Of a stretch of 64,000 nucleotides of DNA, positions 1 through 64,000 are shown one piece after another. The position numbers and the translations under genes are program-made. Position 1 is the stretch's first letter; each line of letters opens with the position of its first letter. The notes below the pieces were generated by a model. The model ran no database searches and was not told where the DNA came from. It saw nothing but the letters and a program-made list of their open reading frames with translations. The DNA comes from Acidobacteriota bacterium (GTDB lineage: Bacteria; Acidobacteriota; UBA890; WLXD01): the NCBI GenBank assembly GCA_965248695.1, contig CBDFKD010000002.1, positions 2,752,001 to 2,816,000 of the forward strand, in the 5' to 3' direction.

Positions 1-656
1 ATGGAGTCGGCCACGGTGGCCTCCCCGAGTGCCTGATGCCAGGCAGAGATGGGCAACTGACTGGCGATCAGAGTCGAGGCGCGTTCATGGCGATCTTCGA
101 TCACCTCGAGGATGTCGCGCCGTTCCATGTCGTTGAGCGGCGTAAGCAACCAGTCATCGATCACCAACAAGTTGGTTCTGGCGAGTCGGTTCATCAGACG
201 GGTGTAGGAGCCGTCGCCACGGGCGACGGCGAGTTGGTGAGGGAACCGGGCGGCGCGCACGTACAATGCCGTGAACCCAGATCGGCACGCCCTGTGCGCC
301 AGTGCGCAGGCCAGGAACGTCTTGCCGGTGCCGGTGGGTCCGGTGATCAGCAGGTTCAGGTTCTGGCGCAACCACTCACACGATCCCAGCGACAGCACCA
401 CCTGCCGGTCCAGCCCGCGGGATGCCTTGAAGTCGACATCTTCCATGCAAGCGGCGACGCGGAGTTTGGCGCGTTGGAGCCGGCGAGTGAGCTTACGCCG
501 CTCGCGTGCGGTGTACTCGGCCTCGATCATCATGCCGACCCGATCCTCGAACGGTAGATCGGCGTACTGGCTCGTGGACAGCTGCAACTCGAACAGCTCG
601 GCCATCGCCCCCATCTTCATGGCCAGCATCTTGTCGATCGTCGGTTGCCTCAGCAT
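1..656 (-). CDS. istB: IS21 helper ATPase IstB (3' end beyond window)
   Basis: Begins MLRQPTIDKMLAMKMGAM at an ATGCTGA overlap with the istA stop; Walker A ITGPTGTGKT. Confidence 0.92.
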   Translation of the reverse strand, partial: MLRQPTIDKMLAMKMGAMAELFELQLSTSQYADLPFEDRVGMMIEAEYTARERRKLTRRLQRAKLRVAACMEDVDFKASRGLDRQVVLSLGSCEWLRQNLNLLITGPTGTGKTFLACALAHRACRSGFTALYVRAARFPHQLAVARGDGSYTRLMNRLARTNLLVIDDWLLTPLNDMERRDILEVIEDRHERASTLIASQLPISAWHQALGEATVADS

Positions 657-2197
657 GAGCTGGACTCGGCGTAGTAATCAGCACCGCGGATGTTCTCGTG
701 GACTGGCACTGCGGGAGTTCGGTGCTGTTGCGCGGGCTGCCGATCCAGGCCCGAGGAGAGGATGTTCTTGATCGTGCCGTAACGGCACGATCCGAGGGTC
801 TCGGCGCGCGCGCTCGCTGCCTCCAGTCGTTCCGATCCGTAGCGCTTGCTCAAGCGCATGATCCCCAAACAGGAGCGATACCCCTGTTCCGGATGAGGGA
901 AGGTGGCCATGATCTGCGCCACCACCCGAGCGGTGGCAGGACCGGTGCGCCCGGCCCAGCCGATCAGACGCGACGGGGTGCATTGCGCATGCGCCCGATG
1001 CGAAGCGGGCATGTGCTCGGCACAAGTGGAGTGGCTGCCTTTGCCCACGAGACGGCGGTGGCCGCCAACTCGGTTGCCCTTGAAGTACAGCTCCACGGTC
1101 AGAGCGGTGAAGCGTGCCTCCACCTGCTGATGAACCAACTGATAGGGCACCGAGTACCAGTTGCCGTCAACCTGCACGTGGTAGTCGATGTTGACCGTGC
1201 AGCGGAGCCACTCGGCCATCTCATAGGCGGCTGACGGCAACGGCTGCAGCAGTGGCCGGTCCAGACGCTCGTACAACTGTCGTCGGGATGCGCCGAGCTG
1301 CTGCATGGGCTTGTCGTTGATGATCTCGAGTTGCTCGCGGATCGCACCGTTCAGCTCGGCCAAGCTGAAGAAGGTGCGGTTGCGCAATACGGCCAGGATC
1401 CAACGCTGCGCCAGTAGCACGGAGCTCTCCACCTTGGCCTTGTCGCGAGGCTTGCCGGCGCGCGTCGGGATCACCGCCGCACCGTAGTGCTCGGCCATCT
1501 CGGCGTAGCTGCGGTTCACGGTCGGCTCATACCGGCAGGCCCGAGTAACGCCGCTCTTGAGGTTGTCCGGAACGAGGATCTCAGCACTCCCGCCGAAGTA
1601 CTCCAACATCCGCACATGCGATCCGATCCACGAGGCCAGATCCTGGCCAGCGCTTGCCTCGGCGTACACGTAGGAGCTGGCGCCGAGCACCCCGACGAAC
1701 AACTCGACGGTACGGGCATCACCGCTGTGGCGGTCAACGACGCTCGGTCGCTTGCCGGAGTAGTCCACGAAGATCTTGTGGCCGGCGCGGTGCACCTGCC
1801 GCATCGATGGGGACAGCTTGCGCCGGAAGCGTCGGTATCGCTCGCAGAACTGCGTGTAGCGATATCCGTCAGGGTGATCCTCCAGGTACTCGTGCCACAG
1901 CAGTTGTAGCGTCACCCCGGGGCGCCGCAGCTCCCGGTGAACCCAGGCCACATCCGGCGACGGGCGCGGGTTGCTCGGTGGCGCCGGCGCTCTGAACAGC
2001 TTCCCCTCCAGCGCGATGTCATCAAGCTCTGCCGGCAGCGGCCAGCTCAGCCCGGCCGCCGCGGCGCGCTGCAGGTAGTCGCTCACGGTCGAACTGCTCA
2101 CGCCACACGCGCGGGCGATCTGGCGGTGCGGTAGCCCTTGGAACTTCAGCCGCAGGATCTGTCGAACTTGTCTCATCGGTAGCCTCTTGGTTGCCAT
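650..2197 (-). CDS. istA: IS21 transposase IstA
   Basis: N-terminal HTH, FVDYSG, PDNLKSGV and PRDKAKVE motifs. Confidence 0.96.
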   Translation of the reverse strand: MATKRLPMRQVRQILRLKFQGLPHRQIARACGVSSSTVSDYLQRAAAAGLSWPLPAELDDIALEGKLFRAPAPPSNPRPSPDVAWVHRELRRPGVTLQLLWHEYLEDHPDGYRYTQFCERYRRFRRKLSPSMRQVHRAGHKIFVDYSGKRPSVVDRHSGDARTVELFVGVLGASSYVYAEASAGQDLASWIGSHVRMLEYFGGSAEILVPDNLKSGVTRACRYEPTVNRSYAEMAEHYGAAVIPTRAGKPRDKAKVESSVLLAQRWILAVLRNRTFFSLAELNGAIREQLEIINDKPMQQLGASRRQLYERLDRPLLQPLPSAAYEMAEWLRCTVNIDYHVQVDGNWYSVPYQLVHQQVEARFTALTVELYFKGNRVGGHRRLVGKGSHSTCAEHMPASHRAHAQCTPSRLIGWAGRTGPATARVVAQIMATFPHPEQGYRSCLGIMRLSKRYGSERLEAASARAETLGSCRYGTIKNILSSGLDRQPAQQHRTPAVPVHENIRGADYYAESSSC

Positions 2198-2270
2198 CCA
2201 TCGCTCCTCCTGGCGTTAGGAGGCGCCATGGTGCCGCACTTGCTACCGATGGATCCCTGCTCTCAGATCC

Positions 2271-2386
2271 TCGCGATCGGCTCCGAAATGAGCGATCGCG
2301 ATGGTCCGAAACCAGTGATCGGCATCAACCGAAATCCGTGATCGCGATAAACCGAAACGGGCGATCGGGATGCTCCGAAATACGCA
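2271..2386. repeat. IS21 subterminal repeats (~5 x 22 bp, GATCG...CCGAAA)
   Basis: CCGAAA and GATCG recur with ~22-bp period up to the IS end. Confidence 0.85.
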
Positions 2387-2512
2387 CTTGCGCGTGCGCA
2401 GGGGCACGCCCAGCCGTTTAGCCTGGTTGGGCCAGGCTCTCAGGTCCACTTCCCAGACCTGTTTGTCCCGGAAGGTGCGCTGCGTCGGTTCCGGTGAAAA
2501 CAGCTTGCTCAC
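2387..2512 (-). pseudogene. N-terminus of a phage tyrosine integrase interrupted by IS21
   Basis: MSKLFSPEPTQRTFRDKQVWEVDLRAW aligns with MTKPFNPVPRQCRHRGRRKWEVDCRPW of the integrase at 22620-23717; same position after xis. Confidence 0.8.
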
Positions 2513-2675
2513 GTACCCACTCCTGTGTGATGTCAGGATCGAAACGCCAGCGCGATCCTACTCGAATGGCGGGGATGGCTCCTTGAATGGCGAGATCTCG
2601 CACGGTACGCGGAGCCATCTGGTAGAAGGCAGCCGCTTGCCGTAGCGTCCATAGCACGCGCTCCCGTTGAGCCAT
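2418..2675 (-). CDS. Excisionase-like HTH_17 protein (prophage remnant)
   Basis: VLWTLRQAAAFYQMAPRTVRDLAIQGAIPAIRVGSRWRFD. Confidence 0.8.
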   Translation of the reverse strand: MAQRERVLWTLRQAAAFYQMAPRTVRDLAIQGAIPAIRVGSRWRFDPDITQEWVREQAVFTGTDAAHLPGQTGLGSGPESLAQPG

Positions 2676-2984
2676 CAGGACCGCACCGCCTGTAGCGGGA
2701 TCAGCTCCGCGTCGAACAGTTGGACGAACAGCTCCGCCTGACGCGACCACGGCTCGGGTATGTCATTGAAGTCCTTGGCATCGAACGCCGCGTGCATCGG
2801 ACAGTTGTCCCAGGTGTGGCAGTTCCAGACCTCGGGCGTGGCCACCGCTTCCAGAGGCTTGCCGCCGGCCGTCAGAAGTGCCGGTAGATCCGCTACGTAC
2901 TCCGACCACTTCTGCCCCGTCGGCATAGTCGTCTCGGCAGACAACTTGGCTCCCCGCAGGTTGGCTCCCCGCAGGTCGGCTCCC
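2675..2984 (-). pseudogene. Pentapeptide-repeat phage protein, 5'-truncated
   Basis: [14 protein letters not shown] plus a C-terminal ~220 bp nearly identical to 24418-24630. Confidence 0.8.
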
Positions 2985-3551
2985 AGCGGGCACGATCCGC
3001 ATACCGGAGCGGTGCTGTGGGAGTTCGACTGGCCGGGGATCTCGTCCGCCGACTCCAACGTCTCGCAAGCGGTGCCGGTGGGCTCGAACCGTGTCTTCAT
3101 CTCCAAGGGCTACGGCGGCGGTGCGGCACTGTACGAGCTCGACCCAGCGGCCGCGGGCACATTCACCGGCCGTCAGCTCTGGCACCAGCCGCGCGTGCTG
3201 CGCACCAAGCTCACCAACGTCGCCATGCGCAACGGCTACGCCTACGGGCTGTCGGAGGGCATCCTCGAATGCGTCGACCTGGCCACCGGCGAGCGCGTAT
3301 GGAAGGCCGGCCGCTACCACCACGGCCAGATCCTCATGGTGGGGGAGGTGCTGCTGGTGCTCACCGAGGACGGCGAGATGGTCATGGTCGAGGCGTCACC
3401 CGAGAACCGCAACAACGTCCTCGGCCGCTTCCAGGCGATCAACGGCCACACCTGGAACAACTTCGCGCTCTACGGCGACATCCTGCTGGTGCGCAACGGG
3501 CAGGAGGCCGCGGCGTATCGATTACCTGGGCACCGATCAAGGTCCAGATGA
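2985..3551 (+). pseudogene. C-terminal fragment of PQQ-binding-like beta-propeller protein
   Basis: DPHTGAVLWEF, LECVDLATGERVWK and HTWNNFALYGDILLVRN; no start, abrupt junction at ~2985. Confidence 0.75.
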
Positions 3552-3624
3552 CCTCGGCATCCGCCAGCTCGCGCGCTACGGAGCACAGAGTCGGCCATGG
3601 CGGCACGTTCGGAAGTCGCAGCAT
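3520..3624 (-). pseudogene. N-terminal stub of nucleotidyltransferase-like (AbiEii-like) toxin
   Basis: Start coupled to the upstream stop; ...EVIWTLIGAQV then runs into the opposite-strand PQQ fragment. Confidence 0.5.
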
Positions 3625-4310
3625 CAGCTGGGCCAGAGTCTGTCGAGTAGCTCCTGGCCGGCCCGTTGACTGCGACCGTCGTCAGCTTCGATGAGATCCA
3701 GTGCGACGACAAGCGACCAGACAGCCGAGCTGTTCGCCGGAAGCCGTTCGCCATCCTCCGTGACGTGGATGAACAGGTTGGGTGCCTCGGAACGGGCCCC
3801 GAGGGGATAACTTCGCTCCAGACCGGACCAGTTCGAGCTCGAGACATATGCCTCGAGCTCGCCCAGGGACGAGACGTCGGCACCATGCGCCGCTGCTGCA
3901 CTGACGCCGGCCTCGTGCAGCTCGGGCTCTTCGGCGAGACGGTCGATAGACGCCGGGTGCGCCCGGTAACGTCGTAGCTCGGCGCGTGACTTCAGTTTTG
4001 CCACCAGCTCAGCGCGTGGCGATGTTCGCAGCCGCCGTTTAAGCTGAGACTGGTGGGATGCGGACAGCCATTCGGGCGCCTCGCCGACAATCAGGTGCAA
4101 GAGCGCCCAGGACACAGACTGGTTGAACGGCCTGCCGGGAGCCCTCGATGCTCGCAGTCGATCCTCGACAGCTCGCGCCTGCAGTACCCACCGTCCACCG
4201 ACGCGCTGGGCATCGATCACCCCATCCCGGATCAACGCCCTGACTCGTTGGTCAGTTACGCCGAGATGTCGGGCGGCGTCTGGAACGGAAAGCAGCTCGG
4301 TCGCGTACAT
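3624..4310 (-). CDS. HTH_17 + AbiEi-like type IV antitoxin
   Basis: N-terminal excisionase HTH; C-terminal GVSAA...LEAYV...PNL...VVALDLIE...R. Confidence 0.65.
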   Translation of the reverse strand: MYATELLSVPDAARHLGVTDQRVRALIRDGVIDAQRVGGRWVLQARAVEDRLRASRAPGRPFNQSVSWALLHLIVGEAPEWLSASHQSQLKRRLRTSPRAELVAKLKSRAELRRYRAHPASIDRLAEEPELHEAGVSAAAAHGADVSSLGELEAYVSSSNWSGLERSYPLGARSEAPNLFIHVTEDGERLPANSSAVWSLVVALDLIEADDGRSQRAGQELLDRLWPS

Positions 4311-4448
4311 GGCACAATCTCTTACTAAAATTATTCTTAATAGTTAGGTTTATTAAATTCGCCTGCATGAGAGCAGCCAACGCTGCGTTTCTTAAGTGTG
4401 TGAAGGCGTGCCTAAAAGCAGCGCCGCCGACGGTATAGGCGAATCGAA

Positions 4449-5531
4449 TTGGAGCCTTGGGGGAAGGAGACTCAGGAAATAGTGGGTGTCCGTCATGGGC
4501 ACTCGCGACCATTCAGAAGCTATGCCTTGATCATCACAGTCGGGGTGTTAGTCGTCGCCGTTTTCGCGGAGGCGTCTATAAGACAGGTCGGTCGGCCGCA
4601 CATCGATGCGCAGACGATCCTACGAGGGACGGTTGCCGACTTGCAATCGGGAGCGCGAATTCGAGCCGCCCATGTGCTCGCGAGGGGGATCGGTCGCGGC
4701 ACGACGAACAACCACGGCGTGTTCAAGCTGCGAAGATCGCCACCCGTCGTCGCCGGCACCTACCCCTTCACCATCCGAGCCTCTGGATATTGGCCGCGCA
4801 GAGCATATGTGCAGATTCCACCAGCAGGAGGGCGAGTACGAACTGATCACAGTCTGTTCCCGCGCCCAGGCCCGGCGCTTAAGTTCTTTGATCGAGCGAT
4901 TCGCGACTCCCTCAACGGGCTGACCACTCGCTGGGTGGCGGCTCCACCGATGTTCGTGGTGGCTGATTGGCGTCTTGGGTGCGTTGTTGGGACACCTATC
5001 GCATGCGAGACATGGGTTGTTACTTCCGAGCCGATCACGGCTCAATTACGCGCGTGGTACGAGGAGATCGTTCTTCAAGACGCGCCGATCCTGACCGGCG
5101 GGTTCGCTTCCGGTTCTCTCGGCACGTGGTCGCTCCAGCCTGGTACCACGCTCTCGCAACAGGAGCTCTTAGAAAACGGGCGCTACCTGTTGGCTGAACA
5201 TACCGATCTTCAGCTTCTGTTTAGCGGTCCACGAGCTGAGGGTGGAAAACCGATTGTTACCCAGGCGCTGATCATCTCTCGCGGCGACTTCACCCGGTGG
5301 CTTGTACTGCGTCTATTCGCCCAGGGGCTTGGTTACCGCGGTTTGGCAACTGCGCAAGATTGTGCGGATTGGCTCCGCCTCAGCTTACGTACCTCGGCAT
5401 GCGAGAGCCATGCTGATAGAGCTACTCGGAACGACCGCATATACGGAGCTGCGCTCTATGCGCGCCCGGCCGGGAACCGGTGGCCGGACGAGGACCCTGA
5501 TCCGGATTGCGCAACGTGCGAAGCCACGTAA
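4449..5531 (+). CDS. Exported hypothetical protein with carboxypeptidase-regulatory-like domain
   Basis: TM segment; LRGTVAD...G...TTNNHGVF...GTYPFTIRASGY; start uncertain. Confidence 0.55.
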   Translation: MEPWGKETQEIVGVRHGHSRPFRSYALIITVGVLVVAVFAEASIRQVGRPHIDAQTILRGTVADLQSGARIRAAHVLARGIGRGTTNNHGVFKLRRSPPVVAGTYPFTIRASGYWPRRAYVQIPPAGGRVRTDHSLFPRPGPALKFFDRAIRDSLNGLTTRWVAAPPMFVVADWRLGCVVGTPIACETWVVTSEPITAQLRAWYEEIVLQDAPILTGGFASGSLGTWSLQPGTTLSQQELLENGRYLLAEHTDLQLLFSGPRAEGGKPIVTQALIISRGDFTRWLVLRLFAQGLGYRGLATAQDCADWLRLSLRTSACESHADRATRNDRIYGAALYARPAGNRWPDEDPDPDCATCEAT

Positions 5532-7387
5532 GCGTTGAGACCACACGCACGACGGCCGGGGCACCGGGTGCGCGTGCGCTAACCGTAGTATTGGGCGTGT
5601 TCGTAGCCGTGGCGACTTCGCATGCCCGCAGCGTGGTCCCAGGAAGTAGTACCCAGTTTCGCGCCGAAATCTTGCAGCGCGTCGCCTACACCATCGTCTT
5701 GGACGCTGCAGATGCCCCAGTTTCTCACCTACAAGAAACGGACTTCCGCATCTTCGAGGGCGACGACGAGCGGTCCATCAATATGTTTCTTGCGCCCACC
5801 TCCACCGGACTGGACTTGGCCGTGCTGCTGGATCGGTCCTCGACCATGTCGGGGCGCACCAGAGAGGTACAAGACTGGACCGTCCGTATCCTCGATGGAC
5901 TCCGCTCGACAGACTGCGTAAACGTTCTCTGGTTCAACGAACGGGTCCATAGCAGCGGCTGGCAGCAACCGCATGAAACCGAGCTGCGACAGTTTCTCTC
6001 GGAGGTAGAGTTCGGCGGTGATACGGCACTCTACGACGCCATTCTCCAGGCCCAGAGGGCATTCGTGGTTCGTGCCCACTTCAGCGCGGCGGGATCGAGC
6101 CCGCATAGGGCGCTCGGCTATGGCTATAGCAACCGCGCTACGGATCCTGTGTTCCCATTCAGACCCTTGCTCTCGGGTGGGGCCGCGCTTCCTGGAAGAT
6201 CAAGTGGTGCTTGCAGTGCAAGCGTGTTGCATCCTGGCGATCGGCGCCAAGCCATCTTGATGCTGACCGACGGGGAAGACACGGCGAGCCAATCGAACTT
6301 TGGCGAAGTACTGCTCGCTACGGCTTTCTTGCGCGTTCCGATCTTCGCTGCCGGTTTGGCGCCACGCATGTCCAGCAACGAGCGTTTCGATCTACTACGT
6401 CGATTCCGCCGAAAGAACCAGGATAACCGCTGGAGGCTGCACGCGAGCGCGGGCAATTTTCGCCGGGCGGACGTTATCGAGCCGATCGTGCGCGCGTCGG
6501 GAGGGTCGGTTCTGGACGCCATGTCGACGCAGCAAGCGTATGAGGGGCTGGGCGATCTTCTGCGGGCATTCTACATGATCGGCTTCCCGAGCGGCGAACC
6601 GGGCGTGATTCGCAACAATCTGCCCGTGCGCGTTGAAACCATCGTTGAAGGCGTGCGCGTAGAAGCGCAGACTGCCTACCCTATTGCCGGGACATCGCAT
6701 GCTGCCACCGCCACGATGGCTGTCGTTCGCGGACTGGAACACCTCGGCAGCGGTGATCTCGGAGCGGCGCAGCGTGAGTTTGATGTTGCGATCGGACAAG
6801 ACGCCGAACTAGGCGCAGCGCAGTACGGACGGGGTCTGGTACTGGCTCGACTGGGGCACGCAACTCAAGCACGCGCAGCCTTGCGAAAAGCAGCTCAGCT
6901 TGCCCCGTGGCTGAGTGACGTACATGCGCAACTTGCGGTGGTGGAGAACCAAGCTGGAAACCACGAACTGGCGTCTGCCTACGCACGGCAAGCAGTAGAC
7001 GCCGATCCCGATGCTATCTGGACAATCGGTAATCTTCTTTCCGACGATAGTAAGAATCGCGACCGACGTCTGGTGCACCTTCTTCACCCGCGGGCACAGA
7101 CTGTCGAGGCACAGCTTGTCATCGTTCGAATCCTCGCGAGTATCGGAAGAGCGATTCTGAATGACCATAATCTCGGTTTGGCCGCCCACCCCGAGCACGC
7201 CGAGTTAGGGCTCGTCTTGACCATCGACGAGCTGACTAGGGGGTTGCCGCGTCGGCTTGTCGCAACGGTTGAGGTGTATGGCCACTCGGGTAATCGGGTC
7301 GTAAAGAGTAGCTTGAATGTCGATGACGTTGACCGCATTGACCGAATCGATGCTGCCGCAGCGCGCTTATTGGGCGCCTGGCGTTGA
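5507..7387 (+). CDS. VWA-domain + TPR protein
   Basis: MIDAS LLDRSSTM, GDTALYDAI, LTDGEDTAS; TPR helices in the C-terminal third. Confidence 0.85.
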   Translation: MRNVRSHVSVETTRTTAGAPGARALTVVLGVFVAVATSHARSVVPGSSTQFRAEILQRVAYTIVLDAADAPVSHLQETDFRIFEGDDERSINMFLAPTSTGLDLAVLLDRSSTMSGRTREVQDWTVRILDGLRSTDCVNVLWFNERVHSSGWQQPHETELRQFLSEVEFGGDTALYDAILQAQRAFVVRAHFSAAGSSPHRALGYGYSNRATDPVFPFRPLLSGGAALPGRSSGACSASVLHPGDRRQAILMLTDGEDTASQSNFGEVLLATAFLRVPIFAAGLAPRMSSNERFDLLRRFRRKNQDNRWRLHASAGNFRRADVIEPIVRASGGSVLDAMSTQQAYEGLGDLLRAFYMIGFPSGEPGVIRNNLPVRVETIVEGVRVEAQTAYPIAGTSHAATATMAVVRGLEHLGSGDLGAAQREFDVAIGQDAELGAAQYGRGLVLARLGHATQARAALRKAAQLAPWLSDVHAQLAVVENQAGNHELASAYARQAVDADPDAIWTIGNLLSDDSKNRDRRLVHLLHPRAQTVEAQLVIVRILASIGRAILNDHNLGLAAHPEHAELGLVLTIDELTRGLPRRLVATVEVYGHSGNRVVKSSLNVDDVDRIDRIDAAAARLLGAWR

Positions 7388-7421
7388 CGAATCTGACAGT
7401 GCCCGGATAGCCTTCGCCGGT

Positions 7422-7638
7422 ATGGAAGGACCGCATCAGGGCGCTCGTAGAAGAGCGCGGCACGACGCTCACTCAGGTGGCGGAATCCATGCCGACACCG
7501 GCTGGCCGAACGAGCTTCTGGCGCGTGGTGAGCAGCACGCGGCCGACGAAAGATCCTCGTGCTTCGACCCTGCAGAAGATCGCCGGCGCCCTCGGCGTCA
7601 CCCTCAGCGAGCTGCTCGAAGGCGTCGAGTTCGACTAG
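7422..7638 (+). pseudogene. Frameshifted paralog of cI-like repressor A (33828-34049)
   Basis: Roughly 85% nt identity from the -35 box to the stop; 5-bp deletion after ATGGAA; ends ELLEGVEFD*. Confidence 0.85.
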
Positions 7639-7922
7639 CCGGACAGGACCAGCCGAAGCCAGCGGGACACGACCGAGCCACCGGCCGCCCCGCCATCCCC
7701 CTGAACGCGGTTCAGCCACAGGAGAAATCGATGTCGAACGAGAACGTTACGGCGTATTCCAGCGTCGCCCCTCAGCCCGATGCCGTGCTGATACCCTTCC
7801 TCCTCACTGGGCGCCGCTGGGGCGGGCGCTCTCGTCGACGACGAGTTCGCCCATTCCCAGGACCACATCACGCCGCGCTACGTCGAAGTAAGGGAGAGCA
7901 AGTTGTCGAGCGCAGTTGCTGT

Positions 7923-8147
7923 CCCCAAGCCGATGTGGTAAGCGCTGCGCTCCACGACCGCGCTGGAGAACCTGAACCGCGAGTTCCGTCGTCGCACCAA
8001 GACACGCAGGGCTCGTTCAGCACCGAGGCTGCGGCCGTCACGGTGCTCTGGGGCCTCATCGCCTTCGGGCAGATCCAGCCCCGGCGGATTGTCGGCTACA
8101 ACCACCTTCCGTACATCACCGCCCGGCGCTTCGCACGCCACCGATGA
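7923..8147 (+). pseudogene. Degenerate IS256 transposase C-terminal fragment
   Basis: PKPMW*ALRSTTALENLNREFRRRTK/QGSFSTEAAAVTVLWGL, homologous to 37464-37686. Confidence 0.85.
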
Positions 8148-8789
8148 GCATCGCGGGCCAAGCGACCCTGATCTGCCGTCCGGTGAGGCACTGAATGCGA
8201 GCATCCGCCTCGTCGTAGCGGTGCGCTCAGGGGATTCCTAATGCTGGACTTAGTGCAGCTTCTTGGCCGTGAGCGAGGTCGCACCATAGAACTCGCGCCT
8301 AGTAACGCCAGCCTAACGCACCATTCTCTTGATCCCCTTCCGCTCAAACTCGGCGTAGCCAGCGTCCACCGTTACGACTCGGCGCCGCGGGGCGCATATA
8401 TTAGCCGCGAAAGACGTAGTGGTGTTTGGGCGCACGAGAAGGCATGTGACACTACCTCCAGGGATACCCGTTTTACCCGCCGCAGGCGTGGCCGGATGAA
8501 CTCTTGTCGCGAGGCGGGTACGTTCCTCCAAGCGGAGCATCTACGCTGAATCTATACCACGAAAGCGTAGCGATGTGTTGACTTCCGGCCCCTTCACCAT
8601 GCCGCGGTGCTCCGTCTCCAGCTGCGCAAGGGGCGCCTCGCAGATCTTGGAGCTGCGGTACAGCCTTGACGCGAGTTTCGCGCGTCTGAGCCATACCTCT
8701 GGCCAATGCTGCTGCCACAGCGGGATATAGATGAACGGCGACGCTCAATCGCCAGCTTGAGCAGCGGGACGCTGAAGCGGCGGGGCGGC

Positions 8790-9126
8790 GCGGTGGACGC
8801 CAGGTCCGAGCGCGGCGCCGCCGTCCGCGCAGCTGGTCGAGCAGATCAAGAGCGCTGTGTGTCGCGGGCAACTAGGTCCCGGGGACCGCTTACCGTCGAT
8901 TCGACAGCTTGCCAATGAGCTGCGACTCAACCACGCCACAGTAGCCAACGCATACCGGTCGCTGGAGCATGACTCAATCATTCGGACCGAACGCTATCGG
9001 CGGGTCATCGTCCATCCGAACGCCCAGGCCAACAGCGCTAGCGGCGTTGCGCGCCGCGCAGGCATCGCGGCAACCGGGCTCAATCTTGTTCTGGCCGCTT
9101 CCACGGAGTCCAGTCGATGCCCATGA
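8790..9126 (+). pseudogene. GntR/YtrA-family regulator remnant
   Basis: QLVEQIKSAV..GQLGPGDRLPSIRQLANELRLNHATVANAY; no proper start. Confidence 0.7.
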
Positions 9127-9325
9127 CGTACTTCTGCATCCATCGGATCTCTTCGACGTCGCGGGTGCGCTGGTGCCTCGGCTCGCGGAACCCGTGCGGC
9201 TCGCGCGGGAAGCTCACGTAGCGAACCGGCGCCTTGCCGATGTCCTTCAGCGCGGTGAAGAACATCATGCTCTGTTGCGGGGTGCTGACTAGGTCGCGCT
9301 CACCGTGCAAGAGGAGCGTCCCTAG
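9080..9325 (-). pseudogene. S9 peptidase C-terminal fragment
   Basis: TLLLHGERD...VSFPREPHGFREP. Confidence 0.75.
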
Positions 9326-9590
9326 CCTACACGGCGCCGGCTCGACTACAGGGTAGCTTGGGTGGCCAAACCCGTACCACCGAAAGGGGCTCGAGAGACG
9401 GTCGCCCGGACAGCCGGCACCGGAGCATATCCGTGGTGTCTCTGTTGGTATCAGGGGCAGCATTGGGCACCGCTAAAGCCCTGAGAATCAAAGAGATATA
9501 GGGCTACGATCTCGAAGACTCCCACAGAAGTCTCGATGGCTTGGGTGGTAGGCGGTGCACCCAGTCTGGCGCGAACCCGTCTCTGGCTGA

Positions 9591-9785
9591 TTTCCCTGTA
9601 AACAGGGAGACAACAGGGAAAATTCGCCGATTGGGGCTCGAGTTGGCGGGTCGAGAGCCTGCTAACCCACTGATATTATGGGGTTTGCGGCCGAATTCCC
9701 TACGCAACGGAACAGGGAATTTTGGCGGCCCTAACAGGGAAATCTCGGAGCCAAACAGGGAAATCTGTACGCGGAAACAGGGAAC
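9591..9785. repeat. AACAGGGA(A) repeat cluster at end of serine-recombinase element
   Basis: Copies near 9601, 9612, 9711, 9733, 9754, 9776 (last four ~21-22 bp apart); inverted TTCCCTG at 9592. Confidence 0.8.
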
Positions 9786-9805
9786 GGCCTCCGTAGCCGG
9801 AACGG

Positions 9806-10622
9806 CTAGGGAAACCCCAGAAGCTGCCGCTGGGCGGTCCACTGTCGCGGCAGGCGGGTGTCGCGCATGAGCTTGTTGGCGGTGAGCTCCGGTGGTTGGT
9901 GCCCCTGAAAGATGGCTGCAACGATGTCGGGCGCCAGGAAGCTCAGCCGCAGCAGCCGGGTGGCGTAGGAGGGCACGATGCCCTCCGCCTCGGCGATCCT
10001 GTGGATACCGAGGTCGGGGTTGCGGTGCAGTCGATCACGGATCCGGAAGGAACGCACCAGCAGCCGCATCACGCTCGGGTCTGGTTTGGCCTCCTTGCCG
10101 GCGCCGGGGACGATCAGCCGCACGGCCATGCCGGTGCGCTTGAGCACGGCGGGAACCTCCAGGACGATGGAGTCGAGGGTAGAGGTTAATCGGGGCACCG
10201 GCCAGGCATCGGGCCCCGAGCACACCGCCTCGGTGACCCGGTCCGCGGCGATCTGGATCTGGATGCAGCCGGGCTGGATGATGACCCGGCGCAGGAGGCT
10301 GTTCAGATACGCCCTGGCTTGCTCCAGCTGCAGGCTCGGCCACCGTTCGGCGGAGCCGCTGGGCGCCGGCAACCAACGCCGCCTGTACTTCGGCATCCGG
10401 ATATTCTTCATCCATCACTGCGCTTACGGCGGCCGGGTCGGTGAGCCATTGCCGTAGGCGGGTGGTGACGACAGCCTCCAGATCCGCCGCCGGGATGCGC
10501 CACCCCGTACGGTCGGGTCTCTTTCCCCCAGTGATCAGTTGGCGGGAGACGTAATAGCGGTAGCATCGTTTGTTCTTGAGCGCATGGGAGGGCGTGAGGC
10601 GTTCGCCGCACTCATCCACCAA
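9806..10622 (-). pseudogene. Large serine recombinase, C-terminal half, frameshifted
   Basis: GERLTPSHA..KRCYRYYVS; SYATRLLRLSFLAPDIVAAIFQGHQP...W..QR..LG; catalytic N-terminus absent. Confidence 0.8.
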
Positions 10623-11397
10623 GCCTTACGGTTCGATCAAGGACGATGGAGAATCGCAGCGATAACCCGGCGCACTTACAAGGACCTATTAGTTGAAGTA
10701 ATTTACATCCGCTTCACGGTCGAAAACAACCCCGGCGCCGTCGGCGCCGCGGTTTCCCGGGAAGCCCGCGCCGTTCGTTTCATCAGATCCGCGGATCAAG
10801 TATCTTTGGACTTAGCGTCCTAGAGCAGTGGTGCGGAGCTGGATGCTTCGGAGCAGTTGGCCAGCTTCGCACACAGCCGAGCCCGGAGGTTGAAGAGCGT
10901 GAAGCTAAGACATCTGCGCAGACACCAGACACCCTCGCCGTCGAGAACGACAGTCGGTTTGCTTCTCTTCCTGTCGCTGCTGTTGCTAGTTCAGCTGCTC
11001 GGTTCAGGACGCCCGCTTTCTGAGCCGCAATCGCTAGTTGCCGTCGCTGCAATGGTATTTCTAGGATCGCTGGCACTATGGACCTGGCGCTCGATGCAAC
11101 GTGATGGTGGGCGGTAGCCGCCCTTCTTATCGCAGCACGGAAGCTAGACATCCACACGTCCGGATAACATGGCATGTGGCACGTCGCATTGGAACTCCAC
11201 CAGCGGGTACTATGCGTGGTGCGACCGCCCGCCGAGCCATCGCGCGCGCCAGGACGCTGTGGGGTTCGGCGTTCCGTATCAAGACGTCTCGTATCGGGGC
11301 TGGTGGACCCGGGACAGCGTCTTCGGCATCTACCGCGTCGGCGAGTGGAGCCCGGAGTTGCTGCGCCCGGGGCAAGCCAACGGTTACGTCAGCTTCT

Positions 11398-11459
11398 CAA
11401 TGCTGCTGCCACAGCGGGATATAGATGAACGGCGACGCTCAATCGCCAGCTTGAGCAGC
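11398..11459 (+). repeat. 62-bp exact duplicate of 8704-8765
   Basis: caatgctgctgccacag...cttgagcagc at both sites. Confidence 0.9.
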
Positions 11460-11605
11460 ACGAGCGGTAGCGTGGCGAGGACGTCACCCGCGAGCGAATA
11501 TGCTGCCAGCGAAGCCCCCATGGCGAACAGGGCGCACGGCACCGCGGCGGCTCCCAGCATCTCGATGACCGTCGCCAGCGGACCTGGCAGATGAACGCCG
11601 AGAAG
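11448..11605 (+). repeat. 158-bp exact duplicate of 15086-15243 (internal to AEC transporter)
   Basis: Direct comparison; the copy abuts the IS3 end. Confidence 0.9.
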
Positions 11606-11610
11606 TGGAG

Positions 11611-12606
11611 TTACCCCGTTTCGGTGGACAGTTGAACGCTTGGATTTGAGGTCGTAGTCGTAGTGCTGTGGGAACTCGTGGGAGCCGCAGAGCGGCTTCC
11701 AAGTGGCGGTGCGGATCGCGGCGCGATCTGCATGGGTACGGCAGTTTCCACAGCCGGTGACGGGGTCTCGGAGTAGCTCCTCTCGTAGGCGATTGGGGAT
11801 TGGTTTCCGAGCGCCGAGTGGCGCCGTCGTGGGTTGTAGAACCCCTCGATGAACTCGAACACGGCCATGCGGGCTTCGACCTGGCTCTTGAAGCTCTGCC
11901 GCCATAGCAGCTCCGTCTCTAGCGTCGCGAAGAAGCTCTCGGCCATGGCGTTGTCGTAGCAGTCGCGAGCTGATCCGGTCGAGGGACGTACACCGAGCTG
12001 CTTGCAGCGGTGGCCGAAGGCGATCGAGGTGTATTGCGTGCCCTGATCAGAGTGGTGGATCACGCTCTCAGGTCGGCGTTGCCAGATCGCCATGTTGAGC
12101 GCCTCAAGCACCAGTTCGGTACGCAGGTGGTTGGCCATCGACCAGCCCACCACCCGCCGGCTGAAGGCATCCATCACCACCGCCAGGTACAAGAACCCCG
12201 ACCACGTAGAGACGTACGTGATGTCGGCAACCCACAGGCGATCGGGTGCACCGACCGCGAAGTCACGTTTCACCAGATCGGGCACCGGCTGCGCGTCAGT
12301 ACCGCGGCGCGTCGTGCGCAGCCGACGGCGGCGGCTGACACCCTCCAGCCCCGCCTGGCTCATCAGCCGTGCCACGCGTTTGCGCCCCACCCGAACGCCG
12401 TCGGCGGCCAGTTCCGCGTGTACCCGAGGCACGCCATAGGTCGCACGGCTAAGTCGATGGATCGTCTCGATCTGCTCACGCAGCTGTGCATCCTGTCGTG
12501 CTCGCATACTGCTAGGGCGTTGTCGCCACGCGTAGTAGCCGCTGGTGGAGACCTCCAGCACTCGGCACATCGTGGCGATCGGATAGCAGGCCTGGTGAGC
12601 TCTCAC
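11611..12606 (-). CDS. IS3 transposase OrfB (DDE)
   Basis: WVADITY, HHSDQGTQY, DNAMAESFF. Confidence 0.93.
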   Translation of the reverse strand: MRAHQACYPIATMCRVLEVSTSGYYAWRQRPSSMRARQDAQLREQIETIHRLSRATYGVPRVHAELAADGVRVGRKRVARLMSQAGLEGVSRRRRLRTTRRGTDAQPVPDLVKRDFAVGAPDRLWVADITYVSTWSGFLYLAVVMDAFSRRVVGWSMANHLRTELVLEALNMAIWQRRPESVIHHSDQGTQYTSIAFGHRCKQLGVRPSTGSARDCYDNAMAESFFATLETELLWRQSFKSQVEARMAVFEFIEGFYNPRRRHSALGNQSPIAYERSYSETPSPAVETAVPMQIAPRSAPPLGSRSAAPTSSHSTTTTTSNPSVQLSTETG

Positions 12607-12917
12607 GAACCCGAAGACTTCTTGGGTACTGCGCCGGTCTCCCGAGCGAACCAGGCCGCGGCTTTTGCCAGGATCTCCCGCTCCGTCTTCAACTGGCGGT
12701 TTTCCCGGCGTAGCCGCCGTAGTTCTTCCTTGTCCTGGCTACTCAGGCCAGCCGCGCTAAGCCCGTCATCTCGATCCGCCTGCTTGATCCATGTACGGAT
12801 CGTCCAGTACGAGGGCTCGAACTCCTCGGCGAGCTCCTGCACGCTGCGTCCTGCCCGCGCTAGCTCGACGATCTGCCGACGAAACTCCGGCGGATAAGGC
12901 GGTCGTGTTCTTCGCAT
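12603..12917 (-). CDS. IS3 transposase OrfA
   Basis: YPPEFRRQIVEL...EELRRLRRENRQLKTEREIL. Confidence 0.92.
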   Translation of the reverse strand: MRRTRPPYPPEFRRQIVELARAGRSVQELAEEFEPSYWTIRTWIKQADRDDGLSAAGLSSQDKEELRRLRRENRQLKTEREILAKAAAWFARETGAVPKKSSGS

Positions 12918-12971
12918 CGCAGACTCCTTTGGCGTTAGCCATAAGGTGTCCACGGAAGCGGGTCAACTCCA

Positions 12972-14036
12972 GATCAGATCGAGGGCGCGGACTGGGACTA
13001 CGGCACCGAGCTCGGCTACCTGCGCGAGCTAGTGGACTACTGGCTCGCCGAGTATGACTGGCGAGAACAAGAACGACGCCTCAACGCGTTCGACCAGTTC
13101 ACCACCGACATCGACGGGGTGCGCGTTCACTTCATCCATCAGCGATCGGAAGAGCCCGGGGCGCTGCCGCTGGTGATCAACCATGGATGGCCGGGGTCGG
13201 TGTTCGAGTTCGTCAAGATCATCGGACCATTGACCGACCCGGTGGCCCACGGCGGCCGCGCCGAGGACGCGTTCCACGTCATTTGCCCCGCCATTCCGGG
13301 CTACGGCTTCTCCGGCAAACCGAATGAGCGCGGATTCAACGTCGGCCGCGTCGGCGAGATGGTCGCTCACCTGATGGCGCGCCTCGGCTACGCGCGCTAC
13401 GGAGCTCAGGGCGGCGACTGGGGAGCATCGGTCACCGCGTGGCTGGGCCGCAGCGCCCCTGAACATGTCGTCGGCGCGCACCTCAACTTCGTCTGGCTTC
13501 CGCCCCCGGCTGGCGTCGACGACCCTACCGCCGGCCTGTCCGCTCGGGAGCTCGAGTGGCTGGAGCAGAACCAGTCCTGGATCGAGGAAGAATGGGCCTA
13601 CGGCCAAATCCAAGGCAGCAAGCCACAGACGCTTGGCTACGGCCTCAACGACTCGCCCGTGGGACTGGCCGCCTGGCTGGTGGAGAAGTTCCGCTCCTGG
13701 AGCGACAGTAACGGCGACGTCGAGAGCCGATTCAGCAAGGACGAGTTGATCACCAGCGTGATGCTCTACTGGGTGACGGAGTCGATCACCTCCTCCGCCC
13801 GGCTGTACTACGAGTCACGCCACACCAGCAATCCTGGAGTCGGCGGCCGGGTGACGGTACCTACCGCTTACGCCGTGTTCCCGAAGGAGGTTGTGAGGTC
13901 GCCGCGTAGCTGGGTCGAGGCACGCTACAACCTAACCCGCTGGACCGAGATGCCCCGAGGCGGCCATTTCGCAGCGCTCGAGGAGCCGGAGTTGCTGGTC
14001 GCCGACATCCGCGCCTTCTTCCGCGACCTCCGCTAG
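12972..14036 (+). pseudogene. Epoxide hydrolase, N-terminus removed at IS3 boundary
   Basis: DWDYGT..YL.ELVDYW, HGWPGS, QGGDWG, GGHFAALEEP; frame open from the IS end. Confidence 0.85.
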
Positions 14037-14149
14037 CGTGCGACGGCCCATCTGGACCGGGGTCACGGCGGCGAAGCTGGCGCTCTCGGTAGCAGTCATG
14101 GTGGCGTGAAGACGCCACAACTGGCACGCTACGATCCACGCTCCAAGAG

Positions 14150-14806
14150 GTGGCCATGCAACGCTGGACGCTGTTCTGGACATTCGCCGCCGTGATGACG
14201 GCGATCACCGTGTGGGGACTGGTAGCCGGCGCCGCGGACGAGGACACGGCGCGGTTGCTTGTTCGCTGGACCATCCGAGCAGCCGTGGTGCCCTTCTTGC
14301 TGGCTTTCGTGGCCGCCGCCGTCGGGACGTTGGCGCCCGGTCGCACCGCCGAATGGTTGCTCGACAACCGCAAGCACCTCGGACTCGCCTTCGCCTACGG
14401 CATCGCGCTGAACATGGCGGCGATCGTGTGGCTGGGAGGCTTCAACCGCGGCGTCTACTGGAGCGGATTGTCGATCCTGGATCGAGTTGAATCCTACGGC
14501 GGCCTGGCAGTCGTGGTCGCGCTGTCGCTCACCTCCTTCGACCGGCTCAGCCGGCAGATCAGCCCCGGCACCTGGCGGCTGCTGCATACGCTCGGCATGT
14601 ATGGGCTGTGGTGGGTGTTCTTCAGAACGAACTGGCTGTACTCGCTGTCGGCGGTGCGGCGCGGTCTGATAGCGGAGCGTTGGCTCTATCTGTTGATCAC
14701 TTCGTTGCTGATCGCCACACTATTGCTGCGCCTGTGGGCAGCTATCGTCCGACGCCGCAGCGGAGCGCCAGATGTGCTTCCCCGAGAACCAGCCTTGAGC
14801 CACTAG
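14150..14806 (+). CDS. Ferric-reductase-like (MsrQ-like) transmembrane protein
   Basis: NRKHLGLAFA, LSLTSFD, WRLLHTLG. Confidence 0.7.
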   Translation: MAMQRWTLFWTFAAVMTAITVWGLVAGAADEDTARLLVRWTIRAAVVPFLLAFVAAAVGTLAPGRTAEWLLDNRKHLGLAFAYGIALNMAAIVWLGGFNRGVYWSGLSILDRVESYGGLAVVVALSLTSFDRLSRQISPGTWRLLHTLGMYGLWWVFFRTNWLYSLSAVRRGLIAERWLYLLITSLLIATLLLRLWAAIVRRRSGAPDVLPREPALSH

Positions 14807-14856
14807 TGGCCTGCAACAGATACAGAGCCGCTAGGTTCGCTCGGCAACGGCGAGGC

Positions 14857-15792
14857 TCAGCCTCGGAACAGATACAGAGCCGCTGAAATCGTCACCACCG
14901 AGATCGCCGTGCTCAGGAAGATCGTACGGGCGGCGATGCCCGAAGCAGCCTCGTACGTCGACGCCACCAGGTAGACGTTGATGCCGGTAGGCATGGTGGC
15001 CATGAGAACCGCTACCGACACCCAAAGCCCCTCCAGCCCGAGTACCGGCACTGCCAACACCCACACCAGGAGCGGGTGCACGATGAGCTTGAGCAGCACG
15101 AGCGGTAGCGTGGCGAGGACGTCACCCGCGAGCGAATATGCTGCCAGCGAAGCCCCCATGGCGAACAGGGCGCACGGCACCGCGGCGGCTCCCAGCATCT
15201 CGATGACCGTCGCCAGCGGACCTGGCAGATGAACGCCGAGAAGGTTGGCGATCAAGCCGGCCACCAGAGCCAGGAAAATAGGGTTGCGAAACAGGTCGGT
15301 GAGAACGATGCGTAGCTGTGCGACCACCGATACCTCGCCGCCACGACCGATCTGGATCAGGATCATTGTCAGCACCATCAACGTGGCCGAGTGAAACAGC
15401 ACCAGGAGAAAGATGGCCAGGGCTGCTTCCGCACCAAGCACGGTCAGAAGCAACGGGATCCCCAGTAGAACCGTGTTGGAAAACCCGGCTGCCATACCGC
15501 AGATCGCCTGGTCGTCGAGCGCGCAGCGGAACGAGAAACGCCCGACGCCCACACCCAGCGCGAAGACGCCGAGCGCACCGCCGTAGTACGACAGCAGGAA
15601 CCCCCACTCGATCGAGGCCGGGAGCTCGGCACGAAACAGGTGCCCGAACAGCATCGCCGGTATGGCGAAGTGGAACACGAAGAGGACCAGACCCCGCACC
15701 GCCGCTGGCTCGAGGACGCGACGCTTCGCAGCCGCGAAACCCAACAGCACGATGCCGAAGACCGGCGCGACGATTCCGAGGACGGTAATCAC
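14857..15792 (-). CDS. AEC-family transporter
   Basis: 10-TM pattern; FSNTVLLGIP, ATMPTGIN. Confidence 0.9.
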   Translation of the reverse strand: MITVLGIVAPVFGIVLLGFAAAKRRVLEPAAVRGLVLFVFHFAIPAMLFGHLFRAELPASIEWGFLLSYYGGALGVFALGVGVGRFSFRCALDDQAICGMAAGFSNTVLLGIPLLLTVLGAEAALAIFLLVLFHSATLMVLTMILIQIGRGGEVSVVAQLRIVLTDLFRNPIFLALVAGLIANLLGVHLPGPLATVIEMLGAAAVPCALFAMGASLAAYSLAGDVLATLPLVLLKLIVHPLLVWVLAVPVLGLEGLWVSVAVLMATMPTGINVYLVASTYEAASGIAARTIFLSTAISVVTISAALYLFRG

Positions 15793-15813
15793 GAGCCCGC
15801 CCGCTTTCGGTCG

Positions 15814-15985
15814 CTAGCAGGCCGTGGTGAAAGTGTGGTAACCCTTCGGGCGACTGGGGGTTGCGCGCGCAGGCTGCGTCGTTTGTCGTCAACGATGGGG
15901 TAACCATCGCCTCCTCCTCTCTCCTGGCCTGCGCCTCGCAAGACCCTGTCGCCAGACCCGCCACACTTTCACCACGGCCTGCTAG
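15814..15985. mobile_element. MITE, short (internally deleted) copy
   Basis: TIRs CTAGCAGGCCGTGGTGAAAGTGTGG / CCACACTTTCACCACGGCCTGCTAG; homologous to 21792-22066. Confidence 0.85.
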
Positions 15986-17109
15986 AGGATCTGGCTCAGC
16001 GCCCGGCTGAGCGCCTCGACCGTACGGTCGACATTGTGCAGCTTGTCCAGCCCGAACAGCCCGAGCCTGAACGTACGGAACGACTCCGGCTCGTCGCAGC
16101 GCATCGGGACCCCAGCGGCGATCTGCAGACCATGAGCAGCAAACTTCTTGCCGTTCTGGATGTCAGGGTCATCGGTGTAGCTCACCACTACGCCGGCAGC
16201 CTGGAACCCTTCAGCGGCGACGCTTTTGAAACCCAACCCGGTCAGCAGGGCGCGCACCTTGTCGCCGAGCTCCTGTTGCTCGGCGCGGACCTTGTCGAAC
16301 CCGTACGCTGCAGTCTCCAGCAATCCATCGCGGAAGCGCGTCAGCGAGTCGGTCGGCATGGTGGCGTAGTAGGCGTGCCCGCCCCGCTCATAGGCAAGCA
16401 TGATGTCCAGCCACTTGGACAGGTCAACCGCGAAGCTGGTGCTGGAGGTGGCCTCGATCCGCTCTCGAGCGAGCGCACCGAGCATCACCAGCCCGGCGCA
16501 AGGCGGTCCACTCCAGCCTTTTTGCGGCGCGCTGATCAACACGTCGACGCCAGACGCCTTCATATCGACCCACATCGCGCCCGAGGCAATGCAGTCGAGA
16601 ACGAACATGCCTCCCACCGCGTGCACAGCATCGGCCACTGCGGCGAGATAGTCGTCGGGCAGGATTATTCCTGATGCGGTCTCCACATGCGCCGCGAAGA
16701 CCACGTCCGGCTGTTGCTCGGCAATGGTCGCCACGACTTCTTCAATTGGCGCTGGCGCGAACGCCGGTTGCGGATCACCATCGGTGGGTCGCGCTTTCAA
16801 CACCGTACAGGCGGAGGGAATGCTCCCCATCTCGAAGATCTGTGACCAGCGAAAGCTGAACCAGCCGTTGCGAATCACCAGGCACCGTTTATCGGTGGCG
16901 AACTGCCGTGCCACGGCCTCCATCCCGAACGTCCCTCCGCCCGGAACCACGACCACGGCATCGGCGTTGTAGGCCTTCTTCAGTGTGGTGGAGATGTCGT
17001 TCATCACCCCCTGAAACGCGCCCGACATGTGATTGAGCGAGCGGTCGGTGAACACCACCGAGTATTCCAGGAGGCCGTCAGGATCAACGTCGGGGAGCAA
17101 GCCTGGCAT
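15982..17109 (-). CDS. Class V aminotransferase (serine-pyruvate/alanine-glyoxylate family)
   Basis: HVETASG, LDCIASG, SAPQKG PLP-lysine motif. Confidence 0.92.
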   Translation of the reverse strand: MPGLLPDVDPDGLLEYSVVFTDRSLNHMSGAFQGVMNDISTTLKKAYNADAVVVVPGGGTFGMEAVARQFATDKRCLVIRNGWFSFRWSQIFEMGSIPSACTVLKARPTDGDPQPAFAPAPIEEVVATIAEQQPDVVFAAHVETASGIILPDDYLAAVADAVHAVGGMFVLDCIASGAMWVDMKASGVDVLISAPQKGWSGPPCAGLVMLGALARERIEATSSTSFAVDLSKWLDIMLAYERGGHAYYATMPTDSLTRFRDGLLETAAYGFDKVRAEQQELGDKVRALLTGLGFKSVAAEGFQAAGVVVSYTDDPDIQNGKKFAAHGLQIAAGVPMRCDEPESFRTFRLGLFGLDKLHNVDRTVEALSRALSQIL

Positions 17110-17251
17110 GTTCGCGTCCGGGTGGAAGAAGAGATGTGCAGAGGGGCATGGTGAGATTGTGGTACGTCTGGCTTAGGGCGACTACTTGTACGCTTCGGTT
17201 GACGACCCTGCCTGAGCTGTCGAGAATCAGCAAGCCTTCAACGCGGAGATA

Positions 17252-19207
17252 GTGACCATGAAGCGACTCTTCTTGCCTGGCGCCCTGGTAGCGCTTCTAG
17301 TGGCGTTGGCCGCGTGGGCCGCACCGTTGCCGCCAGCAGCAGGCGAGCCGGGGCAGCAGGGCTGGAGCCCGGCGGGCCCCGCCACACCCGCCAGCATGGT
17401 GCTGGACTACGAGATGCGGTGCGCCACCTGTCACGACAACCGCAGCGCCGACAACCGCGCACCCAGTCGCGCCACGTTGCGACAGCTACCGCCTGAGCGC
17501 GTGCTCGCCGCCGTAACAACCGGCCCGATGGTCGAATTCGTCCAGGGTCTCCGGGAAGAGCAACTCGGGGCGCTGGCCGAGCTGGTCACCGGCAAGCCGT
17601 TCGGAGGGATCGCCGACCGCACGGCCGCGGCAATGAGCAACCCCTGCGCCGACCCTCTGAGGTTGGACCGCCCCTTCGAGCAGCCGGGATGGAACGGTTG
17701 GACCCCCGACCCGACCCGTTCCCATCGCTTCCAGCCCAACGACGCGGCCGGCTTGACGGGATCGCAGATCTCGCAGTTGAAGTTGAAATGGGCCTTCGCA
17801 ATACCGGGCGCCGCTTCCGCGGCGTGGGCGCAACCGACGATCGTCGGCGGAACGCTGTTCATCGGTAGCGACAACCAGTTCGTCTACGCGCTCGATGCCA
17901 AGAGCGGGTGCGTGCACTGGTCGTACCAGGCACCCGGGCAGGTGCGCACGGCCGTGAGCATCGGTGCCGTGACCAACGTCCCCGGTGTTCGCTACGCCGC
18001 TGCGTTCGGCGACTACATGGGCTACGTGACCGCGGTCAACGCCGAGACCGGCGAGGAGCTCTGGTCGGTGCGGCCGGATGACCATCCGGCAGCCAAGATC
18101 ACCGGCCCGCCAGTGCTCGACCCATCGCCCGGTGGGCTTCTGTACGTTGGCGTCTCGTCGTGGGCGCAGATCCCTGCTCGGCAGATCAGCTACGAATGCT
18201 GCACGTTCCAGGGCAGCCTCACCGCGCTCGAGTTGGGCACCGGCGAGCGCGTCTGGAAGACCTACACCATGTCGGAACGCCCGCGCCCGTTGCGCCAGAA
18301 CTCTGCCGGCACGCAGCTCTACGGCCCCTCGGGGGCCGCAGTGTGGAACGCCCCGACGCTGGATCTGGAGCACCGCAAGCTCTACTCGACAACCGGCACC
18401 TGCTACATCTCCGAGTTCTTCGACGATCCCATCGGCTTTGATGACGGCACCTGCGTCTCGGTCATGGCCTTCAACATGGACACCGGCGCGCGCCTGTGGT
18501 GGACCCAACTGGTGCCCAACGACCGCCACGATGGTGGCTGCGGAACCACCGTCGATGAGCGACGCTTGAACTGTCCCGGCTTCGTCAACACCCCCGACGA
18601 CGATCCGTCGGGATCGCCGGTGCTGCATCGGCTCGCCAACGGCCGGCGGATCATCATCCAGGGTCAGGAGAGCGGCCGCGTCACGGCTATCGATCCTGAC
18701 AACCGCGGCGCCGTTCTATGGGTCGCGCAGGCCGGCGACGAGCTGGCGCCCAGCGACGCCGGCTTCGGCGGCGCGTTCGACGGCGACTACTACTTCAAGC
18801 CGGTGCCACAATCCGACGGCACCGGCAGCATCGCCGCACTTCGCGTCGAGGACGGCTCACGCGTCTGGAACACCAAGCTGTCCAAGCCGACCGACTGCGC
18901 CGATCCGACGGAGACGATGACCTGCCACTCAGGCAACTGGGCCGCGGCGACCGCCATCACCGGCGCCGTCCTGACCGGTTCGCGCAACGGCGTTCTGCGC
19001 TCCTACTCAACCGAGGACGGCGGCATCTTGTGGGAGTTCAACACGGCGCGCGACTTCGACACCGTGAACGGCGTGCCGGGCTTCGGTGGCGGCTTCGGCG
19101 GCGCCGGGCCCTCGATCGTCGACGGCATGCTGTATGTCGGCTCCGGCTACGCAATCCTCGGCAACGCACCCGGCAACGTGCTGCTGGCGTTCGGTCTCGA
19201 CCAATGA
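17252..19207 (+). CDS. Quinohemoprotein PQQ-dependent dehydrogenase (PVA dehydrogenase-like)
   Basis: Signal peptide, CATCH haem motif, LKLKWAF, YECCTFQGS, PGNVLLAF. Confidence 0.88.
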   Translation: MTMKRLFLPGALVALLVALAAWAAPLPPAAGEPGQQGWSPAGPATPASMVLDYEMRCATCHDNRSADNRAPSRATLRQLPPERVLAAVTTGPMVEFVQGLREEQLGALAELVTGKPFGGIADRTAAAMSNPCADPLRLDRPFEQPGWNGWTPDPTRSHRFQPNDAAGLTGSQISQLKLKWAFAIPGAASAAWAQPTIVGGTLFIGSDNQFVYALDAKSGCVHWSYQAPGQVRTAVSIGAVTNVPGVRYAAAFGDYMGYVTAVNAETGEELWSVRPDDHPAAKITGPPVLDPSPGGLLYVGVSSWAQIPARQISYECCTFQGSLTALELGTGERVWKTYTMSERPRPLRQNSAGTQLYGPSGAAVWNAPTLDLEHRKLYSTTGTCYISEFFDDPIGFDDGTCVSVMAFNMDTGARLWWTQLVPNDRHDGGCGTTVDERRLNCPGFVNTPDDDPSGSPVLHRLANGRRIIIQGQESGRVTAIDPDNRGAVLWVAQAGDELAPSDAGFGGAFDGDYYFKPVPQSDGTGSIAALRVEDGSRVWNTKLSKPTDCADPTETMTCHSGNWAAATAITGAVLTGSRNGVLRSYSTEDGGILWEFNTARDFDTVNGVPGFGGGFGGAGPSIVDGMLYVGSGYAILGNAPGNVLLAFGLDQ

Positions 19208-19746
19208 CCTCTGACAATCCACTAGCGCCCGTGTCGATCGCCGGCCTTGTTGCCTTCGCCCTCGCGCTCGGCAGCGCCCCCGGCGCGATCGCCGGGCCCG
19301 AGCTACCACCGGTATTCGGCGAGCTCGTCGGCCACTGGCGCGGTGAAGGCACGCTCATGGGGCGGCCGGCCGTCTTCGATATGGAATGGCGTAGCGCCCT
19401 GAACGGGCGTTTTCTCGTTCTCCAGTTCTCGAACGGGTTCGCGGCTGACGAGTCAGCAGCCGCCGTACCTGTGCTGACAGCAACCGCGTACTACCGGCCC
19501 AGGCCCACCGATCCGGGAACGGCGGACGGTACGTGGTTCGACACTCGCGGCGTAATGTTCCCCCTGAGCGTGACCGTAACGCCGACCGCTCTGGTCACGC
19601 TGTGGGGCGAACCATCGACAGAGCGCGGGCGCACGACGTATCGGATCGTCGGGCCGGACCGCGTGGACGTCGTCGACGAGGTCATCCGGGGCGAACGATA
19701 TGAGCTGTTCGGACAGGCCAGCTACACACGCCTGCCACCGAGCTAG
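19204..19746 (+). CDS. Exported hypothetical protein (DUF1579-like)
   Basis: ATGA overlap; LVGHWRGEG...GTWFDTRG. Confidence 0.6.
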   Translation: MTSDNPLAPVSIAGLVAFALALGSAPGAIAGPELPPVFGELVGHWRGEGTLMGRPAVFDMEWRSALNGRFLVLQFSNGFAADESAAAVPVLTATAYYRPRPTDPGTADGTWFDTRGVMFPLSVTVTPTALVTLWGEPSTERGRTTYRIVGPDRVDVVDEVIRGERYELFGQASYTRLPPS

Positions 19747-19766
19747 CTCCCTCGGGTTGTTGGCCG

Positions 19767-20420
19767 TCAGACTTCCTCGTCCCCGTGGCGAATGCGGTCG
19801 TACGGCTGCACCACCGACGAGGCGATATTGCTGAGGTGGGCGCTCACACGACCGAGAATGCGTACCGCGCTCGAGTAGACCACCGCGGGATCGGCCGGCA
19901 AACCGCTGGCCGCCAGGCGAGCCATGAACTCGCGAACGGCGATCTTGGTCTCCACGTGGCGCTCGATCACTTGGCTGGCGCCTTGAGCGTCGTCATCACC
20001 GAAGGCGGCCGCGCAAGTCTCGAAGCTCGGCCGGATGGTCGCCGCGATGCGGCGCAGGTCATCGGCAAACTCGCCTTCGAGCTTTCCTTTCTTGAGTTCC
20101 ACGAAATCGCCGAGACCGCGCGCGAAATCGCCAAGCCGCTCGGCGTCCTGAACGATCGACACGAGCACCAGGCTGGCGACAAGGTCGTGCTGTGGGTCGA
20201 CCGCAAGGTGTTCCAGCACCGCGCGACGCACCTCACGCTCGCCGTCGTCGATGCGGTCGTCGAGCGCGTCGAGGTCAACGTCCGTTGAAGCGTCGTCGAG
20301 AAGCATCGCCATGGCGAGGTCGTACATCTCGGCGGCATGGGTGAGCATCCCCGAGATTGTCTCGAAGGCTTCGTCGATCAGCGTTGATTGGGCTCGCGCT
20401 CCGAACAGGCGCTCGAACAT
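19767..20420 (-). CDS. PhoU-domain protein
   Basis: DAERLGDFA and RVSAHLSNIA; next to the Na/Pi transporter. Confidence 0.85.
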   Translation of the reverse strand: MFERLFGARAQSTLIDEAFETISGMLTHAAEMYDLAMAMLLDDASTDVDLDALDDRIDDGEREVRRAVLEHLAVDPQHDLVASLVLVSIVQDAERLGDFARGLGDFVELKKGKLEGEFADDLRRIAATIRPSFETCAAAFGDDDAQGASQVIERHVETKIAVREFMARLAASGLPADPAVVYSSAVRILGRVSAHLSNIASSVVQPYDRIRHGDEEV

Positions 20421-20433
20421 CTCAGCTCTCCGG

Positions 20434-21549
20434 CTACAGGGTGCCGCTCACCAGCAGCAGCGACAATGGCACCAAGAAGAAGACCACGATGATGTACGCG
20501 GCTGCCAGCAGCCGGTTGCGACTCCCCAGGCGTCCCATGGAGCGCGCCATCATCAGCGGGATTTGCCGTATGGGCGGCGGCACGAAGATCAGCAACGTCG
20601 CCGTGATGTTGAACATGACATGCGCGAACGCGACCGTCACGGCAGCGGGGTTCCCGGTGGCGAGCGCCGCCAGCATGGCGGTGATCGTCGTACCGAGATT
20701 GGCGCCGATGGTAAGCGGGAACATTTGCTCCAGTGTGACGATGCCTGCCCCGACCAGCGGAATCATCACCGATGTCGTGATCGAGCTGCTCTGCACCATC
20801 ACGGTCATTATCGCGCCGGCGACCACGGAAGCCACCGTGGAGCGCAATAGCGTCGCGTGCAGAACACGCTCGGCGCGCGCTGACATGATCGCCTTCAACA
20901 CGTCGACCAGGAACTTCAGGCAGGCCATCAACAGGGCAATACCGATGATCAGCGCGACCACCCCTGAGTCACCGACCAGGCTGACGACGCCTTCGGCTAC
21001 CGGACGCACGATGGCACGTAGCGGATCGAACAGGTTGATTCCGGCGGTTCCCGCGAGGCCCTGCTCGAGCGCCTCGGCGACCCGGGCCAGGTAGCCCGTG
21101 GCGATCTCGATGGGCAGCATGACTCCCACGGCGAGCAGGTTGAAGAAGTCGTGCACGGTGGCGCCGGCGAACGCCCGCTCGAACTCTTCGCGCCGGGTAA
21201 CGTGGGCCAGCGAAACCAACGTGTTGGTAACCGAGGTACCGACGTTGGCCCCCATGATGATCGGGATGGCGCCCTCCACGGTGAGGGCGCCGGCGGCCAC
21301 CAGCCCCACGGTCATCGACGTCGTCGTCGATGAGCTCTGCACCAAGCTGGTGGCCAAGATGCCAACGAAAAGCCCGACCAGCGGGTTGGCAGTCTGCTCG
21401 ATGAGCATCTCGGCGAAGCCGCGCCCGAACAACTTGAAGGCCAGGCCCATGAGGTCGAGCCCGACGAAGAAGCCGTACAGCAGCGCCAGCAACGCCAACA
21501 GCCGCAGGAGCCCGCCCCAGCGAATGTCAGGAGAGGTGCTAGCGGACAT
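20434..21549 (-). CDS. Na+/Pi cotransporter
   Basis: Two QSSS and GAN(V/L)GT repeats. Confidence 0.92.
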   Translation of the reverse strand: MSASTSPDIRWGGLLRLLALLALLYGFFVGLDLMGLAFKLFGRGFAEMLIEQTANPLVGLFVGILATSLVQSSSTTTSMTVGLVAAGALTVEGAIPIIMGANVGTSVTNTLVSLAHVTRREEFERAFAGATVHDFFNLLAVGVMLPIEIATGYLARVAEALEQGLAGTAGINLFDPLRAIVRPVAEGVVSLVGDSGVVALIIGIALLMACLKFLVDVLKAIMSARAERVLHATLLRSTVASVVAGAIMTVMVQSSSITTSVMIPLVGAGIVTLEQMFPLTIGANLGTTITAMLAALATGNPAAVTVAFAHVMFNITATLLIFVPPPIRQIPLMMARSMGRLGSRNRLLAAAYIIVVFFLVPLSLLLVSGTL

Positions 21550-21791
21550 CGGCGGCAGGAGGGTCGTGGATCATCAACCCGCGAAGAAGAGGCAAAACGC
21601 CGAGCACAGGAGGCTCCGAGAACGCCTGAATCAGGTCGTCGGTTGGAATCTACCCCTAGCTGTCGGTCGGCGCAAATCCAGGCCATGGCGGCCCTCTCGC
21701 AACCAATAGAGAGGGTACGATCTGATGCTCGTGACCTGCACCAAGCTCGATCAAGCTTGACGATGCGACGGTGCGGGGACGCGCTCGACGT

Positions 21792-22066
21792 AGCAGGCCG
21801 TGGTGAAAGTGTGGTGGGTCTGGTTACGGCGAGTTGGGGCCAGCTGCAAGGCGGCCTGACGCACACGATGCCCTAGCCATCGTCGAGGAAAGCCAACGCC
21901 GCAGATGGCCCCAAATCGCCGTAACCCTTCGGGCGACTGGGGGTTGCGCGCGCATGCTGCGTCGTTTGTCGTCAACGATGGGATTACCATCGCCTCCTCC
22001 TCTCTCCTGGCCTGCGCCTCGCAAAACCCTGTCGCCAGACCCACCACACTTTCACCACGGCCTGCT
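21792..22066. mobile_element. MITE, long copy (275 bp)
   Basis: 32-bp TIRs AGCAGGCCGTGGTGAAAGTGTGGTGGGTCTGG; internal palindromes. Confidence 0.85.
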
Positions 22067-22084
22067 GCGTCGAGCACACCCTGT

Positions 22085-22610
22085 ATGTCCGCACTACACG
22101 CTACCGACGACACTCCGCTTCGCCGGTTGTTCGGCTTTGCGCGACCCTATCGACGCGACGCCTATCTGGCTACAGCGTTCTCGCTGCTCAACAAGTTCTT
22201 CGACGTGCTCCCCGAGCTTCTGATCGGGGTCGCCGTGGACGTGGTGGTGAACCAGCGCGACTCGTTCCTCGCCCGGCAGGGCATCGCCGACCCGACCCAG
22301 CAACTGGTAGCGCTCACGGCAATCACGGTGTTCGTTTGGGTGTGCGAGTCGTACTTCGAGTACCTGTACGCGCTCAAGTGGCGCGGGCTTGCCCAGGACC
22401 TACAGCACGCGCTGCGCCAGGCCGCCTACTCCCACATCCAGCGATTGCCGCCGGGGTTCATCGAGCGCGAGCGTAGCGGCCGGCTGATGGCGCTGCTGAA
22501 CGAGGACGTCAACCAGGTCGAGCGCTTTCTCAACACCGGAGCCAACAACCTGATCCAGGTATTCTTCTCGTCGCTACTCGTGGGCGCGGTGTTCTTCGCG
22601 GTCACCGCGA
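22085..22610 (+). pseudogene. ABC transporter permease/ATPase, 3'-truncated at prophage boundary
   Basis: LNKFFDVLPE...SGRLMALLNEDVNQVERFL; similarity stops at ~22605, no NBD. Confidence 0.8.
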
Positions 22611-22619
22611 GCGCTTACT

Positions 22620-23717
22620 CTACTTGGGATATTCTGAATGTGGTACCGATTTTATACCATTTCGGGCATCATCGCCATGCAAAACAGCTCCCCATTGCGC
22701 CGACGATTCCCGGATCAGGCGGTCGTCATCGTGCACGTACAGCATCGTCGTCTTGATGTCCGAGTGCCCCATCGCACGCTGCGTTCCCACGAGGTCTCGG
22801 TACGCCATGAACGTCCCGTACGTGTGCCGGAACGTGTGGATCGTAATGTCCTCGGGCAAGCCCAGACGTTCTCGATCCTGCTGCCAAAGCCCCTGCACCC
22901 TTCGCGTCCTCCACGGCATCAACCGGGAATCGCCCCGCGCCCTCGCGTCGGCCACGAGCTTCCGAAAGTGTGACACCGCATCGTGACCGTGGATTGGCAC
23001 GATGCGCTCCTTGGACCCCTTGCCCACGACGACCAGATGCGGCGCCGGAGTGTCGAGCTTCACGCTGTCGGTCGGCAGCTCGGCGAGCTCGGAAGCCCGA
23101 AGCCCGGTGAGCAAGTACGTGAACCACACATCACGGTAGCGTGCTTCATGGAGCACCCTGTGGCGCTCCTGGTCGGTTAGCGACCGGCGCTCGCTTGACG
23201 GTGCCGGTGGCACGAGGCCTTGGACTGGATTGGAGTCGAACAGCCGCAGCTTTAAGCCCCAGCTGAATGCGCTCTTGAGAGCTGTCATGTAGTTATGCGC
23301 CGTGTTCGGCGCGTACCTCGTGACGAGGTACTGGCGATACTCCTCGATCGCCCCCGGCGTCACCTGGTCCATGTAATCAACGCCGATGCTCCGCGTGAAC
23401 GGCAGGAACACCTTCGCCAACGCGAAGCCGTAGTGCCGAACGGTGGTGGGGGCCAGGTGCGAGCGGTCACAGGATCTAAGGTATCTCTCGATGTAGCCGG
23501 AGACCGCAGCCTCGGGGGAAGCGAGTTTGCGGCCCGTCCTCTGGGCGATCACTAGGTCCTGGCACCAAGACAGGGCTTCGGCCCGGCTCTCGAACCGGCG
23601 GCGATTCGGCTCCCCCAGAGCCTTCATCGTCTCGCCCCACGGGCGACAATCTACTTCCCATTTCCGCCGGCCGCGGTGTCGGCACTGTCTCGGCACGGGA
23701 TTGAAGGGTTTGGTCAC
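22620..23717 (-). CDS. int: Phage tyrosine integrase
   Basis: LLTGLRASEL, GKGSKER, HTFRHTY, MGHSDIKTTMLY. Confidence 0.95.
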   Translation of the reverse strand: MTKPFNPVPRQCRHRGRRKWEVDCRPWGETMKALGEPNRRRFESRAEALSWCQDLVIAQRTGRKLASPEAAVSGYIERYLRSCDRSHLAPTTVRHYGFALAKVFLPFTRSIGVDYMDQVTPGAIEEYRQYLVTRYAPNTAHNYMTALKSAFSWGLKLRLFDSNPVQGLVPPAPSSERRSLTDQERHRVLHEARYRDVWFTYLLTGLRASELAELPTDSVKLDTPAPHLVVVGKGSKERIVPIHGHDAVSHFRKLVADARARGDSRLMPWRTRRVQGLWQQDRERLGLPEDITIHTFRHTYGTFMAYRDLVGTQRAMGHSDIKTTMLYVHDDDRLIRESSAQWGAVLHGDDARNGIKSVPHSEYPK

Positions 23718-23880
23718 GCACCCACCTCCGTAGGAGCTCGGGATCGAATCTCACCTGCCGGCCGATCCTACAGCATGGGATCATGCCGTCTCGGGCGTGC
23801 TGGCGGACGGTCTCCGGCGTGAGGCGCAGATACTCTCCGGCGTCTTCGGCCGTCCAGAGCAGGCGCGCCGGCTCGGTCAC
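23476..23880 (-). CDS. Excisionase-like HTH_17 protein
   Basis: LWTAEDAGEYLRLTPETVRQHARDGMIPCCRIGRQVRFD. Confidence 0.85.
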   Translation of the reverse strand: MTEPARLLWTAEDAGEYLRLTPETVRQHARDGMIPCCRIGRQVRFDPELLRRWVRDQTLQSRAETVPTPRPAEMGSRLSPVGRDDEGSGGAESPPVREPGRSPVLVPGPSDRPEDGPQTRFPRGCGLRLHREIP

Positions 23881-24287
23881 TTGCTGCGCCTCGCCCGAAG
23901 CGTCTCGATATGGACCGTCTTGAGCAAGCTGTCGAACTCCTCGCGGTGCCGCGCCACGAGTGTTCCGATGGCGCGAAACTCCGTCGCCAGCTCCTCGCGC
24001 CTCGCCGTCGGTCGCCAGGTGCCGCAGCGCTTGATCTCCCGATACACGGCGCTTACCGCGTCCCCAGAAAGGTTACAGAACTCCTGTCGTCGCTCATGAG
24101 CTTCCGGCCTTTCCCAGCACGTCATGCAGGTCGTCAACGCGGCGCGCTTCTGACCCTGTAGCTGCAGCTTCTTGGCGAACTGCTCGTACCTCAGCGCCGT
24201 TGCAACATCACGGCCGCATTCGGTAATGCTCGCGGCGGCGCGCCACGGCAGCTGCGCTCGGAGAATATGGTCAAGTTGCTCGGTCAC
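23877..24287 (-). CDS. Phage hypothetical protein
   Basis: GTGA-coupled to both neighbours; HILR..LPWR...TECG, CMTC. Confidence 0.7.
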   Translation of the reverse strand: MTEQLDHILRAQLPWRAAASITECGRDVATALRYEQFAKKLQLQGQKRAALTTCMTCWERPEAHERRQEFCNLSGDAVSAVYREIKRCGTWRPTARREELATEFRAIGTLVARHREEFDSLLKTVHIETLRARRSK

Positions 24288-24400
24288 TTGCTGGCGCTCT
24301 CGGTGTCCTGCCAGGTTGGCTCCGCGCGCCAGGGTGCCGCTTCAATCTCCTCGGCGCGTTGGATGGCGGCGTCGCGCTCGCGTTGGGCGTAGCGGCTCAC
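24284..24400 (-). CDS. Small phage hypothetical protein
   Basis: GTGA overlaps at both ends. Confidence 0.45.
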
Positions 24401-24915
24401 GGTGTCGCCTCGGTTGGCCGCACCGCCTGTAGCGGGATCAGCTCCGCGTCGAACAGTTGGACGAACAGCTCCGCCTGACGTGACCACGGCTCGGGTATGT
24501 CATGGAAGTCCTTGGCATCGAACGCCGCGTGCATCGGACAGTTGTCCCAGGTGTGGCAGTTCCAGACCTCGGGCGTGGCCACCGCTTCCAGAGGCTTGCC
24601 GCCGGCCGTCAGAAGTGCCGGTAGATCCGCCAAGTACTCCGGCCACGTCTGCCCCGTTGGCAGAACTGTGTTGTTCGACAGGCCGGCGAGCTGGAGGCTG
24701 GCACCCTGGAGGTTGGCTCCCTGAAGGTCGGCTCCCCGGAGGTTGGCTCCCCAAAGGTTGGCTTCCGACAGGTCGGCTCCCCGCAGATCGGCACACTGGA
24801 GGTCGGCATCCCTAAGCTTGGCTCCCTGGAGGTTGGCTCCCCGGAGGACGGCATCCCGGAGATCGGCACCCCGAAGGTCCGCACCCGGCCCTATCTCGTA
24901 CCCGTTGACTGTCAC
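24397..24915 (-). CDS. Pentapeptide-repeat protein
   Basis: ~15 A(D/N)LxG repeats plus conserved C-terminal domain. Confidence 0.88.
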
Positions 24916-25139
24916 GACGCCCTCCGCGTTGTCTGATTCAGACTCGCCCCGATCCGCACCACGAGCACTTCGCACAACGCCCGCTCGCTCGGGTGCAGCC
25001 GCCGTCTCTGCCTCGTTGCAATCGAGTCCAGGACCTCCAGCTCCCATTCCGTGAAACGCCGGTGGCTCGCATCCAGCAGAAGCTCGATCAGCTCGCCGTC
25101 GGGTAGCTCGGCGAGATCGAGGCTCGGTCGTTCGCTCAC
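24912..25139 (-). CDS. Phage hypothetical protein
   Basis: GTGA-coupled; [12 protein letters not shown]. Confidence 0.6.
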
Positions 25140-25849
25140 GATGCCTCCTTCACGCCGGCTTGCCCCAGCGTTCGATAGTCGGGCGTTGCGAACACGACCT
25201 CCTGGCACGTCTCGCTGAGCCGTCCCGCGACACGCTCTCCGACGTGACGGGCTCGATCTCGCTGATTCAGGTTCGTGGTCACGATCGTCGCGCGCATCTC
25301 GTCGTAGCGCTGTGTGAGCACGTACACCAGCTGCTCCACGGCCCAGTCCGTCTCGCGAATCGCCCCCAGGTCATCGAGCACCAGAACGTCGGCGCCGACG
25401 ACGCGATCCAGCATGTCGCCGACACGCACGCCCTCAGCCTCGATGGCGTCCTTGAGCTCTTGGATCAGGCGCGCTGCGCGCACAAAACGACCGCGCAGGA
25501 CATGGGCGGATCGCAGCGCTCGGAGGGTCGCGACGGCCAAGTGTGTCTTGCCCGTGCCGGACGGCCCGGACAGCAGCAAGCCCCGCCCCGATGGCTCGAA
25601 GCGTTCAACGAACTGCTGGCACTCGGCCAGAGCCTCGGCGGTGTTTCCGCCGCCTGGCTGGAACGTCTGAAACGACGAGCTCAGGAACCGCGCCGGCACG
25701 CCGCGGGAGGCTAGCACGGCCTTCGGCGACAGCTTGCAGGCGCAGCGCGCCATACCATCTTGCGGCGTCTCCACCCAGCCGACCCCGTTGCACGCCGGAC
25801 AGGCTGGCTGCGTCGCTGGGCTTGTGGTTCCGGTTGCGGTTTCGATCAT
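25136..25849 (-). CDS. DnaC/IstB-like helicase loader ATPase
   Basis: CPAC..CAC Zn motif, [26 protein letters not shown]. Confidence 0.9.
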
Positions 25850-25908
25850 GTTTTCCGGTCGGTGGCGGTCGTCACGTGGGGGCGGTTGGCATGCGGTCTG
25901 GCGGCTAG

Positions 25909-26952
25909 CTACGGCGGCTTGTTGGCCTCTTGGCGGATCGCCTTGATGGCATCCCAGTCGGGCTGCTGTCCGGCATCGAGCGCCGCGTTGGCCTGCCGAC
26001 GCCACTGCTTCTCGCGCTTGACCCGGAGTGCCTCAGCCTCCCAGTCCGTCTCGCTGGGCGCGGCCGGCCCGCTGCCGGTTTGGATCTTCGGTGGCGGATG
26101 CACGGCGTTCCAGGTTGCCGCGTTGAACACGGCCTGCGGCGAGCCCACGTGCCGGCCCGAGACGGCAACGTGCTCGATAACCGCGAGCGCTTCCTGGACC
26201 GTGCCGCCGGCCTCAAAGCGCTCTTGCAGGTACCGGGTGCCGGAGCCGGGAGTCGCAGTGCGGCAGAAGCGATCGTTGAAGACGGCCAGCACTTCCAGCA
26301 TCGCCTCGTCGTGCTCGCCCTGGCCGGCGGGCGGTGGCTTGCCGGTGGTGGCGGTGGTGGTGGCGGTGGTGGTGGCGGCGGCGGTCGGGTCGCGCCCCGA
26401 CCCTGCATTCGAGCACCGAGGTTTCTGACCACCACCACTTGGTGGTTCTGGTTCTGGTTGTGAAGGTGAAGGTGAAGGTGAAGGTGAAGGTGGTTGGCAT
26501 GTTTTTGCCATTGGCAAATGCATGGTTTTGCCATAGCTTTTGCCATAGCTTTTGCCATAGCTTTTGCCATAGCTTTTGCCATGGCTTTTGCCATCACTTT
26601 CGCCGTTCTTTTGCCATCGAGACTCTGCGCCTTTCTTGCCGTACTCCGCACGCTTCCGGCGTAGCTCCTTGGCTCGTTCAAGCTCTTTCGTGATCCGGGT
26701 ATGCGTCAGGCAGCCATCGATCTCCGTGAAGTAGCCGGAGATTCCGGGCCACAACGACTTCCACTCCTCAATAGACACGCCGAGCATGCGGGCCAACCGC
26801 GCCGAATCGGCGGATATCGCTCCGTCCTTTGCCCAGAGATTCCAGAGCAACAGCGTGTACGCACCGTGCTCTTGGAGCGTCAGGTCCATCGTGTCCGCGA
26901 GGTAGTCGCTCACGTAGAACGGCATGAACGCCTTCACCCCCCTACCACTCAT
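25909..26952 (-). CDS. DUF1376/YdaU-family phage replication initiator
   Basis: FMPFYVSDYLADTMDLTLQEHGAYTLLL; upstream of the loader. Confidence 0.88.
   Translation of the reverse strand: MSGRGVKAFMPFYVSDYLADTMDLTLQEHGAYTLLLWNLWAKDGAISADSARLARMLGVSIEEWKSLWPGISGYFTEIDGCLTHTRITKELERAKELRRKRAEYGKKGAESRWQKNGESDGKSHGKSYGKSYGKSYGKSYGKTMHLPMAKTCQPPSPSPSPSPSQPEPEPPSGGGQKPRCSNAGSGRDPTAAATTTATTTATTGKPPPAGQGEHDEAMLEVLAVFNDRFCRTATPGSGTRYLQERFEAGGTVQEALAVIEHVAVSGRHVGSPQAVFNAATWNAVHPPPKIQTGSGPAAPSETDWEAEALRVKREKQWRRQANAALDAGQQPDWDAIKAIRQEANKPP
26503..26618. repeat. 12-bp iteron array, likely phage replication origin
   Basis: TTTTGCCATAGC x4 perfect (26526-26573), degenerate copies and palindrome TTTGCCATTGGCAAA. 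Confidence 0.8.
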
Positions 26953-27208
26953 TGCTCACCTCGCTCGGCAACCACGGCACCCCCCGCTCCCAGAGCGCCG
27001 CTAGCTGCTCGGTGTCGCGAGCGGCATAGGCGCGCACCAGCTGTGTCAGCAGTGCCGCGTCCATGCCGAACACGTTGTCGCGCATGTACCAAGCCGGTGC
27101 TCCGCCGTAGGCAGTGACCTCAGCAGACTTGCCCCGTACGGACAGCACGCGTTTCACCGCGGCTTTCCCATCCGCCTCCCGGCACAGCACCAGTGGGTGC
27201 CCTTTCAC
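26942..27208 (-). CDS. Phage hypothetical protein
   Basis: Coupled ORF in the early operon. Confidence 0.55.
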   Translation of the reverse strand: MKGHPLVLCREADGKAAVKRVLSVRGKSAEVTAYGGAPAWYMRDNVFGMDAALLTQLVRAYAARDTEQLAALWERGVPWLPSEVSNEW

Positions 27209-27726
27209 GCGGCCACCCCCGGTCCATCCCGCCCTACCAACGGTCCCAGCGCTTGGCGCGACAGCCACACGAGCGCGAGCGCCAGTGCGGCCCACTCGTC
27301 AGCGACGAGACCGTACAGCGGCCCCGGCGATGCCTTGGTGCCCACAGCCTCCTTACGAGAGCCGCCGTACAGATCCATCAGTGCCGCCCGCACGTTGGCA
27401 TCCTTGGCGCGTGCGCTACGGCACAGTGCTGTCTTGACCTGCACACGGCTCAGCAGATCGAACGGAACCGAGCGCTGGCGGCAGACTCCTCGGATCTCGC
27501 CGATGTTCTTGACGGTGTCGAACACCTCACGTCCGACCGGCATTCCGTAGGAGACAACGTCCTCAACGACGACTTGTTGCGTCGTGGTCTCATCGACACC
27601 GTTGATCGCTTGTTTCAGGTGCCCCATCGGGCAGTTGCGCTCATGCGCGCGCACCTCGCCGCACTCGTCGCACAACACCCACGAGCCACCCTGTGGATCG
27701 GGGTCGATCGCTAGGACAACCTGCAC
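27205..27726 (-). CDS. RuvC-like Holliday junction resolvase
   Basis: LAIDP, VVVE...YGMPVG, AKDANVR, DEWAALALA. Confidence 0.75.
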   Translation of the reverse strand: MQVVLAIDPDPQGGSWVLCDECGEVRAHERNCPMGHLKQAINGVDETTTQQVVVEDVVSYGMPVGREVFDTVKNIGEIRGVCRQRSVPFDLLSRVQVKTALCRSARAKDANVRAALMDLYGGSRKEAVGTKASPGPLYGLVADEWAALALALVWLSRQALGPLVGRDGPGVAA

Positions 27727-27748
27727 CGTTACGCCGCCTCGTTGACCG

Positions 27749-28357
27749 TCATCTTTGTCTCTCCAGTGGTCCAGCTTCGTAGAAGGGCACGTCGGCGGCG
27801 GTGATCGGCGGCGGCTCGTTGTCCGCCGGTGGCGGTGGTCCTGCCGCGGGGGCCGCCCCAGGCGAGGCCACCGGTGGCGGTTGTTGTCCCGCCGCCGCTG
27901 CAGCCGCCCGCAGCATCGATCCGTATCGTGCCTGTAATCCGTTCACTGTCTCCTCGGAAGCCCCCGAGCGCGGCTCGTATTCCTCCGGGTTCATCCACGT
28001 GGCCCGGTACTGCGTGCGCCCTTCGTACGTCTCCCCCTTCACCGTGATCTGCACCACCACGTTGGGCGGCGGACCACCGAACACGTCGCGCAGATCGCCA
28101 CTCCAGCCCAGCGAGGCCGCCAACTGCTCCACGGGCCCGGCGTTGAGCCTTCCATCCCGCCTCACCACCCACCAAGAGCCGTAACAGGTGTGCGGCTCGT
28201 ACTGTGCCCAGTCGTGCCACTGGCCAGAGCCGTCCCATTCCGACAGGATCTCCAACTGCAACGACACCGCTGCCGCTTGAGACTCCTTGGCATCCTGTAC
28301 GTTCCAGCTCACCGGACGGGCCTTGAAGATGCCCTCGCGATCTAGTTGTTGACTCAT
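27749..28357 (-). CDS. Putative phage single-stranded DNA-binding protein
   Basis: Follows Sak4; Pro/Ala linker and DVPF tail. Confidence 0.6.
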   Translation of the reverse strand: MSQQLDREGIFKARPVSWNVQDAKESQAAAVSLQLEILSEWDGSGQWHDWAQYEPHTCYGSWWVVRRDGRLNAGPVEQLAASLGWSGDLRDVFGGPPPNVVVQITVKGETYEGRTQYRATWMNPEEYEPRSGASEETVNGLQARYGSMLRAAAAAAGQQPPPVASPGAAPAAGPPPPADNEPPPITAADVPFYEAGPLERQR

Positions 28358-29181
28358 TACTTGCCTCCGAAAATCTGATCCCACACCGCGCCGTCTTGCG
28401 CCGAGGTGTAGGGCATGGGCTCGGGCAGAAGCGTGCGCGACTTGGCCACATGCGTAGGCATCTCCGCCGGGTAAATGCTGCGGGTGCCCGCGCCGATCCC
28501 CTTGCCATCCTGCGCCATTACGTCGTAGCTCAAGAACAGGACGTGGTCGGCCCACTGAAACACCTCGTCGCGGATCGAGCCCTTGCCCGAGCGGGGCTTT
28601 TGCAGATGCGGCTCGTACCGGATCCAGTCCTCGCCCGCGGGGTTGGGCACGTTCTCGATGCAATTGTGGGCAATGAGAATCACGTTGCGCCCAGCGCGTA
28701 CCTGCCGGTCCAAATCCGCCAGCAGCAACAGATACGTCTCATATACGTGCTGGTAGCCCTTGCCAAAGCCGTACTCCTCGATACGGCTCACACTTCGGCC
28801 CTTTTCGTGCTTCACGGTGGCGAGCGTATGGGCCACCGCCAACCTCTCGACTCTGGTGGCGGAGTCGATGATGACCGTGCCCGCACCCTCCAGCGCATCG
28901 GAATGCAGGCAGGCACGTAGCGCACTGAAGGATCCCAATTGTTCTTGGTGGATACCTTCCACGTCGTCCAAGTGCCAGGCACCCCCTTCTACGTCCAGCA
29001 CCACGGCCCCTGGAGCCAGCGATGCCAGTGTCGTCTTGCCGATGCCTCCCGTGCCGTACAGCAAGACGCGCTGCGGTTTGTCGCGTCGGGTGATGGCCCT
29101 GGCGAACTTGTCTGGGGCTTCAGGGACCGGCTGCGGTCCTGTCGTTGCCGCCGGTGGCGGTAGCGGTTGCGTGGCTTTCAT
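28357..29181 (-). CDS. Sak4-like AAA_24 ATPase
   Basis: LYGTGGIGKT, VIIDSAT, GFGKGY, AKSR. Confidence 0.88.
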   Translation of the reverse strand: MKATQPLPPPAATTGPQPVPEAPDKFARAITRRDKPQRVLLYGTGGIGKTTLASLAPGAVVLDVEGGAWHLDDVEGIHQEQLGSFSALRACLHSDALEGAGTVIIDSATRVERLAVAHTLATVKHEKGRSVSRIEEYGFGKGYQHVYETYLLLLADLDRQVRAGRNVILIAHNCIENVPNPAGEDWIRYEPHLQKPRSGKGSIRDEVFQWADHVLFLSYDVMAQDGKGIGAGTRSIYPAEMPTHVAKSRTLLPEPMPYTSAQDGAVWDQIFGGK

Positions 29182-30185
29182 GCCCTTACCTCCTGAGGTT
29201 GCCCACTAGCCTGGGCGTGGCGTGTCGGGCTAACTCCCGACTCAGCAAGCTCCGGGTGAACGTCATCCACCCGGACAAATCCGGAAGGAGTCACCTCCTC
29301 CAGGTCACGGTTGGTGCAGATCGGCAAGTACCGGCACGACCCAAAGTTGGAGAAGCACGCCCCGGGATTCCGGTACCAGTGGCCAGCCTTCTGAGCAGCG
29401 CGCATCGCTAGCTGCTGCTGCCATAGCTCGGCAGCGCATTCTTCGAGGTCCTGGTCTAGGCGTGCTATCTCGATGCGCGTGAAGTAGTGCTCGGGGCGCT
29501 TGTCGATGGCCTCGGCGACGCGCATCGCGTACTCCGCTGGCGTCTCGTCCCTGTCGCGCTGCTTCGCGTACAGCTGTCCGTTGCCCTTGTACTTGCGCTT
29601 GTCCTCGGGTGTCGCCTTCAACGGCCGTAGGCCCGGCCGTCGCGTCACGTCGTACAGGATCGTGTCGATATCAAAGCCCAACTCGCGTGCAGCCAACATG
29701 TAGATTGACAACTGCTGGTCCAGATGCAGCCGTGTCCAGTAGTCCGATCCCGGGCTAAAGTCCTGCGATGTGGTTTTGCTCTCCTTGAGTGCCAGACGAC
29801 CGTCCGGCAGCCGCACCATGCGATCGATCACCCCTGCGATGTCCCACACCGAAGTGGGAGCGCCCGTCTCAGGGTTGCGCAGCGGCAGATTGAATTCGTA
29901 CTCCGACTCCACGCTCTCCAGCTGGTGGTCGGCCCATCGCAGTTGGTAGGCGTTGACCATCGCGGCCACCAGGGCGAGGTCGTACGGATCCTCTACAGCC
30001 GCCTCCATTACGGCATCCAGATCACCACCCTTGTTGATCGTGTCCAGGGCCAGGTGGAACGCTGAGCCAACGCGCAGTGCCAGCGAGTCGCTGTCGGGCA
30101 CCAGGCCGAGCTCGTAGCGGATGTAGTGCTTGTGCGGGCAGGACCGAAAGGTGGCCAGACGCGAGTGCGTTAACGTCTGCTTCAT
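29178..30185 (-). CDS. PD-(D/E)XK exonuclease
   Basis: HSRL..F.SCP, GVIDR...ESKT, QLSIY, C-terminal Cys cluster. Confidence 0.88.
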   Translation of the reverse strand: MKQTLTHSRLATFRSCPHKHYIRYELGLVPDSDSLALRVGSAFHLALDTINKGGDLDAVMEAAVEDPYDLALVAAMVNAYQLRWADHQLESVESEYEFNLPLRNPETGAPTSVWDIAGVIDRMVRLPDGRLALKESKTTSQDFSPGSDYWTRLHLDQQLSIYMLAARELGFDIDTILYDVTRRPGLRPLKATPEDKRKYKGNGQLYAKQRDRDETPAEYAMRVAEAIDKRPEHYFTRIEIARLDQDLEECAAELWQQQLAMRAAQKAGHWYRNPGACFSNFGSCRYLPICTNRDLEEVTPSGFVRVDDVHPELAESGVSPTRHAQASGQPQEVRA

Positions 30186-30616
30186 GACGCCCTCCGCCCA
30201 TGCCACACTATCCGGCACTCATCCGAGCAGAAGTACTGCTGTTTGCCTCTCAATACCGTGTGGCACACACCACAAAGCGGCCCCGGGGGCGCCACGGCTG
30301 CCGTGCACGGGTCTTGTGCGGGATACACGATCCAGACAGCGGCCTTGCGGCCCGAACGCGTCCTGCGCGTGTAGGTGGCCTTGAGGATCCGACCGAGCTT
30401 GTACAGCTCCAAACGCCGAGGTCTCTGTGTGGAGGGGTTCATCCTGAGTGCGTGCTGGATCTCCTCGTCGGTGGCCCCGTACGGGCAGGAGGCGATGTAG
30501 GCCAGCACCCGGGCTTGGAGCTTGCTGAGGGAATCCACGATCGCCTCGGCGGCGGCCCTGGACTCCTCGGAGTGGCGCTGGTACGGAGGGGTCGAAAACA
30601 GCGACGTTTGCGTCAT
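30182..30616 (-). CDS. Winged-HTH + Zn-finger phage protein
   Basis: GATDEEI...RPRRLEL...RTRSGRKAAVW; CGVC...FCSDEC. Confidence 0.7.
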   Translation of the reverse strand: MTQTSLFSTPPYQRHSEESRAAAEAIVDSLSKLQARVLAYIASCPYGATDEEIQHALRMNPSTQRPRRLELYKLGRILKATYTRRTRSGRKAAVWIVYPAQDPCTAAVAPPGPLCGVCHTVLRGKQQYFCSDECRIVWHGRRAS

Positions 30617-30810
30617 GCCGCTCGATCCTCCGGGTTCTGCAGCCCCTCGTGGCGCCGCAGCGCCTCCATGTACTCGGGCGATAGCTGCCCCAGCCGAAAC
30701 GGCCGGCGACGGCGAGTACGGAAGATCTCCCGGGCCGTGTGGATGCACACCGCCAGGCACCACACCGCGAAGGCGGCCAGCCCAGCGCTTACCCACCACG
30801 GGTTGCCCAT
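30613..30810 (-). CDS. Small membrane protein
   Basis: One TM helix, coupled ORF. Confidence 0.55.
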   Translation of the reverse strand: MGNPWWVSAGLAAFAVWCLAVCIHTAREIFRTRRRRPFRLGQLSPEYMEALRRHEGLQNPEDRAA

Positions 30811-31424
30811 TACGCCACCTCGCCGTTGAGGTATTGGAACAACCGAGTACGCTGCCAGTCGGGTTCGACACCCCTGGCGACACCCCAGGGGGCATCCCTG
30901 GTGACATCCCTGGCGGCAGCCCTGACGGCATCCATGGGAGCATCCCAGACGACGGCATCCCAGGCGGCATTCGTGGCGGCAGCCCTGGTGGCTTCCAACT
31001 CATCGCTATCCGCTTCGCCTGCGGCGAACCGCCTGGCGACCTCGATGGCTTTCCACGAACGCTTGTCCTTGCAGTCGGCGAGCTTCAGCGCTCGCTCAGT
31101 GCAGTCGCAGGCAAACAGTCGCTGGGTGCGCGCATTCCATGTCTCGACGCGCTCGACTAGTCGAGCCTTGCGGGCCACCACCTTGTCGGCGCGCTCGATG
31201 ATCCGGCCCTGGTACTCGGCGACGTACAGCTCTGGACCCGACCACTCGTCGAGCAGGTCGGTACCGCGACACAGGTGCAGTTCGTAGGGCTCTAGCTCAC
31301 CCTTGACCGCGAACCACTTCCCCGGCTTGCCGTTCTTGGGCAACCCCCACTGACCCGTACCGCCATTGCAAGGCTCACCCTCAGAGCCGGTGTACTTGTA
31401 GAGCAGATCTGGCGTGTACTTCAT
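30810..31424 (-). CDS. Phage protein with Imm5-like domain and AAWDA repeats
   Basis: RLFACDCTERAL...AIEVARRFAAGEA..DEL. Confidence 0.7.
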   Translation of the reverse strand: MKYTPDLLYKYTGSEGEPCNGGTGQWGLPKNGKPGKWFAVKGELEPYELHLCRGTDLLDEWSGPELYVAEYQGRIIERADKVVARKARLVERVETWNARTQRLFACDCTERALKLADCKDKRSWKAIEVARRFAAGEADSDELEATRAAATNAAWDAVVWDAPMDAVRAAARDVTRDAPWGVARGVEPDWQRTRLFQYLNGEVA

Positions 31425-31948
31425 GCCCCCATCTGCCTCTCGTCGGGCCGCCAGTTCGTCGCCGCGTTGACCCTCATCGTTGACGCGGAACGCAGCAGGA
31501 TCGCCTTGAGTCGCTCGCAGCAGGACGCCCACTGTCGCCACTCTTGTATGTCGATCACGCCGTCCACGAACGCCAGCGATCCAAGCGATTCCAACGTGCC
31601 TGCCGTTTGCGTCATATCGGCAGTCATCGCGTGGCCCGAGGAGTACGGTGGCAGCGGTTCGGTCAGGTGTTGCTCGTGCAGGTACCGGGCCGGGGCCGTG
31701 GCGTAGTACCGCTCTTGCCCCAGAGCCACCGATGCCTCGATGATCAGATCCAACCTCGCCAGCGGGCTGCGCACGCCGGTGTCGGTGTGCTCGCCGACCG
31801 GCCGCTGCCACTTCTGCACCAGCGAGGCCGATAGCCCGAGATGTCGGGCTACGCCGTTGGTGTACGGGCCGATGCAATCGCGCATCGCATCCCACGGGTA
31901 GGTACCTGCCGGGTCGCGGGGTGTGTCCTGTTGGCTTGATATGGACAT
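31421..31948 (-). CDS. CII-like phage regulatory protein
   Basis: VARHLGLSASLVQKW...SPLARLD; DGVIDIQE. Confidence 0.55.
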   Translation of the reverse strand: MSISSQQDTPRDPAGTYPWDAMRDCIGPYTNGVARHLGLSASLVQKWQRPVGEHTDTGVRSPLARLDLIIEASVALGQERYYATAPARYLHEQHLTEPLPPYSSGHAMTADMTQTAGTLESLGSLAFVDGVIDIQEWRQWASCCERLKAILLRSASTMRVNAATNWRPDERQMGA

Positions 31949-32028
31949 CGTTGTCTTCTCCGTCATCGAGCCCACCCCGACTACGGATAACGCCGCTCCG
32001 TGCGGCGCGGTTGGGAAACGCGGTACCT

Positions 32029-32367
32029 TCACGCCGCCCTCGATGTGATTTCAGCGAAGGCGACCTCATGCAGAGGCTTGCCGCCAGCTGTTAGAAGTGC
32101 TGGCAGACTCGTCAAGTACTTCGGCCAGGTCTGCCCCGTTGGCAGGACCGTTTCGTCCGACAGCTTGGCTCCCCCGAGACTGGCTCCCTGGAGGTTGGCA
32201 CCCCGGAGGTCGGCTCCCCAGAACTTGGCTTCCCGGAGGTCGGCACACTGGAGGTCGGCTTCCCGAAGGTTGGCTCCCCTGAGATCGGCGAGCCAAAGGC
32301 TGGCTTCTGAAAAGTCGGCACACCGAAGGTCGGCGCCCGGTTCGATCTCCCACTCGTTGACTATCAT
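32029..32367 (-). CDS. Pentapeptide-repeat protein, short paralog
   Basis: ADLxG repeats; shares [10 protein letters not shown]...[12 protein letters not shown] then diverges. Confidence 0.82.
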
Positions 32368-32549
32368 TACGCTGCCCTCGATGCGCTCTCGGCAGCCTCA
32401 TTGCACGTACAGGCATGCGCCAGCTCGCCGCAGCACTCACACGTAGCTACCGAGTCGTCGCAGTACCCCGAGGTGCACACCCAGTCCGCTTCGTAGTCGA
32501 AAGCAGCGTCCAGGCCGCAGGCCAGGCAAGCGATCTCGCCGACGCTCAC
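32367..32549 (-). CDS. Small Cys-rich phage protein
   Basis: Coupled ORF with several CxxC. Confidence 0.55.
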
Positions 32550-32782
32550 GCCGCCCCCTGGGGCTCGCTGACCGGCTGAAGGCGCGCAACCATTCGCTGC
32601 GTCACCACGTCGCCAATCAGAGTCGCTACGAATGCGAGTTGGTCCTGCTCATCGAGCCGCGCGTAGTATTCGAGCAGCCGGCTCACAGCTTCGCTCGGTG
32701 TCTCCGGGAGCTCCCTGAAACATGCCGGGCACAGGGGGCCTTCGTGGTGGCGGGTGTCAACGAACCGGGTCCGGTCGCTCAT
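32546..32782 (-). CDS. Phage hypothetical protein
   Basis: ATGA/GTGA coupling; CPAC. Confidence 0.6.
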   Translation of the reverse strand: MSDRTRFVDTRHHEGPLCPACFRELPETPSEAVSRLLEYYARLDEQDQLAFVATLIGDVVTQRMVARLQPVSEPQGAA

Positions 32783-32964
32783 GCCGCCCTCCCGGTGTAC
32801 AGATCCACGTAGAAATCCAGATAGTCCTCAGCGCTGAGATCCCGAGCCGTGCAGCGCTGACGCTCCGCGAAAGCACGGCGCGTGGCGGCATAGTCCAGCC
32901 CCCGGCGCTCGCAGTACTCCCGGCACCAGCGGGCCAGCGAATCGAGACGGCGTTCGCGGCGCAT
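32779..32964 (-). CDS. Phage hypothetical protein
   Basis: Coupled ORF. Confidence 0.55.
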   Translation of the reverse strand: MRRERRLDSLARWCREYCERRGLDYAATRRAFAERQRCTARDLSAEDYLDFYVDLYTGRAA

Positions 32965-32966
32965 CG

Positions 32967-33356
32967 CTACCGCCCCACTCCGAACACGGCCTGGGAGCGG
33001 AAGGCGCTGACGAGCTCACCATCGTCGTCCCACTGCGCGCAGGCCATGCACACCACCGGGGGGTTGTGATCGGCGATCTCGCGTGGGTGGGTGGATTGGT
33101 CGCAGGAATCGCACACCGGCCACAGGCGCACACAGGTGGGGCAATAGGCCAAGTAGCCGCGCAGGCACCAGCCCTCTTCCTCTTCCTCCAGCCACTCCTC
33201 GACGGCGCCACAGGCCAAGTACTCATCGCGCGGCGCTTCGATCCTCCTGTTGCAGGAATCGCACTCGATCAGCATCAGGACAGCAGCGGGGCTGGGGGCG
33301 ACGGCGCACTCGACATCGTGTCGAGATACGCGGGCCGTGCTACAGTTGGAGTGCAC
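32967..33356 (-). CDS. Zn-finger phage early protein
   Basis: AGGAGG RBS before GTG 33356; four CxxC pairs. Confidence 0.6.
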   Translation of the reverse strand: MHSNCSTARVSRHDVECAVAPSPAAVLMLIECDSCNRRIEAPRDEYLACGAVEEWLEEEEEGWCLRGYLAYCPTCVRLWPVCDSCDQSTHPREIADHNPPVVCMACAQWDDDGELVSAFRSQAVFGVGR

Positions 33357-33502
33357 TGGAATGACCTCCTGTGTGGTTGTGGTTTGGGCGTGAGGAGTTG
33401 CCGCTTCTCGCGCCCTTTTTTCGTTCGGGAGTGCCACTGCGCGGGGGCCGATCCTTCGCAGTGGCGTGTGGGTACCTGCTTTCGGTAGCGTCATCGGGCC
33501 TC

Positions 33503-33703
33503 CTAAGCGGCCTCGTCGAGTGCGAACAGATCCTCGACCTGCACTTCCAAGGCAGCAGCGAGGCGCAACGCTTTATCGACCCGGGGCACAAACCGGCCGT
33601 TGACGAGCCGGTTCACGTAGGAGTAGTCGAGCCCGGTGCGCCGAGCCATTTCACGCTGGCTAACACCGTGCCGGTCGAGTACGTCCTGGATCGTGTATCG
33701 CAT
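33503..33703 (-). CDS. Cro-like HTH regulator, cassette A
   Basis: GVSQREMARRTGLDYSYVNRLVNG...VEDLF; faces the early operon. Confidence 0.88.
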   Translation of the reverse strand: MRYTIQDVLDRHGVSQREMARRTGLDYSYVNRLVNGRFVPRVDKALRLAAALEVQVEDLFALDEAA

Positions 33704-33827
33704 TGGCGTATTCTCCACTGCCTTATAAGGCAGTTACATAATAGCTAGTATCGTTGATGATAACAAGACTGTTAGTGCTTTTTCTGGTGTTGACGAATCT
33801 GTCAGTGCCCGGATAGCCTCGGCCGGC
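33704..33827. promoter_or_regulatory. Divergent switch A
   Basis: TTGACG(33790)-18-TAGCCT for cI; TTGTTA-17-TATTAT for cro; perfect palindrome ACTGCCTTATAAGGCAGT 33717-33734; CTGT(T/C)AGTGC x2. Confidence 0.7.
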
Positions 33828-34049
33828 ATGGAACTGCGGGATCGCATCAGGGCGCTCGTAGAAGCGCGCGGCACGACGCTCACCCAAGTAGCCGAGTCCA
33901 TGCCGACGCCTGCTGGCCGCACGAGCTTCTGGCGCGTGGTGAGCAAAACGCGACCGACTAGGGACCCTCGCGCATCCACCCTTCAGAAGATCGCCCGCGC
34001 TCTGGGCGTCACCCTCAGCGAACTTCTTGAAGGCGTCGAGTTCGACTAG
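33828..34049 (+). CDS. cI-like XRE repressor, cassette A
   Basis: HTH; PRASTLQKIARALGVTLSELLEGVEFD. Confidence 0.88.
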   Translation: MELRDRIRALVEARGTTLTQVAESMPTPAGRTSFWRVVSKTRPTRDPRASTLQKIARALGVTLSELLEGVEFD

Positions 34050-34120
34050 CCGCGTACGTTCTCTCATCGGACACCCCCGCCAGCGCAGGAGCCGCCATCG
34101 GCCGCGAGGAGCTGTGCCAA

Positions 34121-34882
34121 TTGGGGCTTGATGGAAGTCGCGCCAAACTTCGTCGGGCAAGCCAGCACCTCGAGGCGCTCAAGAGAGAAGCTGACTCCTT
34201 CTTTGAAGCGAACCTCTATCGAATCGCCGTTGAGCCTGAGATCGACGAACTCCACTACGTCGCTCGCGTCAAAGATCCTCCTGCTTTGCCCAGTAGTGAG
34301 TGGGCGCTGACTATCGGCGATTGCATCCACAACCTGCGGTGCTCGCTCGACTACATCGCTTGGGCGCTTGCTGGGGCCGATCTCGATGACACACTCACTC
34401 AGTTCCCGATCTTCGACTCCGAGCGGGCATACAAAGCGCGCGGCACTCCGCGCATGATCCACCTTCCCGCTGAGGCCCGATCCTTGATCCAGCGCGTTCA
34501 GCCGTACCAGAGTGACGATCCCGTGATGGCGCCCCTCTCCCTTCTGAGAAGACTGGACAACCGGAACAAGCACAAATTGCTCTCGGTCGTCGCCGCGATG
34601 CCCGAGCGCTTCCGTTTGAACGCTCTCGTCGATGACGAATCCGCTGGCCAGCCCAAAACGTTCATCGCCGTCACCAAGCCCCGCCTGGTACACAACGCAA
34701 AAATCGCGACCCTCGTCTTCTCTGCACCCCCAAAAGTGCAAATGGATACGCTTGTGGTCGCGCGCGTAGTCTTCGGCGAAGGTATGGGGCCTGATACCGG
34801 CTTGGCTGTATTCGAGAGCCTTGACGCGCTCGTGGTCGAGGTCGGATGGGTCATCGACGCTTTCGATGAGAAGTTCTTCTAG
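34121..34882 (+). CDS. Cargo protein, possible HEPN-like helical domain
   Basis: AKLRRA..HL, GDCIHNLRCSLDY, QFPI, LRRLDNRNKH. Confidence 0.7.
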   Translation: MGLDGSRAKLRRASQHLEALKREADSFFEANLYRIAVEPEIDELHYVARVKDPPALPSSEWALTIGDCIHNLRCSLDYIAWALAGADLDDTLTQFPIFDSERAYKARGTPRMIHLPAEARSLIQRVQPYQSDDPVMAPLSLLRRLDNRNKHKLLSVVAAMPERFRLNALVDDESAGQPKTFIAVTKPRLVHNAKIATLVFSAPPKVQMDTLVVARVVFGEGMGPDTGLAVFESLDALVVEVGWVIDAFDEKFF

Positions 34883-34930
34883 CTCATCGGCTCTCCGGCG
34901 AAGCTCCATGAGAAGCGTGACGATGGCCTC

Positions 34931-35009
34931 GCCCACTGCGCCGCCTGCCTGATTTCGCAGTGGCGTCGAGGTGCTGGGGCTCGGTATCGTCATCGCTCAG
35001 GCGGCCTCG
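34931..35009. repeat. Cassette boundary repeat R1
   Basis: Homologous to R2 and R3; contains CACTGCG-N15-CGCAGTG. Confidence 0.9.
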
Positions 35010-35263
35010 GTGCTTGGCGCTGGCTCGTCGGCGGTCTGTTCCAACACTCGCTCCCGTGCCTCCGCTGCTGCATTCTCGGCTGCTTCCAGGCGGTCCAGAG
35101 CGGCGGTGACCTTGGCCTTGAAATCGGCGGGCGGTTGGCGTAGCCCGTTCAGGTAACGGGAAAACAGCGTGGGCTCGTAGCCGGCCGTGAGCGCCAGTCG
35201 CTCTTGGCTCACACCCAGCTGGGCGAGACGGCTGCGTACCTGCTGTACATGAATAGTTTTCAT
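34997..35263 (-). CDS. Cro-like HTH regulator, cassette B
   Basis: GVSQERLALTAGYEPTLFSRYLNGLRQPP. Confidence 0.85.
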   Translation of the reverse strand: MKTIHVQQVRSRLAQLGVSQERLALTAGYEPTLFSRYLNGLRQPPADFKAKVTAALDRLEAAENAAAEARERVLEQTADEPAPSTEAA

Positions 35264-35326
35264 GATCCCGAACTTAGATGAGATTTATTCATTAGTCAAC
35301 ACCGTTGTTGCCGCTAAAGTGAAAAA
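35264..35326. promoter_or_regulatory. Divergent switch B
   Basis: Minus TTGACT(35299)-17-TAAGTT-7-ATG; plus TAAAGT 6 nt before GTG 35327. Confidence 0.7.
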
Positions 35327-35596
35327 GTGCTTGGGGACCGGCTAGCGAAGACGCGAAAGCGGCGAGGACTATCGCAGTTCCAGCTCGCGGTTGAACTGGG
35401 AGATCGCTACGACCAGTCGATGATCTCCCACGTCGAGAACAATCGAACAGGCCTCGTGCGCGACGGGCTGATCCAAGCTGCCCGCGTGCTCGGCGTTTCA
35501 ACGGACTACCTGCTCGGTCTTACCGACGACCCCACGCCCGCTGCCGACCGCGACACCCCGCGCGCCTGCCCCAAGTGCGGCCACGAGTTCGACTAG
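35327..35596 (+). CDS. cI-like XRE repressor, cassette B
   Basis: LGDRL...RGLSQ..LA...ISHVEN...LGVSTDYLLGLTD. Confidence 0.9.
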   Translation: MLGDRLAKTRKRRGLSQFQLAVELGDRYDQSMISHVENNRTGLVRDGLIQAARVLGVSTDYLLGLTDDPTPAADRDTPRACPKCGHEFD

Positions 35597-35668
35597 CCGT
35601 ACGCCCCGCACTGCGCCGTCTGCCTGATTCCGCAGTGGCGTGGGGGTGGTGGGGCTCGGTAGCGTCAT
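35585..35668. repeat. Cassette boundary repeat R2 (84 bp)
   Basis: 81/84 identical to 36218-36301. Confidence 0.95.
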
Positions 35669-35671
35669 GGC

Positions 35672-35872
35672 TCAGGCGGCCTCGTCGTTCGCTGGGAACA
35701 ACTCGTCGAGCGTCTTGCCAAGCGCTGTCGCCATCTTGTGAGCAGTAGGGAAACGGCAACCGAGGCCGTTGCAGACACGATTAACCTGCGTCGGATTGAC
35801 GCCCGATTGGTCCGCAAGCCATTTCTGCGTCCGGCCCTGCCGTTCGAGTTCAGCGCGAACTTCATTCTTCAT
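35672..35872 (-). CDS. Cro-like HTH regulator, cassette C
   Basis: GRTQKWLADQSGVNPTQVNRVCNG...LGKTLDELF. Confidence 0.88.
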   Translation of the reverse strand: MKNEVRAELERQGRTQKWLADQSGVNPTQVNRVCNGLGCRFPTAHKMATALGKTLDELFPANDEAA

Positions 35873-36013
35873 GAGGTAATCCGTGTATCAGACTATGCTG
35901 TTCTGCAGACTTGCTAATATACATATGGTCCACGTTGCTGTCAATGCATATTTGCATACCCGTCGTTTTGCATACGTTGACGCGCATTGGTGGCGCGCGT
36001 AGCGTCGCAGCCT
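35873..36013. promoter_or_regulatory. Divergent switch C
   Basis: Minus TTGACA(35944)-17-TATATT; plus TTGACG(35977)-17-TAGCGT; TGCATA x3 between them. Confidence 0.75.
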
Positions 36014-36229
36014 ATGGTCAGAACCCTCGGAGGCCGCATCCGGCTGATCGCTGACGAGGCGGAGATCAGCCTTAACGAACTCGCCCGCCGGGCGCGGATG
36101 GACCGGGCCTACCTTGGTCGGGTTCTCAACGGACAAACGCCTAGTCCAGGGATAGCGAACGTCGCCAGAATCGCCCGCGCTCTTGGCGTCACCCTCAGCG
36201 AGCTTCTGGAAGGCGTCGAGTTCGACTAG
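36014..36229 (+). CDS. cI-like XRE repressor, cassette C
   Basis: ISLNELARRARMDRAYLGRVLNG...IARALGVTLSELLEGVEFD. Confidence 0.88.
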   Translation: MVRTLGGRIRLIADEAEISLNELARRARMDRAYLGRVLNGQTPSPGIANVARIARALGVTLSELLEGVEFD

Positions 36230-36301
36230 CCGTACGCCCCACACTGCGCCGTCTGCCTGATTCCGCAGTGGCGTGTGGGTGGTGGGGCTCGGTAACGTCA
36301 T
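36218..36301. repeat. Cassette boundary repeat R3 (84 bp)
   Basis: 81/84 identical to R2. Confidence 0.95.
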
Positions 36302-36313
36302 AAGTTGGCTGGC

Positions 36314-36390
36314 TCAGGCAACTCTCTTACGAGACGAAAAAGAAGACTCGGGGCACTCGAACAACGCACAGAGAACCCAAACCAACTCGA
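36314..36390 (-). pseudogene. 3' remnant of a probable fourth Cro-like gene (cassette D), cut by IS256
   Basis: ...ELVWVLCALFECPESSFSSRKRVA* ending GCCTGAGC at the cro-equivalent position. Confidence 0.45.
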
Positions 36391-37753
36391 GGATCCGGCC
36401 CGAGTCCTGTGGAAATAAAGATGGCGTAACCTCCGAGTAGGAAAAACACAAAGCCGCCACGAGCGGCAGGAGGCTACGCCGTGAAGCAGGTTAGCACGGA
36501 GGGAACCGGGCTCGTCGAGTTCCGGCAGGACGTACAGGCGCTGTTGCGCACCAGGATCCGCGAGGCGATCCAGATGACGCTTGACGAGGAGCTCACCGAG
36601 GCGCTGGGTTGCGACCGATACGAGCGCAACGGGCAGCGGCGAGGCTACCGCAACGGCAGCCAAAGGCGTCGGGTGACGACAGCCCAAGGGCTCCAGGAGC
36701 TGGACATACCGCGGGGGCGCATCGTGGGGCAAGACGGCAGCACCCGAGAGTTCCGCAGCGCGATCCTGCCACGGTACGCACGGCGAGCCCGGCAGGTGGA
36801 CGAGGCGATCCTGGGAGCATACCTGGCGGGAGCCAACACCCGGCGGATCCGCAAGGCGCTCTCTCCGCTGCTGGGCAAGGCGCACCTGACCAAGAGCACG
36901 ATCTCCAGGGTGGTGGGGCGCCTGAAGGCGTACTTCGAGCGCTGGAGACAGCGAGATGTGTCAGGCGAGCGGTACTGGATCCTGTATTTGGACGGGTTCC
37001 ATCTGAAGGTCAGGCTGGCGAGGCGGGTCGTGTCGGCGCCGGTACTGGCGGTGCTCGGGGTCCAGCCCGACGGCCAGAAGGTGTTGGTAGCGTTGCAGTT
37101 GGCGGTCTCGGAGGCAGCGGTGCACTGGCAAGGACTGATCGAGTCGCTGGTGAGACGAGGGCTGCAGGCGCCGGAGGTGCTGATCGCCGACGGCCACAAG
37201 GGCCTGGCCAAGGCGATCGAGGTATGGCCCGATGTGTCGGTGCAGCGGTGCACACAACACAAGTGGAGCAACTTACGCGACCACTGCCCGGTTCATGCAC
37301 GTGCGGAGATGAAGCGGGACTGGGATGCGATCGTCCGGGCCGATGACGGCAACCAGGCCAGAGCCGCCTACGCCGCCTTCGTACGCAAGTGGTCGACCCT
37401 CGTGCCCGCCGTGGCCCGGAGCCTGCAGGAGGCCGGCTTGAACCTGCTGACTTTCTACCAGTTCCCGAAGCCGATGTGGAAGACGCTGCGCACCACCAAC
37501 GCCCTCGAGAACCTGAACCGGGAGTTCCGTCGTCGTACCAAGACGCAGGGCTCGTTCTCGACCGAGGCCGCTGGGGTGACGTTGCTGTGGAGCCTGGTCG
37601 CCTTCGGCCAGATCCGCATGCGACGCATCGATGGCCACCGGTTCTTGGCTCAGCTCACGTGCGGCCCCGACAAACAGGCCGCCTAACCGATAGGATCATC
37701 CGTCGTCGCGGAGGAGACGCTCATCCAATTTCCACGACATTCGGGGCACATCC
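36391..37753 (+). mobile_element. IS256-family element
   Basis: Imperfect IRs GGATCCGGCCCGAGTCCTGTGGAAAT / ATTTCCACGACATTCGGGGCACATCC; no target duplication. Confidence 0.9.
36481..37686 (+). CDS. IS256 transposase
   Basis: GYRNG, LYLDG, IADG, QRC..H, TTNALENLNRE. Confidence 0.95.
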   Translation: MKQVSTEGTGLVEFRQDVQALLRTRIREAIQMTLDEELTEALGCDRYERNGQRRGYRNGSQRRRVTTAQGLQELDIPRGRIVGQDGSTREFRSAILPRYARRARQVDEAILGAYLAGANTRRIRKALSPLLGKAHLTKSTISRVVGRLKAYFERWRQRDVSGERYWILYLDGFHLKVRLARRVVSAPVLAVLGVQPDGQKVLVALQLAVSEAAVHWQGLIESLVRRGLQAPEVLIADGHKGLAKAIEVWPDVSVQRCTQHKWSNLRDHCPVHARAEMKRDWDAIVRADDGNQARAAYAAFVRKWSTLVPAVARSLQEAGLNLLTFYQFPKPMWKTLRTTNALENLNREFRRRTKTQGSFSTEAAGVTLLWSLVAFGQIRMRRIDGHRFLAQLTCGPDKQAA

Positions 37754-39090
37754 TTGTGCTCCGGTGGCACGGCGCCATCCGCACCCCACCAGGCGCAGAT
37801 CTTGGCATCCTCGAACGCCAACAATGCCGGCTCACGCTCGACCATGGCAATCACGTCTTCCTTGGTCGGACGGTTCGCCCCCATGTCGCCGCAAATGTGC
37901 GCCAGATGCGTGCCCAGCGGCGGCACCGGCAGGCCGCTGACGAATCGGGCATCGGTTCCGGCCAGAATGCGCCCGTAGTTCTCGGTCTCGACCTCGGCCC
38001 AGCTGTCGGCGTCGAAGAAGTCGTCGAGCGCCGAGTAATCACCCTTCTGCACCCTCGACAGCACGTTGGGCAGCTTCATGTAGATCGTCTCGAAGCGGCG
38101 GTAGAGGCGCCCCATGAACGCTACGCCGTCGAACGACATGGTGACCGTCGTGCCGTCCCGGGTCTGCACCGTCTTGGTGTGCGGCCGCTCATCCAGAATG
38201 CGGCGTACCCGATCGATCTCGTAGTACCAGGCGGGGAGCAGCTCGCGACAGTGCGGGTCTTCGGCGACGCAGAGCCCGAGGATGTCGGTGTACACCTGCT
38301 TGATGGTGTAGAACTCGTCGATCGCGGCGCGGTTGCGGATCTCGCCGAACCAGGGGCTGAGCAGGACGATCGAGCGCACGCGGTCGGGGAAGTAGCGCAG
38401 GTACGCGATCACGCTGCCGCCGCCGGTGGAGTAACCGTAGGCGTTGATCTGTTCGTGGCCGAGGAGCTGACGGATCTCGTCGACATCGCGGGCGATGTCG
38501 TACTCGTTGTACTTGGTGACGTCGATGCCCTCCGCCATCAGCTTGTCGTAGCAGCGCTCGACGGTCTCGGCGTGCAGGCGCAGCCGCTCCATGGAGTCGT
38601 TGGTCAGAACGATCGACGGCGCCAGCCGGTTCTGGTAGGGCGACATGGCGATGTCGGGGCACGACAGCGTCGGCTCGGAGTTGAAGAAGCCGCGGTGATC
38701 GATGAGCACCAGCGTGCGGGTCGCAGCGTCGGTGCGTAGCCAATCGACATAGGCGCGCATAGGAGACAGCCCCGGACCGCCGGGAAAATACACGACCGGA
38801 TCGGGGTGCGGACGTGCGGACCCGTGGTCGGGGGCCATGACGGCGACCGGGAGCTCGACGATGGTGCCGTTCGGATCGTCACGATCCTCCTGGCCGAAGA
38901 ACCGGTAACACTCGGCGTTGGCCCCGAGGAGCTCCGGGGTCGTGCACTCGGCTGACTCCAGCCTCGGCACCTGCGCCTGAATCTGCGCTGAGGGAGCGCC
39001 CGCCAGCGCGAGCAGCCAGACGATCGAGGCGGCAGCGAGCCTGCGGCGCGTGAGCACTCTGACCGCGCTCGGTTCTACTCGAATACCCAT
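37754..39090 (-). pseudogene. Secreted alpha/beta hydrolase, C-terminus removed by IS256
   Basis: PGGPG and GYSTGG; similarity to its paralog stops at GAVPPEH, the IS end. Confidence 0.82.
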
Positions 39091-40613
39091 GGCCCCAGGG
39101 ACACGTCGTCGGTGCAGCTATCGTCGACTTCGGCATCCGGGTCGTCCAGGAAGCTCGAGATCACCTGCGGCCGACACTCCCCCGCCAGCCCATGCCCGAG
39201 CGCCTGAAACTCGAGGATCTGCAGATTGGGCATTGTGCGCGCCAGATAATGGCCCCAGCGCGTGGTGCAGCACGAGTCGACCTGACCGTGCAGCGACAGC
39301 CCGGGAACATCGGAGTAAAAGCGATCGTTGTGCTCTGGTGGCACGGCGCCGTCCACACCCCACCAGGCGCAGATCTTGTTGTCCTCGAACGCTACCAGCG
39401 CCGGCTCGCGCTCGAGCATGGCGAAGACGTCGTCCTTGGTCGGTCGATTCGCGCCCATATCGCCGCAAACGTGGGCAAGGTAGTAACCGTAGGGCTGCCG
39501 CTCGTCGACGTCATCGGGCGACACCTCACGCCAGCCGTCAATGCTGAAGAAGTCGTCGAGCGCCGAGTAGTCGTGCCGCTGTACCCGCGACAGCACGTTC
39601 GGCAGCTTCATGTAGATGTCCTCGAAGCGGCGATAGATCTTGGCGATCAGGGCGACACCGTCGAACGTCAGGGTAACCGTCCTGCCGTCGTCAGTCTGCG
39701 CGGTGGTGACGTAGGGCTGCGCATCGAGCGCCCGGCGAGCACGGTCGATCTCGTAGTACCAGGCCGGAAGCAGCTCGCGACAGTGCGGATCCTCGGCCAC
39801 ACACAGGCCGAGGATATCGGTATACATCTGCTTGATGGTGTAGAACTCGTCGATGGCGGCGCGGTTGCGATACTCGCCGAACCAGGGCGCCCCGAGCACG
39901 AAAGCGCGCACGCTGTGCGGGTAGTAGCGCAGGTACGCCAGCACGCTGCCGCCGCCCGTGGAGTAGCCGTAAATATCGACCTTGTCGTAACCCAGCAGCT
40001 CACGGATCTCGTCGACGTCGCGGGCGATGTCGTACTCGTTGTACTTCGCCACGTCGACGCCCTCACCGACCAGCTTGTCGTAGCACCGTTCCACCGTCTC
40101 GGCGTGCAGGCGCAGCCGTTCCATGGTGTCGGTGGAGGAAACCACCACCGGGGAAAGCTCGTTCTGGTACGGCGAGATGGTGCGGCCTGGGCAGATCAGC
40201 GTCGGCGTGGCGTGAAGGAACCCACGATGCTCGACGAGAACGACCGGACGGTTGCCGGCATCGCCGCGGATCCAATCGAATTCGCCCATCGGCGACAGGC
40301 CGGGGCCGCCCGGGAAGAAGAAGAGCGGCTCAGGGCTCGGACCGACGTTCGGGGCGTCGGCTGCGCTCTCCGGCGCGATCACCGCCACCGGCAACTCGAC
40401 GATCGTGCCGTTGGGGTCGTCGCGATCCTCCTGGCCGAAGAACATGTAGCAATCGGCGTCGGTGTCAACCAACTGCTGCGTGACGCAGTCGGCGGGCTCG
40501 ATTCGCGGGACGGCTCCCGTCTCCTGAGCACCTGCGAGGCCCGGGAGGGTGGCGACCAAAGCGCACGCCAATCCCGTCCGTATCGCTGGCCGTCGTGCGC
40601 GCGCTACCTCCAA
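39075..40613 (-). CDS. Secreted alpha/beta hydrolase (TAP-like)
   Basis: PGGPG, GYSTGG, HGQVD, LGHG; TTG start inferred from RBS. Confidence 0.85.
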   Translation of the reverse strand: MEVARARRPAIRTGLACALVATLPGLAGAQETGAVPRIEPADCVTQQLVDTDADCYMFFGQEDRDDPNGTIVELPVAVIAPESAADAPNVGPSPEPLFFFPGGPGLSPMGEFDWIRGDAGNRPVVLVEHRGFLHATPTLICPGRTISPYQNELSPVVVSSTDTMERLRLHAETVERCYDKLVGEGVDVAKYNEYDIARDVDEIRELLGYDKVDIYGYSTGGGSVLAYLRYYPHSVRAFVLGAPWFGEYRNRAAIDEFYTIKQMYTDILGLCVAEDPHCRELLPAWYYEIDRARRALDAQPYVTTAQTDDGRTVTLTFDGVALIAKIYRRFEDIYMKLPNVLSRVQRHDYSALDDFFSIDGWREVSPDDVDERQPYGYYLAHVCGDMGANRPTKDDVFAMLEREPALVAFEDNKICAWWGVDGAVPPEHNDRFYSDVPGLSLHGQVDSCCTTRWGHYLARTMPNLQILEFQALGHGLAGECRPQVISSFLDDPDAEVDDSCTDDVSLGPWVFE

Positions 40614-40842
40614 CTCCGCACCTCCCTCGCTGTCGGGCTGTGTGTGTCTGGCTGTCGTGTGTCTGGCCGTCTTCGTGTCGACCGTTACAACGTACCGCGA
40701 AAGCACGCTTGACGGTGTCTGGACGGCCATGTTACGAAGAGTTTCGTAGTTTGCCGTCGAGCACGTCTCACGCAACCGTTCAACGGCACCAGTCGTGACG
40801 CGCGGCACTCGGCTTGCATCCTTCCCCACGCCGGTCAGAAAC

Positions 40843-41220
40843 TTGAGCAACCCCCGTCCAACGGACGCCGAGCTCGCCATCTTGAACGTGCTCTGGGACC
40901 GCGGTCCGAGCACCGTGCGGGGGGTGCTGGAAGGGTTCCCGCTGCCAGCGCCGGGCTACACGACCGCCCTGAAGCTGCTGCAGATCATGCACACCAAAGG
41001 GCTGGTAGCACGTGACGAGTCGGAGCGCGCCCATGTCTACCGTGCCGCCGCCCCGCGTGAGCATACGCAGCGCGGGCTCGTCGGCGACCTCATCGAGCGC
41101 GGGTTCGGAGGCTCCTCCGAGGAGCTCGTGCTACGCGCGCTCGAGGCGCGCCCGGCATCGGAAGACGAGCTGCAGGCCATCCGGCGCTTGATCGACAGGT
41201 TCTCCGAGGACGCATCATGA
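40843..41220 (+). CDS. BlaI/MecI/CopY-family repressor
   Basis: PTDAELAILNVLW.RGPSTVR...YTTALKLLQIMHTKG. Confidence 0.92.
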   Translation: MSNPRPTDAELAILNVLWDRGPSTVRGVLEGFPLPAPGYTTALKLLQIMHTKGLVARDESERAHVYRAAAPREHTQRGLVGDLIERGFGGSSEELVLRALEARPASEDELQAIRRLIDRFSEDAS

Positions 41221-42490
41221 ATCGGAGACACTGCCGTGATCTTGGAGACCCCGACGTGATTCGGGGCGACACTGTCGTGATTCGGGAGACGCCGTGGTGA
41301 TCTGGGACGTGCTGGTGTCGCCATCGTGGACCCGGCCACTCGGCTGGGCGCTGGCACACTCGGTCTGGCAGATCACACGTTCGTATTTGCGCATCAGCCG
41401 CAAGCACGCTCGGCGCCGACCCTGTACGGCACCAGCCTGGCGGCGGCGGAGACGGTCGTGTCCACTCCGCCCGAACGCAGCATCGACCTCGCTGGCTATG
41501 TCGAGCCGCTCGTCGAGCTGGCGGTGCTGCTGTGGATAGCAGTCCTGGCGGTCTCCGCCATGCGGTTCGCCAGGGCACTCGCTGACACCGGCCAGCTCTA
41601 CGCCGCCGCCGGCCCGCCCGGTGCCAGCCGGGCTCTCCGATTACGTCGCCCGCCGCCGTGTGGAGGTGGGCGTACGACGACCGATCCGTCTGCGCTGCTC
41701 GGACCGCGTCGACAGCCCCACCCTGATCGGCTGGCTACGGCCCTTGATCCTGATCCCGGACAGCGCCACCGAGCTCGACGCGCACCGCGTCGAGCCATTG
41801 CTCGCACACGAGATGGCGCACATCCGTCGACATGACTACGCCATGAACCTCGCCCAGGCGGTGGTCGACCGGGTGTTCTTCTACCACCCGGCGCTGCGCT
41901 GGCTGTCTGGCCAGGTGCGCCTGGCACGGGAGCACTGCTGCGACGACAGCGCCGTAGCTGCCACGGATGGTGGCCGGCTCGCCTATGCGCGGTCGCTCGC
42001 TGGTCTCGAAGAGCTCCGGGCACACCCGGCCCGGCTCGCTGCCTCGGACAGCGGCCTGCTGCACCGCGTTCGCCGGCTGCTGAGTCCACCGCAGGCGCCG
42101 CGCCGGTTCAAGGCGATCGCCCCGCTGACCCTGGCAGGTGCGTTGGTCGCCAGCGGCGGCTACGCGATGATGCCGTCGGTTTCTGCCACCACCGTGCTGG
42201 ACGGTCTCGACCCGGTGCATCTGCTCGGCGGGCGCGAGCTTGCCGGCACCCCCAGCCTGGCAGTGCGACTGCACGGCTACCGCTACCTGTTCGCCGATAC
42301 GTACACCCGCGAGCGCTTTCTGGCAGATCCTGATCGATACGCGGTGCTCAACGTGCGGGCGTGCCCGGTCACGGGCGATCCTGTGCGACCCGACGTATGG
42401 CGTGTGGTCGACGGCCGCATCGTGCTGTTCTGCTGCCGCGGGTGCTGGCCAGACTGCCGCCCTAACCAACCTCCCCTATCTCTTCGAGGA
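41217..42490 (+). pseudogene. BlaR1/M56 peptidase + YHS-like domain, frameshifted
   Basis: LGWALAHSVWQ, SPTLIGWLRP, AHEMAHIRRHD, REHCCD, DGLDPV...FLADPDRY spread over three frames. Confidence 0.8.
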
Positions 42491-42499
42491 GTTCCAAGC

Positions 42500-43521
42500 A
42501 TGTCGAGCTCGAATCTGCCGCACCCAGAAGTACGAAGGTCTTCGTTGATTCGCCACCTACGCCGCGGATCGCAGATCGCGCTGGCCGGCAGCCTGGCGAT
42601 CAGCGCACCGGCGACTTCGCATCTGGGCGTCGCCGTTGCCGCAACTCCGCATCTCGGTCCCGCCGTTGCCGCAACTCCGCATCCAAATCTCCTCACCCCC
42701 GCAGCTTCGCGCCAGGACACCGATGTTCCTCCCATGCCCAATGACTTCCCCACCCATCTGGTGGGCGATCCCGAGATCGACGGCCGACGGCTACGCCCCT
42801 ACCGGGTCGAGCTGTCGATGTCTCGGGTGGGCAGGGACGGCCCCCTACAGCTCGGCGAACGTGTGCGGGTCGGGGCCATCCAGGTGAACGAGCTGGCGTT
42901 GGTGGAGGTCGATGGACGACAGGTTTGGCGCCGCACCATCGAGACCCGCCGCGCCGGCACCGACGAGATCCTGGCCGTGGCCAGCATCGACATGGACCAC
43001 ACCTCCCTACGGCCGCTGCGCGCCAGCGTCGAGCAGGGCGACAACAAGCAGAGCTTCGAGTACGACGGCGACGCCCACGTCATCCGTCAGACCGATGGCG
43101 CCGGCACCAACGGTGCCGAGCTGAGCCACGATCTGTGGATGTACGAAGCCGGCGCGCACGACGTGCTCATGAGCGCCCTGCCGCTGCGCGAAGGCTTCGC
43201 GGCGCGCATCCCCGTCGTGATGGCGTCCGGCGGCGCCAAGTACTGGGCCATTCCACGCGTGGTGGCCTCGGAGAAGATCGACGTAGGCGACGGAGTGCCG
43301 CGCGACGCCTGGGTGGTGGATCTCGACTGGTGGGGCATGGGCGCCCAGCAAGCACCGAGTACTACCCGGGTGGCGGCGTCAACGACACCGGCGGCACCGG
43401 CGGCAGGTACTGGGTGTTGAAGTCACCACCGGAGGGTCTGCCGGGAGTGGTGCGAGTACGCACCGAGATCGACGACAGCAACGACTCGGTAATTCAGATG
43501 CAGGCAGCAGAAACGCAGTAG
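42500..43521 (+). pseudogene. Exported hypothetical protein, frameshift near 43345
   Basis: GAGGAG RBS before ATG 42500; C-terminus STEYYPGGG... continues in another frame. Confidence 0.55.
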
Positions 43522-43555
43522 AAGTCGCTGCGCGCCGACAGAACCGCTCCGCGCA

Positions 43556-43996
43556 TCATGTCGTCGAGCGCCCGGCAAGCTCGGCGGGATCAACTCGTTC
43601 GACCGAGTCGATGCGGTCGAAGTGGCGATCGGTGGACAGGATCCGTGGCAGCTCGTTGGACTCCATCACCGCTACGTGGATCGCATCGCGAGGAGACATC
43701 TTGGCGCCTTCGAGCAGCAGGTGGAGAGCGCGCACGGTGTCGGCCTCGGTAACCGGGAGGACTTCCCGGCTCAGGTTGCGTGCCGAGTCGAACACCGTCC
43801 GTGCAGTGTCCGCGCGCCCGATCGAGAAATAGCGATACAGGATCTCTTGCAACACCTCGGAGCTGGTCACCAGATCGATGCCTTCCTCCAGGACGCGCTC
43901 CAGAGCGTCGAGGCACGGCCGCCGTAGTGGATGCTCGCCGCCGGCGGCGTACATCAGCACGCTGGTGTCGAGGAAGAGGGCTCCCGGCTCAGTCAT
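43556..43996 (-). CDS. vapC: VapC PIN-domain toxin
   Basis: FLDTSVLMYA, EVLQEIL, RDAIHVA, STDRHFD. Confidence 0.92.
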   Translation of the reverse strand: MTEPGALFLDTSVLMYAAGGEHPLRRPCLDALERVLEEGIDLVTSSEVLQEILYRYFSIGRADTARTVFDSARNLSREVLPVTEADTVRALHLLLEGAKMSPRDAIHVAVMESNELPRILSTDRHFDRIDSVERVDPAELAGRSTT

Positions 43997-44267
43997 CGTC
44001 CTCAGTCCAGACCGCCACCGTGCCCCTCTTCAGTCGGACGTAGTCCTGTTCCCAGGCGGCGTAATCGTCAGGGGGCGGGGCGTCCGCGGCCTTCAAGGCG
44101 TCGAGAGCCGCTCGGCGCCGCTTTCGATCTTCGGGCTCCAGGCAATACCGAACGATCGATTCGCGCACCACGGCAGCCAACTTGCGGCCGCTGCCGCGCG
44201 CGATCGCTTCCAGAGCGTCGTACTGCGCTGGCGCGAGCGTCACCTGGACCTTCCGGGTCGTGCCCAT
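43989..44267 (-). CDS. RHH/CopG-type antitoxin (VapB-like)
   Basis: RKVQVTL...LAAVVRESI; overlaps the vapC start. Confidence 0.8.
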   Translation of the reverse strand: MGTTRKVQVTLAPAQYDALEAIARGSGRKLAAVVRESIVRYCLEPEDRKRRRAALDALKAADAPPPDDYAAWEQDYVRLKRGTVAVWTEDDD

Positions 44268-44273
44268 GGCCGA

Positions 44274-44318
44274 ATGATATCTGTAGGATGACATTTGTGT
44301 CAATATAATTATGTCATC
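44274..44318 (-). promoter_or_regulatory. vapBC promoter/operator
   Basis: TTGACA-18-TATCAT overlapped by inverted repeat GATGACAT...ATGTCATC. Confidence 0.7.
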
Positions 44319-44636
44319 ATAGACGAGATACCAATAGCCGGCACGGCGGGTCAGGAATAACCCGACGGGGGCGAATCGGGCGCCGTCGTACCCCCCTGCC
44401 GCAGCATTGAGATCGTGCAGCCGGCCGAGGGCGTCGGGTACTGTCGAGATGACAAGCCGATCGCCGGCCTGAACGTCAAACCCTGCCGGGTAGAGCAGGC
44501 GCTCGTTCGACGGACGCTCGAGGCTGAGGACCATCTTGTTGGCTTTGAGCGTGTTCTCGGCGCGAGCAACTGGTTCGAGGAGCTGGGGCGGCTCGTGCCG
44601 ACGAACCCGTAGCCTTTACCAGCAGCACCAGATCGG

Positions 44637-45335
44637 CTAGTTGTCGACTTTCTCCGACGCCGGCGGCCTGGCGACCCGGACCTTCGCTCGGCCCTCGCTG
44701 CCGACGAAGTCCCAACACACCTGCCCGAAGTAGAGCGCCCACAAGACGATGGCGCAGAGCTTGAAGACGTCTTCGCTCTCCCTCACGGCGGGGTCCAGAG
44801 TGAACACCACGTTGTCGATCACGCTGGAGATCGCGAAGCCCCCGACGGCCCCGAGCAACAGCAACCACGGGGTTCCTGCCATGACGGCGCGCGAGACCCC
44901 GAACAAGGCCACGAGGGAAGCCGCATAGAAAACGTGGAACAGGATCTCCGGTATCCCCACCTTGTCAGCGAAAGCGTCGTGGAACAGAAGGGTATCGTCG
45001 ACCGCCATGGTCAGCCCGAGCGCGCCGCCGATAACCAAAATCCTGTACGTGCTGCCGTCGGAGAAGCGCGCGCCGAGCGCTCGATGGGCGACGATCGCGG
45101 TCGCGACCGTCGCTGCGCCCGACACCAGCCAGAGCGTCGATCCGAGGAGCGACGCGTATGCATAGTACGGAGGAACCCCGGCCGCGCGGTACGGATCCCT
45201 CGTCAGGATCTTCATCGAAACACCGAAATAATCGGCGGCGAGCAATACGCCGGCGGCGGTCGCGGCACCGAGTACGAGTGCCCCTAGATAAAGGCCGCTG
45301 TACCGCTTCAGATTCTCGATCATTCTGCCTTCCAT
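44637..45335 (-). CDS. Membrane protein
   Basis: Multi-TM; LTRDP, DDTLLFHD, EDVFKL. Confidence 0.7.
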   Translation of the reverse strand: MEGRMIENLKRYSGLYLGALVLGAATAAGVLLAADYFGVSMKILTRDPYRAAGVPPYYAYASLLGSTLWLVSGAATVATAIVAHRALGARFSDGSTYRILVIGGALGLTMAVDDTLLFHDAFADKVGIPEILFHVFYAASLVALFGVSRAVMAGTPWLLLLGAVGGFAISSVIDNVVFTLDPAVRESEDVFKLCAIVLWALYFGQVCWDFVGSEGRAKVRVARPPASEKVDN

Positions 45336-45389
45336 GGCGATCGCCGCCAGCCCGGCTGCTCAGACCTCGGGCAGGCACCCACAGAGCCG

Positions 45390-47099
45390 TCAGCGCCAGG
45401 ATTCATGCTCGTATACCGACTCCCCTTCAAGAAGCGTCACCAGGACCTTTGCCTGGTGAATCTCCTCCGGCGGGATATCGAAAAGATTGCGATCGAGCAC
45501 CACCAGATCAGCGTATTTGCCGACCTCCAGGGTGCCGATCTCGCTCTCCCGGAAGTTCAGGTACGCGACATCGATGGTGTAGCCGGCGATCGCGGTAGCC
45601 AGATCGACGACCTCTTCGGCGTTGAACGGCTCACCGGGGCCGGCGGTCAGGCCGCGGCGGGTGACCGCCACCTGCATGCCCTCGAGCGGGTTCATCGACG
45701 ACACGCCCCAGTCGCTACCGAAGGCGATCCGGCCGCCAGCGTCGACCACCGCGCCGACCGGATAGACCCAGCGCGTGCGCTCGAGCCCGATGCGGGGCTC
45801 GATGAGATCGATCACCATCTCATCGCGCTGCGCCCAGATCGGCTGGAAGTTGGCGATCGCGCCGAGCTCGGCGAACCTGGGGAAGTCGTCCGGGTGGGCC
45901 AGATCAATGTGGGCGATATGGTGCCGGGAGTCGCGTTCATCGTTCACCGCGCGGGCATGCTCGAACGCGTCTAACGCGTAGCGAACGGTCGCATCGCCGA
46001 CGGCGTGCACGTGCACCTGGAAGCCCTCGGCGTCGAGCGCCGCTACCAGCGGGTTCAGGTCCTCGGGTGCGATGTTGGGGTGCCAGCGAAAGTCGGGGCG
46101 ATCGGCATAGGGCTCGATCAGCGCGGCGGTGTGGTTGTAGATCAGGCCATCGCCACCGATCTTCACGGCCGTGGGACGAAAGCGCTCGCCGCCGAACTCG
46201 TTGCGCAGGGCAACCACGCGAGCGACGTTTTCGAGTCCTTCCTCGGCGTTGATGCGTAATCCGGTGACCGCGCGCACCGTCAGCTCGCCGCGTGACTCCA
46301 GCGCCGCGTAGGCCTGCAGCGACTCCCTGCCGCCGCCGGCGTCCTGGAATGAGGTGATGCCAAGGCTGTTGGCCAGCTGGATGCCGCGCCGCAAGGCATC
46401 CGTCCGCTGCTCCGCACTCGGCTCCGGAACGTGCTCGTACACCAGCCTGCTGGCCGACTCGTGCAGGGTGCCGGTCGGCTCGCCGGTTGCCGGGTCGCGC
46501 TCGATGCGCCCGTTCTCCGGATCCGGCGTGTCCTTCGTGACCCCGGCGAGCTCCAGCGCGCGCGAGCTCGCCCAGGCGGAGTGGCCGTGCTGCGACGTGA
46601 GGATGATCGGTCGTCCCGGGGCGATCTCGTCGAGGACCGACTTGTGCGGGTTGGCCTGATCGAACAGGAACAGCGCCCAGCCGCCGCCGCGGATCCATTC
46701 GTCCGCCGCTCCCTCGGAGGCACACTCGCGAATCGCGTCAATGACGGCGTCGAGGGTAACGATGTCGCGCACGTTGCAGCCGCGGTTATCGACCGGGTGT
46801 ACATGCGAATCGCCAAACCCGGGCAGCAACATCTTGCCCTCGAGATCGACGACTCGGGTATCGGCCCCGATCAGCGGAGCGACTTCGTCGTCGGAGCCGA
46901 CGGCGACAATCCGACCGTCGGCAACTGCCACCGCCTCGGCCCATGGCTGGGTGGGGACGACCGTGTAGACGGCGCCGTTGCGGAGCACCAGGTCGGCCGG
47001 GTCGGGAGAATCAGCACACGCGACCGTGAAGGCGACCGTAACGAGGACAGCGGACAGCGCCGCCAGCGGAACCAGCGAGTGGGCGCGGGAAGTTCTCAT
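45390..47099 (-). CDS. Amidohydrolase-3 family (YtcJ/NfdA-like) lipoprotein
   Basis: PGFGDSHVH, HVHAVGD, RHHIAH, GSDW. Confidence 0.9.
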   Translation of the reverse strand: MRTSRAHSLVPLAALSAVLVTVAFTVACADSPDPADLVLRNGAVYTVVPTQPWAEAVAVADGRIVAVGSDDEVAPLIGADTRVVDLEGKMLLPGFGDSHVHPVDNRGCNVRDIVTLDAVIDAIRECASEGAADEWIRGGGWALFLFDQANPHKSVLDEIAPGRPIILTSQHGHSAWASSRALELAGVTKDTPDPENGRIERDPATGEPTGTLHESASRLVYEHVPEPSAEQRTDALRRGIQLANSLGITSFQDAGGGRESLQAYAALESRGELTVRAVTGLRINAEEGLENVARVVALRNEFGGERFRPTAVKIGGDGLIYNHTAALIEPYADRPDFRWHPNIAPEDLNPLVAALDAEGFQVHVHAVGDATVRYALDAFEHARAVNDERDSRHHIAHIDLAHPDDFPRFAELGAIANFQPIWAQRDEMVIDLIEPRIGLERTRWVYPVGAVVDAGGRIAFGSDWGVSSMNPLEGMQVAVTRRGLTAGPGEPFNAEEVVDLATAIAGYTIDVAYLNFRESEIGTLEVGKYADLVVLDRNLFDIPPEEIHQAKVLVTLLEGESVYEHESWR

Positions 47100-47205
47100 T
47101 GCCACCTCGTGTCCTGTAGCCGTGGAGGGGTCGGATCGTGGTCCGCGGGGCGGTCGCTTGTGCCAGAGAGAATGGGCTTCGCTCGCCGGCAAGACGGGCC
47201 GGGCG

Positions 47206-48702
47206 TCACGAGCGCGGCTCCGAAGCCAGCCGAGAGACTCGATCGAAGGGACTCAGAACTCCGAGCCGGTCGCCCAAGGGCAGCAGATTGCCGTCGATGT
47301 CGCGCAGAGGCTGCGGCGGATCAATCCGCTGGGTCAACGGCGTGACCACGAGCAACAGGACGGCGCTCGCCGCCAAACCGAGCATGTCGGACGGAAGCTC
47401 CGGGAACAGAACCAGACTGGCAATCCAGACCACGGCGCCGCCGATCATGCTGGCCAGCGCGCCGAAGCGATTCGACTTCGACCACCACACTCCCGCCACT
47501 ACCGGAACGAAGATAGAGACCAATAGAGCCGAGAACGAGTCGACCATCAGCACGTAGACGGCCTGGACGTAGAGGGCGATGCCGAGGGCACCCACGCCGA
47601 AGACCGGCACCGAGTAGCGCGCCCACGCCAGCCGCACGGCCGGGCTCGCGTTCGGGTAGAAGTACGGGATGATGTTGGCGCTCAGCACGCTCGCCGGCAC
47701 CAGCAGCGCACTGTCGGCGCTGCTCATGATCGCGGCAAGCAGGGCGCCCACGAAGATCGCCAGCGCCAGCGGATGCAGATAGTGCAACGCAAGCTGCGGG
47801 AGGATGAGCTCGGGGTCCGCCAGCTCGGGCAACACGAGCACGCCGAGCACCCCCAGTAGCACCGGGATCACGCCAACGGTGAGATAGCCGATCCCCGCCA
47901 GATAGGCGGAGTTCTGCGCCACGTTCTCGTTCTTGGCCGACATGGCGCGCTGCATCAGGTCTTGCGAGGCAATGCTACCGATGCCGATCACCGCCCAGTC
48001 GCGCGCGTAGTTCAGCCAGGTGGCGAAGCCGCCCTCCGCCGGGATTATCCGCAAACTGCCGGCGGGCAATGCCGAGTACGCTGCCTGCCAGCCGCCGAGA
48101 TCCCCGACCACGATCGGCAGCATCATGACGAAGCCGGCCATGAGAATCACCATCTGCACGAAATCGGTCATCGTCACCGCCCACATCCCACCGGCGGAGG
48201 TGTAGGAGAGCACGATCGCCGAGGCCACCAGAATGCCGGTGGTGGCGGAAACACCGGCCAGCGCCTGCAGGATGAAGCCGAAGGCCACCAGCTGGGCGCC
48301 GGTCCAGCCGATGTAGACGAAGATCATTACGACCGCCGAGAGCATCCCGGCGGTGGGGCCGAACTTGATCTCGAAGAAGCTGGCGATGGTCAACAGCCGC
48401 ATGCGGCGCATCATGCGCACGACGAACAAGCCCGCCAGCAGCAGACACACGCCGGCACCGAACGGATCGGCGATGACGCCGAGCATGCCGCCCTCGTACG
48501 CTGCCCCGGCGGCTCCCATCGTGGTGCCGGCACCCATCCAGGTGGCAAACAGGGTGGCGCTGCAAAGCCACAACGGCAGACGGCGGCCGGCGACGATGAA
48601 GTCGTCGCTGTCCTTGACCCGCCGCGACGCCAGGGCTCCGACGATCAGCATCCCGACGACGTACACCCCGACGCCGGAGAGCACGATCAGCTGATCACTC
48701 AC
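47206..48702 (-). CDS. Sodium:solute symporter
   Basis: DFIVAGRRLP, GGMWAVTMTDFVQ, AAIMSSADS. Confidence 0.92.
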   Translation of the reverse strand: MSDQLIVLSGVGVYVVGMLIVGALASRRVKDSDDFIVAGRRLPLWLCSATLFATWMGAGTTMGAAGAAYEGGMLGVIADPFGAGVCLLLAGLFVVRMMRRMRLLTIASFFEIKFGPTAGMLSAVVMIFVYIGWTGAQLVAFGFILQALAGVSATTGILVASAIVLSYTSAGGMWAVTMTDFVQMVILMAGFVMMLPIVVGDLGGWQAAYSALPAGSLRIIPAEGGFATWLNYARDWAVIGIGSIASQDLMQRAMSAKNENVAQNSAYLAGIGYLTVGVIPVLLGVLGVLVLPELADPELILPQLALHYLHPLALAIFVGALLAAIMSSADSALLVPASVLSANIIPYFYPNASPAVRLAWARYSVPVFGVGALGIALYVQAVYVLMVDSFSALLVSIFVPVVAGVWWSKSNRFGALASMIGGAVVWIASLVLFPELPSDMLGLAASAVLLLVVTPLTQRIDPPQPLRDIDGNLLPLGDRLGVLSPFDRVSRLASEPRS

Positions 48703-48765
48703 GAGCAGACTTCTCCTGCCAGCCGGCCGCGCCGAACAGCGGGGCCGCCACCACCGCGTGATGAT

Positions 48766-50181
48766 CTACCCGCGCCAAAGGCCCTCCTGCACCAAGTCGT
48801 CGACCGTCGCCTCGATGCTCTGCCGCAACACCTCGACGATGGTGTCGATCTGCTCGAGCGTCAGGATCAGCGGCGGCGACAGCACGTTCAGGTGACCCAG
48901 CGGCCGCACGAGCAGGCCACGAGCCTGAGCGTGTGCCGCGATCCGATTGCCGACCCCGACCTCCGCCGGCAACAGCTCCTTGGTCTCCTTGTCGGCCACG
49001 TTCTCGATGCAAAGCATGAAGTCCTTGCCGCGCACGTCGCCGACGATCGGTGAGTCCATCAGCGTCGCGAGCCTCTTCTCGAACTCCGGACCGACCTCGC
49101 GCACGTGGGCGCAGATCTCCTCGCGCTCCATGATCTCGATGTTCTTCACCCCGGCGGCGCACGAGACCGGATGCCCCGAGTAGGTGAACCCGTGGGTGAA
49201 CAGCGCCCCCTCCGCCTGCGGCACGCTGATGACGTCGTAGATCTCCTTCGACAGGATGGTCGCCGACAGCGGCACGTAGCCCGAGGTCAGCCCCTTGGCG
49301 CAGGTAATGATGTCGGGCACGAAGTCGAACACCGGCTCGGAGGCGAACATATGGCCCAGCCGTCCGAAGCCGGTCACCACCTCGTCGGAGATGTAGAGCA
49401 CGCCGTACTTGCGGCAGACCGCGAGCGTGCGGCGGTGGTAGCCGGGCGGTGGCACGATGACGCCACCGGCGCCCATGATGGGCTCGGCAATGAAGCAGGC
49501 GACGTTGTCCGGGCCCAGCTGCAGGATCGCGTCTTCCAGCTCCGCAACCTGCTGGTCGCAGAATTCATCGAGCGTCATGCCGGCGGGCCGCCGATAACAG
49601 TTGGGGGCGGAGACGTGATGCACCAGCTCGGTGTCGACGTCGAAGCCCTCATGGTCCGCCATCACCCCGGTCATCGACATCGCCAGGTAGGTGCTGCCGT
49701 GGTAGCCGTCGACGCGCGAGATGATCTTCTTCTTGGTGTGCTTGCCGAGCCGGTTGAAGTAGTAGTGGATGATGCGCACCGCCGTGTCGTTGGCCATCGA
49801 GCCGCCGGTGCCGAAGAAGATGTGGTCGAGGGTGCCGGGAGCCAGCTCGGCGAGCTTGGCCGCGAGCTCCGCCGCCGGTGGCGTGGCCAGGTGACCGAAG
49901 GTCGAGTAGTAGGGAATGCGGCGCGCCTGCTCACCGATGGCGGCGGCCATCTCCTCGTTGCCGTAGCCGATGTTGACGCACCACAACCCGCCGATCGCGT
50001 CCAGATACCGCGTGCCCTCGGAGTCGAGGACGTAGGCACCCTCCGACTCGGTCATGATAATCGAGCCTTCCTCCTTGAAGACGGAGAAATCCGTCCACGG
50101 GTGGATCGAGTGGTCGCGATCCTTGCGCCACAGCTCCTGCGTGTCGTGAGCGCGGGCGGCTTCCTCGAGGTGCTTCATCAT
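48766..50181 (-). CDS. Class III aminotransferase (HinC-like)
   Basis: DEVVTGFGR, AKGLTSGY, HGFTYSGHP. Confidence 0.9.
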   Translation of the reverse strand: MMKHLEEAARAHDTQELWRKDRDHSIHPWTDFSVFKEEGSIIMTESEGAYVLDSEGTRYLDAIGGLWCVNIGYGNEEMAAAIGEQARRIPYYSTFGHLATPPAAELAAKLAELAPGTLDHIFFGTGGSMANDTAVRIIHYYFNRLGKHTKKKIISRVDGYHGSTYLAMSMTGVMADHEGFDVDTELVHHVSAPNCYRRPAGMTLDEFCDQQVAELEDAILQLGPDNVACFIAEPIMGAGGVIVPPPGYHRRTLAVCRKYGVLYISDEVVTGFGRLGHMFASEPVFDFVPDIITCAKGLTSGYVPLSATILSKEIYDVISVPQAEGALFTHGFTYSGHPVSCAAGVKNIEIMEREEICAHVREVGPEFEKRLATLMDSPIVGDVRGKDFMLCIENVADKETKELLPAEVGVGNRIAAHAQARGLLVRPLGHLNVLSPPLILTLEQIDTIVEVLRQSIEATVDDLVQEGLWRG

Positions 50182-50202
50182 CAGCTCCGGGTTGTTGCTC
50201 GC

Positions 50203-50874
50203 TCACGGGTCGCCGGGCACGCCGTACGACGGTGCTTCGCTCGGGTCGAGTGCGCGGGTGACATAGGACTCCAGCTGCGGCTCGTACTCGCGCCAAAGCA
50301 CACCCAGCTGAGGGATCGGGTCGGTGTCCCAGTCGACGCGCAGATCGACGATCGGCCACGACACCTCGTGCGCCACCAGCAGCCCGGCGGAGCGCACCGG
50401 TCCCTCCTCACCGCCTGCCGCCAGCCCGGCCTCGAGGGCCGCCAGCAACCGCGAGGCGAGATGACCCTCGGATGCCTCGAAGCCGCGCACCATCGCCGAA
50501 GGAACCCCGCGGCTGGCCAGCAGGTTGCCGATAGCGACGCAGTCATGCCCCTCCGCCGCCGCGTGCCGCCCCAGGGTGCGCTCACCGCTGAAATGCGCCA
50601 CCCCTCCGTCCGTGTCGACGAGGGCCAGCTGTCGCCACGCAGCGTGCGGCGCCGAGTCCACCAGGGTGCCAAGCGCCTGCTCGGCCGGCCTCCCTTGTTC
50701 CAGCAGATCGAGGCCGCGCTCACCGAGGCTCGGATCGGTGATGTTCTGACTCAACGCGGCGCCAGCACCGGAACGCACGAAGGCGCAACGCGCCGCCACG
50801 CAGATGCTCGACGACGACACCGTCACCCCGACCATCCCGGTGCGCGCGCAACGGGCCGCGATTGACATCGTCAT
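50203..50874 (-). CDS. DUF1028 family protein (HinH-like)
   Basis: MTMSIAARC..TG, QNITDP.LG, DLRVDW, SYGVPGD. Confidence 0.88.
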   Translation of the reverse strand: MTMSIAARCARTGMVGVTVSSSSICVAARCAFVRSGAGAALSQNITDPSLGERGLDLLEQGRPAEQALGTLVDSAPHAAWRQLALVDTDGGVAHFSGERTLGRHAAAEGHDCVAIGNLLASRGVPSAMVRGFEASEGHLASRLLAALEAGLAAGGEEGPVRSAGLLVAHEVSWPIVDLRVDWDTDPIPQLGVLWREYEPQLESYVTRALDPSEAPSYGVPGDP

Positions 50875-51308
50875 TCGCGTCGCCCGTTGGCCGATCGGCC
50901 GGACTCGGCAATCACCGCGATCACATCGATCTCGACCAGCCAGTCGGTCGAGGCGAGGCCATCGACGATGAGCCCGGTGGACACCGGAAACACACCCTTC
51001 AGCCAGCTGCCGATGGTGCGGTAGACCGGCCCGCGATACGCCCGGTCGGTGAGATAGACAGTGATCTTGCACACATCGGCGAGCTCGCTTCCTGCCTCCT
51101 GGAGCAACTGCGCGACGTTGCGCATCGCCTGGTCGGCCTGAGCAGCGCAGTCGCCGATGCCCGCCGTGTTGCCTTCCAGGTCGGTGCCCACCTGGCCGCG
51201 CAGGAACACGATGTTGCCGGCGACAACGACCTGACACAGGTCGTTGTCGAGATCCTGGTCCGGATAGGTGTCGCGAGTGTTGAACTTGCGCAGCCTCGTA
51301 TGTGTCAT
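50871..51308 (-). CDS. RidA-family protein (HinL-like)
   Basis: HTRLRKFNTRDTYP.QDLDNDLCQ...VFPVSTG...VEIDVIAV. Confidence 0.9.
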   Translation of the reverse strand: MTHTRLRKFNTRDTYPDQDLDNDLCQVVVAGNIVFLRGQVGTDLEGNTAGIGDCAAQADQAMRNVAQLLQEAGSELADVCKITVYLTDRAYRGPVYRTIGSWLKGVFPVSTGLIVDGLASTDWLVEIDVIAVIAESGRSANGRRE

Positions 51309-51341
51309 GCCACACGTTCCCCGAGTCCGGATGGTCTGGCG

Positions 51342-52790
51342 CTACGACTCCCGATCAGACAGCCCGGCCGCCTTCTTGACGAGATCCAGCGGACCGGAAA
51401 AGTCGAAGTTGTTGTACACCGCCGCCAGGTGAGCGAACGGCGGCGACTGGGCAAACAGCTCGAAGGTCACCCGGTGACCGGCGTAGTCGGAGTTGATGAG
51501 ATCGCGCGCGTAGGCCAGCAGCTTGCGGCGATCCTCCGCCACCCAGTTGTCGTTGACGTTGTAGTACTTCTCCAGCCACGGTCCGATCTCCGGCGCAGCG
51601 AACGACTGGCTGTCGGGCGTGATGCAAATCTGACCGCCACACAGCTCGCGCGCCAGATGCACGATGGCTGGAAGCTGGCTGCACGCCAGCACTCGGCCGG
51701 TGTACAGGAGCGACTGATTCGGCATCAGCAGACCGGCCGGGCTGCGCTCACCGTGAGCGATCGCCGCCGTCAGGTGGGCGTTGATCCCCTCCCGATAGCA
51801 CGCCATGGAAGCCAGTTTCTCGCGCACCGCCTGCTGCTTGTCGGTGCCGGTCTGGCGAACGTTGAACAGCGCCGTACCGATCAACAGATCGGCGATGGTC
51901 AGGATGCGCTGCACGAACGGAAAGGCGCTGTAGCGATGCAATGTGGCGCGAATGAACGCCGCGGCGCGCGTGTGGCGGTGGAATAGAACGTCCTCCCACG
52001 GGATCAGCACGTCGTCGAAGATCATCAGCGAGTCGACCTCGTCGAAGCGGCTGGCGATCGGATAGTCGGCGGCGGCGCCGCGCTCGGCGAACCCCGACCG
52101 GCACAGGTGCTTCAGGCCGGCGGCGTTCATCGGCACGATGAAGCCAACCGCGTAGTCGGACAGCTCGGCATCGCCCCAGTTGGCGATCGTCGGTTTGGCA
52201 AACGCCTGGTTGGAATAGGCCGAGGCGGTCTCGTACTTGGCCCCCCGCACCACAATGCCGGCATCAGTCTCGCGCACCACGTGCAGCAACATGTCCGGGT
52301 CCTGGTCCTGCGGCGCTTTCGAGCGATCGCCCTTGGGATCGGTGTTGGCCGACACATGGAACGGAACGCCCACCAGCGCGTGCTGAATGTGGCGCTCGAT
52401 ATTGCTGGCAAACCGCGGGTCGATCTCGGCAAGCACGTCGGTGCCGTCGAACAGCGACCACATCTCGCCGATGGTCTCGTCGCCGACCCGAATCACCACG
52501 CCGCCGATGTCGCCCATCACCGCGTCGACCGCACGTCGCTTGTCGTGCCAGTCGCGTTCCACCTTCGGCAACTTCAACGCGATGGCATTCGTCTCGCCAG
52601 TATCGTCATCGACGTAGCTCATCACCTCGCGGTGCTGCTCTTCGTGCGCCATGTCGTAGATGCGCGCCCGCACGTCGACGATCGGCTTGAAGGCGGGATG
52701 GATGGGAACGTCGTCGACCCGCTCGCCGTCGATCCACACCTCGCGATCGTCACGGATCGACTCCACGTACTGCTCGGCGGTTCGGATCAC
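51342..52790 (-). CDS. 4-hydroxyphenylacetate 3-hydroxylase (HpaB)-family flavin monooxygenase
   Basis: YVESIRD.REVWIDGE, NTDPKGDRS, YPIASRFDEVD. Confidence 0.9.
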   Translation of the reverse strand: MIRTAEQYVESIRDDREVWIDGERVDDVPIHPAFKPIVDVRARIYDMAHEEQHREVMSYVDDDTGETNAIALKLPKVERDWHDKRRAVDAVMGDIGGVVIRVGDETIGEMWSLFDGTDVLAEIDPRFASNIERHIQHALVGVPFHVSANTDPKGDRSKAPQDQDPDMLLHVVRETDAGIVVRGAKYETASAYSNQAFAKPTIANWGDAELSDYAVGFIVPMNAAGLKHLCRSGFAERGAAADYPIASRFDEVDSLMIFDDVLIPWEDVLFHRHTRAAAFIRATLHRYSAFPFVQRILTIADLLIGTALFNVRQTGTDKQQAVREKLASMACYREGINAHLTAAIAHGERSPAGLLMPNQSLLYTGRVLACSQLPAIVHLARELCGGQICITPDSQSFAAPEIGPWLEKYYNVNDNWVAEDRRKLLAYARDLINSDYAGHRVTFELFAQSPPFAHLAAVYNNFDFSGPLDLVKKAAGLSDRES

Positions 52791-52968
52791 GGTCGAGACT
52801 CACCCTCGCTGGCGCAATTCGCTCTGGTAATCGCCACGATGCGGCATCCAAACAAAGACCGGCGACCTTGTCCACCACCATTACCTGGAACCTGAGGTCA
52901 CGCCACAGAATCGGCTATTCTTCCGGACCACCGCATCAGTGCAAATGAGCTACGAAAGCAGGAGAGGC

Positions 52969-54526
52969 ATGGTGAACACTGAACAGGATCACGCCGGAGG
53001 CCCAAGCGGCCTCAGCAGCCGCGGACGGATAGCCGGCTCGCTCCCATCGTTGGCCGCCGCAACAGTCCTGGTCATGGCGCTGCCGATGTCGACCGTGGCC
53101 AACCCACAGGCCGGCCCGCCTGTCCGAGACGCACGACAAACGCCACGTGCCTATCGCATGGCCTCCCGGCAGCTCATGTTGCCCGGAATCGTCGGGCGGC
53201 ACTCCGGGCACGATGTCAACATGATCGCCCGCATCCTCAACGTGGCGAATCGCGAGATCGACATCGCCATCGAGCTCATCGAGCGCGACGAAAAAACCCC
53301 CGCCGTCATCCTGAGACATAAGCTCGCAAGGCGCGCACTGCTGGCGATCCATGGCGACAGGGAGCTCGATCCCGGCTTCATCGGTGCCATGACGATCAGC
53401 TCCAATAAACCAGTCGTCGCCATTGTCAACCTGGGGCCCCGCCTTGGGCCTACCGGCACTGCCATCGGCTACAACCCCACCCACGCCGGCGGATCGTCGA
53501 TCCTCACCCAGAATCGACACGGCAAGGGCTTCATGACGTTCTCCCAGCTGGTCAACTTCGAGAGGCAGGAGGTGTCGGCGAACCTCTTCGGCAACGACGG
53601 CAACAACAACGGGTGGTAACTGGGGTACGAAGATCGCGCCGGGGGGCAACTGGTTTCGGAGCGTCGGCGAGATTTTCCAGACCGGCGGAGCCGTGCAGCC
53701 ACTATCGATCTTCAACGCCGTTGCGCCGACCGACAAGGTGGGCTCCGGGGCGATTATCCAGGACACCAAGACCGGCGATATGTACTGGAACCCGGCCACG
53801 TTCCAGCACATCGCGGGTCAGCGCATCATCCTGCCGCGCCTCGTCAACTTCAACGGCGAGACGTCGACGCTGTTTGTTCAGAACCATGGGGCTACGGCGG
53901 TCAACGTGCACGTGACCCGGCATACGGGGCCGGCGCAGTCGACCACCACCGATTTTCCACTCATCCTCAACGAGCTCATGATCATCGAGGATTTCGGAGG
54001 CCACGATGACCCTGGCGGCGACTTCCTGCCCTGGGTCGAGATCTTCGGAACAACCAACGGCCTGCGCGGAGCCGAGGATGCCTTCCTAAGCGCCGTGCTG
54101 ACGACCGACCAGACCCCGCCCGGGCGCATCGCCAGCGCCGACTCCGGCGCCCGCGGCGTCAAGTCGGGCAACTTCCACACGCTGGTGCCCTCGTGGACGG
54201 AGGAGTACGGCGCCAACAAGCGCGCCGTGGCGTTCGGAGCCACGGCCTCCGACAGCTCCACCGTAAGCTTCTGCGCGCTCAACATCGGACCCAAGCCGGC
54301 GCGCGTGAAGGTGGTGGTGCGCGATGCCGACGGCAAGCGAGTGTTCTCCAAGGCCGTCGACGTCGGCGCCAACGAGACCGTCGACGTGCCGTTCCCGAGT
54401 CGCGTACAGGGCGAGAATCTGTACGTCGACGCCAAGATCTCCAAATCGGGACCGGTGTTCACCTACCTGCGCGAGGAACGCGACACCGGCGAAACCAACT
54501 ACATTCCGGGAATCGCGCTGAAGTAA
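52969..54526 (+). pseudogene. Exported hypothetical protein split at ~53615
   Basis: Signal-like N-terminus; coding continues in a shifted frame into ORF 53693-54526. Confidence 0.55.
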
Positions 54527-54532
54527 CGCGGC

Positions 54533-55153
54533 ATGCGACAGCGACACTTCATCGACACTCACAAGGTCGCCACCGGCCCCGCCGTGCTCGGCATGATGGC
54601 CTGGCATTCCTCCTGGGATCACGCCACCGCCTGGATTTACCTCGCGCTGCACGGAACCTACGGGTTGCTGTGGGTCTGGAAAAGCCGCACCTTTCCCGAC
54701 AAGAGCTGGGAGGAGCGCTGCACGGTGGTCTACGGCCTGACGATCTGGGCCGGGCTGTCGCTGTACTGGATCGCCCCGTGGATCGTGACCTCCGGTGGCG
54801 TCGAGCCGGCCCCGTGGTATCTGGCTGCCTGCATCACGCTGTGGGGCCTCGGCGTGTTCCTACACTTCGCCTCCGACATGCACAAGAACATCGCACTGCA
54901 GCTGCAGCCCGAGCACCTCGTACACACCGGCCTCTGGGCCCGTTGCCGCAACCCCAATTACCTGGGCGAGCTGTTCATCTACCTGGGCTTCGGCCTGCTT
55001 GCGATGCACTGGTTGCCGATGCTGGTGATCGGGCTGTTCCTGGTGGCGGTGTGGATCCCAAACATGCTCAAGAAGGATCGATCGCTGGCGCGCTACCCGG
55101 AGTTCGAGGCCTACAAGGCGCGCAGCTGGTTCCTGCTGCCGCCGCTGATCTGA
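54533..55153 (+). CDS. DUF1295/steroid-reductase-like membrane protein
   Basis: GLWARCRNPNYLGE. Confidence 0.85.
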   Translation: MRQRHFIDTHKVATGPAVLGMMAWHSSWDHATAWIYLALHGTYGLLWVWKSRTFPDKSWEERCTVVYGLTIWAGLSLYWIAPWIVTSGGVEPAPWYLAACITLWGLGVFLHFASDMHKNIALQLQPEHLVHTGLWARCRNPNYLGELFIYLGFGLLAMHWLPMLVIGLFLVAVWIPNMLKKDRSLARYPEFEAYKARSWFLLPPLI

Positions 55154-55356
55154 TCGCAGGCAGATTCAACATCGTCGCGCTGATCGACCGCCGCGCCGAG
55201 TCCTGCGCGAGCCCGAGCTGCTCGTGCAGAGTGTGCGCCGTTCACAGCCCCTTGGTCTTCGGGACACAGAAAAACAGCGACGCGCGCCGGACGGGCCGAT
55301 GATGGCCTCGCTGCCACAGGAGGGTCCAATGCAGGCGCCTAGAAATACGCGGCGCA

Positions 55357-56136
55357 ATGCTAGTGGCTGCCGGCGCCGTGTCGCTTTCGTCGCTCCTCGA
55401 GCTCTCCGCGCTAGCGGAGCCTACCGCTGGCTCAGCGGGTGAGCCGATCATCCGCAAGGTGGGTATCAGCGACGATGAGACGCAGATGCTCATCTACGCT
55501 AGGAATTTGTGTGCCAATCCCGTAGTGATGCTGTCGACGATCGAGTTGGAGGTCGATATCTGTCGACTTGGGTCACCCCAGCTGATCATCGCGGACTTGC
55601 CTGAGCACATCGATCCGGCAGGTTACAGGCTGTGAGTGGATTGCGGCGTCAACAGCCGTGGCAATGGCATGCTCGGCTACGTCTTCGTCGGCGGCGGTGG
55701 CGCTGTCCTGGGTACGCAGGGTCCGCAGGGTCCCAGGGGTTTTCCGGGCAGCGACGACGCCGACGGCATGGACGGCGCTGATGGCCAGGACGGTGCCGTT
55801 GGAGCGACCGGGCCGATGGGCCCCCCAGGAGCGCCAGGGCCCCCCGGCCCGGTTGGAGTGAGCGAGTATCAAAGGGTCGCCGGTACCTGCACGGCAATCC
55901 CCCCCACCAGGGCGAACGGAGTCCAAGCCACCTGCCCGGCCGGCACGAAAGCACTTGGTGGCGGCGTCTTCTGGTACGACGATGCAGCTTGCACTATCCC
56001 GGCAATCGACCTTACCCTGCAGGTCAGCAGCAGCGGGCCCACCAGCGACACGCTATGGGATGCCGGGGTCTTGAACAACGATCGCGGGGTCACCCTGTAC
56101 GCGCAGGCCAGGGCCATCTGCGCCATTGTCGGCTGA
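55357..56136 (+). pseudogene. Collagen-like repeat surface protein, disrupted
   Basis: G-X-Y repeats 55711-55857; ATCPAGTKALGGG C-domain; N-part stops at 55635. Confidence 0.6.
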
Positions 56137-56421
56137 GCGCGGTTCAGCGCCCAGCGAATTGGGTCGGTGCGTTTTCTGGCCGCAGCTGATCTGAGATGCG
56201 CTGGACCCACTACGTCCGCAACGGCGCACGGCGACGCTGCCCGCGCTGTGGCCGGGAGCCGCTGTTTCGCCGCTGGAATCATCTGCGCAACGGCTGCACC
56301 GCTTGCGGCCTCCGCTACCTGATCAACCCCGGCGACCCTGGGCCTAGCTGCTGGTGATCGATCGCGGCGCGCTGATCCTGCCGCCTATCGGGCTGATCTA
56401 CTTCGGCCTGCTGCCACGCGA

Positions 56422-56540
56422 CCCGCGGTGGATCGTGGCTATCTTCGCCGTCTACATCGCGGCGGTCGTCTATACCGCACCAAATCGCTACGGCATCTGC
56501 ATCGCGTTGGACGTGTTGACGCGCGGCGAGGACGGCGAAC
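56422..56540 (+). repeat. ~115-bp imperfect direct repeat (partner 57917-58031)
   Basis: Both encode PRWIVA.FA..IAA..YT.P.RY.ICIALDVLTRGEDGE. Confidence 0.8.
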
Positions 56541-56556
56541 GCCGCCGCTGATCTGA

Positions 56557-57720
56557 CTACAGGCAGGGTCCCGGATCGCCTACCTCGTCGCCGCCCACCG
56601 GGCCGGCCTCTTCCGGTAGACCCTCTTCCTCACCGAGAGACGTCAACGATCCGTCGGATTGGATCGCAAAAGCGCCTATCGTGCCGCTACCCGCGTTGCT
56701 CACGTACATATAACGACCGCCGCGAGCAATGGCCAAGTCGTTTGGACCCAGTCCCGGAATCGCGACCACACCGTCGAAGAGCTCGAGTTGCCCGCTGTTG
56801 GGGTCGACTTTGTAGCCACTGATGGTGCCGGAGTCCCTGTTGGTGGTGTAGGTGAAGCCGCTCTTGCTGTCATGGGCGAGCGCGCCAGTCTCGGTCTGGG
56901 AGTTGTCCACCGAACCCGAGATCACATCCAGCGCTCCGTTGGGTCCCACCCGGTACGACGACACGGCCCCCGCCGCGCCCGTGCCGACCGGGAAGTTGCC
57001 GAACGCCTCGGCTACGAGCAGCCGGTTCCGACGTGCGAAGGCGCAGCCGAAGGGCGTGTTGCCGTTGGAAATGTTCATCACCGGGTTGGCGCTGGGAGAG
57101 CCAAACTGACTCATGCCGTAGATGCGAATGCTGTTGTCACCCTTGATCGTCACAGCCAGCAGGTTACCGGCACGATTGAAACTGACCTGCGCGGGAGAGA
57201 CGAGAAAGAACGGCGGGTTCTCCCCATTCAAGTTCAGGTCCCGTGTCGTGCCGGAAAGTGGTTCGAGCCTGTCCTCGCCGAAGTTGAAACCCGTGATGTT
57301 GGCTGAACCCCCGGTGTTGAGAACGAAGAGCCATCCCTTCGCCATAGTCAGGCTCGCGGGGGCCTGACCCCCCGATTTGATCGTCTGAACGACTTCCAGC
57401 CCCGACTTGCTGGCGCGCATGACCGTGATGCTGTTGCTCTTGGAGTTGGCGGCGAACAGCCAGCGACCGCTCTTGGTGACCGGGAAGCGCTTCCGCGCGC
57501 CGAGCCCGTCCGGGGTGTCAACGCCACGGCCGCCAGTGCGGAAGTCTGCGAAATGGGTTAGTGATCCATCCGCGTTGCGGTCGAAAACGACGATCTCGTT
57601 CCTGCGCTGGTTGCTCATTGCGTAGACGCGATCGCGCCAGCCAGCTTCGGCCGGCGAGTAGCTCGCCGTCGCAACCAGCATGCCGAGGGCTAAACTCGGT
57701 ACGAGTATCTTGCGATGCAC
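56557..57720 (-). CDS. Lactonase-family 7-bladed beta-propeller
   Basis: VYAMSN, TGGRG, LFAANSKSNSIT, YVSNAGSGTI. Confidence 0.85.
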   Translation of the reverse strand: MHRKILVPSLALGMLVATASYSPAEAGWRDRVYAMSNQRRNEIVVFDRNADGSLTHFADFRTGGRGVDTPDGLGARKRFPVTKSGRWLFAANSKSNSITVMRASKSGLEVVQTIKSGGQAPASLTMAKGWLFVLNTGGSANITGFNFGEDRLEPLSGTTRDLNLNGENPPFFLVSPAQVSFNRAGNLLAVTIKGDNSIRIYGMSQFGSPSANPVMNISNGNTPFGCAFARRNRLLVAEAFGNFPVGTGAAGAVSSYRVGPNGALDVISGSVDNSQTETGALAHDSKSGFTYTTNRDSGTISGYKVDPNSGQLELFDGVVAIPGLGPNDLAIARGGRYMYVSNAGSGTIGAFAIQSDGSLTSLGEEEGLPEEAGPVGGDEVGDPGPCL

Positions 57721-58035
57721 TTCAACCTCCTAGCGGTCGAGTCGTCTCGTCTTACGTACCCTGGATGGTAACCGAGGCCTGCGCTTGCACGGCGTGAGCA
57801 TCATCCCGCCCCTATCGGCTGACCTTCCCGGGCCGATTCCGCGGCACTACCGTGAACGCCCCGATCACAGAACGCAGCCGGGGTAGCTACATAAGCAACA
57901 GTGCTCGGCGGCGGTGCCCGCGGTGGATCGTGGCTCTGTTCGCCGCCTTCATCGCGGCGATCTACACCACGCCGCATCGCTACCGCATCTGCATCGCGTT
58001 GGACGTGTTGACGCGCGGCGAGGACGGCGAACCCT

Positions 58036-58285
58036 CTACTTGACCGTCGCGCTGACCGTCTTGTTGGCCGCCTGGAGGTCGCCGTCGGTCGGAGTGACAG
58101 TGCGCTCCAGCCGATCGCCCTTCTTGAACTGATCGACGGCGAGGGCATCGGCGTGTGCCGCGATGGTGACCTCGCGGACCACCTTGCCGTTGACCGTCCA
58201 GACGTATTCGTAGGACACGATCGTGTAGTCCGGATCGTCATTCACCAACGCGTGCTTGATCTGACAGAAAGGCACGATCCCGGTC
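58036..58285 (-). pseudogene. C-terminal fragment paralogous to the M23 peptidase tail (60760-61004)
   Basis: PFCQI.H.L..DDPDY..VSY.YVWTVN..VVR.VTIAAHADALAVDQF. Confidence 0.8.
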
Positions 58286-58543
58286 GCCGGTGTCGCGATC
58301 GACCTTCTTGTCTGGTCGGCAGCGATTCTCCGTTCATTTCGCGTCTCGCAGGTGGGGGCCGCTGCTGTGGCCGCTGGAGCCGATCAACCCGATGTGCTCC
58401 CCGGCCACGAGCATGTCTCGAGCCTTACGGGCGACGACGACAACTATCCGATCAGCTATCCTTCCCGAACACTCATCGGTGCTCGACAAGCACACGCTGT
58501 AACTTCCCATCGACTCAACGCAGGTACCACAGGGAGAAACACA

Positions 58544-58657
58544 TTGGGCAAGGGCGACCCGCGCACCAAGCGCGGCAAGATATTCATGGGCTCGCACGGC
58601 AAGAAGCGGCCGAAGGCCACGAGCAAGAAGAAGAAGACCAGCGGCTCCAAGAAGTAG
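58544..58657 (+). CDS. thx: 30S ribosomal protein bTHX
   Basis: GGGAGA RBS, TTG start, MGKGDPRTKRGKIFMGSHGKKRPK. Confidence 0.85.
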   Translation: MGKGDPRTKRGKIFMGSHGKKRPKATSKKKKTSGSKK

Positions 58658-58666
58658 GGAGCCGCA

Positions 58667-59452
58667 ATGAGCGACATTCCGGCGACCGACCTCATGGCCG
58701 GCAAGAAGGGCCTGATCGTCGGTGTGGCCAACCAACGCTCGATAGCCTGGGGCATCGCCCGTCGGGCCGCCGCGGCCGGGGCGCAGCTGGCGTTCACCTA
58801 CCAGGGGGAGGCGCTGCTCAAGCGCGTGCAGCCACTGGCCGAGTCGATCGGCAGCGACGTGCTGGTGCCCATGGACGTCACCGACGAAGCTCAGGTGGAC
58901 GGCGCGTTCGCCCAGGTGCAGGACGGCCTCGGCGGCCTCGACTTCCTGGTGCACTCCATCGCCTACGCCGAGCGCGAGGACCTCAAGGGTCGCACCATCG
59001 ACACTTCCCGCGAGGGCTTCCTCAAGGCCATGGAGATCAGCGTCTACTCGCTGCTGCTGCTGGCCCGCAAGGCCGAGCCGCTGATGACCGACGGCGGCAG
59101 CATCGTGGCGATGACCTACTACGGCTCGGTGAAGGCAGTGCCCAACTACAACGTCATGGGCATCGCCAAGGCCGGACTCGAGGCCTCGGTGCGCTACCTG
59201 GCGCTTGATCTGGGCGAGAAGAACATCCGCGTCAACGCCATCTCGGCCGGCCCCATCAAGACCCTGGCCGCCTCGGGTGTGTCAGGACTGCGCGGCATGC
59301 TCGCCGCGATGGCCGAGCGCGCGCCGCTGCGGCGCAACGTGGACACGGACGACGTCGGCGCCGCCGGTCTGTATCTGCTGTCCGACCTCGCCAAGGGAGT
59401 CACCGGCGAAGTGCACTACGTCGACGCGGGGCTCAGCACCACGGCGATGTGA
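58667..59452 (+). CDS. fabI: Enoyl-ACP reductase FabI
   Basis: [36 protein letters not shown]. Confidence 0.96.
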
Positions 59453-59468
59453 CGCAAGGGAGGCCCTC

Positions 59469-61004
59469 GTGAGCAACCATCGGAACGCCACCACCCACCG
59501 TCCGGTGATCACCGCCGCTCTCGTGACGGTCGCTACTCTCGTGATGCTGCTGTCGGGATCCGGTGCCGCCTCCGGCCAGCAATCGGTCACGCTCCGTCAG
59601 GTGGGCGCTGGTGAGCTGAGATCGCCGAACGGTGGCGGCCGCTGGCAGGGCTTCCGGCCGGGCCCCGCGCCCGCAGAGCGTGCCGCCGCAGGTTCCGATA
59701 TCACTCCGTCCGACTACGCCCGAGCCCGTGCCGCCCTCGCCGAGTACGAGCGCACCTACAGGCGACTACCGGCGCTGAGGACGGACATCCCCAACCGTTA
59801 CCCCTTCTATCCGCAGGCCGGCAAGCACGAGAGCGACCTCTTCTTCACCAACTTCGCCGATCTCGATCCCGCGGGCGGCGCTGGAGCCATCGTTGACTGG
59901 GACTGTACGGGTTACACCTACGACACCCATCACGGCACCGACTCCGGCGTGCGCAGCTTCGCGTTTCAGGACGTTGGCGTGCCGATCTACGCGGCGCTCG
60001 ACGGACGCGTGATCGATACCGACGACGGCAACCCGGACCGCAACACGGCGCTGATCGACAAGCCCGCCAACTACGTAATGATCGATCATGGCGACGGCCA
60101 GACCGGCTTGTACTGGCACATGCGCCGCAACAGCGTGGCGGTGCGGAAGGGCGACAGCGTGGTTGCCGGGCAGACCATCGGCATGACCGCCTCGAGCGGC
60201 TTCAGCACCGGGCCGCACCTGCACTTCGAGACCTGGGAGGATGGCGAGTGGCTGGAGCCGTTCACCGGCAAATGCAATCCGGGCACGAGCGGGTACACCA
60301 AGCAGCTCAAGTTCAAGCGCAAGACATACCTCTGGGACGCGGGCATCACCCACGAGGATCTGGCCAAGCTGCCAACCAAGAAGCTCCCGCCCGAGCAGCT
60401 GCCCTCATCGGGCCAGTTCCAGACCGACGACGAGTTCCTCAACATCTGGTTCTGGGTCGGCAACCTGCCGGAAAGCAGCTCGATGAAGCTGGTGTTCCGG
60501 CGCCCGAACCGCTCCGTCGCCTTCGACACCGGCGTTTTCGACATGGGCAACACCGACTTCCTGAGCGCGACTTGGTGGACGCAACAGTGGCTGGCCAACG
60601 ACATGCGAACAATCACCGGCGATTGGACTGTGGAGCTGCATATCAACCGCAAGAAGCTCGCGACCCTGCCGTTCACCGTGTTGACCAAGCGCGACCCGAA
60701 GAAGAACGGCGCGCCGGCAGCGCTCAAGAAAGTGAAGTTCCGCCGCAAGCCCAAGGCCGGCGTAGTGCCGTTCTGTGAAATCAGTCACTCGCTGATCCTC
60801 GACGATCCCGACTACGATGTCGTGTCATACCGCTACGTCTGGACCGTCAACAACACGGTCGTGCGCGACGTGACGATCGCGGCACACGCCGATGCGCTCG
60901 CCGTCGACCAGTTCGCCAAAGGTGACCGGCTGGAATGCACCGTCACCCCCTCGGACGGCGATCTCGAAGCCGCCAGCAAGACGGTCGGATCCAAGGTCAA
61001 GTAG
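59469..61004 (+). CDS. Secreted M23-family peptidase
   Basis: YDTHHGTD, YWHMR, SGFSTGPHLHFE. Confidence 0.88.
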   Translation: MSNHRNATTHRPVITAALVTVATLVMLLSGSGAASGQQSVTLRQVGAGELRSPNGGGRWQGFRPGPAPAERAAAGSDITPSDYARARAALAEYERTYRRLPALRTDIPNRYPFYPQAGKHESDLFFTNFADLDPAGGAGAIVDWDCTGYTYDTHHGTDSGVRSFAFQDVGVPIYAALDGRVIDTDDGNPDRNTALIDKPANYVMIDHGDGQTGLYWHMRRNSVAVRKGDSVVAGQTIGMTASSGFSTGPHLHFETWEDGEWLEPFTGKCNPGTSGYTKQLKFKRKTYLWDAGITHEDLAKLPTKKLPPEQLPSSGQFQTDDEFLNIWFWVGNLPESSSMKLVFRRPNRSVAFDTGVFDMGNTDFLSATWWTQQWLANDMRTITGDWTVELHINRKKLATLPFTVLTKRDPKKNGAPAALKKVKFRRKPKAGVVPFCEISHSLILDDPDYDVVSYRYVWTVNNTVVRDVTIAAHADALAVDQFAKGDRLECTVTPSDGDLEAASKTVGSKVK

Positions 61005-61119
61005 GGCGGTGGTCAACTCGTCGCAGCTCGGGCAGCGGTCAACGCCGCGCAGCACCGGCGGTCGTGTTCGACTCGCGCCCTCGATTGACTCGGGAAGTAG
61101 TATCTAGCCAATCGCAAGG

Positions 61120-61896
61120 ATGAGACTCGGAGGGGTGTTGATGCGAAGACAGGGATCTCGCGTAGGACAGATCCGGTTGTTGTTGATCTGTGCTGCGCTC
61201 GCGGTGGGATTGCTGGGAACGGCGGCCCGAAGCGAAACGCCTGAGCAAGCCGCTACGCGGGACGGGGCGAAAATACGGTTAGAGAATGTCGACATCTTCG
61301 TCGAGGTCAACGACACCAGTGGAAATGCCGGAATCCAGATGTTTCTCGACGGAGAGGGTTGGGACTCGATGACCCTCATGGATCCGAATGGCAACATGTT
61401 GTTCGACGTGAATGCCGACGGCGGCGTCGGGGCACAGGGCATCACCGAATTCTTCTTCGAGAGCGCCGAGCCGTCGTTCGACGTGCAAACGCTCGAGGAG
61501 CTGCTGGCGCTTTTCCCCGAGGGTGATTACAGCTTCCGAGGGACGACCACGGAGGGGAAGAAACTGAACGGCAAGTCGAAGTTGACCCATGCGATCCCGG
61601 ATGCGCCTCCGATCAAATTTCCGGCAGCGGGAGAGCTCGTGAACCCGAATTGGGCCTGGTTCGAGTGGGGGCGGGTCCCGAACCCACCCGGCAGCAGAAT
61701 CGTTGGCTACGACGTGAGCGTCTGGAACCTGAACAACGGCCGCACGTTCGCCGCCGAGCTTGGATCCAAGGCGAGGACGATAACCGTCCCACCCGAGTTC
61801 ATGGATCCCGCAACGGAGTACAAGTTCGAGGTGCTCGCGATCGAGAGGAGCGGCAACCGGACAATCTCGGAACGGGAGTTCACCACGCAGGACTAG
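61120..61896 (+). CDS. Exported protein with FN3-like C-terminus
   Basis: Signal peptide; FFESAEP; YKFEVLAIERSGNRT. Confidence 0.7.
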   Translation: MRLGGVLMRRQGSRVGQIRLLLICAALAVGLLGTAARSETPEQAATRDGAKIRLENVDIFVEVNDTSGNAGIQMFLDGEGWDSMTLMDPNGNMLFDVNADGGVGAQGITEFFFESAEPSFDVQTLEELLALFPEGDYSFRGTTTEGKKLNGKSKLTHAIPDAPPIKFPAAGELVNPNWAWFEWGRVPNPPGSRIVGYDVSVWNLNNGRTFAAELGSKARTITVPPEFMDPATEYKFEVLAIERSGNRTISEREFTTQD

Positions 61897-61921
61897 GGCA
61901 CACCCAGTTCCGGCCGCGCCG

Positions 61922-62510
61922 CTACGGCCGATAGCCGAACGCGTCGAAGGCGAAGCCCCACTGCTGCCGCACGCGCGCCGCGACCTCCGCGTCGAGCTGG
62001 CCGTATTCGTTCTTGCAATAGCCACGCACCGATTCCAGGTAGCGCTCCAGTGCGGGCATCGCCACGTGGAAGTCGGGAATCTCCAGCCCCTGGTAAACGC
62101 GCTCCAGGATCGCCAGCGGGTCCCGCTCGAGCTCGTCGAATCCGATCTCCACCAGGCGGCCGTCGGGTATTCGCGTCCGCTCGTCCAAGTACGCCCCATA
62201 CAACTGGCGATATCGTCGAAAGATGCGATCGTCGAGGGTCTCTGGACGACCACGCTGATACCGCTAGAACGGTTCCACCACGCGCTCCATGTAGCTGGTG
62301 GACTGGTAGACCCGGTAGGGATCCCGGTGAACATGAACGAAGCGCGCGTCCGGGGGGCCTCCAGCAACAGCGGCACACGCGCGGTGTGCAGCGGCGACTT
62401 GAACAGCCGCCGCCCGTACTTGAGCGTCAGCTTGGCAACTAGGCGGAGGAGGGAAGCGATCCAACGGCGTCGCTCGTCCGCATCGGCGTGGTGGAACGTG
62501 AGATAGCGGT
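61922..62510 (-). pseudogene. Sulfotransferase-family remnant
   Basis: KSPLHTARV, PDARFVHVHRDPY.VYQS, IGFDELERDP across several frames; 5' end missing. Confidence 0.75.
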
Positions 62511-62529
62511 GGTTGTACAGATCAGCCCG

Positions 62530-62976
62530 ACCGGGGAACGCTGGGAATCGCCGTGGGCATGCCGGTACAACGGCTTGGTTGTTACTCCACCGGCTGCTGC
62601 TACGGGCAGCCAACGAGCCTGCCGTGGGGCGTGACCTATTCGGTAACCGGCACCACCTTCCCGAGCTCCGCTCCGCTGAGGGCCGTGATCCATCCGGCGC
62701 AGCTGTACGAGGGCGCCCTGGTCGGGCTCCCTGGCCGTCATGCTGTGGTCGTTTCGTCGCGGGCACGCGCCCGGCGAGGCCAGTTTCATGTTCATCGCCG
62801 GCTACGGCGTGATTCGATTCATGAACGAGTTCTTCCGCGCCGACCCGCGTCTGTATCTGTGGGACGGTGGGCCGCCAGTGCCGCAAGCGGCCAGCCTGGC
62901 GGCGGGTGTGGCGGGCCTGTACGGGCTGTATCGATTGCGCCCGCGACGAGCCGCGATCCCGAGCAAGGGTAGCTAG
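62530..62976 (+). pseudogene. Lgt-like C-terminal fragment
   Basis: RLGCY..GCCYG.PT.LPWGV, HPAQLYE, YGVIRF.NEFFRAD. Confidence 0.75.
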
Positions 62977-63016
62977 CAGGCCGGACCCGCCACCCTGCCA
63001 GCGCGGCCGCCGGAAG

Positions 63017-63217
63017 CTATTCCGACCGCAGCGCCACCACCGGCTCGATACGCGACGCCCGGCGCGCCGGTATCCAGGTTGCCAGTAGCACCACTCCGAG
63101 CATCACCAGGCTGGTGGTCGCGTGCGTCAGCGGATCGAACGGATCGACCTCGTACAGCTGCGACTCCATTGTCCGCACCAGCGCCAGGGTCCCGGCGAGC
63201 CCGAGCCCCAGCCCGGG
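63017..63217 (-). pseudogene. ABC (FtsX/ADOP-type) permease C-terminal fragment
   Basis: LYEVDPFDPLT...LLATWIPARRASRIEPVVALRSE. Confidence 0.8.
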
Positions 63218-64000
63218 CCTCGGGTACACGCGGAACTGGCCGCCGACGGCGTTCGGGTGGGGCGCAAACGCGTGGCACGGCTGATGAGCCAGGCGGGGCT
63301 GGAGGGTGTCAGCCGCCGCCGTCGGCTGCGCACGACGCGCCGCGGTACTGACGCGCAGCCGGTGCCCGATCTGGTGAAACGTGACTTCGCGGTCGGTGCA
63401 CCCGATCGCCTGTGGGTTGCCGACATCACGTACGTCTCTACGTGGTCGGGGTTCTTGTACCTGGCGGTGGTGATGGATGCCTTCAGCCGGCGGGTGGTGG
63501 GCTGGTCGATGGCCAACCACCTGCGTACCGAACTGGTGCTTGAGGCGCTCAACATGGCGATCTGGCAACGCCGACCTGAGAGCGTGATCCACCACTCTGA
63601 TCAGGGCACGCAATACACCTCGATCGCCTTCGGCCACCGCTGCAAGCAGCTCGGTGTACGTCCCTCGACCGGATCAGCTCGCGACTGCTACGACAACGCC
63701 ATGGCCGAGAGCTTCTTCGCGACGCTAGAGACGGAGCTGCTATGGCGGCAGAGCTTCAAGAGCCAGGTCGAAGCCCGCATGGCCGTGTTCGAGTTCATCG
63801 AGGGGTTCTACAACCCACGACGGCGCCACTCTGCGCTCGGAAACCAATCCCCAATCGCCTACGAGAGGAGCTACTCCGAGACCCCGTCACCGGCTGTGGA
63901 AACTGCCGTACCCATGCAGATCGCGCCGCGATCCGCACCGCCACTTGGAAGCCGCTCTGCGGCTCCCACGAGTTCCCACAGCACTACGACTACGGCCTCA
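63218..64000 (+). mobile_element. Second, 5'-truncated copy of the IS3 element (runs off window)
   Basis: Inverted near-identical copy of ~11647-12429, with about 2 substitutions. Confidence 0.92.

Follow-up and report, generated by a model that had tools for sequence, protein, structure and literature searches.

A tandem stack of switch-like cro/cI modules in a phage-like integrative element of an Acidobacteriota bacterium

In the usual picture, a temperate phage or satellite has a single lysis-lysogeny switch, which sets the immunity group. In the genome of an Acidobacteriota bacterium, we find instead several complete switch-like modules that are truly stacked in tandem, at what would be the immunity end of a phage-like integrative element of about 15 kb. 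We somewhat favor the explanation that an ancestral switch was extended inward by a stack of modules, that the stack was reshuffled by homologous recombination, and that the inner repressors give cross-immunity. No description of tandem switch stacks like these, for satellites or otherwise, was found in the literature searched. The window, i.e. the whole 64,000-nt stretch that was analyzed, comprises positions 2,752,001-2,816,000 (forward strand) of contig CBDFKD010000002.1 in assembly GCA_965248695.1.

Anatomy of the array and its host element

Between positions 33503 and 36301 of the window, three pairs of small HTH genes follow one another, each pair oriented divergently around its own AT-rich intergenic region (Table 1). 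All six ORFs lie where an earlier note on this DNA had placed three complete cro/cI pairs, and all six match HTH_3 or HTH_31 in profile searches; the unit lengths given in that note (1499, 675 and 633) returned as identical start-to-start spacings in the repeat search. The six proteins share 25-44% pairwise identity. Their genes have the common ends that had been claimed for them, as all three plus-strand, cI-like genes have the 3' end GAGTTCGACTAG, and all three minus-strand, cro-like genes end with GAGGCCGC and a stop codon. The array has a GC content of 61%, and its three intergenic regions of 63-114 bp have 38-46%. The inner cI-like proteins of the window (73-89 aa) consist of the HTH domain only, and the domain search detected no oligomerization or peptidase (S24) domain at their C-termini. 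The start of cro-A is likely an internal ATG that gives MRYT..., as judged from the alignment of the A1 and A2 alleles, and for cI-C the gene caller offers an alternative 71-aa form that starts at 36014. The cargo gene found no match in Pfam, PHROG, PADLOC or NCBIfam and has four full-length homologues (37-41% identity); the structure model of its product has pLDDT 81 and found no match in the PDB, and a single match (E 2.9e-11) is to an unnamed viral protein.

Table 1. Features of the switch array and its host element (window positions, except for the last line)
Feature	Position	Strand	Remarks
Tyrosine integrase	22620..23717	-	element's left end; PHROG 1 E 6.7e-47; Pfam Phage_integrase
Early operon	25136..33494	-	same direction as cro-like genes; profile searches
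Core R0	33433..33496	-	conserved 62-nt leader between cro-A stop and first early ORF
cro-like HTH gene A	33503..33718	-	HTH_3 5.8e-11; 71 aa as listed
Intergenic control region A	33719..33827		46% GC
Short cI-like HTH gene A	33828..34049	+	73 aa, ends GVEFD; HTH_3 1.3e-06
Cargo gene	34121..34882	+	253 aa; same direction as cI-A
Core R1	34932..34993	-	repeat search, core alignment
cro-like HTH gene B	34997..35263	-	88 aa; HTH_31 5.2e-05, under curated cut-off
Intergenic control region B	35264..35326		38% GC
Short cI-like HTH gene B	35327..35596	+	89 aa, ends HEFD; HTH_31 3.1e-09
Junction R2	35579..35668		cI 3' end + linker + core; reference copy
cro-like HTH gene C	35672..35872	-	66 aa; HTH_3 1.8e-07
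Intergenic control region C	35873..35986		45% GC; TTTGCATAC direct repeats
Short cI-like HTH gene C	35987..36229	+	80 aa as listed; HTH_31 2.4e-11
Junction R3	36212..36301		94% identical to R2
3' stub of fourth cro-like gene	36302..36390	-	77 coding nt; cut by IS256
IS256-family insertion sequence	36391..37753	+	transposase 36481-37686; Transposase_mut 1.3e-82
5' part of fourth cro-like ORF	G000:C2:2304215-2304346		132 nt; swapped 8-bp target duplications

The host element of about 15 kb contains integrase, replication and recombination genes. Its early operon encodes a DnaC-like loader and a DUF1376 primosomal protein for replication, a RusA-like resolvase, a Sak4-like annealing protein and a PD-(D/E)XK exonuclease for recombination, and in addition a pentapeptide-repeat ORF and small Zn-ribbon-like ORFs. 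Neither virion or lysis families nor terS- or cpm-like genes were matched among the ORFs scanned, which included the small ORFs in part. The bacterium's own genome holds at least four copies of the element, seven exonuclease matches were obtained in genome G007, and three element copies are flanked on both sides by host genes or IS elements. The array had been assigned to “one prophage”, but the phage-like element, with about 15 kb and no detected virion gene, looks like a satellite or a defective element and not like a full prophage.

Behind the junction of the third module lies what remains here of a fourth cro-like gene, a stub that is in register with the cro 3' ends and is interrupted by an IS256 copy. 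Ten other IS256 copies match at 100% over 610 nt. The 8 bp that precede the IS256 of the window, CAACTCGA, recur directly behind a second IS256 copy, which is located at G000:C2:2304215. The remaining flanks of these two copies, TTGTGCTC, are swapped in the same way. The stub that had been suspected from the window is thus real, and the swapped 8-bp target duplications locate the other half of the gene, together with a longer cI and the right end of the element, 484 kb away. Reconstruction gives 132 + 77 - 8 = 201 nt, i.e. 67 codons, and beyond the 5' part follow a divergent 111-aa HTH_3 gene and then the element's conserved right end.

Control regions and possible read-through

Control region A contains a perfect 18-bp palindrome at 33717-33734 and the direct repeats CTGTTAGTGC/CTGTCAGTGC; in control region B, the repeat search at 10-mer level found none. 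A consensus scan of the control regions detected promoter-like sites only upstream of cro-A (33766-33738) and cro-C (35944-35916, 11/12 positions), both on the minus strand, and no plus-strand site upstream of any of the three cI genes. All cro-like genes point in the direction of the early operon, and as the same kind of scan, which is weak as negative evidence, predicted no minus-strand terminator-like site between the modules, the outer promoters may read through, so that control of this operon by the adjacent cassette alone, as the earlier note had proposed, is only one possibility.

Could the serial promoters then be a multi-input induction gate? The loss of any one repressor, e.g. via an anti-repressor of a different helper phage, would fire the early operon and thereby widen the inducer range of a satellite. 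This would suit the uniform orientation of the cro-like genes, the promoter-like and absent terminator-like sites, the intact cro genes of the inner modules and the satellite-like, multi-copy nature of an element without detected virion genes, and the short repressors without autocleavage domain would have to be inactivated by a partner protein. However, beyond the weakness of the terminator scan, Rho-dependent termination or repressor roadblocks could block the read-through, transcripts would collide with the convergent cI transcription, and neither a helper phage nor an anti-repressor was identified. We therefore regard induction as a rather unlikely reason for the existence of the stack.

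Sibling loci, selection and decay

The junction core occurs in 21 copies in 7 of 10 loci scanned, which belong to two genomes of different genera (the own genome and one other); all arrays thus come from two genomes and probably from one sampled community, so that they do not count as independent evolutionary samples. The seven loci contain 1, 1, 3, 3, 4, 4 and 5 pairs. Modules A and B come first and second in the window, third and fourth in array G7a, and second and third in array G7b; in array P1, A comes first and a diverged B third. The early operon is adjoined by module A in three loci, and by E and D in the two remaining arrays. An identical, fixed arrangement in all relatives, which the earlier note had named as a refutation of its reading, was thus not seen. 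The order A-cargo-B is colinear over 2.2 kb in the second genome, with different flanks.

A conserved right end of about 230 bp is present in P1, X5, X1, G7a, G7b and G7c and also after the displaced cI of the window, and it lies directly 3' of a long cI. Longer cIs of this kind (111-171 aa) are found in both single-pair loci and, for the window, P1, X5 and G7a, in the pair farthest out; all six have HTH matches, four of them above the Pfam cut-off, and no S24 domain was found in them. Four of the five arrays thus combine short inner modules with a long outer cI, the sole exception being G7b with an aberrant outermost pair that gave no HTH match.

We computed pN/pS for genes with an internal position in one or more arrays. 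It was 0.07 for cI-A1 against the G7b copy (11 synonymous and 2 non-synonymous changes), 0.13 for cro-B against G7b, 0.15 for cI-D and 0.29-0.35 for cI-B; the cro-A comparisons gave 0.67-1.34, from just 6-18 differences. The low ratios show purifying selection on the shared modules, and the inner modules look functional.

The stacks might also be neutral debris, generated by unequal recombination at short conserved stretches among near-identical siblings, which would produce transient stacks without benefit. Copies for such recombination are available in both genomes, and few genomes have the family, which was found in 2 of 61 relatives, in 3 of 401 genomes from the phylum and in neither of the viral-contig scans. 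Decay is also visible: cI-A2 is frameshifted in X5, which indicates that some stacks are decaying, P1 has an orphan cI-D without cro, G7b an inverted Sak4 fusion, and IS insertions are present as well. Against this stand the purifying selection, even if it was possibly exerted while the modules were proximal elsewhere, the complete pairs that are kept in most positions, and the same architecture in four of five arrays, and it appears improbable that the stacks are without any benefit.

Junctions and breakpoints

The repeat search delineated a 90-nt family at 34904-34993 (71%), 35579-35668 (reference) and 36212-36301 (94%), of which a 42-nt core is also found at 33455-33496. The junction that the earlier note had described as one repeat of about 84 bp does recur, but it falls into two parts that can be separated. 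One is the cI 3' end and the other the 62-nt core directly 3' of each cro, and the cargo gene lies between them. The alignment of the 21 cores shows the invariant elements GACG.TACC, CGCCACTGCG and GCGCAG. The core also contains an inverted repeat, CACTGCG-N15-CGCAGTG. No promoter-like or terminator-like site was found in any core by the consensus scan.

Compared with G7a, the window is 98-100% identical at 33499-33698 and 34049-35100, and 48-78% identical at 33699-34030 and 35100-35500. Further homology blocks end in the core, just 3' of cI stops and at the start of cro-A; breakpoints lie at six or more different places, several of them within cro and cI. These scattered, partly intragenic breakpoints, together with a non-integron integrase, favor homologous recombination at the linkers over the integron-like swapping of cassettes that had been proposed earlier.

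In an integron-like system, recombination would take place at the core, and circles of about 0.65-1.5 kb would be cut out and inserted by a recombinase. Cores do flank every module and contain the inverted repeat, some homology blocks end in the core or directly after the cI stop, and a contig from one of four runs has, at depth 3, a joint that leads from 34955 back to 33457, a step equal to the 1499-nt unit; this joint is, however, of low depth and from a community sample that contains sibling elements. The only integrase of the element is 11 kb distant and reaches 43.9 bits with the integron profile TIGR02249 (cut-off 265) and 28.5 bits with PRK15417 (cut-off 435). An attC-like consensus is missing, as the core has a single stem of 5-7 bp and no second box pair in the 21-copy alignment, the right arm of this stem is altered in 7 of 21 copies with no compensatory change, and the cores fold no better than shuffled sequences (z from +0.35 to -1.9). 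Moreover, the core is also an ordinary leader after cro in single-pair loci, and the modules have their own divergent promoters. With breakpoints inside cro and cI in addition, a dedicated cassette system is very unlikely. That an assembler chained alleles of one locus, from strains or siblings, in tandem is least probable of all, even though siblings with near-identical linkers co-occur and the public-run contigs, from one community sample, break at shared junctions with no listed piece covering two modules, since the genome is in two contigs (5.76 Mb and 128 kb) and the junction repeats have just about 90 nt, the A-cargo-B segment recurs between different flanks, the same grammar is found in five separate arrays of two assemblies, and the target duplications of IS256 agree with a fourth module that really exists.

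Proposed explanation

The likeliest function of the inner modules would, from our analysis, be cross-immunity. The element would originally have had a single switch, consisting of the outermost cro and the longer cI beside the right end, and short switch modules would have been added inward from it. Each module comprises a cro-like and a short cI-like HTH gene on either side of an AT-rich control region, and sometimes cargo. The linkers consist of the cI 3' end (“...EFD stop”), the 62-nt core that lies directly 3' of each cro, and the final part of cro (“...EAA stop”). For the assembly and reordering of the stacks, ordinary homologous recombination between linkers of the many co-resident siblings would suffice, possibly assisted by the Sak4-like, exonuclease and RusA-like proteins of the element, and site-specific cassette recombination would be unnecessary; the first linker joint would still require an illegitimate event. 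Each extra repressor would then silence siblings whose working switch is that module. Against cross-immunity, the cro-like genes are kept as well, though pure immunity needs none. In addition, no element with B or C as proximal switch was found in the two genomes, and a visible target for B/C immunity is therefore absent. The proposed explanation is also weakened by the lack of plus-strand promoter-like sites upstream of the cI genes, of 10-mer repeats in control region B and of oligomerization or peptidase domains in the short cI-like proteins, and by the frameshifted cI-A2, the high cro-A ratios and the derivation of all arrays from two genomes.

A further-reaching idea, which we consider doubtful, is that the stack is a working, recombination-driven switch library that combines programmable, multi-specific immunity and multi-input induction in one satellite. 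Siblings would exchange modules, perhaps as mini-circles that arise between cores. Every inner repressor would shut off another rival element, and each inner cro promoter would be a separate trigger of the early operon. Arms-race selection would diversify the specificity segments, and the linkers would stay fixed.

Relation to known systems and significance

The lambdoid immunity region is organized as cI, operators and cro, and is subject to mosaic replacement of the imm434 or imm21 type. The modules resemble it in their divergent HTH regulators that flank an AT-rich control region, with the cro side along the early operon, and in the allelic specificity segments within conserved flanks. Unlike the lambdoid region, the arrays have 3-5 tandem modules, the inner “cI” proteins are HTH-only proteins of 66-90 aa, and the element is without detected virion genes. 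Phage-inducible chromosomal islands (PICI) are phage satellites that measure about 10-18 kb; they have an integrase, a repressor pair and genes for replication, but none for virions or lysis. The element shares with them its size of about 15 kb, the integrase, the divergent repressor pair, the replication module, the presence of several copies per genome and the lack of detected virion genes among the ORFs scanned, but its gene order differs, with the integrase at the far end of the operon on the cro side, and no packaging-redirection genes were recognized. With integron arrays, it has in common tandem cassettes of 0.6-1.5 kb and a repeated separator of about 60-90 nt that contains an inverted repeat; in contrast to integrons, there is neither an IntI-type integrase beside the array nor an attC consensus with paired R/L boxes, and the modules are divergent pairs with own control regions and intragenic breakpoints, whereas integron cassettes are mostly promoterless and co-oriented.

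Orphan immunity arrays of the Vibrio cholerae T6SS arise by sequential displacement and homologous recombination (PMC5361080). Both systems stack horizontally acquired determinants beside a working module and keep them after displacement; shuffling by homology without a dedicated site, which is the favored reading here, and protection against kin as the proposed benefit are further parallels. The T6SS arrays consist of toxin-immunity proteins that have lost the effector partner (PMC5361080), whereas here transcriptional switches are stacked and cro is usually kept. PeSL cassettes of T4-type phages have a promoter and a terminator stem-loop, and neighboring copies can recombine to release mini-circles (PMC2839356). 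Short conserved non-coding linkers between variable genes and modular shuffling are shared with this system, here with 21 cores in 7 loci, but unlike in PeSL, the core has no promoter or terminator in the consensus scan.

If the proposed explanation is true, immunity specificity can accumulate and is not just replaced, in parallel to the orphan immunity arrays of toxin systems. Natural orthogonal repressor/promoter pairs would then stand in series on one operon, which bears on the conflict between intracellular elements, and the modules may be a source of small orthogonal regulatory parts. With invariant linkers alternating with hypervariable specificity segments, the stacks would be a compact natural test case for the old “linker” model of how phages evolve by modules.

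Architecture of the array

Between the early operon and IS256, the window carries three head-to-tail units, each composed of a cro-like HTH gene on the minus strand and a cI-like HTH gene on the plus strand, with an AT-rich gap between the two; these modules are termed A, B and C from the early operon outward. All six proteins match HTH_3/HTH_31 (cro-B only below the curated cut-off), their pairwise identity is 25-44%, and the gaps have a GC content of 38-46% vs 61% for the array. The plus-strand genes share the 3' end GAGTTCGACTAG and the minus-strand genes share GAGGCCGC plus stop, in all three cases each, and the junction repeats are spaced by 1499, 675 and 633 nt. The sequence statements of the earlier note thus all hold. 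Candidate operators differ by module: A has a perfect palindrome of 18 bp plus two direct repeats, C has direct repeats, and no repeat motif was found in control region B at the 10-mer level. Promoter-like sites lie upstream of cro-C (11/12) and cro-A, and no terminator-like site was predicted on the minus strand between the modules. On the plus strand, the first early ORF contains a strong terminator-like hairpin with T-run close to the left side of core R0; this hairpin is conserved in the sister locus X5 and in the loci G7a and G7b of a second genome, G007.

Coordinates of features (window positions unless a contig or locus is named)
Feature	Position	Strand	Remark
Three units	33503-36301
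Core copy	33455-33496		42 nt, repeat search of window
90-nt repeat family	34904-34993		71%, same search
90-nt repeat family	35579-35668		same search
90-nt repeat family	36212-36301		94%, same search
Terminator-like hairpin	33386-33415	plus
cro 3' ends with -AA	33503-33511, 34997-35005, 35672-35680
Cargo part	34741-34902
Identical cargo part	G000:C2:5219416-5219577		162 bp
Split cI-A2 of X5	G000:C2:5226136-5226370
HTH-AAA_24 fusion of G7b	L020:12693-13670 (G007)	plus	325 aa
IS256	36391-37753		extent determined in window
Distant IS256	G000:C2:2302852-2304214
464-aa ORF	37696-39090	minus	abuts IS256 right end
612-aa paralogue	39075-40913		next to 464-aa ORF
Tyrosine integrase	22620-23717		left end of element
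Dispersed repeat	21791-22066		~276 bp, beside integrase end
Element remnant	2681-2984		89% identical to integrase-adjacent region
Element remnant	7378-7641		86% identical, cI-A-like ORF

Among the 18 complete cro-like proteins of nine loci (fragments and the non-HTH outer ORF of G7b set aside), 16 end with -AA, mostly -EAA, the exceptions being the copies of the sister locus X1 and of module G in X5. For mycobacteriophage repressors, such an ending is described as an ssrA-like degradation tag (PMC9934374). By resemblance, the -AA end may mark the cro-like proteins for proteolysis, which would be an alternative reason for the conservation of part of the cro 3' end.

The linker core

Directly past the stop of every cro-like gene, single-pair loci included, lies a 62-nt core. 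An alignment of 21 cores from seven of the ten loci scanned gives the invariants GACG.TACC, CGCCACTGCG and GCGCAG, and 20 of these 21 copies have an ATG at the core start, overlapping or near the cro stop. As a G7b core has no ATG (a ParB-like gene begins 12 nt past it), and as in X1 the next gene has its own ATG immediately after the core, we regard it as a conserved leader and not as a protein N-terminus. A nut-like role of this leader would be an analogy to lambda nutR in position only. A structured RNA is not supported: the inverted repeat CACTGCG-N15-CGCAGTG has lost outer pairs in seven copies with no compensatory change, four cores fold no better than shuffles (z +0.35 to -1.9), and Rfam gave only two chance-level matches at a permissive threshold. 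Since cargo genes follow the cI stop and precede the core, the junction repeat, which is present with the spacing noted earlier, consists of two separable pieces and is not one unit.

Module shuffling among sister loci

Eight loci were oriented as the window, with module letters of our own. Shared modules vary in position, and the operon-proximal module varies too, so that the relatives do not have the one fixed arrangement which had been named as speaking against a cassette array.

Module order, from the early operon outward
Locus	Modules
Window	A1 + cargo, B, C, K (long cI)
P1 (contig C1)	A2 + cargo, D (cI only) + cargo, B', F (long cI)
X5	A2 (cI frameshifted) + cargo, G + cargo, H (long cI)
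G7a	E + cargo, C-like module, A2 + cargo, B', I (long cI)
G7b	D, A1 + cargo, B + cargo, aberrant outer pair
X1	single pair, long cI
G7c	single pair, long cI

In X5, the frameshift splits the proximal cI-A2 into ORFs of 48 and 53 aa, and this sister element may be derepressed or dead. The outermost plus-strand gene of G7b fuses an HTH-like N-terminus to an AAA_24 (Sak4-like) domain, the source of which is the Sak4 gene of the element itself in an inverted copy. Part of the window cargo recurs with 100% identity beside an IS, at a distance of about 5 kb from the X5 array.

This cargo is a real plus-strand ORF of 253 aa with four full-length homologues (37-41% identity) and a diverged 285-aa relative at the same position in G7a. 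It matched no family in four libraries, and falls only into unnamed clusters of the Atlas. Its structure model (mean pLDDT 81) matched no solved structure in the PDB, and one unnamed viral protein at E 2.9e-11 and TM 0.70. With neither a family match in those libraries nor a PDB fold match, a defence-gene label was not adopted.

How the stacks form

Between the window and G7a, identity is 98-100% over cro-A (33499-33698), 48-78% over the control region and cI-A (33699-34030), again 98-100% over the cI stop, cargo, core and 3' third of cro-B (34049-35100), and 48-78% over 5' cro-B, control region and cI-B (35100-35500). How fine this mosaic is can be seen from the cargo, which differs at 1/762 nt, whereas the adjacent cI alleles differ at 63/222. 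Compared with G7b, whole modules are ~94% identical, and the ends of these blocks lie within the core and several bases past the cI stop; the divergence of the A1 and A2 alleles begins exactly at the cro-A start. Altogether, the homology breakpoints fall at at least six different places, several within genes. Judged from sequence, this spread is what homologous recombination at conserved stretches leaves behind, and not what a single-site recombinase would leave. The integron-like mechanism that the earlier note had proposed is not borne out by such breakpoints, nor by the element's integrase, which is not integron-type. The element's own annealing protein, exonuclease and resolvase may be involved. 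Phage SSAPs reportedly carry out relaxed recombination (De Paepe et al., 2014), and modular phage evolution is the subject of the theory of Susskind and Botstein. The only read data used as evidence, a weak hint, is a contig joint that runs from 34955 back to 33457, i.e. by the unit length of 1499 nt (one of four runs, depth 3).

The fourth module and IS256

The 8 bp before the window IS256, CAACTCGA (36383-36390), recur directly after an identical distant copy, and the 8 bp before that copy, TTGTGCTC, recur after the window copy (37754-37761). The target duplications are swapped, which means that flanks were exchanged between the two copies. The sequence downstream of the distant one begins with the 5' 132 nt of a cro-like ORF, followed by an HTH_3 gene of 111 aa in divergent orientation and a ~230-bp segment that is terminal in every sister element. 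The split fourth cro adds up to 132 + 77 - 8 = 201 nt, which fits one 67-codon gene. From the two cro halves and the long cI it follows that the window array was at first made up of four modules, with a longer cI at its end; swapped duplications and matching lengths thus bear out the proposed stub of a fourth module.

The two copies are identical and directly oriented (window 36383-37761 and G000:C2:2302844-2304222, L073). By the target duplications, the ~485-kb segment between them would once have closed on itself, which suggests either that a once separate replicon was fused into the chromosome via IS256 or that the assembly switched at the IS. Likewise, by TTGTGCTC, the sequence right of the window IS256, where a 464-aa ORF and its paralogue lie, would formerly have continued from G000:C2:...2302851.

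The host element and its distribution

Left of the array, the cro strand encodes small Zn-ribbon-like and pentapeptide-repeat ORFs, a PD-(D/E)XK exonuclease, a Sak4-like annealing protein, a RusA-like resolvase, a DUF1376 primosomal protein and a DnaC-like loader, and a Na/Pi cotransporter gene lies beyond the integrase. The ends are shared by sister copies on C1 and at C2:5.22-5.24 Mb, which have a virion gene at neither flank. With ~15-16.5 kb and no virion gene among the ORFs scanned, the element, called a prophage in the earlier note, reads as satellite-like or as belonging to a prophage family whose members are all defective. The window's genome, G000, has at least four copies, and G007 has seven exonuclease matches. 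The dispersed repeat beside the integrase looks MITE-like, being partly self-complementary with 33 further BLAST matches of at least 150 nt in the genome (70-98% identity), and may be related to the integration sites of these elements. The window also holds remnants of another element copy, the second of which is N-terminally truncated and ends with GVEFD.

The junction of cI 3' end, core and cro 3' part was found elsewhere in G000 and, among 61 relatives, in G000 and G007 only, the latter being of a different genus in the same family. The exonuclease search agrees (the same 2/26 genomes of the order), and a cI-C-like protein occurs in 3/401 genomes of the phylum. A pattern scan of genome contigs gave 44 stretches in unrelated taxa, one site each (10 palindromic, listed on both strands), which is consistent with chance. 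Two metagenome matches had nothing else in common with the arrays, two scans of viral contigs gave none, and blastn against phage and plasmid collections gave no match. Three IMG/VR loci with exonuclease relatives (45-62% identity) had a single HTH ORF in two cases, none in the third, and no stack. The further G007 copies G7d and G7e share the left part only, and neither an HTH pair nor a core was found in the stretch retrieved. Arrays with other contents, which the earlier note suggested looking for in relatives and viromes, exist in G000 and G007 and were not found in the two scans of viral contigs.

Proposed role of the inner modules

In searches of full-text literature, no description of tandem cro/cI stacks turned up; the parts are ordinary, and it is the stacked, shuffling architecture that is missing from the literature searched. 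The nearest concepts found are the shuffling mediated by PeSLs (PMC2839356) and the immunity arrays of T6SS (PMC5361080). The evidence is comparative throughout and was drawn from two genomes, probably of one community.

The best reading is that the inner modules may provide cross-immunity through retained or acquired repressors. A second, open reading is a multi-input induction gate, for which it speaks that the cro partners are retained and that every cro promoter is directed at one operon, no terminator being predicted on the way. Neutral debris is a minor alternative: the frameshifted cI in X5 and the orphan cI in P1 count against module function. Purifying selection on shared modules speaks for function, with pN/pS of 0.07 for cI-A1 (window vs G7b; 11 synonymous, 2 non-synonymous), 0.13 for cro-B (window vs G7b), 0.15 for cI-D (P1 vs G7b) and 0.29-0.35 for cI-B (vs G7a). 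For cro-A, several comparisons give 0.67-1.34, from no more than 6-18 differences, some of which lie in a 5' extension that is doubtful. An assembly artefact is a further minor alternative; in the assembled reads (four runs, contigs of one sample and study from which the assembly itself may derive), none of the pieces listed covers two modules, and variant joints mostly match sibling-element junctions. No RNA run was listed as carrying the region.

The case for cross-immunity is incomplete, as none of the G000 and G007 loci showed B or C in the proximal place. A and B are inner modules in G007, and A is the proximal switch in three G000 elements; that A is inner in the one genome and proximal in the other is what one would expect of inner repressors that target siblings. 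On the model of the orphan immunity arrays of T6SS (PMC5361080), such inner repressors would protect against sibling elements.
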